From positions 36,552-100,551 of the forward strand of contig JBMDXQ010000104.1 of NCBI GenBank assembly GCA_048594975.1: DNA of 64,000 bases, in the 5' to 3' direction. The stretch comes from Vicinamibacterales bacterium. GTDB lineage: Bacteria; Acidobacteriota; Vicinamibacteria; Vicinamibacterales; 2-12-FULL-66-21. Position numbers and translations under genes: made by a program. Below the pieces are notes generated by a model that was not told the DNA's origin, did not search any database, and saw only the letters and a list, made by a program, of their open reading frames with translations. Numbering within the stretch: the stretch's first letter is position 1; every line of letters begins with the position of its first letter. This document shows positions 1 to 64,000 of the stretch, one piece after another.

Positions 1-1704
1 CTTGACGCCGCCGGTCGAGGCGTCGGGCGCCTGGCTGACATCGAATACGTCGCCGTCCAGATCGTCCAGCCGGCAGACGACCGGGATCCGCTCCGCGGGG
101 ATGGTACCGGAGCGATCGAGCTCCACGACCACTTCACCCTGGAAGACGACCGCCGAGGCACCGAACAACGCGTCGAACACCCCCTGGAAATCCCTCATCG
201 GCAGCGTCACCGCGTCGAGGATGCTGCTTCTCAGATCGATAGTGGCACCGCCGCGCTCCTGGAGCTGTGGCCCCGCGTCCCCCCGGGGCAGGTTCATGAA
301 CAAGCGCGCCGAGTCGTACAGGAGGGGCTCGAACTCGATGACCCGATCCTCGGCCGAGAGCTCCGGCAGCCGTCGCTTCAGCTCGGCCGCCGTCGCCTGC
401 AGACGCTGCGTGTCCGTGACCGGCGCGGCCACGTACTCCAGCGTCACCGGCATGGTGTCCGCCGGCGCATCCGGGTTGGGGAACCGCACGGTGATCTGCG
501 GACCCCGCGGGATTTCCGGCTTGCGCCGGACCTTGAACGCGTCCGGCAGGAAGTAGAAGCGGTGCGGCGTCAGCGTCTGCTGGTAATAGCTGTGGCTGCG
601 CTGCTGCCAGACGACCTGGTGAGGCTTCAGCCCGACCTGCGCGCCGCCACCGGTGACGAGGCCGCCAAAGATGTACGGATGCAGGTCCTTCGGAAAAACG
701 AACGGCTGCGGCCCCACCGTCCACTCGAGCGCCGGTTGCGAGGGCCTGTAGAACGTTTGCTGGCGAATGGCCGCAAGCTGCGCGTTCGTCTGGTCGAGCG
801 CCCGCCTCTTTTGTATGCGCTGCCGCTGAAGGGCGTTCAACTGCGCCTGGACGGCGTTGAACCGCTGGCGTGCCTCGGGACGCGTGCGCGCGAGCCGCTG
901 CAGCTGTGCGCGCTGCACGCCAAGCGGCGCGATCTGCCGATCGAGGGCCGCGATTTCCTGCGTCAGCCTCTGCGCCTGCGTGCTGAGCTGCCGCACCTGG
1001 GGAGTGCTGTCAGCTGGAACGGGCAGGCCGACGGAGAACGAACGCAGGATGGTCAACGACGCCGAGAACGGTGTGTCCGTGAGGACCTGGAAGATCTGCG
1101 TGACCTGCGCCAGGCTGTCCAGCCTGAGCACCGCCTTGGCGAGCGGCCCCTCGAAGGTGACTTCCTGGAACGCGAGATCCTGCTGGACCTGCGACGTGCC
1201 CACCGGAACGCGCGTCTTCAACGTCACGCCGATGCTGTGCGGGACCTCGGCGGCCGTCCTCGCCGGCGTGGCCAGCGCCGGCGCCGGGAACTTCTCGAGG
1301 AAGATGGTCAGCCGGCCGCCTTGCTCCAGCTGCTCGAGGCGAACCCGGAACTGCGGCTTCCCGGACACCACTTCCTCCGCCACGCGGTAGCGCGGCAGGT
1401 AGAACTTCGACTGTGCGTTTCGCGCGTCCTCGAACAGCGTCTCGTCGCTTGCCGTGGGTGCTGGAGAGACCGGGCCGGTGATCTGATCGCGCGGGACCGG
1501 CGGGCGCATCGCGATGACGCGCCCGATGATCGGCGAGATCGGCCGGACGACGGTGATTCGGCCGGTCATCCTGCCGATCGGCGCGGGCTGCGCCGCGACG
1601 ACCGCGGCCTCCCCGGATCCGCCGTGCGGCACCGCGAACAGCGGCGGAGTCGTCAGGACAGCGACAGCCTGCCCTCCGACGACCGATTCATCAGTCCCGG
1701 GCAC
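1..1704 (-). CDS. Large uncharacterised protein, N-terminal ~568 codons; continues beyond the left edge
   Basis: Not in the ORF track because no stop lies inside the window. My translation of the minus strand, with codons occupying 1-3, 4-6 and so on, is open from 1896 down to 1. G/C-ending codons dominate from about 1750 downward. Candidate GTG start at 1704 has AGGAGGG 5 nt upstream (plus 1709-1715); alternative ATG at 1569. The sequence contains ETLFEDARNAQSKFYLPRYRV, a Gln/Arg/Leu-rich coiled-coil-like stretch (LTQEIAALDRQIAPLGVQRAQLQRL...LNALQRQRIQKRRALDQTNAQLAAIRQQ) and HRFYFLPDAFKV. No family recognised. Confidence 0.6.
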   Translation of the reverse strand, partial: MPGTDESVVGGQAVAVLTTPPLFAVPHGGSGEAAVVAAQPAPIGRMTGRITVVRPISPIIGRVIAMRPPVPRDQITGPVSPAPTASDETLFEDARNAQSKFYLPRYRVAEEVVSGKPQFRVRLEQLEQGGRLTIFLEKFPAPALATPARTAAEVPHSIGVTLKTRVPVGTSQVQQDLAFQEVTFEGPLAKAVLRLDSLAQVTQIFQVLTDTPFSASLTILRSFSVGLPVPADSTPQVRQLSTQAQRLTQEIAALDRQIAPLGVQRAQLQRLARTRPEARQRFNAVQAQLNALQRQRIQKRRALDQTNAQLAAIRQQTFYRPSQPALEWTVGPQPFVFPKDLHPYIFGGLVTGGGAQVGLKPHQVVWQQRSHSYYQQTLTPHRFYFLPDAFKVRRKPEIPRGPQITVRFPNPDAPADTMPVTLEYVAAPVTDTQRLQATAAELKRRLPELSAEDRVIEFEPLLYDSARLFMNLPRGDAGPQLQERGGATIDLRSSILDAVTLPMRDFQGVFDALFGASAVVFQGEVVVELDRSGTIPAERIPVVCRLDDLDGDVFDVSQAPDASTGGVK

Positions 1705-2156
1705 GATGCCCTCCTGCGCAGCGGCGAACCGGTGTGCGATCGTGAGCCGACGAGGAAGGCCGACGTGCAGGACAGGCCATGAGGATGCCGCCGCAGATGA
1801 GTTGGTCCACCATTGTCGCCCTGGAATGTGCGCCGCGGGGGCTGCGATGATAAGTGGCCGAGCTTGTGCGATCAAGCTCTTTCTCGATCCCATACCTCAG
1901 CCATGCGTGCGTTCGTATGTACGGGTACCCCATGAACGCGCCGGAGCCGGCAATCGAACACGCACGTGTGCGCGGCGCGTCGCGAGGCGCTCGTTCGTTC
2001 CGCCACGGTGAGACGCTCGGGAGTAGGAAACGCGCGTCCGCGTCGAAGGCAGCCCGTGCGTTTGGTGTATAAGAGTGGCGGACTCCCGCTGGCGTCTGCG
2101 AAAGCGCCCGGCCATCCCGTCGAACCATCGTCCTCGAGAGAAAAGGAGAAGCGCTC

Positions 2157-2291
2157 ATGGGCTACTTCGAACAGAACCCCCTGGCTCTCATCGTGGCGGT
2201 CATTCTCACCGTCGAGGGATGGAATGCGTTCAAGGCCATGGTGAAGAAGACCCTGCTCGACCGGCGCGTTCGCGACCAACGCCTGCCCTGA
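2157..2291 (+). CDS. Small single-pass membrane protein (44 aa), holin-like topology
   Basis: Below the ORF-track length cutoff. ATG at 2157 is preceded by AAGGAG about 8 nt upstream. Translation is MGYFEQNPLALIVAVILTVEGWNAFKAMVKKTLLDRRVRDQRLP. It has one hydrophobic helix followed by a Lys/Arg-rich tail, and mostly G/C-ending codons. It lies 86 nt upstream of the amidase gene on the same strand. Confidence 0.45.
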   Translation: MGYFEQNPLALIVAVILTVEGWNAFKAMVKKTLLDRRVRDQRLP

Positions 2292-2377
2292 TTCCGGCCA
2301 GGGTCTGCAACTGCAGGGGCCACGGCGCGCCCGCCGTGCCGTGGTGAGTTTTCTCCGTCCCATGAGCTGGAGGTGTG

Positions 2378-3229
2378 ATGGCCAGGTGTCCCTTCGCAGC
2401 GTTCGAAGAGATCACGGGGCCGGTCGGCGCGTTCTCGGCCGGCCCGTTCAGGATCGTTCACCACACGACCGAGGGCAGCTCGTACGCCGGCGCGAAGGCC
2501 GCCTACCGGCGGGCCCGCTCGGATCCGCATTTCACTGTCGCCGGCGACCAGGTCTTCCAGCACATCGACACCAGCATGTCCGCGCGGGCGCTGCGCAACT
2601 CGCCCGGCGGCGTGGAGACGAACCGGCACTCCGCCATTCAGATCGAGGTGGTGGGTTTCGCGGGGCGTGCCAAGGATGTGGCGACGCTCACGACGGTCGC
2701 GCGGCTGTGCCGCTGGATCGAGTCCGAACACGGCGTGCCGCAGCATTGGCCGAACGGCCGTCCGAGGACGGCGGTCAACGGTCGCGATCCCGGTGGGCAC
2801 AATCGGTCGGCGGAGGCCTGGAGGCGGGAGGGCGGGCATTACGGGCACAGCCAGGTGCCCGAGAACACTCACTGGGATCCGGCCTACAGCGGCGCCGAGC
2901 TCGCGATCGTGACGCCGCAAGCGGTGTTCGACGCGCACGAGGAACTGGCGGCTCCGGCGGAGCTCGCGGAGGCCCCCGGGATCGAGACCGCGCCGCTGTC
3001 CACGGAGGCGGAAGCCATCGTGCACCGGGTGCTCAGCGAGTTGGCCGTTGCAGCGCCGACCGCCGTGTCCGGCACCGTGTCGCGCGTGACGGTACGCGTC
3101 AGGGCGGGGGACGTTGACGTGCGGGTGACGGTGGAAGGTGAGCCGCGCGCCGACGCCGATACCGAGTCGCCGCGCCGATCGACGGCGCCGAGGTCGCGCC
3201 GGCCTCGCGCCCGTACGCGGCATCGGTGA
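2378..3229 (+). CDS. N-acetylmuramoyl-L-alanine amidase domain protein (Amidase_2/PGRP type), no signal peptide
   Basis: ORF track gives 2375..3229. ATG at 2378 has GGAGG (2369-2373) 4 nt upstream. The N-terminal ~170 aa resemble the Amidase_2/PGRP fold (RIVHHTTEG, IQIEVVG, GHYGHSQVPENTHWDP). No signal peptide or TM helix. A ~110 aa Ala/Glu/Val-rich C-terminal extension ends in an Arg-rich tail. Confidence 0.8.
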   Translation: MARCPFAAFEEITGPVGAFSAGPFRIVHHTTEGSSYAGAKAAYRRARSDPHFTVAGDQVFQHIDTSMSARALRNSPGGVETNRHSAIQIEVVGFAGRAKDVATLTTVARLCRWIESEHGVPQHWPNGRPRTAVNGRDPGGHNRSAEAWRREGGHYGHSQVPENTHWDPAYSGAELAIVTPQAVFDAHEELAAPAELAEAPGIETAPLSTEAEAIVHRVLSELAVAAPTAVSGTVSRVTVRVRAGDVDVRVTVEGEPRADADTESPRRSTAPRSRRPRARTRHR

Positions 3230-3239
3230 GTGGCCTGAA

Positions 3240-4613
3240 TCAGACAGCCGGCTTTCTCGCTCTTACCACCAGTCCCGCGACCGGCGCACCTGCCTCCATG
3301 CGGAGCTCGGCATGCCGGATTCGCGGCTCCAGTCCGGCTGCCACGAGCAGGCACTCCACGTAGGTCTGCGCATGGCTGTAGCGGCCATGCGCTTCCAGCC
3401 GGTAATCGACGCCGCCGTCTGCGGCCTCTTCAACGGTGAAGACGATGAGGCCGTCCGGCCGCAGCGCGCGCCCCGCCGCATCGATCGCTGTTTCGAGCGC
3501 TCCGAAGTACACGAGCGTATCGGCAGAGACGATCAGGTGGAACGCGTCCCGGTTGTTCTGCAGGTACTCCGTCAGCTCGGACTTGATCAGCACGTCGTAG
3601 ACGCCCTTCTCACGCGCCTGGGCCAGCATGCCCGCCGAGAGATCGACGCCGGTCAATCGCCGCGCGTACGGCGCCACGAGCGGGCCGCAGAGTCCCGTTC
3701 CGCACCCGGCATCGAGCACGTCGAGAGACCTGGCTGCCCGCAGGCCGGCGTCCTCCAGCATGGCCGCCACCAGCGCCGGCGCGCGGTACGAGAGCCGCTG
3801 CAGCTTCGACTCGAAGCTTGAAGCGAAGCCGTCGAAAGTGCGCTCGACGAACGCGTCGGAGGCGCGTGGCGGAACGCCCCGCCCGGTGCACGCCGCCAGC
3901 ATGTGCCGGGCGATCGGATCTTCGGGGTCGTCGGCGAGCCACTCGTGGAGGATGGCAACTGCCGCATCGATTTCGCCCAGGGTGGCATGCGCGATCGCCA
4001 GCAGCCGCCGCGCCTCCGGGTGCTTCGGGCGCAGGGTGATCGCCTTGCAGTAGCATGCGGCCGCTTCCTTGGTGCGGTTCAGCGCGTTCAGGAGGACGCC
4101 GAGGTTGGTGTAGGCGTCGACGTGCGACGGGTTCAGCTCGATCGCCTTCCTGTACGCCGCCTCGGCCGCAGCGGGATTTCCGGCTGCCCGCAACACCACG
4201 CCCAGGTTGCTGAAGGCGTTCGCGTGCGCGGGATCGATCGCGATCGCGCGGCGGTAGGCGGCGGCCGCCTCCTCGATCCGTCCGAGGGCCTGGTAGACGA
4301 TGCCGAGATTGCTGTGCCAGTCGGCGACCCCGGGTTCGAGCGCGACGCTTCGCTCGATCAGCCGCAGCGCCTCGCCGTCCTGGTGCAGCTGGTGGGCGAG
4401 GACGCCGGAGAAGTGCAGTGCCTGCGGGTGGTCCGGCTGGACCTCCAGCACGCGGCGGTACAGCTCCTGCGCGGGCGTGAACCGCTCGCCCCTCTGCAGG
4501 AGGATCGCGAACTGCACCGCTTCGTCCAGGGTCAGCTCCGTGGTCAGATCTTGTTTCTTGCAGGAATGACCTCCGAAGAGGACGTCGTCTCGATCGTCGG
4601 CGCCAGATGACAT
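3240..4613 (-). CDS. TPR-repeat protein fused to a class I SAM-dependent methyltransferase
   Basis: This is the C-terminal 457 aa of track ORF 3240..5141. The upstream part of that ORF overlaps hcp in another frame and is Arg-rich nonsense. ATG at 4613 (MSSGADDRDD) lies 30 nt after the hcp stop. Repeated TPR signatures are present (AYRRAIAIDPAHANAFSNLG, AYRKAIELNPSHVDAYTNLG). SAM motif I is VLDAGCGTGL. Confidence 0.8.
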   Translation of the reverse strand: MSSGADDRDDVLFGGHSCKKQDLTTELTLDEAVQFAILLQRGERFTPAQELYRRVLEVQPDHPQALHFSGVLAHQLHQDGEALRLIERSVALEPGVADWHSNLGIVYQALGRIEEAAAAYRRAIAIDPAHANAFSNLGVVLRAAGNPAAAEAAYRKAIELNPSHVDAYTNLGVLLNALNRTKEAAACYCKAITLRPKHPEARRLLAIAHATLGEIDAAVAILHEWLADDPEDPIARHMLAACTGRGVPPRASDAFVERTFDGFASSFESKLQRLSYRAPALVAAMLEDAGLRAARSLDVLDAGCGTGLCGPLVAPYARRLTGVDLSAGMLAQAREKGVYDVLIKSELTEYLQNNRDAFHLIVSADTLVYFGALETAIDAAGRALRPDGLIVFTVEEAADGGVDYRLEAHGRYSHAQTYVECLLVAAGLEPRIRHAELRMEAGAPVAGLVVRARKPAV

Positions 4614-4642
4614 TCCTGCAATAAACAAGATCTGACCCCGCG

Positions 4643-5122
4643 TCAGAACGTCTTGTTCGTCTTGATGTCGTACTTGAAGAACACGCCGGCGTCGAGCGAA
4701 CCATCCGCCTTCACCGGTTTGTACTCGAGCTCCACCTTCGAGAAGTTCAGCGTCACGCTCTCGGACCCGGGCTGGCCGCTGCTCGTCCCATCGACGACCG
4801 AGCTGACCAGCACGTCCTCCATTTTGATGGTGAGGTAATCCTGCTGAGTTCCGCCCGCCTTCCGGACCGTGATGCGCGCCGACGGCAGGTGCTTGCCGGT
4901 TGCACAGGCCTTCATCAGTCCCGCCGACGCCTTGTCGATGGCGTGCACGAACGAGAAATCCTGGAACGTCGCCTTGCCGGCGACGCCGCCACCGCTCACG
5001 GCGGCGCTTCCGCTGTTGGCGACGCCCCATGAGAACGAGAGCACCTCGATCTCGCCCTTGTGCTTGGCGTCGAGCGATTCCCCTTTGATGTCTCCGATCT
5101 TCGCGAAGATGTCGACTGCCAT
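4643..5122 (-). CDS. hcp: Type VI secretion tube protein Hcp (TssD), Hcp1 family
   Basis: 159 aa. MAVDIFAKIGDIKGESLDAKHKGEIEVLSFSWG ... ITVRKAGG ... VTLNFSKVELEYKP aligns along its whole length with my memory of Hcp1 (MAVDMFIKIGDVKGES..H.EEIDVLAWSWG ... LTIRKAGG). Confidence 0.9.
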   Translation of the reverse strand: MAVDIFAKIGDIKGESLDAKHKGEIEVLSFSWGVANSGSAAVSGGGVAGKATFQDFSFVHAIDKASAGLMKACATGKHLPSARITVRKAGGTQQDYLTIKMEDVLVSSVVDGTSSGQPGSESVTLNFSKVELEYKPVKADGSLDAGVFFKYDIKTNKTF

Positions 5123-5278
5123 TCGAGCACTCCTGATTCATCGACGAACGGCGACGGATCTACCCGGCGTGACCCTTCCGGATCGACCTCCGCTCGCGGG
5201 GTTGGTGGCTTGAAGAAGCCGCCTTTCCGAGCGCATGCCCTGCGATGCGAGGCAGCGTGGCCGCGGATTGGCCTCGCG

Positions 5279-6703
5279 TCACAGCGTCTTGAGGAACTCG
5301 ATGAGCGCCTGCTTCTCGGCGGCGCTCAGCTCGACGCCGTACAGGTGACCGCCGTTGCCGTTGCCGGGCCGGGCTGTGTCGTACATCGCGCCCATCTGCG
5401 CCGCGATCTCCCCGGAAGAGACGAAGCCCACGTGCTGCGGGTCGTAGACGTCGTACCCGCGGTAGAAACGCGGCGTTCGGTTCGCTGCCCGCTCGAGCAG
5501 GTCGTGCAGTGTCGGCACTGACCCGTTGTGCAGGAATGGGGCGCGCAGCCAGATGCCGTCGAGCGGCACGGCCACGTAGCCGTTCGTCTTGCGGAACGCA
5601 CCGAAGTCCCACGGGTAGCGGTCGGCAAAAGCGTTGTAGGCATTTGCGGCCGCTGCGGTCCACATATCCAGGCGATGCCGATCAGTGCCGACCTCGTCCA
5701 CGGGTATGACCGAGCCGGTCCGCGATCCGCCCGGGGCATGGCACTGCGCGCACTGCCCTTCGAAGACGGGCCGGCCGCGCGCCGCCAGGGCACGGTCGAT
5801 CTCGAACGGGTAGGGGGCCGGCGGCACGCCGAGGAGCCATTTTTCGACGCGTTCCAGGTTGGAGAGCGCGATCGACTTGCGGCTCGCGCCGTCGCCGATG
5901 GCGCTGCTCAGGACCGACTCGCGCAGCGACGTGGTCAGGCCATCCCAGTGGAGCGACATGCCCGCGCGCGCCTTCATGTTCCAGATCGGCACCATGTCCG
6001 AGTTGCCGACCGTCGTGTCCACCGGCTGTTTGAGGATGCGGAACTTCACCGGGTTGAACGGGTCGATGCGTCCCGGGCCCCAGTCTGGGTTGCGGTCCAT
6101 CCAGGCGTACTCGCGCTTCTGCCGTAGCAGTGCCTTCCGCGTCCCCGGGATGAACAGGTAGCGGTACCGCATCCGCTCGGCCCACGAGAGGCGCGTGATC
6201 CTGGAGATGGCCGGCAGGAGCGTGTCCCCGTCGAACCGCGGATCCTCGGCTGCGGCCTGCAGGAACCGAACGTAGGCCTGCGGGTTGATCAGGTGCCCGG
6301 GCCCGGCGGCGACGAGCCGCCTGGCCCCCCCTGGCTCGGTCCTGAACGCTGCCGTGTGGCAGAACGCGCAGTTGATCGCTACGCGCGGCCCCCCGGGGAG
6401 GTTCGCCTTCGCGAAGCCGACCGGCAGCTCGCGCCCCGGCTCCCAGACGAACCCGAAGGCGCTGTAGCCGCCGGGCCGCGGCAGCTTGTCGGCGAACACC
6501 CGCGGGAGCACCTGCCAGATCCAGTAGGGGATGCCCTCTTCGGACTCGATGCCGACCGAACCGTACTTGAACTGCTCCTCGGGATCCTCGAACACCGGCG
6601 CCCCGGACGATCCGCGGCCGCGGGCGGCGCAGGCGACCAGCAGCACGCACCACAGCGCGGCGATCAGGCGGACGGCGGCGGAAGGCGAGCTCGTCATCGG
6701 CAT
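5279..6703 (-). CDS. Secreted di-haem c-type cytochrome, CCP/MauG-like C-terminal half (paralogue 1)
   Basis: Signal peptide MPMTSSPSAAVRLIAALWCVLLVACAA. Two CxxCH motifs (CAFCH, CAQCH). IPYWIW motif. LRAPFLHNGSVPTL follows haem 2. C-terminus is ALIEFLKTL. Full-length similarity to 6711..8126. Confidence 0.8.
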   Translation of the reverse strand: MPMTSSPSAAVRLIAALWCVLLVACAARGRGSSGAPVFEDPEEQFKYGSVGIESEEGIPYWIWQVLPRVFADKLPRPGGYSAFGFVWEPGRELPVGFAKANLPGGPRVAINCAFCHTAAFRTEPGGARRLVAAGPGHLINPQAYVRFLQAAAEDPRFDGDTLLPAISRITRLSWAERMRYRYLFIPGTRKALLRQKREYAWMDRNPDWGPGRIDPFNPVKFRILKQPVDTTVGNSDMVPIWNMKARAGMSLHWDGLTTSLRESVLSSAIGDGASRKSIALSNLERVEKWLLGVPPAPYPFEIDRALAARGRPVFEGQCAQCHAPGGSRTGSVIPVDEVGTDRHRLDMWTAAAANAYNAFADRYPWDFGAFRKTNGYVAVPLDGIWLRAPFLHNGSVPTLHDLLERAANRTPRFYRGYDVYDPQHVGFVSSGEIAAQMGAMYDTARPGNGNGGHLYGVELSAAEKQALIEFLKTL

Positions 6704-6710
6704 CCGCGCG

Positions 6711-8126
6711 TCACAGGGTCTTGAGGTACTCGAGGAGCGCGAGGCGCTGCGCGGCCGGCAGCGTGCTGCCGTAGACGTGGCCGGCGTTGCCGTTGCCCTT
6801 CACCGTCGTGTCGAAGGGGACGCCTTCGCCCTCGGCCTGCGGTCCGCTCGAGACGAACCCGACGTTCTCCCAGTCATAGACGTCGTAACCGCGGAAGAAG
6901 GTGCGCGGGCGTTCCTCGGGGAAGAGCAGCGCGCGCAGCGTCGGCACGGACCCGTTGTGCAGGTACGGCGCGCGCAGCCACAGGCCGTCGAGCGGCATGT
7001 TGGCGTAGCCGTTCGTCTTGCGGAACCGCTTGAACTGCCACGGCCGGCCGCGGCCGATGGTGTTCATGCGCGGCGCGAGCTCCGCCGTGAACGAGCGCAG
7101 CCGCTCCGAGTCGGTGCCGACCTCGGCGATCTCGGTGACCTGGCCGACGCTTGGCCCGCCGACCGCGTGGCAGCCCGCGCAGGCCTGGTCGTAGACGCGC
7201 CGCCCCTCCTCGGCCTTCGAGCGGTCCACACGGGCGGCGGGGTACTGCGGCGGCTTCAAGTCGAGGATCCACTCCTCGATGCGCGCCATGGACGCGAGGT
7301 CGAGCGAGTCGGCCGTAGCCCCGGCGCCGATCGCTGCGCTCTTGTTCCGCTCCTCGACCGAGTCGTTGTTGCCGTCCCAGTGCAGCCACATGCCGCGGCG
7401 CATCCGCTGGTTCCAGAGCGACGGCAGGTCGACGGTGCCGACGGTGTCGTCCATCGGCAGCCTGAGGAACACCTTGTAGGGATTGAACGTGTCCACCCGG
7501 CCGACGCCCTGCGGCGGGCGCGTGTCGAACCACGAGTTCTCCCGCGCGCGGTCCAGGATGCCGTCGCGCGTCGCGCCGACCACGAACAGCCGGTAGAGGA
7601 GGCGGTTGAACCACGAGATGCGCGCGTTCTCCTTGCGGATCGCCTCCATGATGGTGCCGTAGTTGAAGCGCGGATCGCGGGCGGCCGCGGTGAGGAAATT
7701 GGCGTACCCCTGCAGGTCCATCTGGTTGGCAGGCATGCCCGAGATGATCTGCCGCGCGCTGGTCGGCGTCTCGCGCAACGTGCCCACGTGGCACGTGGCG
7801 CAGTTCAGGCCGACGCGCGCGAATCGGCCCGGCTTGTAAGACGTGCCGATCGGCCGTCCGTGCGGCTTCCCGTCAGAGACGAACCCGATTCGCTCGTACC
7901 CGGTGCCGGGCCGTTTCGGCAACTTGTCTTCGAAGATCGTCGGCAGCACCCGCCAGATCCAGTAGGGCAGCCCGACCCGCTCCTCGGTGCCGATCGACCC
8001 GTAGCGGAAGTGATCGTCGATGTTCGGAAAGGACGCGGCGTCCTTCTCGGGCGCCTGCGCATGCAGCGAGGCAGCCAGCAGCAGCGACAGCGCCGCGAGA
8101 AGCAACAGGGGTGTGCGTCGGGGCAT
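6711..8126 (-). CDS. Secreted di-haem c-type cytochrome, CCP/MauG-like (paralogue 2)
   Basis: Signal peptide MPRRTPLLLLAALSLLLAASLHAQA. Two CxxCH motifs (CATCH, CAGCH). LPYWIW motif. LRAPYLHNGSVPTL present. C-terminus is ALLEYLKTL. Its stop lies 7 nt before the next gene's start. Confidence 0.8.
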   Translation of the reverse strand: MPRRTPLLLLAALSLLLAASLHAQAPEKDAASFPNIDDHFRYGSIGTEERVGLPYWIWRVLPTIFEDKLPKRPGTGYERIGFVSDGKPHGRPIGTSYKPGRFARVGLNCATCHVGTLRETPTSARQIISGMPANQMDLQGYANFLTAAARDPRFNYGTIMEAIRKENARISWFNRLLYRLFVVGATRDGILDRARENSWFDTRPPQGVGRVDTFNPYKVFLRLPMDDTVGTVDLPSLWNQRMRRGMWLHWDGNNDSVEERNKSAAIGAGATADSLDLASMARIEEWILDLKPPQYPAARVDRSKAEEGRRVYDQACAGCHAVGGPSVGQVTEIAEVGTDSERLRSFTAELAPRMNTIGRGRPWQFKRFRKTNGYANMPLDGLWLRAPYLHNGSVPTLRALLFPEERPRTFFRGYDVYDWENVGFVSSGPQAEGEGVPFDTTVKGNGNAGHVYGSTLPAAQRLALLEYLKTL

Positions 8127-8139
8127 CGGAAGCGCGGCC

Positions 8140-9594
8140 TCAGACGAACGGCGGCGGATCGAACACGGTCATGATCTGCCGTATCATCTCTTCTCGCGAG
8201 GAGAAGCGCGAGGGCTCGTAGCAGCCGAGCGGGTTCTCGACCGCGTTCACCAGGCACTTGTTGCAGTAGGTGCACGGCCGCTCCGGCCGCGCCGCGCCGC
8301 CCGCGAAGGTCTTTACCAGGTCGTTGTTGGCGATGAGCGGGCGCGCGATGCTCACCGCGTCGCACAGCCCGTCGGCCAGCGCCTGTTCGATGACGGTGGC
8401 GGTCTGGAACCCGCCCGTGCACAGCACCGGCACCTTCACCGCCTGCTTGATCCGGTGCGCGTCCGGCAGGTTCATGCCCTCGATGCCCTTGAAGTCGCCT
8501 CGCGCCCGCTCCCAGCGCCGCTGGAAGAGCGGCCCGGTCAGCCGTCCGCGGAAGAACAGGTAGTTGCGGAAGGTCAGCATGCCGCTCGCGACGAGCGTGT
8601 CGTAGGTCTTGCGCAGTTCGTCGAGCGGCAGGTCGCCCGCCGGGTTCTTCGGGTGCGGGAAATAGCTGCCGGTGGAGACGTGGATGGCGTCCACACCGGC
8701 CTCTTCCAGCCACCGGCACACCTGGATCGAGTCCTCCAGCGTGTTCCCCTTCCCCTCGTCATCGTCCAGCGCGTCGTTGTAGTCGATGGCGCTGATCTTC
8801 ATCTGCAGGTGGAAGTCGCGGCCGACCTCCTGGCGGATGGCCCGGACGATGTCGAGCAGGAAGCGCGCGCGGTTCTCGAGGCTGTCGCCGTATTCGTCCT
8901 TGCGGTCGTTGATGCCGGAGCTGAGAAACTGGGTGATGAGGTAGCCGTTGGCCCCGTGCAGTTCCACGCCGTCGACGCCCGCCTCGCGCGCGCGGCGTGC
9001 GCCCTGGCCGAAGGCCGCCGCCACCTCGCGAATCTGCGCGAGGGTCATGCGCTCGCACTCGAAGCCGTGCAGCGGATCGCGCTTGTCGGTCGAGCTCAGA
9101 CCCTTGGCGAACTCGATTCCAGGCAGGTCGCGCTGCCGCCCGCCGTGACTGAGCTGGATGAGGTACTTGCAGTCGCTCTCGCCGTGCACCTGCCTGGCCA
9201 GTTCGCGCCAGAACGGGATCCGCTGATCGGTGTCGATCGTCGCGTAGTTCGGCATGATCCGGCCGCGAATCGCCACAGGCACGAACGAGGAGATGATCGC
9301 GCCGACGCCGCCGCGGGCAAACTTCAGCTCCCAATTGATGCGCGTCTGCGTGCCGGAGCCGTCGTAGTTGTCGAACCGCCCGGAGACGTTCGACCGGAAC
9401 ACGCGGTTCTTCACCGTCAGGTTCCGGAACGCGAGCGGTGCAAAGAGGTGAGGGTAGAGTGTGCCGCCGGGCGCTGGCGAGGCCGATCCGCCGGGCGTCG
9501 CGCGCGCGATCGCTGGCGTGGCCGACGAGGCGGCCGGGCGTGCCAGCGCTACCGCCACGCCCACGACCTCGAGGAGACGTCGCCGGGAAATCAT
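8140..9594 (-). CDS. Old Yellow Enzyme-family FMN oxidoreductase with twin-arginine signal and C-terminal 4-Cys (putative 4Fe-4S) motif
   Basis: Track ORF is 8140..9618. The internal ATG at 9594 has GGAGG 6 nt upstream and gives MISRRRLLEVVGVAVALARPAASSA, a Tat-type signal. OYE signatures are HGANGYLITQFLS and ARPLIANNDL. The protein ends with PCTYCNKCLVNAVENPLGC (C-x2-C-x2-C-x10-C). No NAD(P)-binding C-terminal domain. Confidence 0.85.
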   Translation of the reverse strand: MISRRRLLEVVGVAVALARPAASSATPAIARATPGGSASPAPGGTLYPHLFAPLAFRNLTVKNRVFRSNVSGRFDNYDGSGTQTRINWELKFARGGVGAIISSFVPVAIRGRIMPNYATIDTDQRIPFWRELARQVHGESDCKYLIQLSHGGRQRDLPGIEFAKGLSSTDKRDPLHGFECERMTLAQIREVAAAFGQGARRAREAGVDGVELHGANGYLITQFLSSGINDRKDEYGDSLENRARFLLDIVRAIRQEVGRDFHLQMKISAIDYNDALDDDEGKGNTLEDSIQVCRWLEEAGVDAIHVSTGSYFPHPKNPAGDLPLDELRKTYDTLVASGMLTFRNYLFFRGRLTGPLFQRRWERARGDFKGIEGMNLPDAHRIKQAVKVPVLCTGGFQTATVIEQALADGLCDAVSIARPLIANNDLVKTFAGGAARPERPCTYCNKCLVNAVENPLGCYEPSRFSSREEMIRQIMTVFDPPPFV

Positions 9595-9618
9595 CGAATC
9601 CTCCTGCCGCTCGGGCAC

Positions 9619-11565
9619 TCAGAACGTCTTCAGGAACTCGATCAGGGCACGCTTGTCCTCGTCCGGCAGATCGGTGCCAAACAGGTGGCCGCGGTCGAGG
9701 ATGAAGTCCGGCGCCTGGTTGCGCTGTACCAGGCCGTTGAAGAGCTTCTTGTCCGAGAGCAGGTTCAGCACCACCCGGTTCTGCGCGATGCGCGGGACCT
9801 CGCGTGGATCGACGCGGGCGATCAGGTCGACCGGCGTGCCCGCCGGGATCGTCAGCGGCCGATCGCGTCCCGGGATGCGCAGCACGGTGTCGATCGACGT
9901 GACGATGATCGACTGCACGCCCAGCCGGCGCTCCGGCCACAGGAGTTTCTCGGTCGCGTCGTAGAAGGCGAGCATGCGGCCGCGGACCGACGGATCCTTG
10001 ATGTAGGTACCGAGCGCGTTGTTGTGGAGGTAGGGCGCGGTCGCCCAGATGGAGACGAGCGTCGGGGTGCGGTAGTAACCCCTTCCGCCCCCCTTCAGCT
10101 CGAACTCGATCGGGTTCTTCGGGTCACGCGGGTTGTACAGGTTCCGGAGCTTGCCGATCGGCTTCTGCTGCTTGTAGGTGCGGGACGAGAACTGCGCCCA
10201 GACCTGGCCCTCGATGGCGTTGGTCGCCATCGCCCGCGCGATGTTCGTGCCCAGCATGTCTACCGGGTAGCGACGATCGTCGGACAGGAAGTTGTTCTCG
10301 AGGAAATCGGGGGCGAGCACGGCCTCGCGGTACCAGGCGCCCGTCTTCTGCGCATCGGCGGCGATCTCCGCCGGCGGCTGCTTGCTCGAGTGGCAGCGCG
10401 CACATTTGTCGGCGAACGCCAGCTTGCCACGCCGCAGCGTGTCCGCCTCGGCGGTCTGGTACACGGATCCTCCCGGCGCGTCCTTGAGGTACATCGGCCG
10501 GATCGTCTTCAGGAACGCCTCGGCGTCGGCCATGCGCGCCTCGGTGGCGCGCCACTCCTCGCAGGTCTTGCGCGCGTGCTCCAGCTCGAAGGTCTTCTGC
10601 GGCTGGCGCCCCATGACCGGGTCGTGCAGCGTGAGCCAGTAATCCGAGCACATGCCGATGTTCACGTAGACGCGCAGCGACGCGCCGGCGACCCCGATCG
10701 AGTCGGCGCCGTCCTTCAGGATGTGGTGCACCGGCACCGTCTTGCCGTCGGCCATCACCTCGAGCTGCGTCGGCCGGTACGCGAGGTTGAAGATGGAATT
10801 GATCGCGTTCGGGTTGTTGATGTGGTCGGTGGCGAACCGCGACGTGTCGGACGTGCCGGCCGGCTGCCGGTTGCCCACGTGCCAGCGGAAGTCGGTCGCC
10901 GGCATGCGCAGGTTGAACAGCCGCCCCTCCTCCCAGTACTGGTTGCCGATGGCGCCCGCCAGGTTGGCCCAGGCCGCCGCCTCCGGGTTCTCCGGCGGAT
11001 TCAGAGGGTTGAACCCGATGTGGCAGAAGCCGCACGCCATGCCGATCAGGTACGGCGGCTCGGTCGAGCCCGGGTGCTTGAAGTACTCCTCCGCGGTCGT
11101 CCACTTCGCCTGGTCGAAGCGGGGATTCGGGAACTTCCGCAGGCCGACGATGCCCGACGGCTCGCCGGGGATGCCGGGTACCGTCGGCTGCTCGCACTGG
11201 TCCATCCACAATCCGTACTTGTCCGGAGCGGTCGCCGCGCGGCAGCCCGGCTGCGTGATGGCGCCGAGCGTGACGAACCGCCGGCCGTGCAGCCGCGAAT
11301 CGACGTAGGCGAGCAGGTTGACGTTGCCCTCGGTGAGCTGCGCCATCCTGACCCAGAACTTCTCATTGCCCCCCGTCCAGAAGTACCAGGTGTCGCGCCC
11401 GGCGCGCTGCTGGTCGGTGAGGTAGGCGTAGCCATACGGGTCCTTGGTGTCGTTTCCGGACCGCGCCGTCTGCGCGCTGCCGCGCACGTCGAGCAGCAGC
11501 ACCAGCAGGATCGCCAGCATCCAGATCGTTCCGGCCGTGACGGCGATGAGCCCTTGGTTCTTCAT
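9619..11565 (-). CDS. Secreted di-haem c-type cytochrome, larger paralogue (648 aa)
   Basis: N-terminal hydrophobic signal/anchor (IAVTAGTIWMLAILLVLLL). Two CxxCH motifs (CGFCH, CARCH). ATAPYLHNNALGT present. C-terminus is ALIEFLKTF. First gene of the four-gene operon. Confidence 0.8.
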   Translation of the reverse strand: MKNQGLIAVTAGTIWMLAILLVLLLDVRGSAQTARSGNDTKDPYGYAYLTDQQRAGRDTWYFWTGGNEKFWVRMAQLTEGNVNLLAYVDSRLHGRRFVTLGAITQPGCRAATAPDKYGLWMDQCEQPTVPGIPGEPSGIVGLRKFPNPRFDQAKWTTAEEYFKHPGSTEPPYLIGMACGFCHIGFNPLNPPENPEAAAWANLAGAIGNQYWEEGRLFNLRMPATDFRWHVGNRQPAGTSDTSRFATDHINNPNAINSIFNLAYRPTQLEVMADGKTVPVHHILKDGADSIGVAGASLRVYVNIGMCSDYWLTLHDPVMGRQPQKTFELEHARKTCEEWRATEARMADAEAFLKTIRPMYLKDAPGGSVYQTAEADTLRRGKLAFADKCARCHSSKQPPAEIAADAQKTGAWYREAVLAPDFLENNFLSDDRRYPVDMLGTNIARAMATNAIEGQVWAQFSSRTYKQQKPIGKLRNLYNPRDPKNPIEFELKGGGRGYYRTPTLVSIWATAPYLHNNALGTYIKDPSVRGRMLAFYDATEKLLWPERRLGVQSIIVTSIDTVLRIPGRDRPLTIPAGTPVDLIARVDPREVPRIAQNRVVLNLLSDKKLFNGLVQRNQAPDFILDRGHLFGTDLPDEDKRALIEFLKTF

Positions 11566-12196
11566 GTGGTCCTCGACAGGTCGGGTTAAACGGCGCGCCG
11601 ACGCACGCGATTTCCGCAGGCCGGTCGCGACGCCGGCGGATCACGGATCGCAGGCGTGATCCGAACGCCCGGCGGATCGCGGGCCGGCCGGGGCGGCAGA
11701 CGTAAAACCGTGCCCTGGACGTGGGCTGTCGGCTTCCTGACACCGCGGAGAGCGTGCCTGGTAGCGACAACGACATTTCGTCCGCGACCGAACGTCAGGA
11801 GCTTTGGGAGTGCGTGCCGCCAGGGATCGTGCTCGATGGCGCCCGACGGACCGCGGCGGGAGCCGCCGGTCGAGGGCGTACCACGAGCGGGAGACCACCC
11901 GTGCGCCGTATGCGCGTCATCCTCGGGCCCCCGGCACGGGTTGTCAATAGGAAATCTTGTAAAGGCGGCGGTTGGACACCGGACGCGAGCTGGCACCCTC
12001 GCGGAAACGGGCGCTGGCGCTCACGCGAACGCGGGGGTGGGTACGGCCCGGGAAGGGGTCACCGCACAGGCCGCTGGCTGCGCGCGCCCTCGAACTGCAC
12101 CGACCTGCCGAGGTCTAGTAATGGGTCCATCGATCGAGCTGACTGAAGATCCTGCCACGCCAGGTGTTCGCGTAGATCGAGAGCACGTGGTGCCAG

Positions 12197-12658
12197 CTAC
12201 GTGTCTGTCCACTGCTGCTCCCACTCGTACGGAGTTCCGCAGAAGTCGATCGCCGGCAGGCCGCGCGCGATCATCCGTTCAACGACGCGAGGCGCAGGAA
12301 CGTGGCGGGGCTCAGGAGCCGATGGCGCGCGGCACATCTGGGTCTTCAGATAGTAGTACGTGCCCCGTTGGATGCATCCCAGGTTGTGCGCGATCGGCTC
12401 GTCGTCGAGCATCAGCAGTTGCAGGTGAACGTGACCGGCCCCCGCGGCTGCGCGTCCCTGCTCGCGGTAGAGCGCCGCCTCGTACGGCACCAGCGCTGAT
12501 CGCCGCGGCGTTTGCAGCCACGGCTCGATTATTTTGCCCAACGCCGCTGCGCCTGCGTTACGTTCCGCCCAGGACGGACCGGAAGCCGCTGACATGAGCA
12601 CCCGCCGAGGTCCGCGAGGGAAGCGAAGGCGCGCCCGCGGCCGATTCCTCATCCCCAC
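12197..12658 (-). pseudogene. Remnant of a CelD/BcsL-like (Acetyltransf_6, GNAT-related) gene, C-terminal part only
   Basis: Only about the last 100 aa resemble the family (HLQLLMLDDEPIAHNLGCIQRGTYYYLKT ... GLPAIDFCGTPYEWEQQW). After YYYLKT a different frame reads more family-like (HRLLSPATFLRLASL), which suggests internal frameshifts. The N-terminal ~250 aa expected for this family are absent because the kinase region starts immediately upstream. Confidence 0.4.
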
Positions 12659-12816
12659 TGTTGAATTTGTCTACACGCGTCGTGGCACTCGCCCCCGAGC
12701 GCCAACGGATCACGGATCTTCAGTTTCCTGCGAACCCTGGCCCAGCCGCACGACGTATGATGTCACCGGCTTTACTGCTTTCCCCTCCAGGCCAGCCCGA
12801 TCACCCGGAGGTACGC

Positions 12817-15240
12817 ATGGACTCTGGGCCCGTTCATTCCTCTGCCGCCACTACCACCGCGGGTGGTGGAACGGCGCCTGCCCTGGCATTCGGGCCGTAC
12901 CGACTGCTTCAGAAACTCGGCGAAGGCGGTATGGGCGAGGTATGGCTCGCCGAGCAGCTCCGCCCGGTCCAGCGGCACGTGGCCTTGAAGATCATCAAAG
13001 TCGGAATGGACACCAGGCAGGTGGTCGCTCGATTCGAAGCCGAGCGGCAGGCCCTCGCCCTCATGGATCACCCGGCGATTGCGACCGTATTCGACGGCGG
13101 AAGCACGCCGGAAGGTCGGGCGTACTTCGCCATGGAATACGTCAAGGGCGAGCCGATTACTACCTATTGCGATCGGCACCGACTGGATATGCGGCAACGA
13201 CTCGAGCTGTTCGTCCTGGTGTGCGAAGGCGTCCAGCACGCGCACCAGAAGGGTGTTATCCACCGCGACCTCAAGCCGTCCAACGTGCTCGTCACGCTCC
13301 GCGACGACAAGCCGGTCCCCAAAATCATCGACTTCGGCGTAGCCAAGGCCACCACTCAGCACCTGACGGAGCGGACATTGTTCACCGAGCTGGGTGTGCT
13401 CATCGGCACTCCCGAATATATGAGCCCCGAGCAGGCGGAGCTCACGGGTCTCGACATCGACACGCGCACGGACGTGTACGCGCTCGGCGTGCTGCTGTAC
13501 GAGCTGCTGGTCGGGGCGCTGCCCTTCGACGCGAAGGAACTGCGCCGGGCCGGGCTGGACGCGATCAGGTTGAAGATCCGCGAGGTGGATCCCCCGCGCC
13601 CGAGCACGAAGCTCCGCACCCTGGGCGACGCCTGCACGGAAGCGGCGCGGAATCGCCGGACGGAGCCGGGCCGCCTGGTCAGCCAGCTGAAAGGCGATCT
13701 CGACTGGATCACCATGAAGGCGCTCGAGAAGGACCGCACCCGCCGGTACGGGTCGGTTTCCGAGATCGCCGCGGACATCGCGCGTCACCTGTCGCATCAG
13801 CCGGTGCTGGCGACCCCGCCGAGCCCCCTCTATCGGGCGAAGAAGTTCGTGCGTCGCCATCGCTTTGGCGTTGCCGCGGGAGGCACGCTGGCCCTCCTCC
13901 TCGTCGCATTCGCGGTTGCCATGGCCCTCCAGGCGCAGCAGATCGCTCGCGAACGGGACAGCGCGCTGGCCGCGGAGAGGACGGCGACCCAGGTCTCGTC
14001 GTTCATGGTGGACCTGTTCCGTATCTCCGACCCGACGCTCGCACGCGGCAGTACCATCACCGCGCGCGAGGTGCTCGATCGTGGCGCCGCCCGCGTGACC
14101 AGCGACCTCGGCTCGGACCCGCTCGTGCAGGCGCGTCTCATGGACACGCTCGGCCGCGTCTACAGCACCCTTGGACTGTTCGACCGCGCGCAGCCGCTGC
14201 TCGAGGGCGCACTGGAGAAACGCCGTGCGCTGCTTGGAGAGGAGCACCTCGATGTGGCGTCGAGCCTGGTGGGGAACAGCACGTTCTGGTTCCACAGGGG
14301 CGAGTTCGGCAGGGCCAGGCCGATGCTGGAGCAGGCACTGCGCATCCGCGAGAAGCTCCTCGGCCGCGACGATCCCCTCGTTGCCGCGTGCTTGCACAAC
14401 CTGGGCAACATCCACCTCAGCACCGGTGACTACGACGAGGCGAAGAGGCTCATGGAGCGCGCACTCGCCATCCGCGAGGCGCAACTGCCGTCGGACGCGC
14501 CCGACACGGCGACGACGGTGAACAGCCTGGGAGCAATTGCGTTCCGGCAAGGCGAATTTGCGAAAGCCCGTCGCTTGTGGGAGCGCACGCTCGCGATGCG
14601 GGAGAGAGGGCTCGGCCCGGACCACGTGTATGTCGCACAGACCCTGAACAACCTCGCAATCACACACATCCAGATGGACGACCCGGCCGGAGCGCTGGCG
14701 CTCTTGACGAGAGTCGTCCAGATTCAGGAGAAGGCGCTCGGGCCGACCCACCCCGACGTCGCGTTCGCCCTGGGCAATCTCGGTGAGGCGTTGCTCGACT
14801 TGCGAGAGCACGCGCGTTCGCGCGAGTCGTACCTGCGGGCAGTGGCGATCCTCGAGGCTGGCGGGCCGAATCATCCGGAGCTGGGCCGGTTCCTGGTCGG
14901 CGCCGCGCGGGCGGCCCTGGAACTGGGCGATACGGCAGCGGCGAGGCAACTGAGTCGGCGTTCGCTGGACATCCGGGAAAAGACGTTCGGCAAGGACCAT
15001 CCGGAGACCGCAATGAGCCTCGTCGCGCTGGCGAACTGCGACGTCAAGGAGCGGCGGTACGTCAGCGCCGAGGCGCTGTTCGATCGAGCGCTCGCGTTGA
15101 GCCGCCGGTCCGACGGGCAGTACCTGGAAACGGCGTCCAGCTTCCTGAGCGATTACGCCGTCCTGCTGCGCCTGACCGGACGTACCCCGCGGGCCATTGA
15201 AATCGAGACGCTCGCGCGATCGTTGCGGGCCGGGCGGTAA
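12817..15240 (+). CDS. Ser/Thr protein kinase with TM segment and C-terminal TPR array
   Basis: Track ORF is 12661..15240. ATG at 12817 has GGAG 6 nt upstream. Hanks kinase motifs are present: GEGGMGEVW, HRDLKPSNVL, DFGVAK, GTPEYMSPEQ. A hydrophobic segment GVAAGGTLALLLVAFAVAMAL follows, then many TPR_12-like repeats (LHNLGNIHLSTGDYDEAKRLMERALAIRE and others). Confidence 0.85.
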   Translation: MDSGPVHSSAATTTAGGGTAPALAFGPYRLLQKLGEGGMGEVWLAEQLRPVQRHVALKIIKVGMDTRQVVARFEAERQALALMDHPAIATVFDGGSTPEGRAYFAMEYVKGEPITTYCDRHRLDMRQRLELFVLVCEGVQHAHQKGVIHRDLKPSNVLVTLRDDKPVPKIIDFGVAKATTQHLTERTLFTELGVLIGTPEYMSPEQAELTGLDIDTRTDVYALGVLLYELLVGALPFDAKELRRAGLDAIRLKIREVDPPRPSTKLRTLGDACTEAARNRRTEPGRLVSQLKGDLDWITMKALEKDRTRRYGSVSEIAADIARHLSHQPVLATPPSPLYRAKKFVRRHRFGVAAGGTLALLLVAFAVAMALQAQQIARERDSALAAERTATQVSSFMVDLFRISDPTLARGSTITAREVLDRGAARVTSDLGSDPLVQARLMDTLGRVYSTLGLFDRAQPLLEGALEKRRALLGEEHLDVASSLVGNSTFWFHRGEFGRARPMLEQALRIREKLLGRDDPLVAACLHNLGNIHLSTGDYDEAKRLMERALAIREAQLPSDAPDTATTVNSLGAIAFRQGEFAKARRLWERTLAMRERGLGPDHVYVAQTLNNLAITHIQMDDPAGALALLTRVVQIQEKALGPTHPDVAFALGNLGEALLDLREHARSRESYLRAVAILEAGGPNHPELGRFLVGAARAALELGDTAAARQLSRRSLDIREKTFGKDHPETAMSLVALANCDVKERRYVSAEALFDRALALSRRSDGQYLETASSFLSDYAVLLRLTGRTPRAIEIETLARSLRAGR

Positions 15241-15494
15241 GCCGTGGCTAGAGTGTCGGTCGCCTGCAGCGCTCACGCGGGCGGGAAGAAGGGACCCTCC
15301 GCGGGAAGTGCCTGCCCGGTCCACGAAAACCGGTTGGCCGGTGCGCCTGGGCACCGGCTACCCGCCGTCGCACCTGCAGGCGCGTCCATCTCCGCAACGC
15401 TCGGGAATCCCGAGGTTTTCCGCATCGACGGTACTGGCATCGCCCTTGGACATGCGCGCGTCGCGGCGAGCGCGGAGGAGGAGGAGGGGCGAGT

Positions 15495-16877
15495 GTGGGA
15501 GACGAGCGGAGCGACGCGTCCACCGTGCCGGGCCTCGCGTCTGCCGACTCGTTCTGCGGACGCTGCGGCGCTGCGGCGGTACTGTCGGCGGCGGTGACGG
15601 GACTGTCGTCCGGCGGTGAGCCGGGACGCATCCGGGCGGCGTTCGAGGAGGGCGTCCGTACGCTGCTCAGCGCACGGTCGGTCGCCGTCCGCGAGGATCC
15701 TGGCGAGTACTTGGTCCCGGGGCCCAACACCATCAGCCTCGATCTGCCGAGCGCCGTCCCGGAGCGGCGGTCCCGGCTCGAGGCGGTGTTCGACGCCGCG
15801 TGGCGCATGGACATGTGGGCGCGGCACGTGCTGGACGCCAGCGCGCAGGTGGCCGCGCTGCTCCTCGAGCTCGAACGCGTGCAGCGCCTCGTGCCGGTCC
15901 GGCGTCCGCGCGACGGCGCGGCGCCGCTGATCGGATCGAGTCCCGCCATTCAGCGCGTACGGGAGCGCATCGAGCGAGTGGCGGCGACGGACTTCACGAT
16001 CCTGATCGAGGGCGAATCGGGCACGGGCAAGGAGCTCGTCGCGCGGCAGATCCACGATCTCAGCCACCGCCGCAAAGGACCGTTCGTTGCCGTCAACTGC
16101 GCCGCGATCGTCGAGTCGCTGCTGGAGGCGGAGCTGTTCGGCATCGAGGACAAGACGGCCACCGGCGTGCGTGGCCGGCGCGGCAAGTTCGAGCACGCCC
16201 ACGACGGCACGCTGTTCCTCGACGAGGTGTCCGATCTGTCCGCCGCCGGCCAGGCGAAGCTGCTGCGCACCATCCAGGACATGGCGGTCGAGCGGGTCGG
16301 CGGCTTCGGCGCCCGCCGCGTCAACACGCGCATCATCGCCGCCACCAACCGGCCGCTGGCCGGGCTGGTGGGTCAGGGCAGCTTCCGCCTCGACCTCTTC
16401 CACCGGCTCAACGGCGTCGAGGTGCTCGTGCCGCCGCTGCGCGAGCGGAAGGAGGACATCCTGGAGCTGGCGCGCTACTTTCTCGAGCGGCACCGCCCGG
16501 TACGGCCGCTGCAGTTGTCGCCGTCGGCGGGCGATGCGCTGCTCGCCTATCACTGGCCGGGCAACGTGCGCGAGCTCGAACGGGTCATCGAGCGCGCCAT
16601 CGCGCTCGCCTCGGGCATCTCGCTGCAGCTCGACGATCTCCCGCCGGCGCTGCTCGCCGGGTACGCCGACGTGCTGGTGCCGTCGGCGCTCAACCACGAC
16701 ACCATGCGCGCCTGGGGCAGGCGCTACGCGCGGCTGGTGCTCGAACGCTGCGGCAACAACAAGCGGCGCGCGTGCCGCGAGCTTGGGATCTCGTACCACA
16801 CGCTGCAGGCGTACTTGCGATTCCGGCCGGAACAAGCGCGCGTTAGCGCGGAGGAAGGTCCAGCGCGGCCGGCGTAG
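15495..16877 (+). CDS. AAA+ enhancer-binding-protein-type transcriptional regulator (NtrC family) with Fis-type HTH; GAFTGA loop degenerate
   Basis: GTG at 15495 is preceded by GGAGGAGGAGGAGG. Walker A is GESGTGKE, Walker B is LFLDEV, and WPGNVRELE is present. C-terminal HTH is NKRRACRELGISYHTLQAYL. The loop reads ELFGIEDKTATGVRGRRGKFE instead of ELFGHEKGAFTGA. The ~145 aa N-terminal domain is unrecognised. Confidence 0.85.
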   Translation: MGDERSDASTVPGLASADSFCGRCGAAAVLSAAVTGLSSGGEPGRIRAAFEEGVRTLLSARSVAVREDPGEYLVPGPNTISLDLPSAVPERRSRLEAVFDAAWRMDMWARHVLDASAQVAALLLELERVQRLVPVRRPRDGAAPLIGSSPAIQRVRERIERVAATDFTILIEGESGTGKELVARQIHDLSHRRKGPFVAVNCAAIVESLLEAELFGIEDKTATGVRGRRGKFEHAHDGTLFLDEVSDLSAAGQAKLLRTIQDMAVERVGGFGARRVNTRIIAATNRPLAGLVGQGSFRLDLFHRLNGVEVLVPPLRERKEDILELARYFLERHRPVRPLQLSPSAGDALLAYHWPGNVRELERVIERAIALASGISLQLDDLPPALLAGYADVLVPSALNHDTMRAWGRRYARLVLERCGNNKRRACRELGISYHTLQAYLRFRPEQARVSAEEGPARPA

Positions 16878-16880
16878 CTC

Positions 16881-18505
16881 CTACTGCTGCGTGATTGCCA
16901 CGGAATGGAGCGTGACGCCGCTCCCCTCGTTCACGTACATCCGGAACTCCACGTCACGGATCTCGCGCGGCTGCTGGAAGCCGACCTCGGCGAGCGTCTC
17001 GCCGTCGGGCGCGATCGAGTTCTTCGCCAGCTGCTCGCGGCAGTCGCGATGGCAGATCTCGACCCAGCCCAGGTCGCTCCTCTGCGCATCCTGGACGGTG
17101 CCGGTCCAGCGCACGCGAAAGGTGCCGGCGCCGAGCGGCGTGCCGGGTCCCATCACCAGGTAACCGGGCCGACCGCTCGACCGGATGACGTTCTGGTCGA
17201 GCGACCCGGCGTGCGTCCAGAAGAGCGGGTTGTTGGCGCGGACCACGGCATCCAGCCGCTGCCGGCCCTTGACGCGATCCTTGAACTGCCGCTGGCGCCA
17301 GTTCAGATCGACCATGTCCTTGAAGCGCGCCCACGAGAAGATCGGCCCGGTGGTCACGCGCAGGATCTGGTCGAAGTACGGCCGGATGATCGGGTCGGTG
17401 ATCAGGTTCCGCCCTGCCCGCCGCGACTCGAGGTAGCCCTCGGGCAGCTCGCGCGTGAAGTGGCTGACCCAGAACTCGAAATAGAACGACGGCGGGATCG
17501 GCAGCCGTGCCAGCAGCGGATCCGACAGCCCGTTGGGATCGATGATGTACTTCGTCGGCCCGGCGTAGAGCCCACCTCGCCGATCCAGGGATGCACGAGG
17601 ACGTGGTCGGGTGACGCGCGCAGGCTGCGCGCCTCGCGCGCCATCGCGTTGTCCGGCTGCCGCTTGAAGACCTCGAAGGTGAGCGGGCTCGCACCGTTGA
17701 TCGTCGCGCCGCGATCGTCCTTGACACCGTTCTGGAAGCGCCAGTTCCAGCCCATCTCGAGCTCGGGGATGGATTTGATCGGCGCCAGCGGGGCGGCGAC
17801 GTTGTACACCACGATCAGGGCGACGGCCGCGAGCGCCGTCGTGGCCTGTTTGGGCAGGTGTGCGAGCACCAGTGCCGACACCAGCAGCGGCGCGGCGAAG
17901 AACCGACCGGCCATGAAGTCGCCGCCCACCCAAATCGTGTAGAAGACGTAGGTGCACACCCCGGCCGCGAGCAGGCGTAGGCGCCCGCCGCCGGCGGCGA
18001 ACGCCACGCCCGCGGCGGCGGCGACGGTCGAGAGCGTCAGCGGATCGAAGCGCAGGCTGCTGACCGTGTACGCGAAGCCCTGGCGCAGCTGGAGCCAGTG
18101 CGGCATGCCGCTCTGCGCCTTCGCGTAGTACGTGTTCGGGAACGGGAAGCCGTAATAGACGATCGCGAAGAGCAGCCACCCCCACACCGGGGCCGAGGCC
18201 AGGACGATCCTGCCACTCCGCCGCCAGCCGAACTGCCGGAACCAGCGCACGAGCAGCCATGCGAGCGTGGGCGCGTAGAGCAGCGCCATATCCGCGCGGT
18301 TCACGAACGCGAGCGACGCGACGAACACGAGGATCGGCAAGGCCAGCACCGGATCGTCGACGCGGTCCCGGCGGCCGAGCGCCAGGGCGATGAAGACGGC
18401 CAGCAGCAGGTAGGTGACGGGGTACTCGAGGCCCGACGACGTGTAGTCGACGAAAGACTTGGAGCTCAGGAGCAGCGCCAGCGCGAGCCAGCCGTCGGCC
18501 GCGGC
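16881..18505 (-). pseudogene. Frameshifted and 5'-truncated polytopic membrane protein (GT-C-type glycosyltransferase-like, tentative)
   Basis: Two track ORFs (17402..18349 and 16881..18260) are halves of one gene. Frame A reads ...SPDHVLVHPWIGEVG, then frame B continues LYAGPTKYIIDPNGLSDPLLARLPIPPSFYFEFW. The switch lies within about 17570-17585. Upstream, the frame is open with no start codon back to 18574 and runs into the oppositely oriented OMP fragment. Confidence 0.6.
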
Positions 18506-19063
18506 GGCATCTTCGATATCAACGGCGGCTACCCGCTGCAGAAGCTCGGCGTGCGCACGAAATACCTGACCGATCTATCTATCGGCGCAGGCTTCACGAA
18601 CTACAGCAGCACCGGCGAGATCCTCGGTGCCGCGTCCATCCCGCACCCGCTGTTCGCGGACCAGCCGCGCTCGGTGGAGCTCGACGGTACGGGCAAGCGT
18701 ACCGAGCGCAGCGTGTACATCCAGGCCGTCTGGTTCATGCCGCTGAAGGATTTCTGGGAGCCGCTCGACAAGGTCGACCTTGCGTTCTCGATCGGTCCGT
18801 CGTTCATCTTCGTCTCGCAGGATGTGTTCGGCGAGCCCTCGGTTCCGCCCGGCACGCAGGACGTGAACGCCAACATCGTGCGCGTCGACGACTCGGCGGT
18901 CGGCCTGTTCGCCGGGGTGGATGCCACCTACATGGTCACGCCGCGGATTGGCGTGGGCGGATTCGTGCGCTACCACGGCGCCGGCGGCGTCGATCTCGCG
19001 CCCGCCGAGAAGCAGAGCACCGGCGGCTTCCAGGGCGGCGGCGGCGCCCGGTTCCGGTTCTGA
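18506..19063 (+). pseudogene. Outer-membrane beta-barrel protein fragment (C-terminal ~185 aa, no start or signal peptide)
   Basis: This is the C-terminal part of track ORF 18098..19063. The sequence IFDINGGYPLQKLGVRTKYLTDLSIGAGFTNY ... GVGGFVRYHGAGGVDL ... GGGGARFRF shows alternating beta-strand character and ends in the aromatic residue typical of OMPs. The upstream part of the ORF is merely antisense to the membrane-protein gene. Confidence 0.5.
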
Positions 19064-19264
19064 TCGACCGACGCGCGCGCGGGTCTCCCGCGCAGCTCTC
19101 CTCTCGCGCGCTTCTGCGGCCGCGGGCCGGATTCTCTCTGGCTCGCGACCGCTGTCCGTTGGATCGACTCTGGCAGCCTGCCTTGACCAACGCCGAGGCG
19201 CATAGTACCTTTCGGTGGTTATACCGCGCACATCTCCGACCACTACCCGGATGCACCACTGCTG

Positions 19265-20389
19265 ATGGCCCAGCCTGCGCCCGGCTCACCGAAAAAGACG
19301 CCGCTCAACGCCCGTCACCGATCGCTGGGCGCGCGCATGGTCGAATTCGGCGGCTGGGACATGCCGGTCGAGTACACGGGAATCGCCGACGAGCACATGG
19401 CGGTGCGCACGCGCGCCGGGCTGTTCGACGTCAGTCACATGGGCCAGATCGAGGTCGCGGGCAGGGACGCGCTGCGGGCAATCCAGCACATCACCAGCAA
19501 TGACGCCGCGAAACTGGCGGTCAACCAGGCGCAGTACTCGGCGCTCACGACCATGGAAGGGACGTTCGTCGACGACGTGCTGACTTACAAGCTGTCAGAC
19601 GAACATTTCATGCTCGTGGTCAACGCGTCGAACATCGTCAAGGACTTCCAGTGGATCGCCGGCCACATCCAGGAAGCCGGTGATGCCGTGGCCGTCAACG
19701 CCAGCTCCCGTTATGCGCTGCTGGCGCTGCAGGGGCCCGCCGCTCTCGAGGTGCTGCAGGCGCTGACCGGCGTGGAGCTCGCGGCCATCAGGTATTACTG
19801 GTTCACGACGGGTGAAGTGGCGGGCGTGCGCGCGACGATCTCGCGGACGGGCTATACCGGCGAGGATGGCTTCGAGGTCTTCGTCCCGCCGAGCGCCGCG
19901 GAGCGCGTCTGGGACGCGGTCCTCTCGGCCGGCAAGCGCGCCGGCGTGGTCCCCGCAGGCCTCGGCGCGCGCGACACCCTGCGGCTCGAAGCCGCGATGC
20001 GCCTGTACGGCAACGACATGGACGAGACGACGTCCGTGCTCGAGGCAGACCTGGGCTGGATCGTCGGCTGGAAGAAGGACGGGTTCATCGGGGCCGACGC
20101 CTTGCGGAGGCAGCGGGCGGAGGGTGTGTCGCGCAAGCTGGTCGGCTTCGAGGTGCTCGAGCGGGCAATCGCGCGGCACGGGTATCCGGTGTACGTGGAC
20201 GGCAGGCAGGCAGGTGTCGTGACGAGCGGCACGCAGACGCCGTACCTGAAGAAGGCGATCGGCATGGCGTACCTGCCGGCCGATCGCGCCACGCCAGGCG
20301 AGGCGTTTGAGATCGACGTCCGCGGCCGGCGCGTCCGCGCGCAGGTCGTGCCCATGCCGTTCTATAGGCGCGAACGGCCGAGCTCCTGA
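19265..20389 (+). CDS. gcvT: Glycine cleavage system aminomethyltransferase T
   Basis: 374 aa. Contains [51 protein letters not shown]. Followed by gcvH and gcvP. Confidence 0.95.
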
Positions 20390-20406
20390 CAGCGAAGGAA
20401 CTCACC

Positions 20407-20771
20407 ATGTATCCAACCGATTTGAGTTACACGAAAGACCACGAGTGGGTTCGCATCACGGGCTCCGAGGCGCGGGTCGGTATCACCGACTACGCCCAGA
20501 AGCAGCTCGGCGACGTCGTGTACCTCGAGCTGCCGGAGGTCGGGCGCAGCTTTAATAAAGGAGATGTCTTCGGGACCATCGAGTCGGTCAAGGCGGTCTC
20601 CGAGCTCTACTGTCCGGTGGGCGGGGAAGTAATCGAGGTGAACTCGAAGCTCGTCGAGGGGCCCGAGGCCGTGAACTCTGACCCGCACGGTTCCTGGATG
20701 ATCGTCCTCAAGACCAGCGGGGACGGTGCGGCGGACCTGCTGGACGCGGCGCAGTACACAGACCTCACGAA

Positions 20772-20775
<4 letters not shown>
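20407..20775 (+). CDS. gcvH: Glycine cleavage system H protein (lipoyl carrier)
   Basis: 122 aa. [10 protein letters not shown], and the lipoyl-lysine motif region [17 protein letters not shown]. Confidence 0.95.
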
Positions 20776-23671
<2,896 letters not shown>

Positions 23672-23675
<4 letters not shown>

Positions 23676-24565
23676 GGCGTGACCTGAACTTTCGTCATCT
23701 CCCGGGCGCGGCGGCGGTAGCCGTCGAGCAGCGTCAGGGTGATCGCGCCCGGCCTGCCGTTGCCGACGACCCGGTCGTCGATTCGCGTCACCGGGCTGAG
23801 CTCGCGGGTGGTGCTGGTCACGAAGACCTCGTCGGCGGTGTCGAGGTCCCCGGGATAGAGCGTCTCGTCGCGAACCTCGACGCCGATCGCGCGGCCGACC
23901 TCGAACACGAAGGCGCGCGTAATACCCTCGAGCAGTCCCGCCTCGGATTTCGGCGTCAACACCACGCCCCTGCGCACCATGAAGACGTTCGATTGCGCGC
24001 ACTCCGACAGCTCGCCGCGGTAGTTGCACATCAGGGCTTCCTCGGCTCCGCGGCGGTAGGCCTCCTGCATCGCCAGCGCGTTGTTGAGCAGGTTGTTCGA
24101 CTTGATGATCGGGTTGACCGACGCCGGGTGGTTCCGCATCACCGGGACGAGCGCAATCCTGATGCCCTCCTCGACCATCCGTGCCGGCGGCTCGTCGAGC
24201 GGCTTGACGATGATGACCAGCGTGGGCGTGGGCGTGGCCCTGACGTCGTAGGTGAGATCGCCGACGCCGCGGGTGTGGAGAATGCGGATGTAGGCCTCGT
24301 CGAGCGCGCCGGCGGTCCGCATCGTGTCGTCGATCCAGCCGCGGAGCGCCGCGTCCGTGTAGGGGACGTCGAGGTGCAGGGAGCCGGCGGACGCGCGCAG
24401 CCGCCGCACGTGGCGGTCGTAGAGGAAGGGAACGCGGTTGTAGGTGCGCAGCGTCTCGTAGACGCCCTCGCCGTAGAGAAAGCCGTGGTCGTACACCGGC
24501 ACGGTCGCCTCGGCGGCGGGGCGAATCACCCCGTTCACGTAGACCGCCCCGCGAACGGCCGTCAT
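23672..24565 (-). CDS. Class IV (fold type IV) aminotransferase, branched-chain/D-amino-acid aminotransferase family
   Basis: 297 aa. Contains [35 protein letters not shown] and [14 protein letters not shown]. Convergent with gcvP, with stop codons overlapping. Confidence 0.85.
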
Positions 24566-24603
24566 TGACCGCAGTCTAGCACAAGCAGTACGCTCGCCCT
24601 TCG

Positions 24604-26178
24604 ATGCGCGTCCTCAACACGCAGCAGATGCGCGAAGCGGATCGGCGGACTATCGAGGAGATCGGGCTGCCCTCGATCGTGCTGATGGAGAACGCCGGCC
24701 GCCAGGCGGTCGCGGCGATGGAAGCAGCGTTCGACGATCTGGCGACCAGCCACGTCGCGGTGCTGTGCGGCCGCGGCAACAACGGCGGCGACGGGTTCGT
24801 GGTCGCGCGGACGCTGGCGCAGCGCGGCATCGAGTCCACCGTGTTCCTGCTCGGGAGCGTCGCCGACGTGCGCGGTGACGCGCGCACCAACCTCGAGGTG
24901 CTCGGGCGCATCGGCCTGGGCGTCGTCGAGATCGCCAACGCGCAGGACTGGGAGCTGCACTTCAGCGAGGTCTCCGCCTGCGACATGGTTGTCGACGCGC
25001 TGCTCGGGACGGGGTTCAGCGGCGCGCTCACCGGGCTGCTCGAGACGGTGGTGGCCGACGTCAACGGCCTCGGCGTCCCGATCGTGTCGATCGATCTGCC
25101 GACCGGCGTCTCCGCCGACTCGCACCTGGTGGCGGGCACCGCCGTCGAGGCGTCGATGACCGTCACTCTGGCGGCACCGAAGATCCCGCTCGTCGTTCCG
25201 CCCGCCGACTCGCACGGCGGCGATCTGGTGATCGCGGACATCGGCATCCCGCCGCCGGTGATCGACGAGCTCGAGGGCCCCTACGTGGAGCTGCTGACGC
25301 GCGAGCGGATGCGCGAGCTGGTCCCGGCGCGGGCCGCCGACTCGCACAAGGGTGACTTCGGGCACGTCCTGATCGTGGCGGGCTCGTTCGGGAAGAGCGG
25401 CGCGGCGCACCTGACGGCGCTTGGCGCGCTGCGCTCCGGCGCCGGCCTGGTGACCGTGGCCACGCCGCGGTCGGCGCTGCCGATCCTGGCGGCGATGGGC
25501 GCGGAGTACATGACCGAGCCGCTGGAGGAGACGGCGGCCGGCACGGTCGATTTCGCCGCGCTCGACCGCGTCTTCGAACTGAGGGCGGACGTGATCGCCG
25601 TCGGGCCGGGGCTCGGCCGGGCGCCCTCGACGGCCGCATTCGTCCACGGCCTCGTGGAGCGCGCCGGTGTGCCGCTCGTCGTCGACGCGGACGCGTTGAA
25701 CGCGTTCGCCGGCGACCCAGACCGGCTGGTCGGCCGCGACGGGGTGGACGTCGTCGTCACGCCGCATCCAGGGGAGATGGCGCGGCTGCTCAACGTCACC
25801 GTTGAAACCGTGCAGAACGATCGCCTGAACTCTGCTCGTGAGTTCGCCGCCGGCCACCGTGTGCACGTTGTGCTGAAGGGCCACCGCACGGTCATCGCCG
25901 GTCCGGACAACCGCGTCTTCATCAACCTCACCGGCAACGCCGGCATGGCAACCGGCGGCACCGGCGACCTGCTCACGGGGATGATAGCCGCCTGGCTGGC
26001 GCAGCTCCTCGACGCCGAGGCGGCGTGCAAGCTCGCCGTGTACCTGCACGGCACGGCCGGCGACCTCGCGGAGGCGGACGAGGGGGATGTCGCGCTCATC
26101 GCCAGCGACATCGCCAACCACCTGGGCGACGCGGTGCTCGAGCTGACCGCCCGCCGCCGGGTGAAACGAGAGCAATGA
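24604..26178 (+). CDS. nnr: Bifunctional NAD(P)H-hydrate repair enzyme (epimerase + ADP-dependent dehydratase)
   Basis: 524 aa. YjeF_N part contains GRGNNGGDGFVVAR. The C-terminal kinase-like part contains HKGDFGHVLIVAGS, IAVGPGLG and GTGDLLTGMIAAWLAQ. Confidence 0.9.
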   Translation: MRVLNTQQMREADRRTIEEIGLPSIVLMENAGRQAVAAMEAAFDDLATSHVAVLCGRGNNGGDGFVVARTLAQRGIESTVFLLGSVADVRGDARTNLEVLGRIGLGVVEIANAQDWELHFSEVSACDMVVDALLGTGFSGALTGLLETVVADVNGLGVPIVSIDLPTGVSADSHLVAGTAVEASMTVTLAAPKIPLVVPPADSHGGDLVIADIGIPPPVIDELEGPYVELLTRERMRELVPARAADSHKGDFGHVLIVAGSFGKSGAAHLTALGALRSGAGLVTVATPRSALPILAAMGAEYMTEPLEETAAGTVDFAALDRVFELRADVIAVGPGLGRAPSTAAFVHGLVERAGVPLVVDADALNAFAGDPDRLVGRDGVDVVVTPHPGEMARLLNVTVETVQNDRLNSAREFAAGHRVHVVLKGHRTVIAGPDNRVFINLTGNAGMATGGTGDLLTGMIAAWLAQLLDAEAACKLAVYLHGTAGDLAEADEGDVALIASDIANHLGDAVLELTARRRVKREQ

Positions 26179-26275
26179 GCAGCAGACATCCCGAACTGGC
26201 GAATCTCGAGCACGCGCGAAGCGCTCCCACAAGAGAGGCGAGCGTAAAGCGCGTCGGCATGGGGCCCCACGCGCA

Positions 26276-26749
26276 TTGAACAAAAGAGGGCAGAAGGACC
26301 GGGTGTCTTCTCGCGAGGCGGTCGTCACGGCATGCGAGGATGAAACCGCAGCGGTCGCGGAGCGACTCGCCGCGACGCTGCAAACGGGCGACCTGATCCT
26401 GCTCTACGGCGAGCTCGGGGCGGGTAAGACGGCGTTCGTCCGCGGCCTCGCCCGCGGCCTCGGGGCGCCCGAGTCGGATGTCTCGAGCCCGACGTTCACG
26501 ATCATCCAGGAGTACGGAGGACGGCTCCCGTTCTACCACGTCGACCTGTATCGCCTTGAGCCGCCCGAGGTCGAGGACCTCGGACTCGAGGAGCTCGTAT
26601 CGAGCGAGGGCGTCGTCGCGATCGAATGGGCGGAGCGCTGGGAAGGCCGGCCGGACGATGTCATCGAGGTCCGGCTGGAGTACGCCGGAGAGGATCGGCG
26701 GCGCATCGTCGTCTCGGGAACCAGGAACCAGCCTTCCGGCAGCGGTTGA
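26276..26749 (+). CDS. tsaE: tRNA t6A37 biosynthesis ATPase TsaE
   Basis: Contains ILLYGELGAGKTAFVRGLARGLG, SPTFTIIQEY and YHVDLYRL. The start is uncertain: TTG at 26276, or GTG at 26303 with AGGA upstream. Confidence 0.85.
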   Translation: MNKRGQKDRVSSREAVVTACEDETAAVAERLAATLQTGDLILLYGELGAGKTAFVRGLARGLGAPESDVSSPTFTIIQEYGGRLPFYHVDLYRLEPPEVEDLGLEELVSSEGVVAIEWAERWEGRPDDVIEVRLEYAGEDRRRIVVSGTRNQPSGSG

Positions 26750-26762
26750 GTGGTCCCCGCCT

Positions 26763-27344
26763 TCAGAACCGATTCCGCGGGTTCAGCCGCAGCGTGAAGT
26801 CGACGTGCTGGACGCCGCCCTCGCGCCGCACCTGGCACGCCCGGCTGCGCTCCTGCGTCGGCAGGCGAGGATCGTCAGCGAACCGCAGTTCGTCAGCCCA
26901 GTAGCGACGCCCGTCAGGCAGGAAGATCTGCAGGTGCACGTGCTGCGGGATGGTGCTGCCCGGATAGCCACCCGGGCGAATGGTCGTGAACTCGAAGCTG
27001 CCGTCCGGCGCCGTCTGCGCCCATCCTCTCAGACGCCACGAGTGCGGGCCGGCGCCCGGTCTGTCATAAAGACCCTCCCGGTCCGTCTGGTAGGCGAAGA
27101 CGACGGCGCCTGCCATCGGGCTGGTGCCGTCCTCCGCCACCGCTCGCCCGTGGATGACCAGCGGATCGCCAGGCTCCGAGGGAGGCGCGATCCGCGCCTT
27201 CGCGGAGAGCGTGGCAGGACGCCCGCGCTGCGCCGCTTCGAGCGCACGCACGAACTCGCGATCCTGCGCGTACGTGATGAACGGTCGGAAAACAGTGACG
27301 AATGCCGGCGCCGAGAGCGCAGCGAGAAACAGCCGTCGGTGCAT
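26763..27344 (-). CDS. Secreted intradiol ring-cleavage dioxygenase-like protein
   Basis: 193 aa with a signal-like N-terminus. Contains GRAVAEDGTSPMAGAVVFAYQTDREGLY, LRGWAQTAPDGSFEFTTIRPGGYP and IPQHVHLQI. These resemble the dioxygenase_C fold pattern. Confidence 0.6.
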   Translation of the reverse strand: MHRRLFLAALSAPAFVTVFRPFITYAQDREFVRALEAAQRGRPATLSAKARIAPPSEPGDPLVIHGRAVAEDGTSPMAGAVVFAYQTDREGLYDRPGAGPHSWRLRGWAQTAPDGSFEFTTIRPGGYPGSTIPQHVHLQIFLPDGRRYWADELRFADDPRLPTQERSRACQVRREGGVQHVDFTLRLNPRNRF

Positions 27345-27527
27345 GAGCGCCTCCCTCGCGCTTAAGACGACGGCGGCACGGAAATGTTAGCCGGCTCAGA
27401 TCGTGTTTCTTGCGCGTGCGGTCACCCACGCCGGCAACCGATCGTCCGCGAGGTCACCACAGGGAAAGCCGAGATCGACTCCCGGCGGCGGCCCTCCGGC
27501 CTGCGAGAACCGAGGTCTGACCCCCGG

Positions 27528-29096
<1,569 letters not shown>

Positions 29097-29204
29097 CTAC
29101 GAGCTGCGGGCGCCGTTGCGCCTCGCGCACGAGCGCGTGGCACGCACCACGCAAGACGGACGCACGTGGCCCGTGACCCCGTTGCACGTCGCACGTGACA
29201 CGCA

Positions 29205-32129
<2,925 letters not shown>

Positions 32130-32274
32130 CAGAGCGGAGGTCGGTCAGGGGTATCCCGCTATTGTACGCGAAAGGCGAGGATTGGCGAATCCACGGGACG
32201 GGCGATCAACGGGCGGCGGATCGTGCGCCGCACCAGTAGCCGCATCAGCCGGGCACGACCGTCGATCGCGAATG

Positions 32275-33201
32275 CTACGGCCTGGTGAGCAGGGTCAACG
32301 GGTTGGTCAGTTTCCCGTTGACGACGATCTCGTAATGGAGGTGCGGTCCCTTGGAGCGGCCGGTTGAGCCGACGTACCCGATGGTGTCGCCACGCCGCAC
32401 CTGGCGGCCGCTCGTGACCGCGAACCGCGACAGGTGCCCGTAGCGGGTGACGATCCCGAACCCGTGATCAATCACGACCAGGTTGCCGTAGGCGCCGCCG
32501 TGGCCCGCGCTCGCCACTGTGCCGTCGGCGGTAGCGACGACGGCGCGCCCGTTGTTGGCTGAGATGTCCAGACCCGGGTGGAAATCGGATCTACCGTTGA
32601 ACGGATCCTGGCGGCTGCCGTAGCCGGACGACAGCCAGCCGGTAACCGGCCAGATCGACGGCGTTGCCGAGACGAGCGCCTGGCGCCGCTCGACGCCGTT
32701 GCGCACGTTGGCGAGCCGTTGCTCGATCGCGCCCAGCAGTTCGCGCACCACGCCGAGCGTCGTGTCCGGCGAGGTGAAGGCGGCTTCCAGCACCGGGGCG
32801 CCGGCCGCCGTGGCGGTGCCGCCACCCATGGCGCGGGACTTCACCGCCGAGGGCAGCCGCTCCATCGCACGCCCCGCCGCCGGGTCCACGCGCGCACGCA
32901 CACCCAGATCGTCCACCGCCTGTTGCAGCGACGCGACCTGCGCCACGAGCTCCCCGGTCGCCTCGCGGTAGCTCGCGTTCTCCTGTTCGAGCGCGGCGTT
33001 TTCGCGCAGCACGTCGGAGATTGTCGCCTGCGCGCTCCAGCGCGCACCCAGCCCCATGAGGACGGGGAGCGCCAGAATCGCGGCCGCCGCGGCGATCGTT
33101 GGCCGCACCGAGATCGTGAAGCGCCGGACCACACCAGCGGTTCGATCCGCGAGGATGATGGAGTAACGTCGGCCAGCCACGGGAACGACGCACTGTACCA
33201 C
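32275..33201 (-). CDS. M23 family metallopeptidase (peptidoglycan endopeptidase) with coiled-coil N-terminal region
   Basis: Contains FHPGLDISA, DGTVASAG, GNLVVIDHGFGIVTRYGHLS and GSTGRSKGPHLHYEI. An N-terminal TM segment is present. Confidence 0.85.
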   Translation of the reverse strand: MVQCVVPVAGRRYSIILADRTAGVVRRFTISVRPTIAAAAAILALPVLMGLGARWSAQATISDVLRENAALEQENASYREATGELVAQVASLQQAVDDLGVRARVDPAAGRAMERLPSAVKSRAMGGGTATAAGAPVLEAAFTSPDTTLGVVRELLGAIEQRLANVRNGVERRQALVSATPSIWPVTGWLSSGYGSRQDPFNGRSDFHPGLDISANNGRAVVATADGTVASAGHGGAYGNLVVIDHGFGIVTRYGHLSRFAVTSGRQVRRGDTIGYVGSTGRSKGPHLHYEIVVNGKLTNPLTLLTRP

Positions 33202-33577
33202 AACCGTTCTCTCGGAGCCAACCCCAGCCGTAGACGTATCTCGTTTGGGCGTCTGCGGTTGCGGTGCGGACTGGACGGGAGGGCTTGCAGTGACTGGCGT
33301 CGACGTCGTCTATGCGATTAATTTCGTCAGGGCTTGCGATCGCCGTACTCCTGCCCGTCGCCACGGCGCGAGCAGGCCCCATTTCCGTCAAAGTCGCCGC
33401 CACGAGTTCGCCGCCGGCACGGCGAGCGAGGGCTGGTTCGCTTTCGATCTCGGCACCATCGAGATCGAGATGCCGAGTGCGCTCTCGACCGGCTCGCTGC
33501 TCGTCGAAGGTCTCCATGCTCGCTCAGGACGGGCAGCTCGATCAGGTGCTGCGGGTGGCGACGGTCGCGCGACCTGA

Positions 33578-33836
33578 GGTTCCTCGGGTTCCGGGGTTCC
33601 GGGGTTCCTGGGTTCCTGGGCTCAGAGTGCCGACGGTTCCGCTGTTCCAGCGGTCCCAGAAGTTCCGGGGTTCGTCTGGGTCTCCAACTCCTGGCTGACA
33701 ACCGAATCGTGAACCCGGAACTCGCGGAACCGCCGGAACCATGGAACCGCCGGAACCCATGGAACGGCCGGAACCCTTCCGGAACCCCGGAACCGCAGGA
33801 CTCACGGAACCACTGGGCCCTCGGATCCCCGGAACC
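33578..33836. repeat. Orientation-switching hexamer array: GGTTCC copies (left arm) facing GGAACC copies (right arm)
   Basis: Exact GGTTCC begins at 33578, 33587, 33595, 33603, 33611 and 33635, with degenerate copies up to about 33674. Exact GGAACC begins at 33726, 33735, 33743, 33752, 33770, 33781, 33789, 33806 and 33831, with degenerate copies from 33710. The two hexamers are reverse complements. The array abuts the comM stop (33838). Confidence 0.85.
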
Positions 33837-33837
33837 C

Positions 33838-35346
33838 CTATTCGCCTCTGAACTGCAACGCCTCCGCGAGGTGATCGGCGCCGATGTCATCGGCGCCGTC
33901 CAGATCCGCAATCGTCCGTGCCACGCGCATCACGCGGTCGTGGCCGCGAGCGGTCAGCGAGAGCTTTGCCAGTGCCGCGTCCAGGATGCGCCGGGCGGCC
34001 GGCTCCAGCTGCGTCTGCTCGCGTAGCCGCCGTCCCTGAAGCCGGGCGTTCAGAACCGCGCCGCGCGTGAGCTGGCGGTCGCGCGCGTGGAGCACGCGCG
34101 GCAGGATGGCCGCCGAGGGCTCGCCGCCGGCGCCGGCGCTCAACACACGCGCCGGAAGCGCGCTCACCGGCACCGTGAGATCCATGCGATCGCGAAGCGG
34201 GCCGGACAGGCGGGCCGCGTAGCGCCCGATCTGCTGCGGCGTGCAGCGGCAGGCCCGCACCGGGTCGCCGTGGAACCCGCATGGGCACGGGTTCATCGCT
34301 CCGACGAGCATGAAGCGCGCCGGAAAGGTCGTCGTCCGCGCCGCGCGCGCAATGTGGACGCGTCCCTCCTCGAGCGGCTGTCGCAGGACCTCGAGCGCGT
34401 GCCGGCTGAACTCCGCCATCTCGTCGAGGAACAGCACCCCGTGATGGGCCAGGCTGATCTCTCCCGGCCTCGGGTTCAGTCCGCCGCCGACCAGCGCGAC
34501 GTCGGAAACGGTGTGGTGCGGGGCGCGGAACGGCCGCTCGGTGATGAGCCCCCCGCCTCCCGCGAGGAGCCCCGCGACCGAGTGAATGGACGTGACTTCC
34601 AGCGCTTCGTCGAAGGTGAGCGGCGGCAGGATGCCGGCGACCCGCCGCGCCATCATCGTCTTTCCTGAGCCGGGCGGGCCGATCATCAGCGTGTTGTGAC
34701 CGCCGGCGGCGGCGATCTCCAGGGCGCGGCGCGCCATCTGCTGCCCGTGCACGTCGAAGAAGTCGGGTTGCTCGCGCGGCCGTGGCGGCGACGGGGCGTC
34801 AGGGTCGCCGGGTTCGAAGGTGCGGGTGAAGGCCGCCGGGTCGTTCAACGCCTCGACGGCTTCGGCGAGCGAGCGTACGGCGTACAGCTCCAGGCCGTCG
34901 ACGACTGCGGCCTCGCTGCGGTTGGGCCGGGGCAGAAGCAGGCCCCGGAATCGCCGCCGGCGTGCGCTGGCCGCGATCGGCAGCACGCCGCGGGCGGGGT
35001 GAATGCCCCCGTCGAGCGACAGTTCGCCGAGGAGCAGCACGTCGTCCACGTCCCGCCGCGTCACCGATCCGGTCGCGGCCAGCACGCCGAGCGCGATCGG
35101 CAGGTCGAACGAGGAACCCGCCTTGCGGATGTCAGCCGGCGCCAGGTTGACCGTCACCCGGTGCTGGGGGAACTCGAACCCGGAATTGCGGATGGCGCTG
35201 CGCACCCGGTCGCGGCTCTCGCGGACGCTTGCATCGGGCAACCCCACCATCGTGAAGCCGGGAAGGCCGAACGACACATCCACTTCGACCTGCACGGGAC
35301 AGGCCTCGATCCCGAACACGGCTGCCGTTCGGACGCACGAAAGCAC
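33838..35346 (-). CDS. comM: YifB/ComM family Mg-chelatase-like AAA+ ATPase
   Basis: Track ORF is 33838..35442. GTG at 35346 gives MLSCVRTAAVFGIEACPVQVEVDVSFGLPGFTMVGLPD, the family-typical N-terminus. Walker A is GPPGSGKTMMARR. C-terminus includes RGHDRVMRVARTIADLDG. Confidence 0.85.
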   Translation of the reverse strand: MLSCVRTAAVFGIEACPVQVEVDVSFGLPGFTMVGLPDASVRESRDRVRSAIRNSGFEFPQHRVTVNLAPADIRKAGSSFDLPIALGVLAATGSVTRRDVDDVLLLGELSLDGGIHPARGVLPIAASARRRRFRGLLLPRPNRSEAAVVDGLELYAVRSLAEAVEALNDPAAFTRTFEPGDPDAPSPPRPREQPDFFDVHGQQMARRALEIAAAGGHNTLMIGPPGSGKTMMARRVAGILPPLTFDEALEVTSIHSVAGLLAGGGGLITERPFRAPHHTVSDVALVGGGLNPRPGEISLAHHGVLFLDEMAEFSRHALEVLRQPLEEGRVHIARAARTTTFPARFMLVGAMNPCPCGFHGDPVRACRCTPQQIGRYAARLSGPLRDRMDLTVPVSALPARVLSAGAGGEPSAAILPRVLHARDRQLTRGAVLNARLQGRRLREQTQLEPAARRILDAALAKLSLTARGHDRVMRVARTIADLDGADDIGADHLAEALQFRGE

Positions 35347-35561
35347 ACCAGCGCGGGTGCAAGGCGCGAGGCATCGCCAATTCTGGCCGAAACCGCGGTC
35401 TTGGCCTGCCGTTCGTGTCAGAAGCTGCCACCTGATCGCCATGAGGGGATCGCGCTATTCGCACCCGAGGCTCCCGTCCGAGCCCCGAGCCGCTGACCCG
35501 GCCCCGGACCCCGTGCATCCCCTCCAACCCTCAGTCCCGTATAGCCAGTAGAGTAGGGAGG

Positions 35562-36104
35562 ATGCCGGAGCTGGCTCAACTGGCAGCCCGCGCGGACAAC
35601 CCGGCACCAGGCCCGGGCGATTTCGCCGACATCGTCAGGCGGCAGCAGTCGATGGTGTTCAGCATCGCGCTGCATTTCCTGCGCGACCGCGCGGCCGCCG
35701 AGGAGATTGCCCAGGACGTATTCATGTCGCTCCACCGGTACCTCGCTTCGCTCGAATCGCCGGCGCACGTCACGTTCTGGTTGCGGCGGGTGACCAGCCA
35801 CCGCTGCATCGACTACTCGCGCCGGCGGAAGCAGGCGCAGGTGAGCCTGGACGTCGTGCCGGAGCCGCATAGCGACGGATCCAGGGGCGACCCGATGCTT
35901 GCCCGCCGTCTGCGCCAGCTGGTGGCGGCCTTGCCGGAGAAGGCGCGGGCCGTAGTGGTCCTGCGCTACCAGGAGGACCTCACCCCTTTGGAGATCGCCG
36001 AAGTCCTGGGCATGCCGGTCGCGACCGTGAAGAGCCACCTGCAGCGTTCGCTCGCGCGGTTGCGAGAGACCGTCGCGCGCGCGATCGGAGACGTGAAGCG
36101 ATGA
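35562..36104 (+). CDS. ECF-type RNA polymerase sigma-70 factor
   Basis: 180 aa. Region 2 is AEEIAQDVFMSLHRYL ... WLRRVTSHRCIDYSRRR. Region 4 is VVVLRYQEDLTPLEIAEVLGMPVATVKSHLQRS. RBS is GGGAGG. Confidence 0.9.
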   Translation: MPELAQLAARADNPAPGPGDFADIVRRQQSMVFSIALHFLRDRAAAEEIAQDVFMSLHRYLASLESPAHVTFWLRRVTSHRCIDYSRRRKQAQVSLDVVPEPHSDGSRGDPMLARRLRQLVAALPEKARAVVVLRYQEDLTPLEIAEVLGMPVATVKSHLQRSLARLRETVARAIGDVKR

Positions 36105-36442
36105 AGGAACTCGACGACCAGCTTCGGGACGCGCTGCGTCGCGAACCGGCCCCCGCGGGTTTCGCCGAGCGTGTGCTCCGTCGCGTGGAGGGGCAGGCCG
36201 GCGGGCACGGAGCCGGGCCGTCCGGATCCCTGGCCTGGGCGAAGCGGCCGGTCTTCCGGCTGGCCGCGGCGGCGGCCCTCGTCGCCGCCATTGGCGGGGG
36301 CATTCAGTACCGCAGCTTGGAGCGCGCGCGTGCGGAGCGCGCCGCCGGCGAAGCAGCGAAAGAGAACGTCATCAAGGCACTCCGCATCACCGCCAGCAAG
36401 CTGCAGCTGGTACAGGAGAAGGTGAGGGAGGTTGGATCATGA
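36101..36442 (+). CDS. Putative anti-sigma factor (single-pass membrane protein)
   Basis: Start overlaps the sigma gene stop (ATGA). 113 aa with one TM segment (FRLAAAAALVAAIGGGI). The call rests on position; there is no strong motif. Confidence 0.55.
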   Translation: MKELDDQLRDALRREPAPAGFAERVLRRVEGQAGGHGAGPSGSLAWAKRPVFRLAAAAALVAAIGGGIQYRSLERARAERAAGEAAKENVIKALRITASKLQLVQEKVREVGS

Positions 36443-36975
36443 GACACGGGTTGTGTGTCGCGGCGCTGGTGATCTTCGCGGCCGCCGGTGCGCACGCACA
36501 GGACATCACGATTCCGGCAAACATCGAGAAGCTCGCCGGCAGGGCGGTCGAGAACGTCAACATCACCCTGGATGGCGCGGTGCTGCAGATCGCAGGGAAA
36601 TTCCTGTCGCAGGACGATCCCGAGCAGAAGGCCGCGAAGGGCCTGATCAGCAACCTCAAGAGCATCCGCGTCAGGAGCTTCGAGTTCGCGAAACCGGGGG
36701 AGTACTCGGACGCCGACCTCGAGTCCCTGCGGAGTCAGCTGAAGGCGCCGGGATGGACGCCGATGGTCAACGTGCGCAGCGCCCGAGACGGCGAGAACGT
36801 CGACGTGTTCTTCAGGATGGAGAAGGACAAGGTGATGGGCCTGGTCGTGATTGCCGCGGAACCGACCGAGTTGACGGTCGTCAACATCGTCGGTCCGATT
36901 GACCTCGATCAGTTGGCCAGCCTCGGGGGACACTTCGGCGTCCCGAAGGTGAACGTTCCGGCGCAGCGCAAGTAA
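36439..36975 (+). CDS. DUF4252-like secreted protein
   Basis: Overlaps the previous stop. Signal peptide is MRHGLCVAALVIFAAAGAHA. Contains VNITLDG..LQIAGKFL, IRVRSFEF and VVNIVGPIDLDQLASL. The ECF sigma / anti-sigma / DUF4252 gene order is a common arrangement. Confidence 0.7.
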   Translation: MRHGLCVAALVIFAAAGAHAQDITIPANIEKLAGRAVENVNITLDGAVLQIAGKFLSQDDPEQKAAKGLISNLKSIRVRSFEFAKPGEYSDADLESLRSQLKAPGWTPMVNVRSARDGENVDVFFRMEKDKVMGLVVIAAEPTELTVVNIVGPIDLDQLASLGGHFGVPKVNVPAQRK

Positions 36976-36997
36976 GCGCGCGCGGGCGAGGGCGGGA

Positions 36998-38746
36998 CTA
37001 GCTGCCCTTGATGATGCTCAGCCGGGTGCCAGCCGCGATCGTGTTGCCGCGGAGCCGGTTGAGCGACTTGATCCTGGCGACGCTCGTATCGAAGAGGCGC
37101 GCGATCGAAGACAATGTGTCGCCGCGCTTGACGCGATAGACGACTTGCTTTCGGGCGGCGGGAGCGGCGTCAGCCGTGTCGGCAGCGACTGCCGCCTTCG
37201 ACGGCTCGGGCTCCGCCTGGGTGGCCGCCAACACCCCGGTTGGCGCGGTCCGTGGCGTGCGTGTCGCGAGCAGCGTGGCGGGCGCGCCCGGAATCACCAG
37301 CGACTGACCGGCGGCCAGGCGAGACCGGGTGCTGAGGCCGTTGGCGGCGGCCAGGTCCGCCTTCTTCACCCGGTTCTTCCGTGCGACCGCCGCGATCGTG
37401 TCGCCCCTGCGGACTACGTACCACTTGAGCGTGGCGAAATCGGCAGGCGTGGCATCCGCGAGCCGCTTGTCGAAGACCTCCTTCGTACCCACCGGCACGC
37501 GGACTTCGTACGCCCTGTCACGAACCGGCGTGGTCAGGCGGCGCAGCTGCGGATTGAGCGCCTGGATCTGGTCGATCGACGACTCGGTCCACTCGGCCAC
37601 GCGGCGCAGGTCGATCGCGCGCGGCACGACCACCTTCTCGTACTGCAGCGCCTCGCCGGCGGCGATGTCGAGCCCGTACTGCAGCGGGTTCTTGGCGACG
37701 ATGATCGAGGCGAGGATGAGCGGCACGTACTCGCGGGTCTCCCGCGGCAGGTACTTCGACGTGCTCGACAGCGCCCAGAAATCGTCGCGCCCGGACCGCT
37801 TCATCGCGCGCTGTACCCGGCCGAGCCCGCCGTTGTAGGCGGCCAGCACGAGGTTCCAGTCGCCGAACAGGTTGTGCAGCGACTTGAGGTATTTCGCAGC
37901 CGCCACGGTGGACTTCTCGGGGTCCGAGCGCTCGTCGATGTACCAGTCGTGACGCAGCCCGTTCTCGACCGCCGTCGATCGCATGAACTGCCACGGCCCC
38001 TTCGCGCTCGCCCGCGACAGCGCGTTGGTCTTGAAGCCGCTCTCGATGATCGGGATGTAGGCGAGATCCAGCGGCAGGCCTTCCGCGCGGAAGACATCCT
38101 GGATCATCGGCAGGTACTTCGCCCCGCGCGAGAGGCTGTCCTGCACGTAGCCGCGCAGCCGCGTGCTCAGCAACTCGACGGCCGAGAGCACGCGCTCGTT
38201 CTGCGGGATTGGGATGTCGTGCTCGGTCGCCGCCAGGTCGGCCTTCACTGCCTCTTCGGTCGTTGCGGCCGGCAACGGCTGCGCGAAGGTGGCGATCCGG
38301 AGGATCTCGTCGATGGCCGCCGGCTCGGTCTTTTCGGCCGAGAACCCGTCGCCCTGCGCCAGCGCGGTGACCTCGCGCGCGTTGATCCGATCGACCAGCC
38401 GATCGAAGTGCTCGCGCAGCCTGGCGTCGGTCCGTGCGCCGTACGGCGATTCGAGCAACACGTCCACTGCGCGATCGAACTCCGCGCGTGCCCGGTCCAT
38501 GTGGCCCAGCTTCAGCTCGCCCTCGCCGGCCTCGAAGTGTTTCTGTGATGTCTCGATGAGGGCAGCGACCGGATCGTTGACGGGCTGGGTGCGCGGGGCG
38601 GGTTGCGATGCGGATGCCGCCGGCTGGGCGGGAGGCGCGGCCGTTTTCGTTGCCGCAACCTGCGGCCGGGGGTTCGACCCGCATCCGGCCACGACCAGCG
38701 TGAACACGACGGCGAGCGAACCGGACAGCCGGGCACGAATCGTCAT
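36998..38746 (-). CDS. MltD-like membrane-bound lytic transglycosylase lipoprotein with LysM domains
   Basis: Track ORF is 36998..39001. ATG at 38746 gives MTIRARLSGSLAVVFTLVVAGCGS, which contains a lipobox. SLT motif is IIESGFKTNALSRASAKGPWQFMRSTA. C-terminal LysM repeats include YVVRRGDTIAAVARKN and YRVKRGDTLSSIARLF. Confidence 0.85.
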   Translation of the reverse strand: MTIRARLSGSLAVVFTLVVAGCGSNPRPQVAATKTAAPPAQPAASASQPAPRTQPVNDPVAALIETSQKHFEAGEGELKLGHMDRARAEFDRAVDVLLESPYGARTDARLREHFDRLVDRINAREVTALAQGDGFSAEKTEPAAIDEILRIATFAQPLPAATTEEAVKADLAATEHDIPIPQNERVLSAVELLSTRLRGYVQDSLSRGAKYLPMIQDVFRAEGLPLDLAYIPIIESGFKTNALSRASAKGPWQFMRSTAVENGLRHDWYIDERSDPEKSTVAAAKYLKSLHNLFGDWNLVLAAYNGGLGRVQRAMKRSGRDDFWALSSTSKYLPRETREYVPLILASIIVAKNPLQYGLDIAAGEALQYEKVVVPRAIDLRRVAEWTESSIDQIQALNPQLRRLTTPVRDRAYEVRVPVGTKEVFDKRLADATPADFATLKWYVVRRGDTIAAVARKNRVKKADLAAANGLSTRSRLAAGQSLVIPGAPATLLATRTPRTAPTGVLAATQAEPEPSKAAVAADTADAAPAARKQVVYRVKRGDTLSSIARLFDTSVARIKSLNRLRGNTIAAGTRLSIIKGS

Positions 38747-38884
38747 GCTGTGTGTCTCTCCAGGGCCTGGCAGCGACGGACCCGCCGACAGCTCTGCAAG
38801 GCGAATGCCCCGTCGAGGTCGCCCGCGCGCGGACGGGGCTCCGACCCGAAGCAGAAACGGCGACCTAGAATTGCTGGGGCAGGA

Positions 38885-38913
38885 ACTATAGCATCGCTGA
38901 GCACGCCGGTCAA
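38885..38913 (-). promoter_or_regulatory. Candidate sigma-70 promoter for the MltD-like gene
   Basis: Minus-strand sequence is TTGACC (38913-38908), a 17-nt spacer, then TATAGT (38890-38885). It lies about 140 nt upstream of ATG 38746. Sequence match only. Confidence 0.45.
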
Positions 38914-38957
38914 CATTAAGTCCAGCGTCCTCAACGACAAGCAGGCCGTGGCGCCGA

Positions 38958-40691
38958 TCAGCGCCGCCACCCGGCCTCGACGAAGACGTGGTGCTGCTCA
39001 CCGAGATCCCGGGCGGCCGGCGTTACAATTGAGTGATCTCCGATCACAATTTTGCGACCCTGGCGGATAGCTACTCGTACGTCTTCCTCGCATACGAAGT
39101 CCGCAGGTTTTTCCGCCACGGCCGCCGCGGAAGCGGCGGTCGCCGGCGCGAGGGTACTCGACCGGTCCGGCGTGCCCGTCACGGGCGCGTAGCCGCGCGA
39201 GGCGAGGAAGGCGTCGATACGCCGCGCCAGCGGCTCCGCGGCGATGCCGGCGGGGACCGGCTGGGCGGGCGCTTTTGGCAGCGCCTGGGCCATCGGGGCG
39301 GGCGGCGCGGCAGCCGGCGGGGCTGGACTCGTCTCATAGGCGAGCCGCTTGATGTTCAACAAATGCCGCGGCGAGATGTTGTCCGACGTGATGTTGCCCC
39401 CCCAGCCGCCGCATCCGAGCGTCATTGACGGATCGAGCCCGGTCGTCAGCCCGATGGATCCCAGGGTGGTGGGCGTGTTGACGACGATGCGGAAGGCCGG
39501 TTTCTTGAGGCCGAACTGCAGGATGACTTCTTCGTTGCGCGAGTGGATCGCCATCGTGTGACCCATCCCGCCGTAGCGCAGGATCTGCTTGCAGCGCTCG
39601 CAGCCTTCCTTCCAGTCGCTCACGACATAGAAGGAGAGGACCGGGCAGAGCTTCTCGATCGAGAGCGGGTAGTCCCGGCCGACGCCGTCGAGCTCGGCGA
39701 TCAACACACGCGTCCCGGGCGGCACGGTAAGGTCCGCCTGCTGGGCGATGTAGGTGGCCGGCTTGCCCACGAGCGCGGGGTTGGGGAGGCGCTGAGGGGT
39801 GACCAGCAGCCTCGCAACTGCAGCGCTCTCCTCGGTGGTCATGAAGTACGCGCCGTTGCCGACGAACTCCCGCTTTACTTCCTCGACCAGCGGCGCATCG
39901 CAGACGACGGAGTTCTCCGCCGAGCAGAGCAGGCCGTTGTCGAACGTCTTGCCGCGGATGATATCGGCCACCGCCTTCTTGATATCGGCGCTACGCTCGA
40001 TGTAGGCGGGGGCGTTGCCCGGGCCCACGCCGTACGCCGGCTTGCCGGCGCTGTACGCCGCGCGCACGAGTCCCATCCCGCCGGTGGCGAGGATCACGGC
40101 CGTCTCGCGCGCCTTCATCAGCTCCTGCGTCCCCTCGAGGGACACGGTCGTCATCCAGTTGATCGTCCCCTCGGGGGCGCCGGCGCGGCGAGCCGCTTCG
40201 GACATGATCTCGGCCACCCGCGAGATGCATCGGACAGCCGACGGGTGCGGGCTGATCACGATGGGACACCTCGCCTTCATCGAGATCAGGATCTTGTAGA
40301 TGGCGGTGGACGTCGGGTTGGTGGACGGGACGATGGCGGCAACGACCCCGAACGGCTCGGCGATCTCGACGACCTTGCGGTCCTCGAGGCGGCGGATGAC
40401 GCCGACCGTCTTCATCGGCCGGATGAATTTGTAGATCTTCTCGGAGGAGAAGAGATTCTTCTGGATTTTGTCGGCAATAACGCCGAAGCCGGTCTCCTCG
40501 TGGGCCAGCCGGGCGAGCGCCTCGGCCTGCGGGGTCGCGGCGGCGGCCATCGCGTCGACGACCGCGTCGATCTGCTCCTGGGTCAGCTCGGCGAGGACCG
40601 GCGCCGCCGCCTTCGCGCGGCGCGCGAGCGTGCGCGCCTCGTGGATCGAGGCCAGGTCGCGATCGGTCTGCGTCGCCTGTTGGGCGGCCAT
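38958..40691 (-). CDS. Acylating (CoA-dependent) aldehyde dehydrogenase of the EutE/PduP type with long C-terminal extension
   Basis: 577 aa. Contains AIVPSTNPTST and FDNGLLCSAENS (catalytic Cys region). After about aa 455 there is a Pro/Ala linker, an amphipathic helix EPLARRIDAFLASRGY, a second linker and a terminal ~45 aa module DFVCEEDVRVAIRQGRKIVIGDHSIVTPAARDLG. It starts 18 nt downstream of the BMC-H stop. Confidence 0.85.
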   Translation of the reverse strand: MAAQQATQTDRDLASIHEARTLARRAKAAAPVLAELTQEQIDAVVDAMAAAATPQAEALARLAHEETGFGVIADKIQKNLFSSEKIYKFIRPMKTVGVIRRLEDRKVVEIAEPFGVVAAIVPSTNPTSTAIYKILISMKARCPIVISPHPSAVRCISRVAEIMSEAARRAGAPEGTINWMTTVSLEGTQELMKARETAVILATGGMGLVRAAYSAGKPAYGVGPGNAPAYIERSADIKKAVADIIRGKTFDNGLLCSAENSVVCDAPLVEEVKREFVGNGAYFMTTEESAAVARLLVTPQRLPNPALVGKPATYIAQQADLTVPPGTRVLIAELDGVGRDYPLSIEKLCPVLSFYVVSDWKEGCERCKQILRYGGMGHTMAIHSRNEEVILQFGLKKPAFRIVVNTPTTLGSIGLTTGLDPSMTLGCGGWGGNITSDNISPRHLLNIKRLAYETSPAPPAAAPPAPMAQALPKAPAQPVPAGIAAEPLARRIDAFLASRGYAPVTGTPDRSSTLAPATAASAAAVAEKPADFVCEEDVRVAIRQGRKIVIGDHSIVTPAARDLGEQHHVFVEAGWRR

Positions 40692-40709
40692 GCGCGGCTG
40701 CGGGGCGCG

Positions 40710-41003
40710 CTACGACGCTTTCGCGTCCTTCGCCCGGGGAAGGATCCTCTCGACCTCGGAGTGCGGCCGGGGAATCACGTGCACGGAGATCAGTTCGCCG
40801 ACACGACGCGCCGCCGCCGCCCCGGCATCGGTCGCCGCCTTGACCGCCCCCACGTCGCCACGCACGAGCACGGTCACGTAGCCGGCGCCGATGTACTCCT
40901 TGCCGGCCAGCACGACATTGGCCGCCTTCACCATCGCGTCGGCCGCCTCGATCGATCCGATCAGGCCGCGGGTTTCCACCATCCCCAGAGCTTCGAGCGA
41001 CAT
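40710..41003 (-). CDS. Bacterial microcompartment hexameric shell protein (BMC-H, PduA/EutM/CcmK type)
   Basis: Track ORF is 40710..41183. ATG at 41003 gives [61 protein letters not shown] ... VHVIPRPH, the canonical single BMC domain (97 aa). Confidence 0.9.
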
Positions 41004-41041
41004 AATCCACCCGCTGTGCAACCGGTTGTGAGCGTGGCGCG

Positions 41042-41058
41042 AGGCTACCATATTGCAG
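41042..41058 (+). promoter_or_regulatory. Weak sigma-54-type promoter candidate upstream of the lipoprotein gene
   Basis: AGGCTACCATATTGCAG has GG at 41043-41044 and GC at 41055-41056 with the canonical 12-nt offset. The -12 element TTGCA is perfect. The -24 element GGCTAC differs from GGCACG. It overlaps the first of two TGCAGTACC direct repeats (41054-41062, 41072-41080). Confidence 0.25.
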
Positions 41059-41124
41059 TACCTCGAACAACTGCAGTACCATCGCCCTTCTCGTGACGGC
41101 ACCATCCCGGGAGAATCCAGCTCG

Positions 41125-41973
41125 ATGCGTGTAGCGATGTGCGTTGCGGCGCTGGCGGCGCTCGCCGCGTGCGGCGGCAGCAAGGAGACCGAGCCGCCCG
41201 TGGCGACGCCGTCGCTGAAGCTCGATCACGACCGCGTTCCGATCGGCAGCCCGCTCAAGCTGACATATTCGTTCCAGGTCGCGGAAAACGCGAAGTTCGA
41301 CGCGGACTACTGGGTGTTCGTACACGTCATGGATCCCGAGGGCGAGCAGCTCTGGACCGAGGATCACCTGCCGCCGACCCCGACCTCGCAATGGAAGCCG
41401 GGAGAGAAGATCGAGTACACGCGCACGGTGTTCGTGCCCAACTACCCGTACATCGGCGAAGCGATGGTGCGGCTCGGGATGTACCGGCAGGACTCCAACA
41501 GGCGGCTGGTGCTGAACGCCGAGGAGGCGAGCCGCCGCGAATACGTGGTCGCCCGGTTCCAGCTGCTGCCGCAGTCGGAGAACATCTTTCTCATCTTCAA
41601 GGAGGGCTGGCACCCGGCGGAGGTGGCCGCCGACAACCCTGCGGCCGAATGGCAGTGGACCAAGAAGACTGCCACGCTGTCGTTCAAGAACCCGCGCCGT
41701 GACGCGATCTTCTATCTGGAGTACGACGCCCGCACAGACCTGTTCCCGACCTCGCAGCAGGTCACCCTCAGGCTGGGCGAGCACACCTTCGGCACCTTTG
41801 CCGCGGACTCGCGGGACAAGGAGTTGTTGACGTTTCCGATCACGGCGGCCCAACTCGGCCAGGGAGACATGGCCGAAATCGTCGTCGACCTCGACAGGAC
41901 CTTTACCCCGGGCGGCGGCGATACGCGAGAGCTGGGAATCCGCGTCTTCCACGCGTTCGTGGATCCACGGTAA
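41125..41973 (+). CDS. Lipoprotein of unknown function
   Basis: Track ORF is 41053..41973. ATG at 41125 gives [18 protein letters not shown], which contains a lipobox. G/C-ending codons throughout. No family recognised. Confidence 0.6.
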
Positions 41974-42215
41974 GCTTCGCCCGACAGCAGCCCGCGCTGC
42001 GGCGGAGCTGTCCTGCCTGCTGCGGTAACGCAGGCCTTGACCGCGACTTCCGACGTGGCCGGTCGGGACGCGGCTGTTTCCTGCGGCTCCCCAACCATCT
42101 TCTCGGCTGAGACGTCAACCACTACATCTCTGCCGGAGCTGTCAGCGCACCTCGAGAGCTCTACTGTAGTGTTTCTGGACAGTGTCCGATAGGAAGTGGT
42201 AGGATTGCTCGCTCG

Positions 42216-42878
42216 ATGAGTTTCAGGACCCCGTCCTTGGTCATCTTGACCGTCATGCTGGCGGCTGCGGCAGAGCCCGCATCCGCCGAGATCGTCTACC
42301 TCCAGTCGGGCCGGACGATCTCGGTCAAGGCGCATCGGTACGAGGGTGACTCGATCGTCCTGACGCTACGACGGGGCGGCGAGGTCACCTGCGACCGGTC
42401 GCTGGTGGAGAAGGTCGTCCCGGATGAGGTTCCCTACGAGGAGTCCACGCCGGCCGCTCAGGCTCAGAGCGAGCCGAGTCCTGCTTCGCGCGTCCTGGAG
42501 TTCGAGACGCCGTACCGCGAGATCATCGCCGCGCTCGCGGAAGCCCACGGCGTCGATCCCATCCTGGTCACCGCGCTCATCCGGGTGGAATCCGGTTTCC
42601 GGCCGAGGGCACGGTCGCGCAAGGGCGCGATGGGCCTGATGCAGCTGATGCCCTCGACGGCCCGGGAGTACAACGTTCGCAACCCGTTCGACCCCCGTGC
42701 GAACATCGAGGCGGGCATCAAGCACCTGAAGTCGCTCATGGATCGGTTCGGGCTGGAGCGTGGGCTGGCCGCATACAACGCCGGCGTCGGTGCCGTCGAG
42801 CGGTTCCAGGGCATTCCGCCGTATCGCGAGACGCGTAGCTACGTCGCGCGCATCCTTTCGCTCGCCGGCCTCAAGTAG
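42216..42878 (+). CDS. Slt-domain lytic transglycosylase (secretion/pilus-associated type)
   Basis: Signal peptide present. Contains ALIRVESGFRPRARSRKGAMGLMQLMPSTA and AAYNAGVGAVERF. It lies directly upstream of the pilus/T2SS-like cluster. Confidence 0.85.
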   Translation: MSFRTPSLVILTVMLAAAAEPASAEIVYLQSGRTISVKAHRYEGDSIVLTLRRGGEVTCDRSLVEKVVPDEVPYEESTPAAQAQSEPSPASRVLEFETPYREIIAALAEAHGVDPILVTALIRVESGFRPRARSRKGAMGLMQLMPSTAREYNVRNPFDPRANIEAGIKHLKSLMDRFGLERGLAAYNAGVGAVERFQGIPPYRETRSYVARILSLAGLK

Positions 42879-42972
42879 GCGCTCGCGGTCGTCAACAGAC
42901 CGAATTTCCCTCGGCCGACCGCCGGATGCGGCTGTCTAACGACTGTGCGCCCCCGGTCCGCCCGCCGTCGCG

Positions 42973-42983
42973 TGGTATATAAT
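42973..42983 (+). promoter_or_regulatory. Candidate extended -10 element upstream of the platform-protein gene
   Basis: TGGTATATAAT is a conspicuous AT-rich island in a GC-rich spacer, about 80 nt upstream of ATG 43061. No convincing -35 element. Confidence 0.3.
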
Positions 42984-43060
42984 CCGCGGATTGGTCGGCC
43001 GGTAATGTCAACACTGACAAGATCTTGCGCCGAATCGCCGGCGATCCGGTGCTGAACGCG

Positions 43061-44269
43061 ATGGAGTTCCGCTGCAGGCTCGGCACCGCGGGCGGCGAAA
43101 TCATCGAAGGCATCTACGTCGCTGACAGCGAGGCGCGGCTCAGGCGGGAGTTCGAGGACAAGGGACTCTTCGTCCTCGGCATCCAGCGCTCCGGCCCGCT
43201 GGCGCTCAGCGGCCTTGCGCTGCCGCGGCGCAGCCGCGTGCCCACGCGCGAGTTCCTCATCTTCAACCAGGAGCTCGCCACGCTGCTCAAAGCCGGCATG
43301 CCGCTCGTGCAATCGCTCGACATCCTCCGCCGGCGGGTGAGCCAGCCGCTGTTCAAGGGCGTGCTCGATGACGTGCACGAGCGGGTCCGGGGCGGCAGTG
43401 CGCTGTCGGAGGCGTTCGAGGCGCAGGGCGGTCTGTTCCCGGGCGTCTACACCGCGTCGCTGCTGGCCGGAGAAAAGAGCGGCAACCTCGAGCAGGTGAT
43501 CCGACGCTACGTCGCGTACGTGAAGACGCTGGCGGCGGTGCGGCGCAAGACGATCTCGGCGCTCATCTACCCTTCGATCCTCTTCGCCCTGTCCTGCGTC
43601 GTCGTCGGCATCATCGTGCTGCGGGTCGTCCCGGAGTTCTCCGCCTTCTACGCGATGGGCAACCAGGAGCTGCCGCTGTCCACCCGCATGCTGGTGTCGA
43701 TCTCCGATTTCGCGCTGGCCTACCTGGGTCTGCTCGTCGCCGCGCTCGCGATCGCCGCCGCCGCTGTCTGGATCTGGCTGCGCCAGCCGGGCGTCCGCGT
43801 GCGCGTCGACCGCTGGCAGCTCGACCTGCCGGGGCTGGGACCGATCGCTCGCAAGTACTCGACGTCGCAGGCGGCGCGCACGCTGGCGACGCTGCTCGGC
43901 GGCGGCATTCCGCTCGTCAACTCCATCGACGTGGCGGCGCGATCCATCCAGAACCAGTACATGGCCCGGCAGCTCGAGGTCGCCGCCCGGCAGGTACGGG
44001 AAGGGCGAGCGCTCTCGGCGACGATGAGCGACAGCGGCGTCTTCCCGGAGGTCGCGATCCGCATGGTGGAGGTGGGGGAGTCCACCGGGGCACTGCAGGA
44101 GATGCTGAACAGTGTCGCGGACTTCTTCGACGAGGACATTGATACGAGCCTCGGCCGCTTCGTGACGCTCATCGAGCCGACGCTGCTCGTGATCATGGGC
44201 CTGGTCATCGCCGGGCTGCTGCTCTCGCTGTACATGCCGCTCTTCAACCTGTCGGGAGCGCTGCGCTGA
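43061..44269 (+). CDS. GspF/PilC-family inner-membrane platform protein
   Basis: Track ORF is 43025..44269, and the ATG at 43061 is preferred. Two T2SSF repeats are present (REFLIFNQELATLLKAGMPLVQSLDIL; STSQAARTLATLLGGGIPLVNSIDV). It ends LLSLYMPLFNLSGAL. Confidence 0.9.
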   Translation: MEFRCRLGTAGGEIIEGIYVADSEARLRREFEDKGLFVLGIQRSGPLALSGLALPRRSRVPTREFLIFNQELATLLKAGMPLVQSLDILRRRVSQPLFKGVLDDVHERVRGGSALSEAFEAQGGLFPGVYTASLLAGEKSGNLEQVIRRYVAYVKTLAAVRRKTISALIYPSILFALSCVVVGIIVLRVVPEFSAFYAMGNQELPLSTRMLVSISDFALAYLGLLVAALAIAAAAVWIWLRQPGVRVRVDRWQLDLPGLGPIARKYSTSQAARTLATLLGGGIPLVNSIDVAARSIQNQYMARQLEVAARQVREGRALSATMSDSGVFPEVAIRMVEVGESTGALQEMLNSVADFFDEDIDTSLGRFVTLIEPTLLVIMGLVIAGLLLSLYMPLFNLSGALR

Positions 44270-44275
44270 GTCATC

Positions 44276-45937
44276 ATGAACGGTAAACCCTCGTCGACCG
44301 CCAACGGTACCGACGCCGATCTCTACGTCGGGGTGCCGGAGATCCCGGCGGCGGATCACGCGGCGGAGGCCGAGCAGGCCCGCCGCCTGGCCGAACGCTA
44401 CCGCCTCGAGTTCGTCGACCTGTCGCAGTTCAGCATCGACCACGAGCTGTTCCGTGCGATCCCGGCCGATCTGATGCTGCGCTACGGCTTCGTGCCCTAC
44501 CGGCGCGAAGGCAACGCCCTGAACATCGTCGTGTCCGATCCCACCGATCTGCCGATGATCGATGAGCTCGCCGTCCTGCTGGCGACGCCGATCAGGGTCA
44601 CGGTCGGGACACCGTCGGCGATCCAGTCGATCCTGAAGAAGAGCGAGAGCTCGACGCGCGTGCTCGAAGAGGCGACCGAGAGCTTCCAGCTGCAGATCCT
44701 CCGCGAAGACGAGACCGGGGAGGACCAGCTCACGGTGGAAAAGCTGACCGCCGACTCGAGTCCGGTGATCCGGCTGGTGGACACGACGATCTACAGCGCC
44801 ATCCAGCGGCGCGCGAGCGACATCCACATCGAGACGCAGGACGACGCCGTGTACGTGAAGTACCGGATCGACGGCGTGCTGCAGCCGGCGATGCGGCCCA
44901 TCGACCGGCGTTTCCACAGCACGATCATCTCGCGCGTCAAGGTCATGGCCGAGCTCGACATCGCCGAGAAGCGCGTGCCGCAGGACGGACGGTTCAAGAT
45001 GCGCATGCCCGGCAAGACCATCGACTTCCGCGTGTCGATCATGCCGAGCGTGCACGGCGAGGACGCGGTCATCCGCATCCTCGACAAGGAGTCGATCAGC
45101 GAGCAGTTCCACGAGCTGCGGCTCGACATCCTCGGCTTTCCCGACGACGAGCTGCGGCGCTTCCGCAAGTACATCGCCGAACCCTACGGCATGGTGCTGG
45201 TGACCGGCCCGACCGGCAGCGGCAAGACCACCACGCTCTACGCCGCGCTGTCGGAGATCAAGTCGATCGAGGACAAGATCATCACCATCGAGGATCCGGT
45301 CGAGTACCAGATCCAGGGCATCACCCAGATCCCGATCAACGAGAAGAAGGGGTTGACGTTTGCGCGCGGCCTGCGCTCGATCCTGCGGCACGATCCGGAC
45401 AAGATCATGGTCGGCGAGATCCGCGATGCCGAGACGGCGCAGATCGCCATCAACTCGGCGCTGACCGGACACCTGGTGTTCACGACGGTGCACGCCAACA
45501 ACGTGCTGGACGTGCTCGGCCGGTTTCTCAACATGGGCGTGGAGGCCTACCAGTTCGTCTCGGCGCTGAACTGCGTGCTGGCGCAGCGGCTGGTGCGCAA
45601 CATCTGCACGCACTGCCGCCGGCGGGCGAGGGTCACGCGCGCCCAGCTGGTCGAGTCGGCGCTCGATCCGGCGCTCGAGTCCAGCGGGCGGTTCTTCGAG
45701 GGCGCCGGTTGCATCGAATGCGGCGGCACCGGCTACAAGGGGCGCACCGCCATCTGCGAGCTGCTCGACCTCAGCGACAACATCCGGCAGATGATCCTCG
45801 ACCGCCGCCCGACCTCGGAGATCAAGAAGGCGGCGCGCGACGAGGGCATGCGGTTCCTGCGCGAGTCGGCAGTCGAGAAGGTGCTCAACGGCGTGACCAC
45901 GCTCCGCGAGATCAACAAGGTAACCTTCGTCGAATGA
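44276..45937 (+). CDS. GspE/PilB-family secretion/pilus assembly ATPase
   Basis: 553 aa. N-terminal T2SSE_N-like region includes LMLRYGFVPYRREGNALNIVVSDPTDL. Walker A is GPTGSGKTTT. Contains VGEIRD, and the tetra-Cys cluster CTHC...CIEC. Confidence 0.92.
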   Translation: MNGKPSSTANGTDADLYVGVPEIPAADHAAEAEQARRLAERYRLEFVDLSQFSIDHELFRAIPADLMLRYGFVPYRREGNALNIVVSDPTDLPMIDELAVLLATPIRVTVGTPSAIQSILKKSESSTRVLEEATESFQLQILREDETGEDQLTVEKLTADSSPVIRLVDTTIYSAIQRRASDIHIETQDDAVYVKYRIDGVLQPAMRPIDRRFHSTIISRVKVMAELDIAEKRVPQDGRFKMRMPGKTIDFRVSIMPSVHGEDAVIRILDKESISEQFHELRLDILGFPDDELRRFRKYIAEPYGMVLVTGPTGSGKTTTLYAALSEIKSIEDKIITIEDPVEYQIQGITQIPINEKKGLTFARGLRSILRHDPDKIMVGEIRDAETAQIAINSALTGHLVFTTVHANNVLDVLGRFLNMGVEAYQFVSALNCVLAQRLVRNICTHCRRRARVTRAQLVESALDPALESSGRFFEGAGCIECGGTGYKGRTAICELLDLSDNIRQMILDRRPTSEIKKAARDEGMRFLRESAVEKVLNGVTTLREINKVTFVE

Positions 45938-47010
45938 GTACCGAGCGCGCGCGTGCCCCGCTGCCCGGCTGGCTGGCCAGCTCGCCGCCGCCCGCCGCGG
46001 TCGAGATCGCACGCGAGCGCGTCACGGCGGTCGCGATGGGCGGCCGCGGCGCGCCCTTCCTCGCCGGCCACGCCACGGTCGGGCTGCCCGCCGGCGCCGT
46101 CGAGCCGTCGCTGAACGCGGTCAACGTCCACGACGCGGCGGCGCTCGCGGCGGCCGTCGGCGAAGCGCTCGACGGGCTGTCGCCGCGCCCGAAACGCATC
46201 GGCCTGGTCCTGCCCGATACCGTTGCCAAAGTGTCGCTGGTCCGCTTCGACAAGGTGCCACCGCGCCAGCACGACCTCGAGCAGCTGATCCGGTGGCAAG
46301 TGCGCAAGGCCGCGCCCTTCCGGCCGGAGGACGCGCAGATCGCGTGGCTGCCTGCGCATCGCTTCGATGACGGGGCACGCGAGTTCCTGGTGACGATGGC
46401 GCGCCGCGACGTCGTCGAGTCGTACGAAAAGGCCTGCGCGGCCGCCGGCGCCTACGCCGGCATCGTCGACCTGGCGACGTTCAACCTGGCGAACCTGATT
46501 ATGGCGGGCCGCCGCGGCGAGCGCGTTCGCAGCGAGACCGGCCCAGGGGCGCCGGGCGGCGACCCTGCGACAGGCTCAGGGTCACCCCGAGCTGCGTCGC
46601 GGGGCGACTGGCTGCTCGTCCATGCCACGCTCGACTACGCGACGCTGGTGGTCGTGCGCGCCGGCGACGTGCTGTTCTTCCGCAACCGCACGACCGAGGA
46701 CGGGGCGGACCTCGCCGACCTGGTCCACCAGACGGCGATGTACCACGAGGACCGGCTCGGCGGGGGCGGATTCGGCCGGATCTTGCTGGCGGGCGCGACG
46801 GCGCGCGGCGCCGCCGAGGCCGACCGACTGCGCCGGCAGCTGGAGGAACGGATCGGCGTGCGCGCCGAACCGGTCGGCTTCGAGCCGGCGGTCGGCCTGC
46901 GCGACCGCATCTCCGCCTCACCCGAACTGGTGGACAGGCTGGCGCCGGCCATCGGGCTGCTGCTGCGCGAGCGCGAGGCGGGCCGAACGACGCCGGAGCG
47001 GGTGGCGTAG
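45934..47010 (+). CDS. pilM: PilM-like actin-fold pilus assembly protein
   Basis: ATGA overlap with the preceding stop. Track ORF 45709..47010 has a spurious N-terminal extension. Contains RIGLVLPDTVAKVSLVRFDKVPPRQHDLEQLIRWQVRK and DLATFNLANL. Confidence 0.8.
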   Translation: MSTERARAPLPGWLASSPPPAAVEIARERVTAVAMGGRGAPFLAGHATVGLPAGAVEPSLNAVNVHDAAALAAAVGEALDGLSPRPKRIGLVLPDTVAKVSLVRFDKVPPRQHDLEQLIRWQVRKAAPFRPEDAQIAWLPAHRFDDGAREFLVTMARRDVVESYEKACAAAGAYAGIVDLATFNLANLIMAGRRGERVRSETGPGAPGGDPATGSGSPRAASRGDWLLVHATLDYATLVVVRAGDVLFFRNRTTEDGADLADLVHQTAMYHEDRLGGGGFGRILLAGATARGAAEADRLRRQLEERIGVRAEPVGFEPAVGLRDRISASPELVDRLAPAIGLLLREREAGRTTPERVA

Positions 47011-47696
47011 TGCTCAGGACCAACCTCTCGACACGCCCGTTCTACAACGAGCGCGCGGTGCACGTCGCGCTCGGCGCGGTGGCGCTCCTGGTGCTGGCGC
47101 TGACAGTTTTCAACGTGACCGACATCGTGCGGCTCTCGCGCGAGAACACCGAGCTGGGGCGGCGGATCGCGGCCGACGAAAGCGAAGCGCGGCGCCTTGC
47201 CACCGAGGCGGCAGGCATCCGCCGCGCGATCAATCGCAGCGAGCTCGAGGTCGTCGCGGCGGCGGCGCGTGAAGCCAACGACCTGATCGATCAGCGCACC
47301 TTCTCCTGGACCGCCTTCTTCAACCACATCGAGGCGACGCTGCCGCCCGACGTCATGCTGGTGGCAGTGCGCCCGTCGGTCAGGGAGCAGCGGACGCACG
47401 TGAGCATCAGCGTGCTGGCCCGCCGCACCGAGGATATCGAGGAGTTCCAGGAAAAGCTCGAGGCTACCGGCGCGTTCGAGGACATCTACCCGGCGCAGCG
47501 CGACAGCACCGGACAGGGCCTGCAGCGGGCGGTGCTCGAAGCCGTTTACACGGCAGCCGCGGCGGAGCCCGAGACGGTCGGCGCGGCGGGCGAGCCGGCG
47601 CCCACGCCCGGCACACCGGAACCCGGGAGGGCAGGCGGTGCGCCCGAGCCGGGGCCGGCGGGCACGGCGAAGTCCGCGGCAGGAGCACGGCGGTGA
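47010..47696 (+). CDS. pilN: PilN-like fimbrial assembly protein
   Basis: GTG overlaps the pilM stop. N-terminus NLSTRPFYNER is followed by a TM segment, then a coiled coil, then FSWTAFFNHIEATLPPDVML. Pro/Ala-rich tail. Confidence 0.75.
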   Translation: MLRTNLSTRPFYNERAVHVALGAVALLVLALTVFNVTDIVRLSRENTELGRRIAADESEARRLATEAAGIRRAINRSELEVVAAAAREANDLIDQRTFSWTAFFNHIEATLPPDVMLVAVRPSVREQRTHVSISVLARRTEDIEEFQEKLEATGAFEDIYPAQRDSTGQGLQRAVLEAVYTAAAAEPETVGAAGEPAPTPGTPEPGRAGGAPEPGPAGTAKSAAGARR

Positions 47697-48262
47697 CCTG
47701 GCGACGCGTCCTGTCGGAGAAGCGCCGGCTGATCTGGCCGCTGGCGGTCGCGGTGGTCGCCAACCTCGCGCTGCTCGTTCTGGTGGTGTACCCGCTCTCC
47801 AAGAAGGTGGCCGGCGGCGAGAAGGAGGCGGAAGCGGCGGCCGCCGAGCTGGCGGCGGCGCGCAAGGACCACGCCGCGGCGCGGGCGACGGTCGCGGGCA
47901 AGCAGATGGCCGACACGGCGCTGCAGCAGTTCTACTCGAGCGTGCTGCCCCCGGATCTGAGCGGCGCGCGCCGCAGCATGGCCCGGATCGACCAGCTGCT
48001 CGCGCGATCGAACCTGCAGCGCGGGCGCGCGGACATGAAGCCGGAAGAGATCCGCGACAGCCAGCTGGCGAAGCTGAAGGTCGACGTCGATTTCTCCGGG
48101 AACTATGTCGATGTGCGGCGCTTCATCTATGCGCTCGAGACGTCGCCGGAGTTCATGGTGGTCGAGAACGTCGAGCTGAGTCAGGACCAGGACGGGAAGT
48201 CGGGACTGAAGGTGACCGCGACGATTGCCACGTATTACCGGGCCGGAGGCGATGGCAACTGA
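47693..48262 (+). CDS. pilO: PilO-like pilus assembly protein
   Basis: GTGA overlap. TM segment is LIWPLAVAVVANLALLVLVV, followed by a coiled coil, then VDVDFSGNYVDVRRFIYALETSPEFMVVENVEL. Confidence 0.7.
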   Translation: MTWRRVLSEKRRLIWPLAVAVVANLALLVLVVYPLSKKVAGGEKEAEAAAAELAAARKDHAAARATVAGKQMADTALQQFYSSVLPPDLSGARRSMARIDQLLARSNLQRGRADMKPEEIRDSQLAKLKVDVDFSGNYVDVRRFIYALETSPEFMVVENVELSQDQDGKSGLKVTATIATYYRAGGDGN

Positions 48263-48848
48263 CACGGTGGCGCCCGCGAGCAACCGTCCTCGCCCATGGC
48301 TGGTCGTCGCGCTCGGGGTCGTGCTGGTCGTCTTCGTCGTCACCCGGTTCTGGCCGTTCGCGAGGCCGGCGACCGCGCCGGGCCGGGCGCAGCCGCCGCG
48401 CGCCCAGGCGCGGGCGGCGGACAACGGCACGCTCGACCCGGAAGACCTGAAAGTGAGGCTCGAGGACCTGAAGGCGCGGCGGCCGGATTGGGGCGAGGTG
48501 GATCGGAACCCGTTCGCCTTCGAGCCGAAAGCGGCGCCGCCTCCGCCGCCGGACACCGCGGCGGCGCAGCGGCCCGCCGAACCGGAAGCACCGGCGGCCC
48601 CGCCGCCGCCGCCACCGCCGCCGCCGATTCCGTTGAAGTTCATCGGCATCGTCGAGGGGCGCGGCGTCGGAAAGGTGGCGGCGTTCAGCGACTGCGTACG
48701 CACGTTTCATGGTCGCGAGGGCGACCTCGTGGACGGCCGTTACCGGCTGCTGAAGATCGGGGTCGAGTCGGTGACCATGACCTACGCGGACGGCCGCGGC
48801 GGGCCGCAGACGATTCGGTTGAGCGGCGAGGAATGCGTGAAGAAGTGA
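48252..48848 (+). CDS. PilP/GspC-HR-like protein with polyproline linker
   Basis: ATG at 48252 follows GGAGG. One TM segment, then a Pro-rich linker (APAAPPPPPPPPPIP), then a beta-rich domain LKFIGIVEGRGVGKVAAFSD..FHGREGDLVDGRYRLLKIGVESV. Confidence 0.5.
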   Translation: MATDTVAPASNRPRPWLVVALGVVLVVFVVTRFWPFARPATAPGRAQPPRAQARAADNGTLDPEDLKVRLEDLKARRPDWGEVDRNPFAFEPKAAPPPPPDTAAAQRPAEPEAPAAPPPPPPPPPIPLKFIGIVEGRGVGKVAAFSDCVRTFHGREGDLVDGRYRLLKIGVESVTMTYADGRGGPQTIRLSGEECVKK

Positions 48849-48894
48849 AGAAACAGTCCAACCCGGGCCCCGGGTGCCGAACTCACAACCACGG

Positions 48895-51369
48895 ATGATG
48901 GCGATGAAGCAGCGGCTGTTTGTACTCCTCGTTCTCGTGGTCCTGGTGTCCGGCTGCGCGGCCAGCCGCGCCTACCGGCGCGGGCAGGAGGCCGCCCGGG
49001 CGGGGGACTGGGACCAGGCGGTCGCCCACTTCACCAAGGCAGTGCAGGAGGATCCGGACAGGGCGGAATTCAAGATCTCGCTCGAGCGGGCGATGCAGAG
49101 CGCGTCGCGCGAGTACATCTCGCGCGCCCGCGAGTTCGAGGCGAAGGAACAGTACGACGCCGCCCTGGCCGCCTACCGGCGTGCCATCGAGCTCGACTCG
49201 ACCAACCGCCTCGCCGCTTCGCGGGCGGCGGAGCTCGAGCGCCTCATCCGCGAGCGCGTCGAAGCGGCCCGGCCGAAGTCGCCGATCACCCGGCTGCAGG
49301 AACAGGCACGACAGCAGGCCGCGCCGCCGCTGCTGAACCCGGCCTCGCGCGAGCCGCTGACCGTCTCGTTCAACGGCAGCCTCAAGGATTTCTTCAACTG
49401 GATCGGGACGCACAGCGGCATCAACATCACGTTCGACCAGACGTACCAGGACCGCGGGTACACCGTACAGCTCGAAGGCGTGACGCTGGAGCAGGCGCTG
49501 CAGCAGACCATGACGGCCAACCAGCTGTTCTACAAGGTGATCAACCAACGCACGATCATGGTGATCCCGGATACGCCGGCCAAGCACCAGCAGTACGACG
49601 AGCTGGTCGTGCGCGTGTTCTACGTGTCGCACGCCGACGTCACCGAGCTCGCGCAAGTGATCAACACCATCATGCGGGTGCCGACCATGCCGGTGGTGCC
49701 CACGCTGCTGCCGAACAAGACGTCGAATACCATCACCGTGCGCGCCACCGCGCCGGTCGTGGACGTGATCGAGCGGATCATCCGCGCCAACGACAAGCCG
49801 CGCGCCGAAGTGATCGTCGACGTGCAGATCCTCGAGGTGAACCGCAGCCGGACGCGCGAGCTGGGCGTGAACCTGAGCAACTACGGGATCGGGGTGATCT
49901 TCTCGCCCGAGGTCGCGCCAACCGGGACCGAGGCGCCACCCCCGTTCAACCTGAACACGATCAGCCAGGGCGTCAGCACGGCGGACTTCTGGCTGACCGT
50001 CCCGACCGCCGCGATCAGGTTCCTGGAGAGCGATACGCGGACGAAGCAGATCGCCAAGCCGCAGCTGCGCGGCGCCGAGGGGCAGGAGATGACCCTCAAC
50101 CTCGGCGACGATGTGCCGGTGCTCTCGACGGTGTTCGGCGCGGCCGTCCCGGGTGGATTCGCCAGCGTGCCGCAGTCGTCGTTCAGCTACCGCCCGGTCG
50201 GCGTCAACCTGACGATCAGCCCGCGCGTGACCTTCGACGGCGAGATCGTGCTGGACCTGACAGTCGAGAGCAGTACGCTGGGGCCGAGCATCACCGTCGC
50301 GGATCAGGAGGTGCCGTCCTTCGGCACGCGCAAGGTGAAGACGCGGCTTCGCTTGCGCGAAGGGGAGTCCAACCTGCTCGCGGGGTTGTTGCGCGACGAC
50401 CAGCGGCGCATCCTGACCGGGATCCCCGGGATCATCAGGATGCCCGTACTGCGATCGCTCTTCGGCCAGACCACTGACGAGATCTCACAGACCGACATCG
50501 TCATGCTCCTGACGCCGCACATCGTGCGGACGCACGAGCTGACGGTGGAGGACTTGGCGCCGATCTTCATCGGCACGCAGTCGAACGTCGGTCTGGCGGG
50601 ACCGCCGCCGCTCATCACCCAGCCGCCCGAGGCGCCCGAACCACAGCCCGGGGCTGCTGCGGCGCAGCCAACCGCGCCACAGGCCACGCCCACCCCGGGC
50701 GCCGCGCAGCCCGGCGTCCCCGGCCCGCCGGGGGCCGCCGCACCGGGCGTGCCGCCGACGCAGCCGCCTCTTCCGCCGGGCACCTCGCCGGTGCCGACGC
50801 TCGTGACACCGCTGCCCCCGCAGCCGACGGTGACGCCGCCGGCCGCGACGGCGACCCCGCCTGGGGCGACGGCGGCCCCGCCGGCCGTGACCGAGACCCC
50901 GCCGCGCGACGTGACGGCCCCCGCCGCGGCGCCGGCAGCCGCGCCAGCCGGCGGGACGGCGCAGGTGGTGGTGTCCGTCCCGGTCACGGAGTTCAGAGTC
51001 GGCGGCGGCCCGTACAACGTGCCGCTGTCGGTGAGCAATGCGTCGGGCGTGTCGGTGCTGACGCTGACGGTCACCTACAACCCCTCGGTCCTGCGCGTGC
51101 GCAGCGTGCAGGAGGGCTCGTTCATGACGCAGGGCGGCGTGAAGGCCAGCTTCTCCCGGCGGATCGACCCGCTGTCCGGCCGCGTGGACATCGCTATTAC
51201 GCGTACCGACGATCGGATCGGCGCCTCGGGGACTGGACTGCTCGCGGCACTGCTGTTCGACGTGATCGCTGCCGGGAGTTCGCCGGTGCAGGTCAGTGGC
51301 GTCGCGAGCACGCCGAACGGCAGCCCCGTGCAGCTGCGGTTCGGCTCGGCGACCGTCACGACGAGGTGA
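48895..51369 (+). CDS. Secretin (GspD/PilQ family) lipoprotein with N-terminal TPR region, long Pro/Ala/Thr linker and C-terminal cohesin-like domain
   Basis: Lipobox is LVVLVSGC. TPR-like helices are GDWDQAVAHFTKAVQEDP and YDAALAAYRRAIELDS. Secretin core includes KPRAEVIVDVQILEVN, RLREGESNLLAGLLRDD, GIPGIIRMPVLRSLFG and DIVMLLTPHIV. A ~130 aa low-complexity linker follows. The final domain is VVVSVPVTEFRVGGGPYNVPLSVSNASGVSVLTLTVTYNPSVLRV...GTGLLAALLFDV. Confidence 0.9.
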   Translation: MMAMKQRLFVLLVLVVLVSGCAASRAYRRGQEAARAGDWDQAVAHFTKAVQEDPDRAEFKISLERAMQSASREYISRAREFEAKEQYDAALAAYRRAIELDSTNRLAASRAAELERLIRERVEAARPKSPITRLQEQARQQAAPPLLNPASREPLTVSFNGSLKDFFNWIGTHSGINITFDQTYQDRGYTVQLEGVTLEQALQQTMTANQLFYKVINQRTIMVIPDTPAKHQQYDELVVRVFYVSHADVTELAQVINTIMRVPTMPVVPTLLPNKTSNTITVRATAPVVDVIERIIRANDKPRAEVIVDVQILEVNRSRTRELGVNLSNYGIGVIFSPEVAPTGTEAPPPFNLNTISQGVSTADFWLTVPTAAIRFLESDTRTKQIAKPQLRGAEGQEMTLNLGDDVPVLSTVFGAAVPGGFASVPQSSFSYRPVGVNLTISPRVTFDGEIVLDLTVESSTLGPSITVADQEVPSFGTRKVKTRLRLREGESNLLAGLLRDDQRRILTGIPGIIRMPVLRSLFGQTTDEISQTDIVMLLTPHIVRTHELTVEDLAPIFIGTQSNVGLAGPPPLITQPPEAPEPQPGAAAAQPTAPQATPTPGAAQPGVPGPPGAAAPGVPPTQPPLPPGTSPVPTLVTPLPPQPTVTPPAATATPPGATAAPPAVTETPPRDVTAPAAAPAAAPAGGTAQVVVSVPVTEFRVGGGPYNVPLSVSNASGVSVLTLTVTYNPSVLRVRSVQEGSFMTQGGVKASFSRRIDPLSGRVDIAITRTDDRIGASGTGLLAALLFDVIAAGSSPVQVSGVASTPNGSPVQLRFGSATVTTR

Positions 51370-51926
51370 AGAACGACATGGAACTTCGACGATCGAGCAT
51401 GGAAGAGAGCGAAGAGGATCGCATTATGCGCTCTCTACCGTTTTCCATTTCCCGTTTTTCATCCGGCCAGGCCGGCTTCACGTTTATCGAGCTGCTAGTC
51501 GTCTCGACCATCCTGCTCATTCTCGCGTCGGCGGCCATGCCCCTGGCGCGGGTGACGATGCAGCGGCAGCGCGAGGCGGAGCTGCGTCGGGCGCTGCGCG
51601 AGATGCGGACGGCGATCGACAAGTACAAGGACGCGGTTGACATGGGGCAGATCGCGTCGGTCGATGTTCGCGCGGGGAGTGAGGGCTATCCGCCGGACCT
51701 GGAGACGCTCGTCGAGGGCGTGTCGGCGGCCAACGACGCCAGCGGTCGGAAGCTCAAGTTCCTCCGGAAGGTCCCGATCGATCCGTTGACCAGCTCGACC
51801 GACTGGGGCCTGCGCTCCTACCAGGATCGTCCCGACTCGACCACCTGGGGCGGGCAGAACGTCTACGACGTCTACACGAAGTCGGACGGCACGGCGCTCG
51901 ATGGGACGAAGTACAGGGACTGGTGA
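51366..51926 (+). CDS. Prepilin-type pseudopilin (GspG-like)
   Basis: N-methylation motif is GQAGFTFIELLVVSTILLIL. The true start is probably ATG 51426 (MRSLPFSISRFSSGQAG). The globular part includes YPPDLETLV and KVPIDPLT. Confidence 0.8.
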   Translation: MKNDMELRRSSMEESEEDRIMRSLPFSISRFSSGQAGFTFIELLVVSTILLILASAAMPLARVTMQRQREAELRRALREMRTAIDKYKDAVDMGQIASVDVRAGSEGYPPDLETLVEGVSAANDASGRKLKFLRKVPIDPLTSSTDWGLRSYQDRPDSTTWGGQNVYDVYTKSDGTALDGTKYRDW

Positions 51927-51929
51927 AGG

Positions 51930-52412
51930 GTGACGGAGTGGTCAGCGGTCACTGGTAATGGCAGTTGCAGGTGGTCAACGGTGAGCGAGAGCAAGGGGAA
52001 TCCGCGGGACGCCTTGCCGCTTCCCCCTTCACGATCGGGTTTCACCCTCGTCGAGCTCCTGATCGTCATGGCGCTCATCTCACTGCTCGCGGCGATGGCG
52101 GTGGTGCAGTACAAGAACTCGGTGCGGCGCAGCGAAGAGGCCGTGCTGAAGACGAACCTGTTTCGCGTGCGCGACGCCATCGATCAGTACTACGCCGACA
52201 AGGGCAAGTACCCCGCCTCGCTCGAGTCGCTGGTGAGCGACGGCTATCTGCGCGCCGTACCGGAGGATCCGATCACGAAGTCGCGCGACACCTGGCAGAC
52301 GGTCCCCGCCGAACCTGACCCGAACAACCCCTCGGCCGACCCCGGCATCTACAACATCAAGAGCGGCGCGCCCGGCTCCGCCCTGGACGGATCGAGCTAC
52401 GTGGACTGGTAA
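51930..52412 (+). CDS. Prepilin-type pseudopilin, GspG-like
   Basis: Contains SGFTLVELLIVMALISLLAAMAV and IDQYYADKGKYPASLESLVSDGYLRAVPEDP. The start is uncertain and the leader is long in the track ORF. Confidence 0.8.
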   Translation: MTEWSAVTGNGSCRWSTVSESKGNPRDALPLPPSRSGFTLVELLIVMALISLLAAMAVVQYKNSVRRSEEAVLKTNLFRVRDAIDQYYADKGKYPASLESLVSDGYLRAVPEDPITKSRDTWQTVPAEPDPNNPSADPGIYNIKSGAPGSALDGSSYVDW

Positions 52413-52416
52413 GGCG

Positions 52417-52529
52417 GAGTCGACAGTCGACAGTCGAACGTCAAAGGCAGGGTCCAAGTCAGAGTCAGAGTCAGAGTCGCGAGTCGGCATCAGAGTCGCG
52501 AGTCGAGTCAGAGTCGAGTCGCATCAGAG
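52417..52529. repeat. Short tandem repeat block rich in GAGTC (AGTCGAC x3, CAGAGT x3, ATCAGAGTCGCGAGTCG x2)
   Basis: Ten exact GAGTC copies begin at 52417, 52462, 52468, 52474, 52481, 52493, 52500, 52505, 52511 and 52516. All are on the plus strand, in the spacer between convergent genes. Confidence 0.85.
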
Positions 52530-52639
52530 CCCGCTCGGCCGACATGGCGCGTCTGAAGTGTGCGCTGCGGCTCGGAAGTAGCGAAGACCGACAGGGCAGC
52601 GGGCTGCGGTCGTAGTGCAGCCTTCAGGGCTGCCCTCAC

Positions 52640-52684
52640 GCAAAACCCACAAACAAACCGCCGCGGGCCAGAATCCCGCGGCGG
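52640..52684 (-). terminator. Intrinsic terminator for the Big/PKD lipoprotein gene
   Basis: Minus-strand sequence is CCGCCGCGGG-ATTCTGG-CCCGCGGCGG followed by TTTGTTTGTGGGTTTTG. The stem is 52658-52667 paired with 52675-52684. It begins 34 nt after the stop at 52718. Confidence 0.65.
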
Positions 52685-52717
52685 TTCACGTCCACGCTCG
52701 GTCTGGCAGCAGCTACT

Positions 52718-54064
52718 CTAGTTCGATCCCGTGCAGCCAGTGACGTTGACCGTAGCGAAACCGTCGCCCGTTGGGGCGCCCGGGGCCGCTTGCACAACCG
52801 TGACGGAGATGGTCTTGCTTCCATTTACGGACCAGCGTACCGGCGCTTGGTTTCCTGTGGTCGTCGCACTGGTGGGATCGGCCCCCGGACCGCCGAAGGT
52901 CCACAGATATCGCACGATGCTGGACGTGTTTCCCGAAACCTGCGCGCGCACGATTACGTCCTGGTTGCAGGTTGGTGACGTGGTCGAAGGTGTCACGATG
53001 ACCGATGGCGGCTGGGCGGGCAGAATGGTGACGGCGGTTGACACTTGCTCAGTGAACCCGCTCGCCTCGACGGCCGTGGCTTCCACGATATAGGTGTTGG
53101 GCTCGTCGTAGGTGTGTTGAATAGTCGTCTGGCCGCTGATCGCGCCGAGCGATCGCTCCTCGCCGTCGCCGAAATCCACTTCCACGCTGCGGATGTTGGC
53201 CGTGCTGGAGACGTTGACTGTGAAGGTCGCGGGAACACCAGCCGACACCGGCGTGGTCGGTCCGGCGATGGTGATGCCGGTACGAGGATTCAGTTTCACC
53301 GTGACGGTCGCGGTCTTGCCCGCGACGTTCGCCGTCACGATCGTTTCCCTGGCGGTCGTCAGCGTCGTCCGCGCGACGCCGTTCTCGTCAGTGATGGCAG
53401 ACGAGGCGGAGAGCGTGCCGTTGTCGGCGGTGAACGTGACGGGGACTCCCGTCAAGCCGAGGCCGGACGTGTTCTCGACGCGCGCGGAGATGGTGGACGT
53501 CCCGCCGGACGGGTTCAACGTCTGCGGGGTGGCCGAGAGCACGATGTGATCCGCGGCGGCGGATCCGACGAGGATGTTCTCGAGCCTGCCGCTCGCGCCG
53601 CCTGAGTACGCCGTGATCGTGGCGGTGCCGCTCTGGCCGTTGCCGCGGAACTTCACGCGCACCTCGCCGTTGTGCGTGCGCGCCTCCTGCGGTTCGATGA
53701 TGCCGATGGTGGCCGTGAACCGCACGACCGTCCCGTTCTGCACGGGCGTGCCGGCGGCGCGGGTCGTCGTGGTCGTCGGCGTGGCTCCGGTCCCGGGCGT
53801 CGTGCCCGTTCCGTTGCCCGGCGTCGTGCCGGTCGAGGGTGGCGCCGCGGTGCCGTTCTCGATGACGGTCGCAATGATGTCAACCTCTCCGTTGGCCGGC
53901 ACCGTCATAGAAGAAGAGAACAGCGTAATGACGGAGCCGGTCGGCGCCATCAGCGGGACCTTGTCGCAGGCGGCGGCAAACGACAGGACGCCGAGGGCGG
54001 CCGCGAAGGCGATCGCGCGGGCTCGGTGTGTTACCATAATGGGCGCTAAGGATAATACTCTCAT
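52718..54064 (-). CDS. Lipoprotein with bacterial Ig-like (Big_1/invasin-type) and PKD-like domains
   Basis: Lipobox is LSFAAAC. Repeated Ig-like modules include TATITAYSGGASG, STISARVENTSGLGLTGVPVTFTADNGTLS and ENGVARTTLT. A PKD-like segment is VDFGDGEE...HTYDEPNTYIVEATA. The first 9 codons are AT-rich, so ATG 54037 may be the real start. Confidence 0.8.
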   Translation of the reverse strand: MRVLSLAPIMVTHRARAIAFAAALGVLSFAAACDKVPLMAPTGSVITLFSSSMTVPANGEVDIIATVIENGTAAPPSTGTTPGNGTGTTPGTGATPTTTTTRAAGTPVQNGTVVRFTATIGIIEPQEARTHNGEVRVKFRGNGQSGTATITAYSGGASGRLENILVGSAAADHIVLSATPQTLNPSGGTSTISARVENTSGLGLTGVPVTFTADNGTLSASSAITDENGVARTTLTTARETIVTANVAGKTATVTVKLNPRTGITIAGPTTPVSAGVPATFTVNVSSTANIRSVEVDFGDGEERSLGAISGQTTIQHTYDEPNTYIVEATAVEASGFTEQVSTAVTILPAQPPSVIVTPSTTSPTCNQDVIVRAQVSGNTSSIVRYLWTFGGPGADPTSATTTGNQAPVRWSVNGSKTISVTVVQAAPGAPTGDGFATVNVTGCTGSN

Positions 54065-54821
54065 GCATTTAGCGGGTCAAGGCGCAGGCGGCGCCCCGCG
54101 CGCGGGTGCCGCGGGCTACGCGATGGCGGCGCTGCTCGTGACCCTTGGCGTCATGGCCGTGATGCTGAGCGCCGCGATGCCGGTGTGGCGCCACCAGGCG
54201 CAGCGTGAGAAGGAAGAAGAGCTGATTTTCCGCGGCGAGCAGTATGCGCGAGCCGTCGCGCTGTTTCAGCGCAAGATGGGGCCGGGCACCATCCCGCCGA
54301 ACGTGGACGTCCTCGTCCAGCAGAAGTTCCTCCGCAAGAAGTACAAGGATCCGATGGTGCCCGACGGCGAGTTCCAGATCATCCCGTTCGGGGGCGCGGC
54401 CCCGCAGACGGGGCAGCCCGGATCGACCCGGCAGGGTCCCGGTGTTCCCGGAGCGGGCCGCGGGCCTCAGGCATCCGGTCGCGGCTCCCCACCGGGGTTC
54501 GGAGCCTCGACGATCAGCGGCGTGCCCGGGCAGTCGGCGGGGTTCACCGGCGGCGGCGTGATGGGTGTCGTGAGCAAGAGCAAGGAAGCGTCGATTCGGA
54601 TCTACCGCGGCGCCGCGTACTACAACCAGTGGCGCTTCATTTACGTCCAGCCGCAACCGGGCCAGGGAGAGGCCGGCGGCGGGAGGGGACTCGGGCCGGG
54701 ACGGGGCCGCGGCGCCGGCCCGGGTGCCGGAAGAGGCGGCGGGATGGGGCCAGGTGGCGGACGCGGACAAGGCCAGGGCCGCGGGGTCCCCTTCCCCGGG
54801 GGACGCGGGCGCGGCCAGTAA
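54063..54821 (+). CDS. GspG-like pseudopilin-fold membrane protein with atypical N-terminus and Gly/Arg-rich tail
   Basis: This is the in-frame C-terminal part of track ORF 53574..54821. N-terminal helix is GYAMAALLVTLGVMAVMLSAAMPVW, with no Glu at position +5. Contains EEELIFRGEQYARAVALFQRKMGPGTIPPNVDVLV..FLRKKYKDPM. The tail is GGGRGLGPGRGRGAGPGAGRGGGMGPGGGRGQGQGRGVPFPGGRGRGQ. Confidence 0.65.
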   Translation: MHLAGQGAGGAPRAGAAGYAMAALLVTLGVMAVMLSAAMPVWRHQAQREKEEELIFRGEQYARAVALFQRKMGPGTIPPNVDVLVQQKFLRKKYKDPMVPDGEFQIIPFGGAAPQTGQPGSTRQGPGVPGAGRGPQASGRGSPPGFGASTISGVPGQSAGFTGGGVMGVVSKSKEASIRIYRGAAYYNQWRFIYVQPQPGQGEAGGGRGLGPGRGRGAGPGAGRGGGMGPGGGRGQGQGRGVPFPGGRGRGQ

Positions 54822-54906
54822 GCGGGCCGTCTGGATCGCCACGGCCATGAGACGGTGTCGGGGCGCCGCGCGGATGGTTTTTCATAGCCCGGCCTGACCC
54901 GGGGAT

Positions 54907-56688
54907 TCATCCGCCCGCCACGAGCCGCTTGCCGAGGACCACGGCTCCCACCACCGCGGTCGCGGCCATGATTCCTGCCGCCATCCAGCCACCAAAGAGC
55001 ATCTCTCCGGCACCGAAGAGCGTCGAGTAGACGACCACGATCCCCAGGATCCAGTTGACGAATCGCGGCGCAAGCCGCTCCGGGGGTTCGCCTGTTGAAC
55101 CAGCGAGGCCTGCGACGCCGCGCCAGCCCGGCCCGGCCGGACGCACCCGGCGGTAGAAGGCGACGAGCCTCGCGTCCGGCTCCGGCGCCGTCGCGAACGT
55201 AGCCGCCAGCCAGGCGGCGGTAGTAACGGCCACCGTGGTGAGGATCGTTTCAGCAAACCCGAGCGGCGTGGTGCCGTCGAACGCGCCGGACCACCGCAGT
55301 CCGAGCGACACCACCAGCGCCGCGGTCATGGCGACGATTTCCGACCAGGCGTTGATCCGCCACCAGTACCAGCGGAGGATGTACACGAGGCCAGTCCCAG
55401 CGCCCAGCGTCAGCAGCAGCTCCCAGCCGCCCGTGATCCGGTTCATGAAGTAGGTCACGATCACCGAGAGCGCTACCGTGAGGACCGTCGCGGCACGCGA
55501 GACGGCCACGTAATGCGCCTCCGTTCCGTCGCGGCGCACGAAACGCCGGTAGAAGTCGTTGACCAGGTAGCTCGATCCCCAGTTGAGCTGAGTGGCGATG
55601 GTGCTCATGTACGCCGCCGCGAACGAGGCGAGGGCCAGGCCGCGGAGGCCCGCAGGCAGGAACTCGTTCATGATCCGCACGTATCCGAACGCGGGGTCGA
55701 CCTCGCCGGTTGCGGGGTTCACCGGGGCGCCCTTGTACAGCACCAGCGAGCAGAGGGCGACGACGATCCACGGCCAGGGTCGCAGCGCGTAGTGCGCGGC
55801 GTTGAACCAGAGCGTCGCGAGCACACCGTGGCGCTCGTCACGCGCGGAGAAGATGCGCTGCGCAACATAGCCGCCTCCGCCCGGCTCGGCGCCGGGATAC
55901 CACGACGCCCACCAGTTCACGCCCAGGTAGGTGGCGAGAGTGACGAGCGGCAGCATCCAGGCGGCGGAGCCGTCCGGCCACAGGGCCAAGGCACCCCCGC
56001 CGAACGTCTCCGAGGCGCCGGCCGGCATGACCTGTTCGAGACCTGCCTTCAGCCGATCGATGCCGCCGACGGCCCGAACGGCCAGAACCGCGAGCACGAT
56101 CGAGCCGATCATCGCGATGACGAACTGCACCGCGTCGGTGACGACGACGCCCCAGATGCCGGAAATGGAGGAGTAGGCGAGAGTGATGGTGAGGCAGAAC
56201 GCGAGCGCCTGCCACTTCTGCAGGCCGAGCGTACCGCTCAGGACCTTGACCATCCCGAGGTTCACCCAGCCCATGATGATCAGGTTGACGGCGAGCCCGA
56301 GGTACAGCGATCGGAACGCGCGCAGGAACGCCGCCGGCCGGCCGGAGTAGCGCAGTTCGACGAACTCGACGTCGGTGACGACCTCGGCACGGCGCCACAG
56401 CCGAGCGAAGAAGAAGACCGTCAGCATCCCGCTCGGCAGCATCGACCACCACAGCCAGTTGCCCGCGACGCCGTTGCGGGCGACCATCTCGGTCACCGCG
56501 AGGGGTGTGTCGGCGGCGAAGGTGGTGGCCACCATCGAGGTCCCGGCGAGCCACCAGGGCAGCGACCGTCCCGCGACGAAGAACTCGGCGGTGCTCTCGC
56601 CGGCGCGCCGGTAGTAATAGAGGCCGATCGCCAGCGAGAGGACGAAGTAGGCGGCGATGATCAGCCAGTCGACGGTGGTCAGGTACAT
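54907..56688 (-). CDS. Sodium:solute symporter (SSS) family transporter
   Basis: 593 aa, polytopic. N-terminus is DWLIIAAYFVLSLAIGLYYYRRAGESTAEFFVAGRSLPWWLAGTSMVATTFAADTPL. Confidence 0.9.
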   Translation of the reverse strand: MYLTTVDWLIIAAYFVLSLAIGLYYYRRAGESTAEFFVAGRSLPWWLAGTSMVATTFAADTPLAVTEMVARNGVAGNWLWWSMLPSGMLTVFFFARLWRRAEVVTDVEFVELRYSGRPAAFLRAFRSLYLGLAVNLIIMGWVNLGMVKVLSGTLGLQKWQALAFCLTITLAYSSISGIWGVVVTDAVQFVIAMIGSIVLAVLAVRAVGGIDRLKAGLEQVMPAGASETFGGGALALWPDGSAAWMLPLVTLATYLGVNWWASWYPGAEPGGGGYVAQRIFSARDERHGVLATLWFNAAHYALRPWPWIVVALCSLVLYKGAPVNPATGEVDPAFGYVRIMNEFLPAGLRGLALASFAAAYMSTIATQLNWGSSYLVNDFYRRFVRRDGTEAHYVAVSRAATVLTVALSVIVTYFMNRITGGWELLLTLGAGTGLVYILRWYWWRINAWSEIVAMTAALVVSLGLRWSGAFDGTTPLGFAETILTTVAVTTAAWLAATFATAPEPDARLVAFYRRVRPAGPGWRGVAGLAGSTGEPPERLAPRFVNWILGIVVVYSTLFGAGEMLFGGWMAAGIMAATAVVGAVVLGKRLVAGG

Positions 56689-56821
56689 ACGGTTCTTCGG
56701 CAGCCGGTAAGCGTTGCCCTACAGCCTCACAGTTATGCGGTCACGCACATCGCGGCTGCGCCACCCGGCACGCTTGGCACGAAGGCACGAGAAGCCGAGG
56801 CGACGCCGTCGCTGCATCCAC

Positions 56822-57961
56822 TTACGGGTCACCCTCCGACGACATCCCTGTCGCCTCTACCACCGCATCGTGCAAGCGCGGCCGGACTTGCTGAATCGCG
56901 TCGTTCTCGCGCGTCGGGTGCACGCGGTTGGTGAGCAGCACCACGTAGAGGTCCCGCTCCCAGTCAATCCACAGCGACGTGCCGGTAAAGCCGGTATGGC
57001 CGATGGCGTTCGGCGACATCCGCGTGCCGCACGACGAGGTCGGAACCATCGTGTCCCAGCCGAGGGTGCGCGAACTGCCGGGAACCGCCGCGCGGCGCAC
57101 GAACGTGCGCGCCGTCGTGGTCCTCGCGAGCAGGTCGCGGCCGTGCAGCGTGAGCAGCATCGCGCGCGCGAACGCGCCAACTGCCGCGGCGGTGCCGAAC
57201 AGCCCGGCGTGGCCGGCCGCCCCGCCGAGCGCCCACGCGTTCTCGTCGTGCACCTCGCCCACGAGCAGGCGCCCGCGCCAGCGGTCGACCTCCGTCGGTG
57301 CGGTCTCGGGCCGCCAGGCGCGAGGCGGGTTGAAGGTCAGCGGCTCGGACGTGAGGTACGTGGCCAGCCGGCGGAACCGGCCGGCCAGGGTCGTAGCCGG
57401 ATCCCAGCGGCCGAGGGGGATTCTCGACTGTTCTGCCGCCGTGTCGTCCCTGCGAGAAAGGTCGAGTGCCGTCGTCTCGAGGATGAACCCGAGGAGGATG
57501 AAACCCAGGTCGCTGTAGACCGACTGCGTGCGCGGCTCGTACTCGAGTGGCAGCTCGCAGATCGCGTGTTCGAACTCGGGCCGTCCGGTGCAGTCCCGGT
57601 AGAACGGCATGTACCCCGTCAGCCCGGAGCAGTGCGCGAGCAGGTCGCGGATAGTCACGCGCTCGCGATCGTGTCCGCGCCACGACCGCAGCCGCTCCGC
57701 TACGGGCGTGTCGAGCGACAGCGTGTCCTCGTCCACGGCGCGCATTGCCAGCGTCGTCGTGACGATCACCTTCGTCAGCGACGCGAGATCGAACAGGGTG
57801 CGCGGCGACGTGGGGGGGGCGTCGGCATCGTAGGTGAGCCGGCCGAACGCGGCGGTCCAGAGCGCCCCGTGCGAGCGGCCGACGTCCACGGAGGCGGCGG
57901 GAAATGCCTGTGCCGCGATCGCCTCCTGCAGGACCGCCTCGGCGCCGGCGAAGGGGGTCAC
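56822..57961 (-). CDS. Serine hydrolase of the beta-lactamase/PBP fold (AmpH/AmiE-like)
   Basis: This is the C-terminal 379 aa of track ORF 56822..59371. The GTG at 57961 overlaps the upstream symporter stop (GTGA). S-x-x-K motif is FDLASLTKV. Contains YSDLGF, and H-T-G ([11 protein letters not shown]). Confidence 0.85.
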
Positions 57962-59496
57962 GATCGGAGCGCGGACGCGGCGGGCGCGCCCTCGTGGACG
58001 ACCTTCGAAACCAGCCACCCGGCCGCGAACGTCGTCACCGAGCCGATGAGCACGTACCACTGCCAGCTGACCGCCGTCTGCAGCTTGACCGCGAGCATCA
58101 GCGCGGCGCCGCCGAGGATTCCGGCGAACGCGGCCCGCTGGCCGACGCGGCCCGTGAACGTGCCGAGGAAGAACGTGCCGAGGATGACGCCGTTGGTGAA
58201 CGACGCGATGCCGAGCACCTCGTCCACGACGCGGCTCGACAGCCAGATGGCCGCGATGGCGACCACCGTTTGGATGACCCCGAAGAGGGCGGTCATCACG
58301 CGGGACGTCTTCAGGTAGTGTCGGTCGGTGTGCCGCCCGCCCGTCGCGGGCACGTAGAAGTCGTTTACCACCGCCGCCGCCGACGAATTCAGCGACGACG
58401 ACAGCGTGGACATCGCGGCGGCGAAGATCGCGGCGAGGACGAGCCCGACCAGGCCCACCGGCAGGTGCCGGACGATGAAGTACGGGAAGATGCGGTCGGT
58501 CTGGATGCGGCCGGCGCGCATGAACTCGCCGACCTCCGCCGGGGCGTGCTGGGTGTAGTAGACGAACAGCATCGCGCCGATCACCAGGAACAGCACGAAC
58601 TGCGCGAACACCATCACGCCGCTCCACAGCAGCGCCTTGCGCGCGTCCCCGGCGTTCTGCGCGCAGAAGTAGCGCTGCACCATCAGCTGATCGGTGCCAT
58701 GCGTCGCCGTCGTCAGGAAGGCGCCGCCGACGACCCCGGACCAGAAGGTGTAGCTCCGCGTCAGACTCCACGTGAAGTCGAGGAGGCGGAACCTGCCGGC
58801 GTCCCCGGCGACCTGCTGTACCTCCGGCCAGCCGCCCGGGATCAACGCCAGCAGCACCACCGCGGCTGCGCCGGCCCCCACCAGGTAGATCACCAGCTGG
58901 ATGACGTCGGTCCAGATCACGGCGGTCATCCCGCCGTGGAACGTGTAAATGATGGTCGCGATCGCCATCACGATCACCGACACGACCAGGATCGCGTAGG
59001 TCGGATCGACGCCGGGCAGGTAGCGCCCGACGACCTCGTCGGCGGTCGGCGTCACGCGGATCACGGCGGCCAGCACGAGCCCGGTGGAGAAGAGACGGAA
59101 GCCGTCGGCCATACTGCGCGTCAGCAGGAACACGCCCGAGGCGAGCCGTTTCACGCCGCCGCCGAAGCGGTCGCCGAGCAGCTGGTAGACGGTCAGCAGG
59201 TCTCCTTTGAAGTACGCGGGGATGAACAGGATCGAGACGGCGACGCGCCCGACCATGTAGCCCATCACCAGCTGCAGGAACGTGAAGTCGGTGCCGAAGG
59301 CGTAGCCCGGCACGCTGATGAACGTGACGGTGCTCGTCTCGGTGGCGACGATCGACCCCATGATCGCCCACCAGGGCAGCCGCTTGCCGGAGACGAAATA
59401 GTCCTGGATCGTCTGGTGCGACTTCGAGAAGTAGGCGCCGAAGGCGACCATGCCGACGAAGTAGACGACGAGGACGATGACGTCGAGCAGGTGCAC
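57958..59496 (-). CDS. Sodium:solute symporter (SSS) family transporter
   Basis: 512 aa. Contains [33 protein letters not shown]. Polytopic. Confidence 0.9.
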
Positions 59497-59503
59497 GGCG
59501 AGG

Positions 59504-60754
59504 TCAGCGGCCGCCGGCGCGGGCCGGGCGCTCGCCGAAGGCGGCGCGCCCGATGGCGGCCAGGTAGCCGGGCTGCGCCTGCCGAGGATCGGTCACGCTG
59601 TCGTACGAGAAAAGAACGATCCCCGCCGCGCCGAGCCGGCGGGCCGTCTGGATGTTCTCGATGGTCTGCGTCGCGCTCAGGCGGAACGCGCCGATGCCGG
59701 CCCAGACGGGACGATCGCCCGCCGCGTCGCGCGCCGCAGAGACCTGGCCGGCGAATGCCTCCGGCTCCGGAGCGTAGGCCATCGGGCACAGCGCATCGAG
59801 CAGGCCCGCGTCGACCCAGTGCTTCCAGTCCTGCAGGCGGTGCTCGACGGCCTCGCGCGGGTCGGGAACGGTTGCGGCGGTCACGAGGGCGTCGGGTCGC
59901 TCGGCCTTCACCGCGTCGTACAGCCGGCGCACCAGCGCGGTCATGCGGGCGATCCGGAACTCGCGCCATTCCGCCGTCAGCGCGTCGGGGTAGGCGACCA
60001 CGTCGTCGGCGTGCCGCGCGTCGAGCGCGCGCCGATCGGCCTCGGCGAGGCGCGGGCGCACGTGCGCGCGGAACTCCGCGATGGCGCTGCGGCTGTAGTC
60101 GAAGCGCTCGTCGGGATAGCGCGCGTAGTCGAGGTGCACGCCGTCGACCTCGTAGCGCCGCGCGACGTCGCGGACGACCGCCTCGGTGTGCGCCGCGGAT
60201 GCTGGCAGGATCGGCGTCGCGTACAGGCCCTCGATCTCCTCGGCGCGCGCCCGCGTCCAGCGCGCCAGCTTGCCCAGGTAGGCCGGGCTGTCCGGCTCGA
60301 CGGCCGCGAGCTCGCGGGCGAGATCGCGCGGGACCATCAGCCACGCCGGCCGGCGATGGACGACGTGTCCGCGGGCGGTGGGGAGCTCCGCGGCGCTCGA
60401 GATCAGGTTGACGTTCACCCACGCGTGCACGCTCAGGCCCGCGGGGTGCGCCGCGGCGATCACGGCCGCGAGCGGGTCGAAGCGCGCCGGCTGCGACAGC
60501 AGGTCGGCGGCGAGCGGCTCGAGGCCGCTGCGGTAGTAGGCATCGCCGCGCCCGCGGACCTGCACGAGCAGCGAGTTGAAACCGTGCTCGCGGGCCGACT
60601 GCACCAGCGTGCTCACGGTTGCGGGAGTGGTGAGCGAAGTGCGCAGGACCCAGAGCGCGCGCACCTCCGTTGCCGGGGAGCGCGCGCTGCCGGGAGCGCG
60701 ATCCGGCGTGCCTGCCGGGACGCCGGCCTGGAAGAGCCACGCCGCTGCGGCCAT
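59504..60754 (-). CDS. Glycoside hydrolase-like GHL10 (DUF187/YngK-like) protein, secreted
   Basis: Contains [53 protein letters not shown] and [11 protein letters not shown]. The start is uncertain: ATG 60754 or GTG 60772. Track ORF extends to 60898. Confidence 0.75.
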
Positions 60755-60898
60755 CGCCACGCCGGCACGCACCCGCGCGATGCGGAGCCGGCCTGCTGCC
60801 GGTTGTCTACACAAAACGCCGGACTCTAACAGGTGGCGGTTCAGGGTGTCAACGCGATGGCACCCGGGGCACATCGGGCAACCGGCGGCATGCGGCAA

Positions 60899-60918
60899 GT
60901 GATATCCTGATATATCAC
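60899..60918. promoter_or_regulatory. AT-rich palindrome GTGATAT-N6-ATATCAC in the divergent promoter region (candidate operator)
   Basis: GTGATAT at 60899-60905 and ATATCAC at 60912-60918 are exact reverse complements. The palindrome lies 40 nt upstream of the receptor gene ATG. It is the only AT-rich island in this spacer. Confidence 0.4.
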
Positions 60919-60957
60919 TCCATCGTCCTCTTCAATCCGCTTTTCTTGGGAGTTGCC

Positions 60958-63900
60958 ATGAGGAGTAGGTCCATCGGGAACGCCTGCGCCGCGCTCGTCC
61001 TGCTCGCGTGCCTCCTGGGCACCGCCCCCGTCGCCGCCCAGACGGTGACCGGCACGATCCAGGGAACCGTCACGGACACCAGCGGCGGCGTGCTGCCGGG
61101 CGTGACCGTGACGATCACCCAGACGGCGACGCGCGCCGAGCGCACCGTCGTCACGAACGAAGTCGGGTTCTTCAGTGCGCCGTACCTGCCGATTGGCCCC
61201 TACAAGCTCGTCGCCACGCTGTCGGGGTTCGGCTCGGTCGTGCGCGAGGGCATCACGCTCGGCCTCAACGACACGCGTGTCGTCGACTTCACGTTGAATC
61301 CGGCGGTCACCGAGAGCGTGACGGTCACGGGGGACGCGCCGCCGATCAACAAGACGAGCGCCGAGATCAAGGGGTCGTTGACCGCCGACCAGATCATGGA
61401 CAAGCCGACGCTGGCCGCCGGCAGCTTCCTGACGCTGGCCGAGACCTTCACCGGCTTCCAGGAGAACCCGACGTCAGGGCAGAACAACCCGACGGCGTCG
61501 TCCGGGTCTTCGATCAACTTCAACAACACCGGCACACGCGGCGCGACGTTCCAGATCAACGGCGTGAACAACGACGACTCGTCGGAGAACCAGAACCGGC
61601 AGGGTGCGGCGCTCTCGACGATCCAGGAATTCCAGGTCCTCAAGAACGGCTACTCGGCCGAGTTCGGCCGCGGCGACGGCGCCGTCGTGCTGGTGCAGAC
61701 TAAGTCGGGGACCAACGAGGTGAACGGGGACGCCTACACCTATTACCAGGACAACCAGCTGAACGCGCGGAACTACTTTGCGGCGCCGGGGTCGCCGAAG
61801 GCGAAGCGGCAGCGCAACCAGTACGGGTTCACCATCGGCATGCCGATCGTCCGGAACAAGCTGTTCGGTTTCGGCAACGTCGATCGCACGGCCTTCGACG
61901 GCGAGAACAACCTCACGAGGGACCTGATCCTGCAATCCGAGATAAACGGACCGTGGCTGACGCGCGGCAACGACACACCCGAGAATCGCGCGTGGATCCA
62001 GAGCATCATCGACAGGTTCCCGTCCTCGATGACGCCGAACGACCCGCGCAGCCCGCGCACATGGTTCGGTGCCAACCAGATCGACTGGCCCGACGAGGAC
62101 TATTCGGGACGGCTCGACTGGAACATGGGCCAGAACGCCCAGCTCACGGGCCGCTATCAGTACACGCACCAGATTCGCGAGACCGAGGACGTCATCATCG
62201 GCGAGAACGCGATGCAGGACAACGAGCAGCAGAACCTCGGCATCACGTGGACGCGCGTCTTCGGACCGCGGATCGTCGGCGAGGCACGGTACGGACTCGG
62301 CGTGCGATCGACGAACGTCGACATCGCGGCCGGCAACGACACGCCGATCGTGCGGTTCACCGGGACGCCCGTGACCGGTTCGATCATCGGCAACGCCGGC
62401 AACTTCCCGATCCACCGCGACCAGACCGATCAGCAGTTCGTCTCCAACCTGACCTGGCAGTGGGCGGCGACGCACTCGTTGAGGACGGGCGCCGACGTTC
62501 GCCTGCAGCAACTCGACGACCTCGCCGACAACTTCTCGCGCGGGTTCTGGACGTTCACGACGTCGTGCGGCGGCGTGACCTACGCCACGCCGTACGCCGC
62601 GTTCTTCGACGGCTGTGTGAATCGGTTCCAGAAGGCGTACGGGCCGTTCTTTCTCGAAAACCGGATGAACGAGTGGAACGTGTACGTGCAGGATGACTAT
62701 CGCATCCGCGACAACCTCACGCTGAACCTCGGCCTCCGCTACGAGTACGTCGCGGCTCCGAACGAGATCGAGAACCGGATCGACTACCTCTACGGAGCCG
62801 ACACGGATAACATCGAGCCGCGGCTTGGCTTCGCGTACGTGCCCAGGTGGGATTCCGGGTGGCTCGAGAAACTGAGTGGCGGCGCCGGCAACATGTCGTT
62901 CCGCGGCGGCTGGGGCATTTACGACGGCCGCATCTTCCAGTCGGTGTTCTCGCAGGGCGGCGCGAACGTTCGCTTCAACCCGCCGAACGCGCTGGACCGG
63001 ACCTGGTTGAACCAGCTGCCCAACGCGCTGGTCGTGTCCGATCCCTCGATGGGGTTCGTCTTCACGCCGGGTCCGCAGACCAGCCGCGTCAATCTGACGC
63101 TGCCCGACGAGGCTCTCGAGATGCCGTCCACGACGAAGTGGAACGTGTCGGTCGAGCGCGTCATGCCGTTCGATTCGAGCCTGCGGGTCACCTATACGCA
63201 CAACTACAACGGCAAGCGGCTCAAGTACGCCCTGGACAACCTGCCGCTGTCGCCGCTCGACGGCCCCGTAACCGTCGTCGATCACCCGTTCAACGCGCCG
63301 ACCGGCACGTTTCCGGATCTGCGGGGCCGGCAGATCACCGCCGTCGCGGCGGACGTGAACTGCGCGGGTACCGGCTTCTACGGCATCCTGCCCACGGCGG
63401 CCTGTCCGAACGCGGTACCCATCGCCGACCACGAGATCAGCTACCGGGTGCCGCGGACCAACGAGCGGCGTCCGAACCCGTTGTACGGGTCCAACCTGCT
63501 CATCAGCAACGATGCCGAGAGCTGGTACGACGGCCTCGAGCTCGAGTGGGTGAAGCGCATGTCGCACGGCCTGCAGTTCCAGGTCGCGTACACGTTCAGC
63601 AAGTCGACGGATACGACCTCGGAGGCGACGTTCGTCGGCGCCGGCGACTCCAACCAGCAGGGGCCGAACAGCGCCTACGCAAAAGGGTTGTCCCGCTTTC
63701 ACGTGCCGCACCGGCTCACGTTCAACGGGAGCTATCGTCTGCCGTTCTTCGTCGACCGGAGCGACTTGGTGGGGCAGGCGTTCGGCGGATGGTACCTGTC
63801 CGGCGTGCTCAAAGTGTCGTCCGGCACGCCGTTCACGGTCACGTCCACCGGGCTCGATCTCGACTTCGACGGCTTCGCGGAGGGGCGTCCGGTCATCCTC

Positions 63901-64000
63901 GACCGGTCGGTGCTCGGCGCCCGCGTGGACGATCCCGCGACGTCGCAGGAGCGGCTGCCGAGATCGGCATTCCGCACGCAGCAGTGGGGCGACACTGAAG
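60958..64000 (+). CDS. TonB-dependent outer-membrane receptor with N-terminal carboxypeptidase-regulatory-like domain; 3' end beyond right edge
   Basis: Not in the ORF track because there is no stop in the window. ATG at 60958 follows GGGAG. Translation begins MRSRSIGNACAALVLLACLLGTAPVAAQTVTGTIQGTVTDTSGGVLPGVTVTITQTATRAERTVVTNEVGFFSAPYLPIGPYKLVATLSGF. Later in the same frame it reads WYDGLELEWVKRMSHGLQFQVAYTFSKSTD and HRLTFNGSYRLPFF. The frame stays open to 64000. Confidence 0.85.
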   Translation, partial: MRSRSIGNACAALVLLACLLGTAPVAAQTVTGTIQGTVTDTSGGVLPGVTVTITQTATRAERTVVTNEVGFFSAPYLPIGPYKLVATLSGFGSVVREGITLGLNDTRVVDFTLNPAVTESVTVTGDAPPINKTSAEIKGSLTADQIMDKPTLAAGSFLTLAETFTGFQENPTSGQNNPTASSGSSINFNNTGTRGATFQINGVNNDDSSENQNRQGAALSTIQEFQVLKNGYSAEFGRGDGAVVLVQTKSGTNEVNGDAYTYYQDNQLNARNYFAAPGSPKAKRQRNQYGFTIGMPIVRNKLFGFGNVDRTAFDGENNLTRDLILQSEINGPWLTRGNDTPENRAWIQSIIDRFPSSMTPNDPRSPRTWFGANQIDWPDEDYSGRLDWNMGQNAQLTGRYQYTHQIRETEDVIIGENAMQDNEQQNLGITWTRVFGPRIVGEARYGLGVRSTNVDIAAGNDTPIVRFTGTPVTGSIIGNAGNFPIHRDQTDQQFVSNLTWQWAATHSLRTGADVRLQQLDDLADNFSRGFWTFTTSCGGVTYATPYAAFFDGCVNRFQKAYGPFFLENRMNEWNVYVQDDYRIRDNLTLNLGLRYEYVAAPNEIENRIDYLYGADTDNIEPRLGFAYVPRWDSGWLEKLSGGAGNMSFRGGWGIYDGRIFQSVFSQGGANVRFNPPNALDRTWLNQLPNALVVSDPSMGFVFTPGPQTSRVNLTLPDEALEMPSTTKWNVSVERVMPFDSSLRVTYTHNYNGKRLKYALDNLPLSPLDGPVTVVDHPFNAPTGTFPDLRGRQITAVAADVNCAGTGFYGILPTAACPNAVPIADHEISYRVPRTNERRPNPLYGSNLLISNDAESWYDGLELEWVKRMSHGLQFQVAYTFSKSTDTTSEATFVGAGDSNQQGPNSAYAKGLSRFHVPHRLTFNGSYRLPFFVDRSDLVGQAFGGWYLSGVLKVSSGTPFTVTSTGLDLDFDGFAEGRPVILDRSVLGARVDDPATSQERLPRSAFRTQQWGDTE

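What the first reader, a model, noticed from the sequence alone, without database searches (positions are those of the whole stretch)
5279..11760. Operon of three di-haem cytochromes c around a Tat-signal OYE-like Fe-S flavoprotein: candidate periplasmic ene-reductase/dehydrogenase wired to c-type haems
Seen in sequence:
- Four minus-strand genes are separated by only 24, 13 and 7 nt.
- Three encode signal-bearing proteins, each with exactly two CxxCH motifs (CGFCH/CARCH, CATCH/CAGCH, CAFCH/CAQCH).
- Each has a peroxidase-like motif after haem 2 (LRAPFLHNGSVPTL, LRAPYLHNGSVPTL, ATAPYLHNNALGT).
- Each has a near-identical C-terminus, L(I/L)E(F/Y)LKT(L/F).
- The fourth gene is an OYE-family TIM-barrel flavoprotein (HGANGYLITQFLS, ARPLIANNDL).
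- Its SD-supported start gives MISRRRLLEVVGVAVALARPAASSA.
- It ends with C-x2-C-x2-C-x10-C, with no nucleotide-binding domain after it.

Established knowledge:
- S-R-R-x-(F/L)-L followed by a hydrophobic stretch is the twin-arginine export signal used for cofactor-loaded proteins.
- A 4-Cys cluster directly after the barrel is the [4Fe-4S] site of the trimethylamine dehydrogenase / 2,4-dienoyl-CoA reductase branch of OYEs. There it passes electrons to C-terminal ADP/NADPH domains.
- AP(Y/F)(F/L)H(D/N)GS..TL typifies di-haem CCP/MauG-type proteins.

Inference:
- With the NAD(P)H domains missing and a periplasmic location, the cytochromes are the logical redox partners.
- I am not aware of a characterised Tat-exported OYE coupled to cytochromes c.
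- The substrate could be an activated alkene, a quinone, a nitro compound or an amine; it is unknown.
Basis: partly seen in the sequence, partly recalled or inferred. Interest (0 to 1): 0.72.

Follow-up and report, generated by a model that had tools for sequence, protein, structure and literature searches.

The report
Exported flavoenzyme among RoxA-like haem oxygenases
A soil acidobacterium has a conserved four-gene operon in which an iron-sulfur "old yellow enzyme" carrying an export signal sits among three RoxA-like two-haem enzymes, and related genomes suggest a lipid/alkene-oxidation pathway rather than a simple flavoprotein-cytochrome electron wire.

Summary
The four minus-strand genes are real and the cluster is conserved.

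The three "cytochromes" are not generic electron carriers or CCP/MauG proteins. They belong to the RoxA-like di-haem family, whose characterised members are O2-dependent oxygenases of rubber or oleate.

The flavoprotein is a short Fe-S old yellow enzyme (OYE). It keeps the classical His/Asn/Tyr ene-reductase site, has an invariant C-x2-C-x2-C-x10-C motif, and has no NAD(P)H domain in any of 120 relatives. Its twin-arginine signal is real and conserved, but only in one derived clade of about 38 sequences.

Most orthologues (66-78% identical) have no signal at all, yet many sit in the same operons with exported RoxA-like genes. Others sit next to cytoplasmic alpha-dioxygenase homologues and a catalase-related haemoprotein. 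The gene linkage therefore predates export and cannot rest on direct flavoprotein-haem contact.

Best reading: an oxylipin-type pathway in which haem oxygenases oxidise an unsaturated lipid or isoprenoid and the OYE reduces the resulting enone/enal. In this lineage that step has moved to the periplasm. The electron donor of the exported form is unknown, so haem-to-cluster wiring remains possible for this clade only.

Verdict: new variant of known kinds; moderately interesting.

The parts
9619..11565 (-). cytA: divergent RoxA-like di-haem c protein, 648 aa, with a Sec-type signal and CGFCH178/CARCH388
   Evidence: - ORF and motifs.
- PF21419 scores 26.9 bits against a cutoff of 26.7. NF040606 gives E 1.6e-12, below its cutoff.
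- A family profile's best PDB hit is RoxA, E 5e-4, at the WATAPY.HN motif and the GH...LIE.LKT motif.
- The fold was not resolved: model pLDDT 59 and no Foldseek hit.
9599..9604 (-). Shine-Dalgarno GGAGGA, 4 nt upstream of the OYE ATG
   Evidence: - Read directly from the sequence.
- Purine-rich SD-like elements sit before the ATG in all 7 clade loci.
9520..9594 (-). Twin-arginine (Tat) signal peptide of the OYE: MISRRRLLEVVGVAVALARPAASSA
   Evidence: - S-R-R-R-L-L motif, a 9-12 residue hydrophobic stretch, a basic residue in the c-region, and A-S-S-A.
- Conserved in about 38 relatives that form one clade.
- Export itself was not tested.
8140..9594 (-). Short Fe-S old yellow enzyme (FMN TIM barrel plus a C-terminal 4-Cys tail, no NAD(P)H/FAD domains), 484 aa
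   Evidence: - PF00724 E 2.6e-59.
- PDB: YqjM-type OYEs E 1e-37 and E. coli FadH E 4e-37.
- 120 homologues, almost all 415-492 aa; one outlier of 562 aa.
8941..8958 (-). Active-site motif H213-G-A-N216-G-Y218 (carbonyl-binding His/Asn pair and proton-donor Tyr)
   Evidence: - Aligns with H164/H167/Y169 of the YqjM-type OYE 3gr7.
- H213, N216 and Y218 are invariant in 27 relatives.
8221..8274 (-). C441-x2-C444-x2-C447-x10-C458: putative [4Fe-4S] site
   Evidence: - Aligns with the CxxCxxxC cluster region of FadH 1ps9.
- Present in 120 of 120 homologues and invariant in A1.
- The cluster itself was not demonstrated.
6711..8126 (-). cytC: RoxA-like di-haem c protein, 471 aa, with a signal peptide and CATCH109/CAGCH316
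   Evidence: - PF21419 E 1e-16. NF040606 scores 182.5 bits against a cutoff of 150.
- AF2 model pLDDT 78. The only significant PDB fold hit is RoxA 4b2n, E 2.8e-9, TM 0.54.
5279..6703 (-). cytD: RoxA-like di-haem c protein, 474 aa, with a lipoprotein-like signal (LVAC) and CAFCH112/CAQCH318; tandem paralogue of cytC
   Evidence: - PF21419 E 3.8e-15. NF040606 scores 177.7 bits against a cutoff of 150.
- 46% identical to cytC over the full length.

Best explanation
The operon encodes part of an oxygen-dependent pathway for an unsaturated lipid or isoprenoid, comparable to an oxylipin pathway. It is not a dedicated flavoprotein-cytochrome electron chain.

**Proposed mechanism**
- The three exported RoxA-like di-haem proteins are the oxygenating enzymes. 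They would act as dioxygenase, hydroperoxide-converting or C=C-cleaving enzymes, as RoxA and the P. aeruginosa PA2077/PA2078 pair do.
- The Fe-S OYE is the ene-reductase. It would saturate the alpha,beta-unsaturated ketone or aldehyde these enzymes generate, as OPR3 does after lipoxygenase/allene oxide synthase in plants.
- In most relatives this reduction is cytoplasmic. In the window's clade the enzyme has gained a Tat signal, so it is exported folded with FMN and the cluster and works beside the oxygenases.

**What is shown**
- Family assignments.
- Conservation of the catalytic residues, the Cys motif and the Tat motif.
- Gene linkage across phyla.
- Absence of a signal in most orthologues.

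**What is inferred**
- The substrate class.
- The order of reactions.
- Actual export.
- That electrons enter through the [4Fe-4S] cluster in the periplasm. The donor is unknown.
For: 1. cytC and cytD exceed the NCBIfam NF040606 cutoff. All three proteins hit Pfam RoxA-like_Cyt-c, and none hits CCP_MauG.
2. The cytC model matches only RoxA in the PDB: E 2.8e-9, probability 1.00.
3. RoxA's haem-2 distal His (the GH before ...LIEYIKTL) and its inter-haem Trp (WDG) line up with invariant residues here.
4. PMC4496055 states that the RoxA branch comprises RoxA plus PA2077 (oleate 10S-dioxygenase) and PA2078 (7,10-diol synthase). Those two are adjacent periplasmic paralogues of 43% identity. Here cytC and cytD are adjacent paralogues of 46% identity.
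5. The OYE keeps H213/N216/Y218, and these are invariant.
6. Context of 86 loci:
   - 52 have RoxA-like genes.
   - 31 have an Animal-haem-peroxidase gene (PF03098, E 6e-110). This gene is a full-length homologue of the plant fatty-acid alpha-dioxygenases 4kvj/4hhr (E about 1e-118 and 1e-113) and has no signal peptide.
   - 12 have both.
   - Junctions are often 3-10 nt or overlapping.
7. Other recurrent neighbours:
   - A catalase-related mini-haemoprotein: profile against 3e4w E 1e-10, against coral allene oxide synthase E 5e-4.
   - A Tle1-like phospholipase-fold protein and a GMC oxidoreductase.
8. Signal-less OYE orthologues occupy the same operons as exported RoxA-like proteins.
9. The Tat-bearing OYEs form one nested clade. 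Six of 8 such loci have the full four-gene set; L081 shows only OYE plus one RoxA-like gene. (The eighth, L002 = P0005, also has the full set.)
10. Only 6 mature-protein positions distinguish the Tat clade, which implies the same chemistry in both compartments. It also argues against a CoA-ester substrate.
Against: - No substrate or product is known for any member of this OYE clade or of these RoxA-like subfamilies. The "lipid" assignment rests on homology of neighbours and on two characterised distant relatives.
- RoxA's essential Phe317 appears to be Ala in cytC (weak alignment), so the chemistry may differ.
- cytA's fold could not be confirmed.
- Primary products of alpha-dioxygenase and RoxA are not conjugated enones, so an extra step is needed to create an OYE substrate.
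- An exported ene-reductase has no NAD(P)H available, and the cluster encodes no obvious donor. No small cytochrome, quinol dehydrogenase or ferredoxin lies in the operon, and there is no other CxxCH ORF in the 64 kb window.
- 15 of 86 loci show neither haem partner, though several of these are short contigs.
Confidence: 0.5

Rival explanations
1. The exported OYE and the di-haem proteins form a periplasmic redox module. Electrons pass between the bis-His haem 2 of a RoxA-like protein and the OYE [4Fe-4S]/FMN, so that the flavoenzyme reduces or oxidises its substrate without NAD(P)H.
For: - Conserved Tat signal.
- Invariant 4-Cys motif and no nucleotide-binding domain.
- No NAD(P)H in the periplasm (established knowledge).
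- Tight operon with 7-24 nt gaps.
- Six of 8 Tat-clade loci keep all three di-haem genes around the OYE.
- RoxA haem potentials quoted as -65 and -130 to -160 mV (PMC4496055) are in a range that could exchange electrons with a flavin/Fe-S centre (inference).
- This model is compatible with the di-haem proteins also being enzymes.
Against: - The same linkage exists with signal-less OYEs that cannot touch exported haem proteins.
- No Tat-clade-specific substitutions occur around the cluster motif.
- No link to the quinol pool or to a small carrier is encoded nearby.
- Characterised RoxA-branch enzymes need no external reductant (PMC4496055; own knowledge for RoxA).
Confidence: 0.2
2. A stress-defence module. 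The di-haem proteins act as peroxidases on H2O2 or lipid hydroperoxides in the envelope. The OYE detoxifies reactive electrophiles (enals, quinones) formed by lipid peroxidation.
For: - NCBIfam names NF040606 "di-heme-cytochrome C peroxidase".
- The neighbouring catalase-related protein resembles 3e4w, a haemoprotein that I recall has hydroperoxide peroxidase activity (function from memory).
- YqjM-type OYEs are the best PDB relatives and are known to be induced by oxidative stress (own knowledge).
Against: - Three distinct, anciently diverged RoxA-like paralogues, together with alpha-dioxygenase, phospholipase-like and GMC genes, look like a pathway rather than a scavenger set.
- The family name is an annotation, not a tested activity.
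- There are no regulators of oxidative stress in the cluster.
Confidence: 0.15
3. The OYE is the reductase component of the haem enzymes. NAD(P)H reduces FMN directly, and the cluster hands single electrons to the partner haem enzyme (alpha-dioxygenase-like or RoxA-like) for activation or for a peroxidase cycle.
For: - The short Fe-S OYE Nox oxidises NADH (bioRxiv 10.1101/2023.07.10.548207; PMC5157978).
- The OYE gene is translationally coupled to alpha-dioxygenase-like genes in about 18 loci.
- The cluster sits where FadH relays electrons.
Against: - It cannot work for cytoplasmic OYE with exported RoxA-like partners.
- It cannot work with NAD(P)H in the periplasm.
- The intact His/Asn/Tyr substrate site argues for a substrate-reducing enzyme.
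Confidence: 0.1
4. Start-codon artefact: the real start lies downstream and the protein is cytoplasmic like its relatives.
For: - In-frame GTG codons lie at residues 11 and 13, with a GAGG 8 nt before the second.
- A few members inside the clade are called without a signal (P0039, P0040, P0052; L003 has no room for one).
Against: - Amino-acid conservation starts exactly at the ATG in 7 of 7 loci, whose upstream DNA is unrelated. Each has an SD-like element.
- The M-x-[ST]-RR-x-[LV]-[LI] motif is more conserved than the linker that follows it.
Confidence: 0.03

Closest known systems
Rubber oxygenase RoxA (PDB 4b2n) and RoxB
   Same: - Exported monomer-size di-haem c protein with two CxxCH motifs about 200 residues apart.
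- Shares the WATAPY(F/L)HNGS motif, the GH (haem-2 distal His) and the ...LIEYLKTL C-terminus.
- RoxA is the only significant fold match for cytC.
   Different: - 470-650 aa here against 650-680 aa.
- 17% identity.
- Scores are far below the RoxA/RoxB/RoxC equivalog cutoffs: 58-77 bits against 900-1000.
- RoxA's Phe317 is apparently not conserved.
- No evidence for rubber as the substrate.
P. aeruginosa oleate-diol synthase PA2077 (10S-dioxygenase) / PA2078 (7,10-diol synthase), the 'FadCcp' subfamily (PMC4496055)
   Same: - Adjacent periplasmic di-haem paralogues of the RoxA branch (43% identity there, 46% here).
- They act one after another on an unsaturated fatty acid.
- This is the best functional analogy for cytC/cytD.
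   Different: - The sequences could not be compared directly here.
- Haem spacing is 235-245 residues there against 206-210 here.
- No OYE is reported in that system.
Short OYEs with a C-terminal CxxCxxCxnC motif (SSN clusters 7, 10, 14, 18, 20; Nox of Rhodococcus erythropolis MI2) (bioRxiv 10.1101/2023.07.10.548207; PMC5157978)
   Same: Single TIM-barrel OYE with a 4-Cys tail that aligns with the 2-enoate reductase cluster ligands, and no FAD/NAD(P)H domains. The role of the cluster is described as unknown.
   Different: - No Tat signal and no linkage to haem oxygenases is reported.
- Nox is described as an NADH-oxidising disulfide reductase.
- Whether the window's protein falls into one of those SSN clusters was not tested.
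Three-domain Fe-S flavoenzymes: 2,4-dienoyl-CoA reductase FadH (1ps9), trimethylamine dehydrogenase, 2-enoate reductases, BaiCD, long BilR
   Same: The N-terminal FMN barrel and the position of the 4-Cys motif.
   Different: - The C-terminal FAD and NAD(P)H domains are absent.
- The active site is His/Asn/Tyr, not the FadH or TMADH type.
- All NCBIfam scores are far below the cutoffs: for example BaiCD 197 bits against 825.
Plant oxylipin enzymes: alpha-dioxygenase (4hhr, 4kvj) and the OYE 12-oxophytodienoate reductase OPR3
   Same: - Same logic: a haem or iron dioxygenase acts on a fatty acid and is followed by an OYE that reduces an enone.
- Alpha-dioxygenase homologues are physically linked to this OYE family in 31 loci.
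- OPR3 is among the PDB hits of the OYE.
   Different: - The window itself has no alpha-dioxygenase gene.
- OPR3 has no Fe-S cluster and uses NADPH.
- The bacterial pathway products are unknown.
Periplasmic flavocytochrome c C=C reductases (Shewanella fumarate reductase Fcc3, urocanate reductase, acrylate reductase ArdAB; bioRxiv 10.1101/2024.02.11.579808)
   Same: They reduce activated C=C bonds in the periplasm with electrons supplied through c-type haems.
   Different: - The flavoprotein there has the FAD_binding_2/fumarate-reductase fold, not the OYE fold.
- The haems are small multihaem carrier domains, not RoxA-like enzymes.
Bacterial di-haem cytochrome c peroxidases / MauG (PF03150)
   Same: Distant common ancestry of the di-haem core. 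The AP(Y/F)xH(D/N)G motif is shared.
   Different: - No Pfam CCP_MauG hit.
- Foldseek matches to MauG are only E 0.6-2.6.
- About twice the size.
- The spacing between the two haem motifs is about 200 residues here, against about 150 in CCP/MauG (the latter figure from memory).

Membership tests
Old yellow enzyme family (PF00724) | FMN-binding TIM barrel matching the family profile | tested here: met
   PF00724 E 2.6e-59, 201.6 bits against a cutoff of 27. 137 PDB OYE chains match at E<=1e-10.
Old yellow enzyme family (PF00724) | His/His or His/Asn pair that binds the activating group, plus a Tyr proton donor | tested here: met
   H213, N216 and Y218 align with H164/H167/Y169 of 3gr7 and are invariant in 27 relatives.
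Three-domain Fe-S flavoenzymes (FadH/TMADH/2-enoate reductase) | Four-Cys [4Fe-4S] motif directly after the barrel | tested here: met
   C441/444/447/458 align with the FadH cluster segment. The motif is present in 120 of 120 homologues. Cluster binding was not demonstrated.
Three-domain Fe-S flavoenzymes (FadH/TMADH/2-enoate reductase) | C-terminal FAD and NAD(P)H (or ADP) binding domains | tested here: not met
   The protein ends 26 residues after the last Cys. There is no Pfam domain beyond the barrel. Homologues are almost all 415-492 aa, with one outlier of 562 aa.
Tat (twin-arginine) exported proteins | N-terminal S/T-R-R-x-F/L-L motif, a moderately hydrophobic h-region, and an A-x-A type cleavage site | tested here: met
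   MISRRRLLEVVGVAVALARPAASSA has a basic residue in the c-region. The motif is conserved in about 38 relatives and in 7 of 7 loci, starting at an SD-preceded ATG. No dedicated predictor (TatP/SignalP) was available.
Tat (twin-arginine) exported proteins | Demonstrated Tat-dependent export | not testable with these tools
   Needs a reporter fusion or fractionation.
RoxA-like di-haem proteins (PF21419 / NCBIfam NF040606) | Profile match above the curated cutoff | tested here: met
   PF21419 scores: cytC 60.7, cytD 55.6, cytA 26.9 bits (cutoff 26.7). NF040606 scores: cytC 182.5 and cytD 177.7 bits (cutoff 150), but cytA only 47.4 bits.
RoxA-like di-haem proteins (PF21419 / NCBIfam NF040606) | Two CxxCH motifs about 200 residues apart, and the C-terminal GH...L(I/L)E(Y/F)(L/I)KT(L/F) carrying the haem-2 distal His | tested here: met
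   Haem spacing is 210, 207 and 206 residues. The GH is invariant. These features align with RoxA residues 638-662. H641 is named as a haem ligand in PMC4496055.
RoxA-like di-haem proteins (PF21419 / NCBIfam NF040606) | RoxA fold | tested here: inconclusive
   cytC: Foldseek to 4b2n, E 2.8e-9, TMq 0.54. cytA: the model is too poor (pLDDT 59) and gave no hit. cytD was not modelled; it is 46% identical to cytC.
Rubber oxygenases RoxA/RoxB/RoxC (NCBIfam equivalogs) | Score above the equivalog cutoff (900-1000 bits) | tested here: not met
   Best scores are 16-77 bits.
CCP/MauG di-haem peroxidases (PF03150) | Profile match to CCP_MauG | tested here: not met
   No hit at E<=0.01 for any of the three proteins. 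MauG fold matches are only E 0.6-2.6.
Periplasmic flavocytochrome c enoate/fumarate reductases | FAD_binding_2 (fumarate reductase-type) flavoprotein with a multihaem c domain or subunit | tested here: not met
   The flavoprotein is Oxidored_FMN only. The haem proteins are RoxA-like.

The most novel reading that the evidence does not exclude
The window's clade has turned a cytoplasmic Fe-S OYE into an NAD(P)H-independent periplasmic enzyme. It would exchange electrons through its [4Fe-4S] cluster with the second haem of RoxA-like oxygenases, which would be a flavin/Fe-S/haem enzyme system of a type not yet described. More broadly, the family would mark an unrecognised oxylipin-like pathway present in several phyla, and that would finally assign a native substrate to a bacterial OYE.
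Probability: 0.2. Interest if true: 0.75.

Novelty: new variant of a known kind. Interest (0 to 1): 0.6.

Why it matters
- **OYE substrates.** The physiological substrates of almost all bacterial OYEs are unknown, and the role of the Fe-S cluster in the short OYEs is stated to be unclear (bioRxiv 10.1101/2023.07.10.548207). Here one such clade is tightly and repeatedly linked to two unrelated kinds of haem oxygenase, RoxA-like and alpha-dioxygenase-like. The linkage is seen in Acidobacteriota, Chloroflexota and Acidimicrobiia. This gives a concrete, testable hypothesis about substrate class.
- **Export.** I found no report of a Tat-exported OYE in the searchable library. The window's clade is a natural experiment in moving a cofactor-loaded reductase out of reach of NAD(P)H. 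Working out its electron donor would show whether the cluster is an electron entry port.
- **RoxA-like family.** This family is very large: 7722 proteins scored E<=1e-10 for cytC alone, among the 8000 candidates scored. It is almost entirely uncharacterised. Knowing what soil Acidobacteria do with three paralogues per operon bears on the turnover of unsaturated lipids or polyisoprenoids in soil.

Tried and rejected
- **cytA fold.** AF2 on 32 homologues gave pLDDT 59, and Foldseek found nothing significant. hhalign against the cytC profile matched only the last 25 residues. cytA's assignment therefore rests on sequence motifs alone.
- **Apparent fusions.** I first read L012 and L021 as alpha-dioxygenase-OYE fusions because the frame stayed open upstream. 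Rejected: the upstream ORF stops 6 nt before the OYE start in the same frame.
- **TMADH-type amine dehydrogenase.** Rejected as the leading reading. The active site is the classical His/Asn/Tyr type. The best NCBIfam and PDB relatives are ene-reductases (BaiCD, BilR, NamA, YqjM, FadH), and TMADH is not among the best 60 PDB matches shown.
- **CoA-ester substrate (FadH-like).** Judged unlikely. The exported and cytoplasmic forms differ at only 6 positions, and there is no CoA in the periplasm.
- **Hitch-hiker export of signal-less OYEs.** No evidence. The adjacent haem proteins have ordinary Sec-type signals or anchors, and a twin-Arg in them is not conserved.
- **CatL identification.** A single-sequence PDB search found nothing. 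Only the profile search did.
- **P0001 lookup.** The exact-sequence lookup for P0001 found no gene on record.
- **RNA and regulatory scans.** Rfam gave no hit in the window. The sigma-70 promoter scan found nothing, and terminator-like sites were no more frequent than in shuffled sequence, so the operon ends are not defined.
- **Literature.** A search for old yellow enzyme + twin-arginine + periplasmic returned two papers, both irrelevant.

Full report
**1. What is in the sequence**

The region lies in 66-70% G+C DNA. Its best relatives come from Vicinamibacterales and other Acidobacteriota.

There are four minus-strand genes:
- cytA, 9619-11565, 648 aa
- OYE, 8140-9594, 484 aa
- cytC, 6711-8126, 471 aa
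- cytD, 5279-6703, 474 aa

They are separated by 24, 13 and 7 nt. The OYE ATG at 9594 follows GGAGGA by 4 nt. An in-frame GTG abuts the cytA stop, and using it would add 8 residues without removing the signal.

Each haem protein has exactly two CxxCH motifs, an N-terminal signal (cytD has a lipobox-like LVAC), the AP(Y/F)LHN motif after haem 2, and an L(I/L)E(F/Y)LKT(L/F) end. The OYE has HGANGY, ARPLIANNDL and C441-x2-C444-x2-C447-x10-C458, with 26 residues after the last Cys. The stated end, 11760, overshoots the cytA start by about 195 nt.

Flanking genes look unrelated:
- a TPR-methyltransferase and two unannotated ORFs downstream
- a GNAT fragment, a Ser/Thr kinase-TPR protein and a sigma-54 activator upstream

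There is no Rfam hit in the window. The promoter/terminator scan was not informative.

**2. The haem proteins are RoxA-like enzymes, not carriers or CCP/MauG**

- All three hit Pfam RoxA-like_Cyt-c, and none hits CCP_MauG.
- cytC and cytD exceed the cutoff of NCBIfam NF040606, and cytA does not. All three are far below the RoxA/RoxB/RoxC equivalog cutoffs.
- By sequence, the only PDB relative is RoxA 4b2n. It shares the motif after haem 2 and the C-terminal GH...ALIEYIKTL.
- An AF2 model of cytC (pLDDT 78) matches RoxA alone: E 2.8e-9, TM 0.54.
- cytC and cytD are 46% identical tandem paralogues.
- cytA is much more divergent. Its model was poor and gave no fold match.

PMC4496055 places RoxA (rubber dioxygenase) on one branch with P. 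aeruginosa PA2077 (oleate 10S-dioxygenase) and PA2078 (7,10-diol synthase). This branch is separate from the peroxidases and MauG. PA2077 and PA2078 are adjacent periplasmic paralogues of 43% identity that act in sequence on an unsaturated fatty acid. Every characterised member of this branch is therefore an oxygenase of a hydrophobic C=C substrate.

**3. The flavoprotein**

- It is an OYE: PF00724 E 2.6e-59.
- The best PDB relatives are YqjM-type ene-reductases and E. coli FadH. The FadH alignment runs through the Fe-S cysteines.
- H213/N216/Y218, the classical carbonyl-binding pair and proton donor, and the four Cys are invariant.
- Of the 120 best homologues, all have the Cys motif. Almost all are 415-492 aa, with one outlier of 562 aa. 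None has an FAD/NAD(P)H domain.
- Such short Fe-S OYEs are already recognised as SSN clusters 7, 10, 14, 18 and 20. There the role of the cluster is called unclear, and the one studied member, Nox, oxidises NADH (bioRxiv 10.1101/2023.07.10.548207; PMC5157978). The architecture itself is therefore not new.

**4. The Tat signal is real but confined to one clade**

- About 38 distinct relatives start M-[ILF]-[ST]-R-R-x-[LV]-[LI], followed by a hydrophobic stretch and a variable Pro/Ala-rich linker.
- In 7 of 7 loci for which DNA is held, conservation begins exactly at an ATG preceded by an SD-like element, while the upstream DNA is unrelated.
- In a neighbour-joining tree these sequences form one contiguous clade, nested within a much more diverse signal-less family.
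- A few members inside the clade lack the signal. L003, for example, has no room for one.
- The signal-less proteins start M-x-x-D-x-I-F-x-P-L at the first barrel strand, with a stop codon a few codons upstream.
- They are 66-78% identical to the window's protein.
- Only 6 positions of the mature protein separate the two groups, and none is near the cluster motif.

**5. Genomic context**

This is the evidence that changes the interpretation. A scan of one genome per species returned 80 loci. Together with five further loci from exact-sequence lookups (L081-L085; four of these are near-identical copies of one place) and the window itself, 86 were tabulated:

| Context | Loci |
|---|---|
| RoxA-like genes only | 40 |
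| Animal-haem-peroxidase gene only | 19 |
| Both | 12 |
| Neither | 15 |

- The full set (big RoxA-like gene, OYE, one or two cytC/cytD-like genes) recurs in about 22 loci, in two arrangements.
- Three more Tat-clade loci show the window's exact order. L081 has only OYE plus cytC.
- Signal-less OYEs occupy the same operons.
  - In L036, L048, L062 and L080 the cytA homologue ends 3-40 nt before the OYE start.
  - In L082 a signal-less OYE overlaps the exported RoxA-like gene by 4 nt.
- All RoxA-like neighbours examined have signals or anchors and two CxxCH motifs.
- The peroxidase-family neighbour is a full-length homologue of plant fatty-acid alpha-dioxygenases: 4kvj E 2.6e-118, 4hhr E 1.9e-113. 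It has no signal peptide and is often translationally coupled to the OYE.
- Other recurrent neighbours are:
  - a catalase-related mini-haemoprotein (profile against 3e4w E 1e-10, against coral allene oxide synthase E 5e-4)
  - a Tle1-like phospholipase-fold protein
  - a GMC oxidoreductase, which itself alternates between Tat-signal and signal-less forms
- Hosts include Acidobacteriota, Dehalococcoidia/Chloroflexota (three complete chromosomes) and Acidimicrobiia.

**6. Interpretation**

The OYE-haem protein linkage is older and broader than the export signal. It holds when the two proteins are on opposite sides of the membrane. It also holds for a cytoplasmic haem b dioxygenase that is unrelated to the RoxA-like proteins.

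The common denominator is oxygenation of an unsaturated lipid-like substrate, not a shared electron wire. I therefore read the operon as an oxylipin-type pathway:
- RoxA-like enzymes oxygenate, rearrange or cleave an unsaturated fatty acid or isoprenoid.
- An alpha,beta-unsaturated ketone or aldehyde arises, for example by haem-catalysed dehydration of an allylic hydroperoxide (inference).
- The OYE saturates it, as OPR3 does in plants (established knowledge).

In the window's clade the reductase has been relocated to the periplasm by a Tat signal. Because the exported and cytoplasmic forms are nearly identical, the substrate is probably the same free carbonyl compound and not a CoA ester.

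The weak point is the electron supply. The periplasm has no NAD(P)H, and neither the operon nor the 64-kb window encodes a carrier. The invariant cluster is the obvious entry port, and haem 2 of a neighbouring RoxA-like protein is a possible donor.

Other rivals are an envelope stress-defence module (0.15), the OYE as reductase component for the haem enzymes (0.1), and a start-codon artefact (0.03).

**7. Comparison with what is known, and novelty**

- It works like the PA2077/PA2078 system combined with an OPR-type step.
- It is a member of the OYE family and of the RoxA-like family.
- It is not a member of the three-domain Fe-S flavoenzymes (defining domains absent), the RoxA/RoxB equivalogs, CCP/MauG, or the flavocytochrome c enoate reductases such as ArdAB (bioRxiv 10.1101/2024.02.11.579808).
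- I found no report of a Tat-exported OYE or of the OYE/RoxA-like/alpha-dioxygenase linkage in the searchable library. That library is incomplete.
- I rate it a new variant of known kinds.

**8. Verdict**

Interest is 0.6. The value lies less in the proposed wire than in a conserved, testable context for an orphan OYE clade and in a natural relocation of a cofactor-loaded reductase.

Noticed in passing
L025:4735-6744, L030:5426-7378, L034:5297-7333 versus L022, L033, L046, L047: The GMC oxidoreductase encoded next to the large RoxA-like gene also alternates between Tat-signal forms (MRLRRRDLLRSW, MKRRDLLKAAL, GVTRRDVLKIGA) and signal-less forms (MSTP...DADYIVVGSGAGGG). It is a second flavoprotein in the same cluster whose compartment changes between lineages.
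   Followed up: partly
L037:11348-12310, L061:11339-12286, L064:9952-10917, L067:11343-12302: A 315-340 aa gene directly after the OYE is a catalase-related mini-haemoprotein. Its profile hits PDB 3e4w/3e4y at E 1e-10 and coral allene oxide synthase 1u5u at E 5e-4. The catalase distal His position appears to be replaced (F-N-Q-A-R).
   Followed up: partly
L053:799-2625 and 30 other loci: Full-length bacterial homologues of plant fatty-acid alpha-dioxygenase, without signal peptides, are adjacent to and often translationally coupled with the Fe-S OYE in Acidobacteriota, Chloroflexota and Acidimicrobiia.
   Followed up: yes
window 11566-12658: There is about 630 nt of apparently non-coding DNA upstream of cytA. 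It is followed by a 153-aa minus-strand ORF (12197-12658) that matches only part of a GNAT Acetyltransf_6 domain, probably a gene remnant.
   Followed up: partly
window 3240-5141 (-), 2162-3223 (-), 562-1782 (+): Downstream of cytD, after a 137-nt gap, lies a 633-aa TPR-repeat protein with a C-terminal class I methyltransferase domain. Beyond it are two ORFs (353 and 406 aa) with no Pfam or NCBIfam hit. None of these is found in the related loci.
   Followed up: partly
L030:11324-12817 (-), L032:19415-20806, L024:19074-20359: Some loci carry a second, more distant paralogue of the Fe-S OYE (47-52% identity) a few kb away.
   Followed up: no
L003:9734-10100, L087:9456-10879, L088:9471-10889: Several related long-read or metagenome assemblies show cytA- or cytC-like genes split by apparent frameshifts. 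These are likely assembly errors rather than pseudogenes.
   Followed up: no
window 8480-8662 (OYE residues about 311-372): Relative to YqjM-type OYEs, the barrel carries an insertion of roughly 50 residues between the last strands (FPHPKNPAGDLPLDELRKTYDTL...RWERARGDFKGIEG). It is conserved across the family and its role is unknown; it could be a lid or a partner surface.
   Followed up: no
window 7377-7379 and 7332-7334 (cytC W250 and A265): RoxA's inter-haem Trp302 (fWDG) aligns with the invariant HWDG of cytC/cytD. RoxA's essential Phe317 aligns with an invariant Ala. cytA has LKDG at the corresponding place. The alignment in this stretch is weak.
   Followed up: partly

What the first reader, a model, noticed from the sequence alone, without database searches (positions are those of the whole stretch)
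48895..51369. Tripartite secretin: lipoprotein anchor plus TPR (pilotin-like) N-terminus, and a C-terminal cohesin-like domain on a ~130 aa Pro/Ala/Thr tether
Seen in sequence:
- The N-terminus has the lipobox LVSGC, followed by about 100 aa of TPR-like helices.
- Next come N-domains and a canonical secretin core.
- A long low-complexity linker follows (…PPEAPEPQPGAAAAQPTAPQATPTPGAAQPGVPGPPGAAAPGVPPTQPPLPPGTSPVP…).
- A ~150 aa beta-rich domain then follows, with a pattern that matches my memory of cohesin modules (VVVSVPVTEFRVGGGPYNVPLSVSNASGVSVLTLTVTYNPSVLRV ... GTGLLAALLFDVIAAG).

Established knowledge:
- Many secretins need a separate lipoprotein pilotin, often TPR-based (PilF/PilW/Tgl).
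- 'Liposecretins' pilot themselves.
- Cohesins bind dockerin modules.

Inference:
- This is a self-piloting secretin with a fused TPR pilotin.
- A tethered cohesin could capture dockerin-tagged partners (substrates or surface enzymes) at the secretion pore.
- No dockerin-like protein is visible in this window.
Basis: partly seen in the sequence, partly recalled or inferred. Interest (0 to 1): 0.6.

Follow-up and report, generated by a model that had tools for sequence, protein, structure and literature searches.

The report
Lipoprotein secretin with tethered cohesin
This gene encodes the outer-membrane pore of a type II secretion-like machine in a soil acidobacterium; the pore carries a lipid anchor with a short TPR module at the front and a true cohesin domain on a floppy proline-rich tether at the back, but the genome has no dockerins, so the cohesin's partner is unknown.

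Summary
One uninterrupted 824-aa ORF (48895-51369, +) has five parts:
- a lipoprotein signal (LVSGC; Cys21 invariant in 56 homologues);
- about 100 aa of TPR;
- N0-like and N1 domains plus a secretin core;
- a disordered Pro/Ala/Thr linker of about 115 aa;
- a C-terminal domain that passes Pfam Cohesin and whose AlphaFold model hits only cohesins in the PDB.

The gene lies in a conserved gspF-gspE-pilMNO-gspC-like-secretin-pseudopilin operon. About 40% of sampled Acidobacteriota genomes carry the cohesin tail. Earlier notes of this scan report the same layout in Geobacter PulQ; I did not test that.

The dockerin-capture idea is not supported:
- this 100%-complete genome has no dockerin, by three methods;
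- across 301 Acidobacteriota genomes, cohesin-tail and dockerin presence are unrelated;
- the tail starts where the periplasmic S-domain of PulD/GspD starts, so the cohesin most likely sits in the periplasm.

"Fused pilotin" is an analogy only: the lipobox supports self-piloting, but the TPR does not match the PilW pilotin family model.

The cohesin tail is dispensable. Two complete genomes of the same order keep the TPR-lipoprotein secretin without it.

The design is real, widespread and unstudied, and this scan has flagged it many times.

The parts
48895..48957 (+). Lipoprotein signal peptide with lipobox V-S-G-C. Cys21 is the predicted lipidated first residue of the mature protein, and Ala is at +2.
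   Evidence: Sequence. Weak Pfam LPAM_1 hit. C21 is invariant and S19/G20 are at least 90% conserved in 56 homologues.
48958..49269 (+). Short TPR module (2-3 repeats plus a capping helix) directly after the lipid anchor.
   Evidence: Pfam TPR_1/TPR_2/TPR_11 are above cut-off. AF2 pLDDT is about 95 and the region is all-helical. It is not a member of the PilW pilotin family: TIGR02521 scores 10.3 bits against a cut-off of 154.
49354..49806 (+). Periplasmic N0-like domain (residues 154-235) and N1/Secretin_N domain (residues 238-304).
   Evidence: Pfam Secretin_N at 239-304. AF2 gives alpha/beta domains with pLDDT 72-87. Relatives hit the STN domain in the N0-like region.
49807..50535 (+). Secretin beta-barrel core.
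   Evidence: Pfam Secretin, 106.8 bits. Sequence hits to the solved secretins ExeD, PulD, GspD and PilQ. Foldseek hits to the same proteins.
50536..50616 (+). Conserved post-core segment (LTVEDLAPIFIGTQSNVGLAGPPPLI), in the position of the S-domain of classical secretins.
   Evidence: I559, G560, T561, Q562, L567, G569, P570, L573 and I574 are invariant in alignment A1. The alignment to PulD (6hcg) ends at query residue 547, 63 residues before the end of the PulD chain. The cohesin-less orthologue in genome G110 ends just after this segment.
50617..50958 (+). Pro/Ala/Thr-rich disordered tether of about 115 aa. It contains two conserved islands: PGVP..PGVPPT.PP.PPGTSPVPTLV and PPRD.
   Evidence: AF2 pLDDT is below 50 for residues 547-685. 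Column conservation is 0.7-0.9 in the islands and 0.3-0.4 around them. GC rises to 0.79 in this stretch.
50959..51369 (+). C-terminal cohesin domain (nine-stranded beta-sandwich) and the stop codon.
   Evidence: Pfam Cohesin, 32.7/36.4 bits against a cut-off of 24.1. A profile search of PDB sequences finds 2xdh. AF2 pLDDT is 90-97. The top 50 Foldseek hits are all cohesins. The domain is homologous to multi-cohesin scaffoldin-like proteins.
43025..45937 (+). gspF-like platform gene (43025-44269) and gspE-like ATPase gene (44276-45937).
   Evidence: Pfam T2SSF and T2SSE plus MshEN. The best NCBIfam matches are GspF and GspE, both below the equivalog cut-offs.
45709..48262 (+). pilM-, pilN- and pilO-like inner-membrane assembly genes. 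The pilM start is uncertain.
   Evidence: Weak Pfam hits to PilM_2, PilN and PilO/T2SSM_b. NCBIfam pilM at 5.9e-12. PilO is conserved next to the secretin in 61 of 61 loci.
48225..48848 (+). GspC/PilP-like gene. The product has one transmembrane helix, a Pro-rich spacer and a C-terminal beta domain of about 70 aa.
   Evidence: Translation. GC3 0.86 in this frame. Weak NCBIfam GspC_delta hit, E 4e-4. Present in 61 of 61 loci.
51366..52412 (+). Two GspG-like pseudopilin genes (51366-51926 and 51930-52412).
   Evidence: Pfam N_methyl. The best NCBIfam match is GspG, below cut-off. Both genes are present in 61 of 61 loci.
52718..54064 (-). Big_1/PKD lipoprotein, a conserved neighbour of the secretin. 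It is a candidate cargo or partner.
   Evidence: Pfam Big_1 and PKD. Lipobox FAAAC. Found within 3 kb in 49 of 61 loci. It lies directly downstream of the secretin in another family of the class and is adjacent to cohesin-less secretins in genome G258.
54063..54821 (+). Third pseudopilin-like gene, with a Gly/Arg-rich tail.
   Evidence: Translation. Found in 43 of 61 loci within the 3-kb flank. It is in the same operon in genomes G278 and G059.
42216..42878 (+). Soluble lytic transglycosylase gene at the head of the cluster.
   Evidence: Pfam SLT, 96.4 bits. It is syntenic in G009 and G073, and lies at the other end of the operon in G278 and G059.

Best explanation
This is the outer-membrane secretin of a type II secretion-like ('Pul/OxpG-like', type IV filament) machine of a Vicinamibacterales acidobacterium.

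Shown:
- One polypeptide carries a lipoprotein signal, a short TPR module, N0-like and N1 domains, a secretin barrel, a conserved post-core segment, a disordered Pro-rich tether of about 115 residues, and a true cohesin-fold domain.
- The gene sits in a conserved operon with gspF, gspE, pilM/N/O-like genes, a GspC/PilP-like gene and GspG-like pseudopilins.
- A Big_1/PKD lipoprotein and a third pseudopilin are conserved neighbours.

Inferred:
1. Cys21 is lipidated and the protein reaches the outer membrane by the lipoprotein route, so it needs no separate pilotin, as with HxcQ. The TPR sits beside the anchor as a built-in accessory module.
2. The tail leaves the barrel where the S-domain of PulD and GspD lies, on the periplasmic side. 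Each channel would therefore dangle about 12-15 cohesins into the periplasm on tethers long enough to reach the channel entrance or the inner-membrane platform.
3. The genome encodes no dockerin, so the cohesin binds a non-dockerin partner. The likeliest candidates are components or cargo of the system itself. The Big_1/PKD lipoprotein and the pseudopilins are the leading but unproven candidates.
4. The module is accessory rather than essential to the pore, because related genomes keep the TPR-lipoprotein secretin without it.
For: Architecture:
- Pfam.
- AF2 models.
- Foldseek: the top 50 hits of the C-terminal model are all cohesins; the full-length model hits secretins and cohesins.
- PDB sequence hits.

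Lipobox: conserved, with C21 invariant.

Operon identity.

Synteny:
- PilO, the GspC-like gene, the secretin with cohesin, and two pseudopilins are together in 61 of 61 Vicinamibacterales loci.
- The Big_1/PKD gene is within 3 kb in 49 of 61.
- The same gene set is collinear in another family of the class.

Spread: the cohesin tail is in 123 of 301 Acidobacteriota genomes and 91 of 186 genera. Most matches lie at the end of open frames of about 660-1,170 aa.

Periplasmic origin of the tail:
- The alignments to PulD (6hcg, 657 aa) and ETEC GspD (5zdh, 646 aa) end at query residues 547 and 545.
- That leaves their last 60-63 residues unmatched. By established knowledge these form the S-domain, which binds the pilotin under the outer membrane.

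No dockerin. There is no phylum-wide association with dockerin.

Accessory nature:
- Genome G110 has a 586-aa orthologue with lipobox and TPR that ends right after the GPPP motif.
- Genome G258 has two orthologues of about 660 aa.
- A cohesin-less TPR-lipoprotein paralogue exists in this genome.

Weak lead on the partner: after controlling for the other components, cohesin distances co-vary most with pseudopilin 2 (partial r 0.40), Big_1/PKD (0.34) and pseudopilin 1 (0.28). They do not co-vary with the TPR (0.09) or the core (-0.08).
Against: - No partner has been identified, and nothing here shows binding.
- The co-variation signal may only reflect shared recombination history, because the cohesin-coding 3' end, the pseudopilin genes and the Big_1/PKD gene are physically adjacent.
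- The Big_1/PKD gene also accompanies cohesin-less secretins in genome G258, so it does not depend on the cohesin.
- Topology is inferred from solved homologues, not tested.
- Lipidation and the Lol sorting rules of Acidobacteriota are untested.
- The AF2 monomer model gives no contact between the tether or cohesin and the rest of the protein.
- All system components score below NCBIfam equivalog cut-offs, so the label 'type II secretion' as opposed to 'pilus' is by best match only.
- Orthology to Geobacter PulQ rests on earlier notes of this scan and on one paper's description of the Pul system. No Geobacter sequence was compared here.
Confidence: 0.6

Rival explanations
1. The tethered cohesin captures dockerin-tagged substrates or surface enzymes at the secretion pore, like a minimal cell-bound cellulosome.
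For: The domain is a genuine cohesin. It is homologous to the multi-cohesin scaffoldin-like proteins found in the same search. Some other Acidobacteriota do encode canonical dockerins, sometimes next to free cohesins.
Against: This complete genome has no dockerin by Pfam, by motif or by a lineage-specific HMM, and this is its only cohesin. In the window's own order and family, 22 of 26 genomes have the tail and only 3 have any dockerin. Phylum-wide the odds ratio is 0.85, p 0.55. The tail starts at the periplasmic S-domain position, and no route to the cell surface is known.
Confidence: 0.05
2. The cohesin is a structural or envelope-anchoring module rather than a receptor for a specific protein. 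It might bind peptidoglycan or another envelope polymer, as the AMIN domains of PilQ do. Or it might simply act as a bulky periplasmic spacer or ring that positions the channel.
For: No partner is detectable. A lytic transglycosylase gene is a conserved part of the cluster, which points to cell-wall remodelling around the machine. This secretin has no AMIN domain, whereas the genome's 878-aa secretin, which I read as a type IVa pilus PilQ, has a long N-terminal region that looks AMIN-like by eye. The tail can be lost without losing the secretin.
Against: To my knowledge cohesins are not known to bind glycans. Polar residues on strand beta-6 (R763, D765, R770) and the GxFMxQGG loop are 90-99% conserved across diverse tails. 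That fits a specific binding surface, though it could equally be structural. Part of the tether sequence is itself conserved.
Confidence: 0.2
3. The cohesin or the conserved tether motifs bind within the secretin multimer itself. The target could be the lipid-anchored TPR of a neighbouring subunit, giving a cis equivalent of the pilotin/S-domain staple that stabilises or regulates the ring.
For: TPR modules bind extended peptides. The lipid-anchored TPR and the emerging C-terminal segment should both lie under the outer membrane at the barrel periphery (inference from the pilotin/S-domain complexes 5zdh and 6hcg). The post-core segment and the PPGTSPVP and PPRD islands are conserved. PPRD also recurs in the tail of the cohesin-less paralogue.
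Against: Cohesin-less orthologues keep the TPR, so the TPR does not need the cohesin. Co-variation between cohesin and TPR is near zero after controls (partial r 0.09). AF2 places the whole tether as disordered with no intramolecular docking, although a monomer model cannot show contacts between subunits.
Confidence: 0.12

Closest known systems
PulQ ('secretin lipoprotein') of the Geobacter/Pelobacter Pul/OxpG atypical type II secretion system (Mehta et al. 2006, cited in PMC3543383 and PMC6013743)
   Same: The reported system has gspF/gspE-type genes, a secretin and three pseudopilins (PulG, OxpG, TklG; PMC3543383). This cluster also has three pseudopilin-like genes plus gspF and gspE. Earlier notes of this scan say PulQ has the same lipobox-TPR-secretin-tether-cohesin layout.
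   Different: The phylum differs (Acidobacteriota, not Desulfobacterota). No Geobacter sequence was compared here, so orthology is a lead and not a result. The known Geobacter cargo is OmpB, a multicopper oxidase. Here the conserved neighbour is a Big_1/PKD lipoprotein. None of the papers I could search mentions the cohesin.
HxcQ liposecretin of Pseudomonas aeruginosa (Viarre et al. 2009, PMC2797151, cited in PMC12475490), and other lipoprotein secretins (BfpB, TcpC)
   Same: It is a secretin with its own N-terminal lipoprotein signal, which replaces a separate pilotin for outer-membrane targeting.
   Different: From my own knowledge, not tested here, HxcQ has no TPR module and no C-terminal cohesin or long tether. 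Lipidation of the present protein is predicted only.
Classical T2SS secretins GspD/PulD with a C-terminal S-domain bound by a pilotin (PDB 6hcg, 5zdh, 5wq7)
   Same: It shares the secretin core and N-domains. The C-terminal extension starts at the same point as the S-domain.
   Different: It is below the GspD equivalog cut-off (143.6 bits against 351). It has only an N0-like and one N1-type domain. The S-domain is replaced by a short conserved segment, a disordered tether of about 115 aa and a cohesin. No separate pilotin gene is seen in the cluster.
Non-cellulosomal cohesin of Archaeoglobus fulgidus (PDB 2xdh) and cellulosomal type I/II cohesins
   Same: It has the same fold (target TM 0.80, E 6e-11) and detectable sequence homology. 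It shares the GxSGxG motif before strand 7.
   Different: Those cohesins have dockerin partners encoded in the same genome. This genome has none. This cohesin is fused to an outer-membrane channel and is probably periplasmic.
TPR lipoprotein pilotins PilF/PilW/Tgl of type IVa pili
   Same: It is a lipid-anchored TPR module associated with a secretin.
   Different: Here the TPR is fused in cis, has only about 2-3 repeats (about 100 aa), and does not match the PilW family model (10.3 bits against 154). The best NCBIfam similarity of the N-terminus is to the N-terminus of the Myxococcus TraC lipoprotein (E 5e-15, far below cut-off).

Membership tests
Secretin (Pfam PF00263 / PF03958) | Secretin C-terminal barrel domain and Secretin_N domain, both above the gathering score. 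| tested here: met
   Secretin 106.8 bits (cut-off 27.5) and Secretin_N 35.0 bits (cut-off 28.2). Sequence and structure hits to solved secretins.
T2SS secretin GspD (NCBIfam TIGR02517 equivalog) | Full-length score above the equivalog cut-off. | tested here: not met
   143.6 bits against a cut-off of 351.35. Only model positions 307-594 are matched.
Type IV pilus secretin PilQ (TIGR02515) | Score above the subfamily cut-off. | tested here: not met
   106.8 bits against 284.35. A separate 878-aa secretin with a long N-terminal region, which I read as PilQ by eye, is elsewhere in the genome.
Cohesin (Pfam PF00963) | Profile score above the gathering threshold. | tested here: met
   32.7 bits in the full protein and 36.4 bits on the isolated domain, against a cut-off of 24.1. 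Own-genome scan gives 36.4 bits.
Cohesin (fold) | Nine-stranded jelly-roll beta-sandwich that superposes on solved cohesins. | tested here: met
   AF2 pLDDT 90-97. The top 50 Foldseek PDB hits are all cohesins; 2xdh has E 6e-11 and target TM 0.80.
Cohesin-dockerin system | A dockerin-bearing partner encoded in the same genome. | tested here: not met
   PF00404 best E is 0.88, in an FG-GAP repeat protein. No paired calcium loops. No hit with an acidobacterial dockerin HMM. No co-occurrence across the phylum.
Cohesin-dockerin system | Calcium-dependent binding of a dockerin by the cohesin's 8-3-6-5 strand face. | not testable with these tools
   Only conservation could be examined. R763, D765 and R770 on strand 6 are 90-99% conserved in 68 diverse tails.
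Liposecretin (HxcQ type) | N-terminal lipoprotein signal peptide with a lipobox Cys. | tested here: met
   The sequence reads LVLVVLVSGC, with C21 invariant in 56 homologues. The cohesin-less orthologues and the paralogue also have lipoboxes.
Liposecretin (HxcQ type) | Lipidation-dependent, pilotin-independent outer-membrane targeting. | not testable with these tools
   This needs globomycin or palmitate labelling and a Cys21 mutant.
TPR pilotin PilF/PilW (TIGR02521) | Score above the family cut-off. | tested here: not met
   10.3 bits against 154, E 0.38. The module has only about 100 aa of TPR.
Geobacter Pul/OxpG atypical T2SS | Orthology of the secretin and gene cluster to GSU1776-GSU1784. 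| not tested
The gene content is similar to the description in PMC3543383. Earlier notes of this scan assert the same architecture for PulQ.

The most novel reading that the evidence does not exclude
The ring of about 12-15 tethered cohesins could be a built-in periplasmic receptor of the secretion machine, working without any dockerin. It would 'fish' for a partner of the system itself and concentrate it at the channel entrance. The candidates are the conserved Big_1/PKD lipoprotein, as cargo or accessory, or a pseudopilin. That would be both a new kind of cohesin ligand and a secretin-encoded substrate-recruitment device for type II secretion.
Probability: 0.25. Interest if true: 0.75.

Novelty: new variant of a known kind. 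Interest (0 to 1): 0.45.

Why it matters
How type II secretion systems recognise their cargo is still poorly understood. A secretin that carries its own protein-docking module on a long tether would be a concrete, testable handle on that question. It would also show a cohesin working in the periplasm of a Gram-negative bacterium without a dockerin.

The design is not a curiosity of one genome. It is in about 40% of sampled Acidobacteriota genomes. According to earlier notes of this scan it also occurs in Geobacter and in Betaproteobacteria, so a genetically tractable host may exist.

Against this:
- the architecture is already visible in automatic domain annotation;
- this scan has flagged it more than 70 times;
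- nothing found here identifies the partner.

Tried and rejected
1. Frameshift or misassembly as the source of the fusion. Rejected: it is one frame with uniform GC3, and the architecture is the same in all close relatives.

2. Dockerin partner. I searched with Pfam, a calcium-loop regular expression and a home-made acidobacterial dockerin HMM. Only an FG-GAP repeat protein scored weakly.

3. Phylogenetic profile of cohesin tail against dockerin in 301 genomes. No association.

4. Using cohesin-less genomes of the same order to find a co-lost gene. This was uninformative:
- the G009 secretin is cut by a contig end;
- in G110 and G258 the secretin lies apart from the rest of the machinery;
- the two genomes of another family in the class that scored 'no cohesin' do have a divergent cohesin-like tail, which the A2 profile missed (checked in G278). 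The 123 of 301 count is therefore a lower bound.

5. Mirror-tree co-variation among operon components. It gives a weak lead towards pseudopilin 2, Big_1/PKD and pseudopilin 1. It is confounded by physical linkage, so I do not count it as evidence of binding.

6. An intramolecular docking site for the tether in the AF2 monomer. None was found.

7. The conserved linker motif PG[TS][ST]PVP as a family-wide signature. It was found in only 4 of 32 representative proteins of at least 600 aa, a set that includes both secretins and non-secretin multi-cohesin proteins. It is therefore lineage-level only.

8. c-di-GMP-type MshEN motif in the ATPase N-terminus. Not evident by eye.

9. Literature. No paper in the library combines secretin, 'cohesin domain' and 'type II secretion'. 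The 69 papers containing secretin, cohesin and dockerin that I saw listed were about cellulosome engineering. GSU1778 gave no hit, and Mehta 2006 is not held.

10. A genome-contig scan to reach other phyla. It returned only Vicinamibacterales, because the derived patterns were too specific.


Full report
**Observation**

The ORF 48874/48895-51369 (+) is a single open frame with GC3 of 0.91. From the ATG at 48895 it encodes 824 aa beginning MMAMKQRLFVLLVLVVLVSGC.

Pfam finds the following, all above gathering score:

| Domain | Residues | Bits |
|---|---|---|
| TPR_1 / TPR_2 | 27-104 | 44.3 / 39.7 |
| Secretin_N | 239-304 | 35.0 |
| Secretin | 377-545 | 106.8 |
| Cohesin | 708-810 | 32.7 (cut-off 24.1; 36.4 on the isolated domain) |

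A 56-sequence alignment shows Cys21 invariant and S19/G20 nearly so.

AlphaFold2 with that alignment gives:
- a confident TPR (pLDDT about 95);
- N0-like and N1 domains;
- a moderately confident barrel protomer;
- a disordered stretch at 547-685 (pLDDT below 50);
- a very confident beta-sandwich at 689-824 (pLDDT 90-97).

A separate model of the tail was searched against the PDB. The top 50 hits are all cohesins. The best is the non-cellulosomal Archaeoglobus fulgidus cohesin 2xdh (E 6e-11, target TM 0.80). The same entry is the only sequence-profile hit. The full-length model hits secretins and cohesins.

**Context**

The gene lies in a cluster with this order:
1. SLT lytic transglycosylase
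2. gspF-like gene
3. gspE-like gene
4. pilM-, pilN- and pilO-like genes
5. a gene for a bitopic protein with a Pro-rich spacer and a small C-terminal beta domain (weak GspC_delta hit)
6. this secretin
7. two GspG-like pseudopilin genes
8. a convergent Big_1/PKD lipoprotein gene
9. a third pseudopilin-like gene with a Gly/Arg-rich tail

The best NCBIfam matches are to T2SS families, but all are below equivalog cut-offs. The system is therefore 'type II secretion-like' rather than a canonical Gsp system.

The genome has four other secretins: one that I read as PilQ with an AMIN-like N-terminus, two that I read as CpaC/RcpA-like, and one cohesin-less TPR-lipoprotein paralogue. Those class assignments are by eye, not by a family search.

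**Distribution**

- More than 4,000 database proteins match. The best 120 are 61-89% identical (plus the window's own product at 100%), and nearly all show TPR plus Secretin. About three quarters also have a precomputed Cohesin hit. The few names given are 'general secretion pathway protein D' or Vicinamibacterales/Acidobacteria MAG proteins.
- A genome scan returned 80 Vicinamibacterales or Acidobacteriota loci.
- In the 61 loci with full flanks, PilO, the GspC-like gene, the secretin with cohesin, and both pseudopilins are present in 61 of 61. The Big_1/PKD gene is within 3 kb in 49 of 61, and the third pseudopilin in 43 of 61.
- In another family of the same class the whole set is collinear: gspF-gspE-pilMNO-pseudopilins-secretin-Big/PKD-SLT-third pseudopilin. 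In genome G278 of that family the secretin again has lipobox, TPR, Pro-rich tether and a divergent cohesin-like tail.
- In a sample of 301 Acidobacteriota genomes, the cohesin-tail profile matches 123 genomes in 91 of 186 genera. Most matches are at the end of open frames of 660-1,170 aa. This is a lower bound, because the profile misses divergent tails.
- The domain is homologous to repeated cohesins of scaffoldin-like proteins, some with type IX secretion sorting tails.

**The dockerin hypothesis**

- In the 100%-complete 7.2-Mb assembly, Dockerin_1 has no hit better than E 0.88. That hit is an FG-GAP repeat protein.
- A regular expression for paired calcium loops finds none. The same expression matches the real acidobacterial dockerins recovered.
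- An HMM built from those dockerins finds nothing else.
- This secretin carries the only cohesin in the genome.
- In the same 301 genomes, 112 have a dockerin, but the two traits are independent: 43 have both, 80 the tail only, 69 a dockerin only and 109 neither (odds ratio 0.85, p 0.55).
- In the window's own order and family, 22 of 26 genomes have the tail and only 3 have any dockerin.

The cohesin therefore persists in lineages without dockerins, so its ligand there is something else.

**Topology**

Alignments to PulD (6hcg, 657 aa) and ETEC GspD (5zdh, 646 aa) end at query residues 547 and 545. That leaves their last 60-63 residues unmatched. By established knowledge those residues form the S-domain, which packs on the outside of the barrel on the periplasmic side and binds the lipoprotein pilotin. 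The tail of the present protein starts at that point.

I therefore infer that the tether and cohesin are periplasmic. About 115 disordered Pro-rich residues could span much of the periplasm. This is inference, not a test. Reaching the cell surface would need an unknown export route.

**The N-terminal module**

The lipobox supports self-targeting of the HxcQ 'liposecretin' type (PMC2797151, cited in PMC12475490). The TPR is short and does not belong to the PilW pilotin family (10.3 bits against 154). 'Fused pilotin' is thus a functional analogy.

The TPR and cohesin are separable. In the complete genome G110 the orthologue (51% identical, 586 aa) keeps lipobox and TPR but ends just after the conserved GPPP segment. 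G258 has two orthologues in open frames of about 660 aa, both next to Big/PKD genes. This genome's own paralogue has lipobox, TPR and a Pro-rich tail but no cohesin. The cohesin is therefore an accessory module.

**Search for a partner**
- Conservation across 68 diverse tails highlights G741, F743, M744, G747/G748, F753, G762, R763, D765, R770, the GASGxG motif and G794. The charged residues lie on strand 6, part of the face that binds dockerins in classical cohesins. That is compatible with a conserved binding surface but does not prove one.
- The tether contains conserved islands (PGVP..PPGTSPVPTLV and PPRD). The first is lineage-restricted. PPRD recurs in the paralogue's tail.
- In a mirror-tree analysis of 48 loci, the cohesin's residual co-variation is highest with pseudopilin 2 (0.40), Big_1/PKD (0.34) and pseudopilin 1 (0.28). 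It is about zero with the TPR, the barrel and the GspC-like domain. These are the genes physically next to the cohesin-coding 3' end, so shared recombination history is an equally good explanation. I treat this only as a lead.

**Comparison with what is known**

The closest described system appears to be the Geobacter/Pelobacter Pul ('atypical T2SS') system. It has three pseudopilins (PulG, OxpG, TklG) and secretes the multicopper oxidase OmpB (PMC3543383; PMC6013743). Earlier notes of this scan state that its secretin PulQ has the same lipobox-TPR-secretin-tether-cohesin layout. I could not compare sequences, so that remains a lead.

I found no paper that describes or tests a cohesin on a secretin.

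**Verdict**

This is a real, widespread and apparently unstudied variant of a secretin. Its cohesin is genuine, most likely periplasmic and dockerin-independent, and its ligand is unknown. This scan has already flagged the same design in at least 70 genomes, so this window adds a further member plus the negative dockerin result, the loss cases and the Big/PKD linkage. It is not a new kind of system.

Noticed in passing
genome contig C74:59322-60902 (outside the window): There is a paralogous secretin, 34% identical. It also has a lipobox (LAIGC), an N-terminal TPR and a Pro-rich C-terminal tail containing APPRDP. It has no cohesin and ends in a Gly/Arg-rich stretch. No gspE, gspF or pilMNO paralogues were detected next to it.
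   Followed up: partly
window 50780-50830 and about 50900-50910 (residues about 618-639 and 669-672): Two islands of conservation lie inside the otherwise variable tether: PGVP..PGVPPT.PP.PPGTSPVPTLV and PPRD. The first is restricted to close relatives. A similar PPGASPSP occurs in a secretin of another family (L019). Their function is unknown.
   Followed up: partly
window 52718-54064 (-) and 54063-54821 (+): The Big_1/PKD lipoprotein gene and the third pseudopilin-like gene (with a Gly/Arg-rich tail) are divergent, and their start codons overlap. Both are conserved companions of the secretin across the class, in varying order and orientation. The lipoprotein has Asp at +2 after the lipobox Cys here, but Ala in the G278 homologue.
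   Followed up: partly
L017 (G258:C1:566001-586000): A complete genome of the same order has two cohesin-less copies of this secretin 6 kb apart. Each is next to a multi-PKD Big/PKD gene and lies away from any gspE or gspF gene.
   Followed up: partly
window 38958-41183 (-): A BMC-domain shell protein gene is followed by an aldehyde dehydrogenase gene, forming a small microcompartment-like module just upstream of the secretion cluster.
   Followed up: no
window 54907-63999: This stretch holds two sodium:solute symporter genes, a GHL10 glycosyl-hydrolase-like gene, and a divergent CarboxypepD_reg plus outer-membrane beta-barrel (TonB-dependent-type) gene. It may be a glycan-scavenging locus.
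   Followed up: no
genome contig C54:21521-22714 (L001): The only weak 'dockerin' hit in the genome is a secreted FG-GAP/VCBS-type repeat protein with seven GDxNxDGxxD loops. It is not a dockerin.
   Followed up: yes
G279:C1:7824932-7825548, G189:C1:844005-844646, G152:C34 (other Acidobacteriota): In some other Acidobacteriota, small free cohesin ORFs lie right next to canonical dockerin-bearing ORFs. Genuine cohesin-dockerin pairs therefore exist in the phylum, separately from the secretin cohesin.
   Followed up: no
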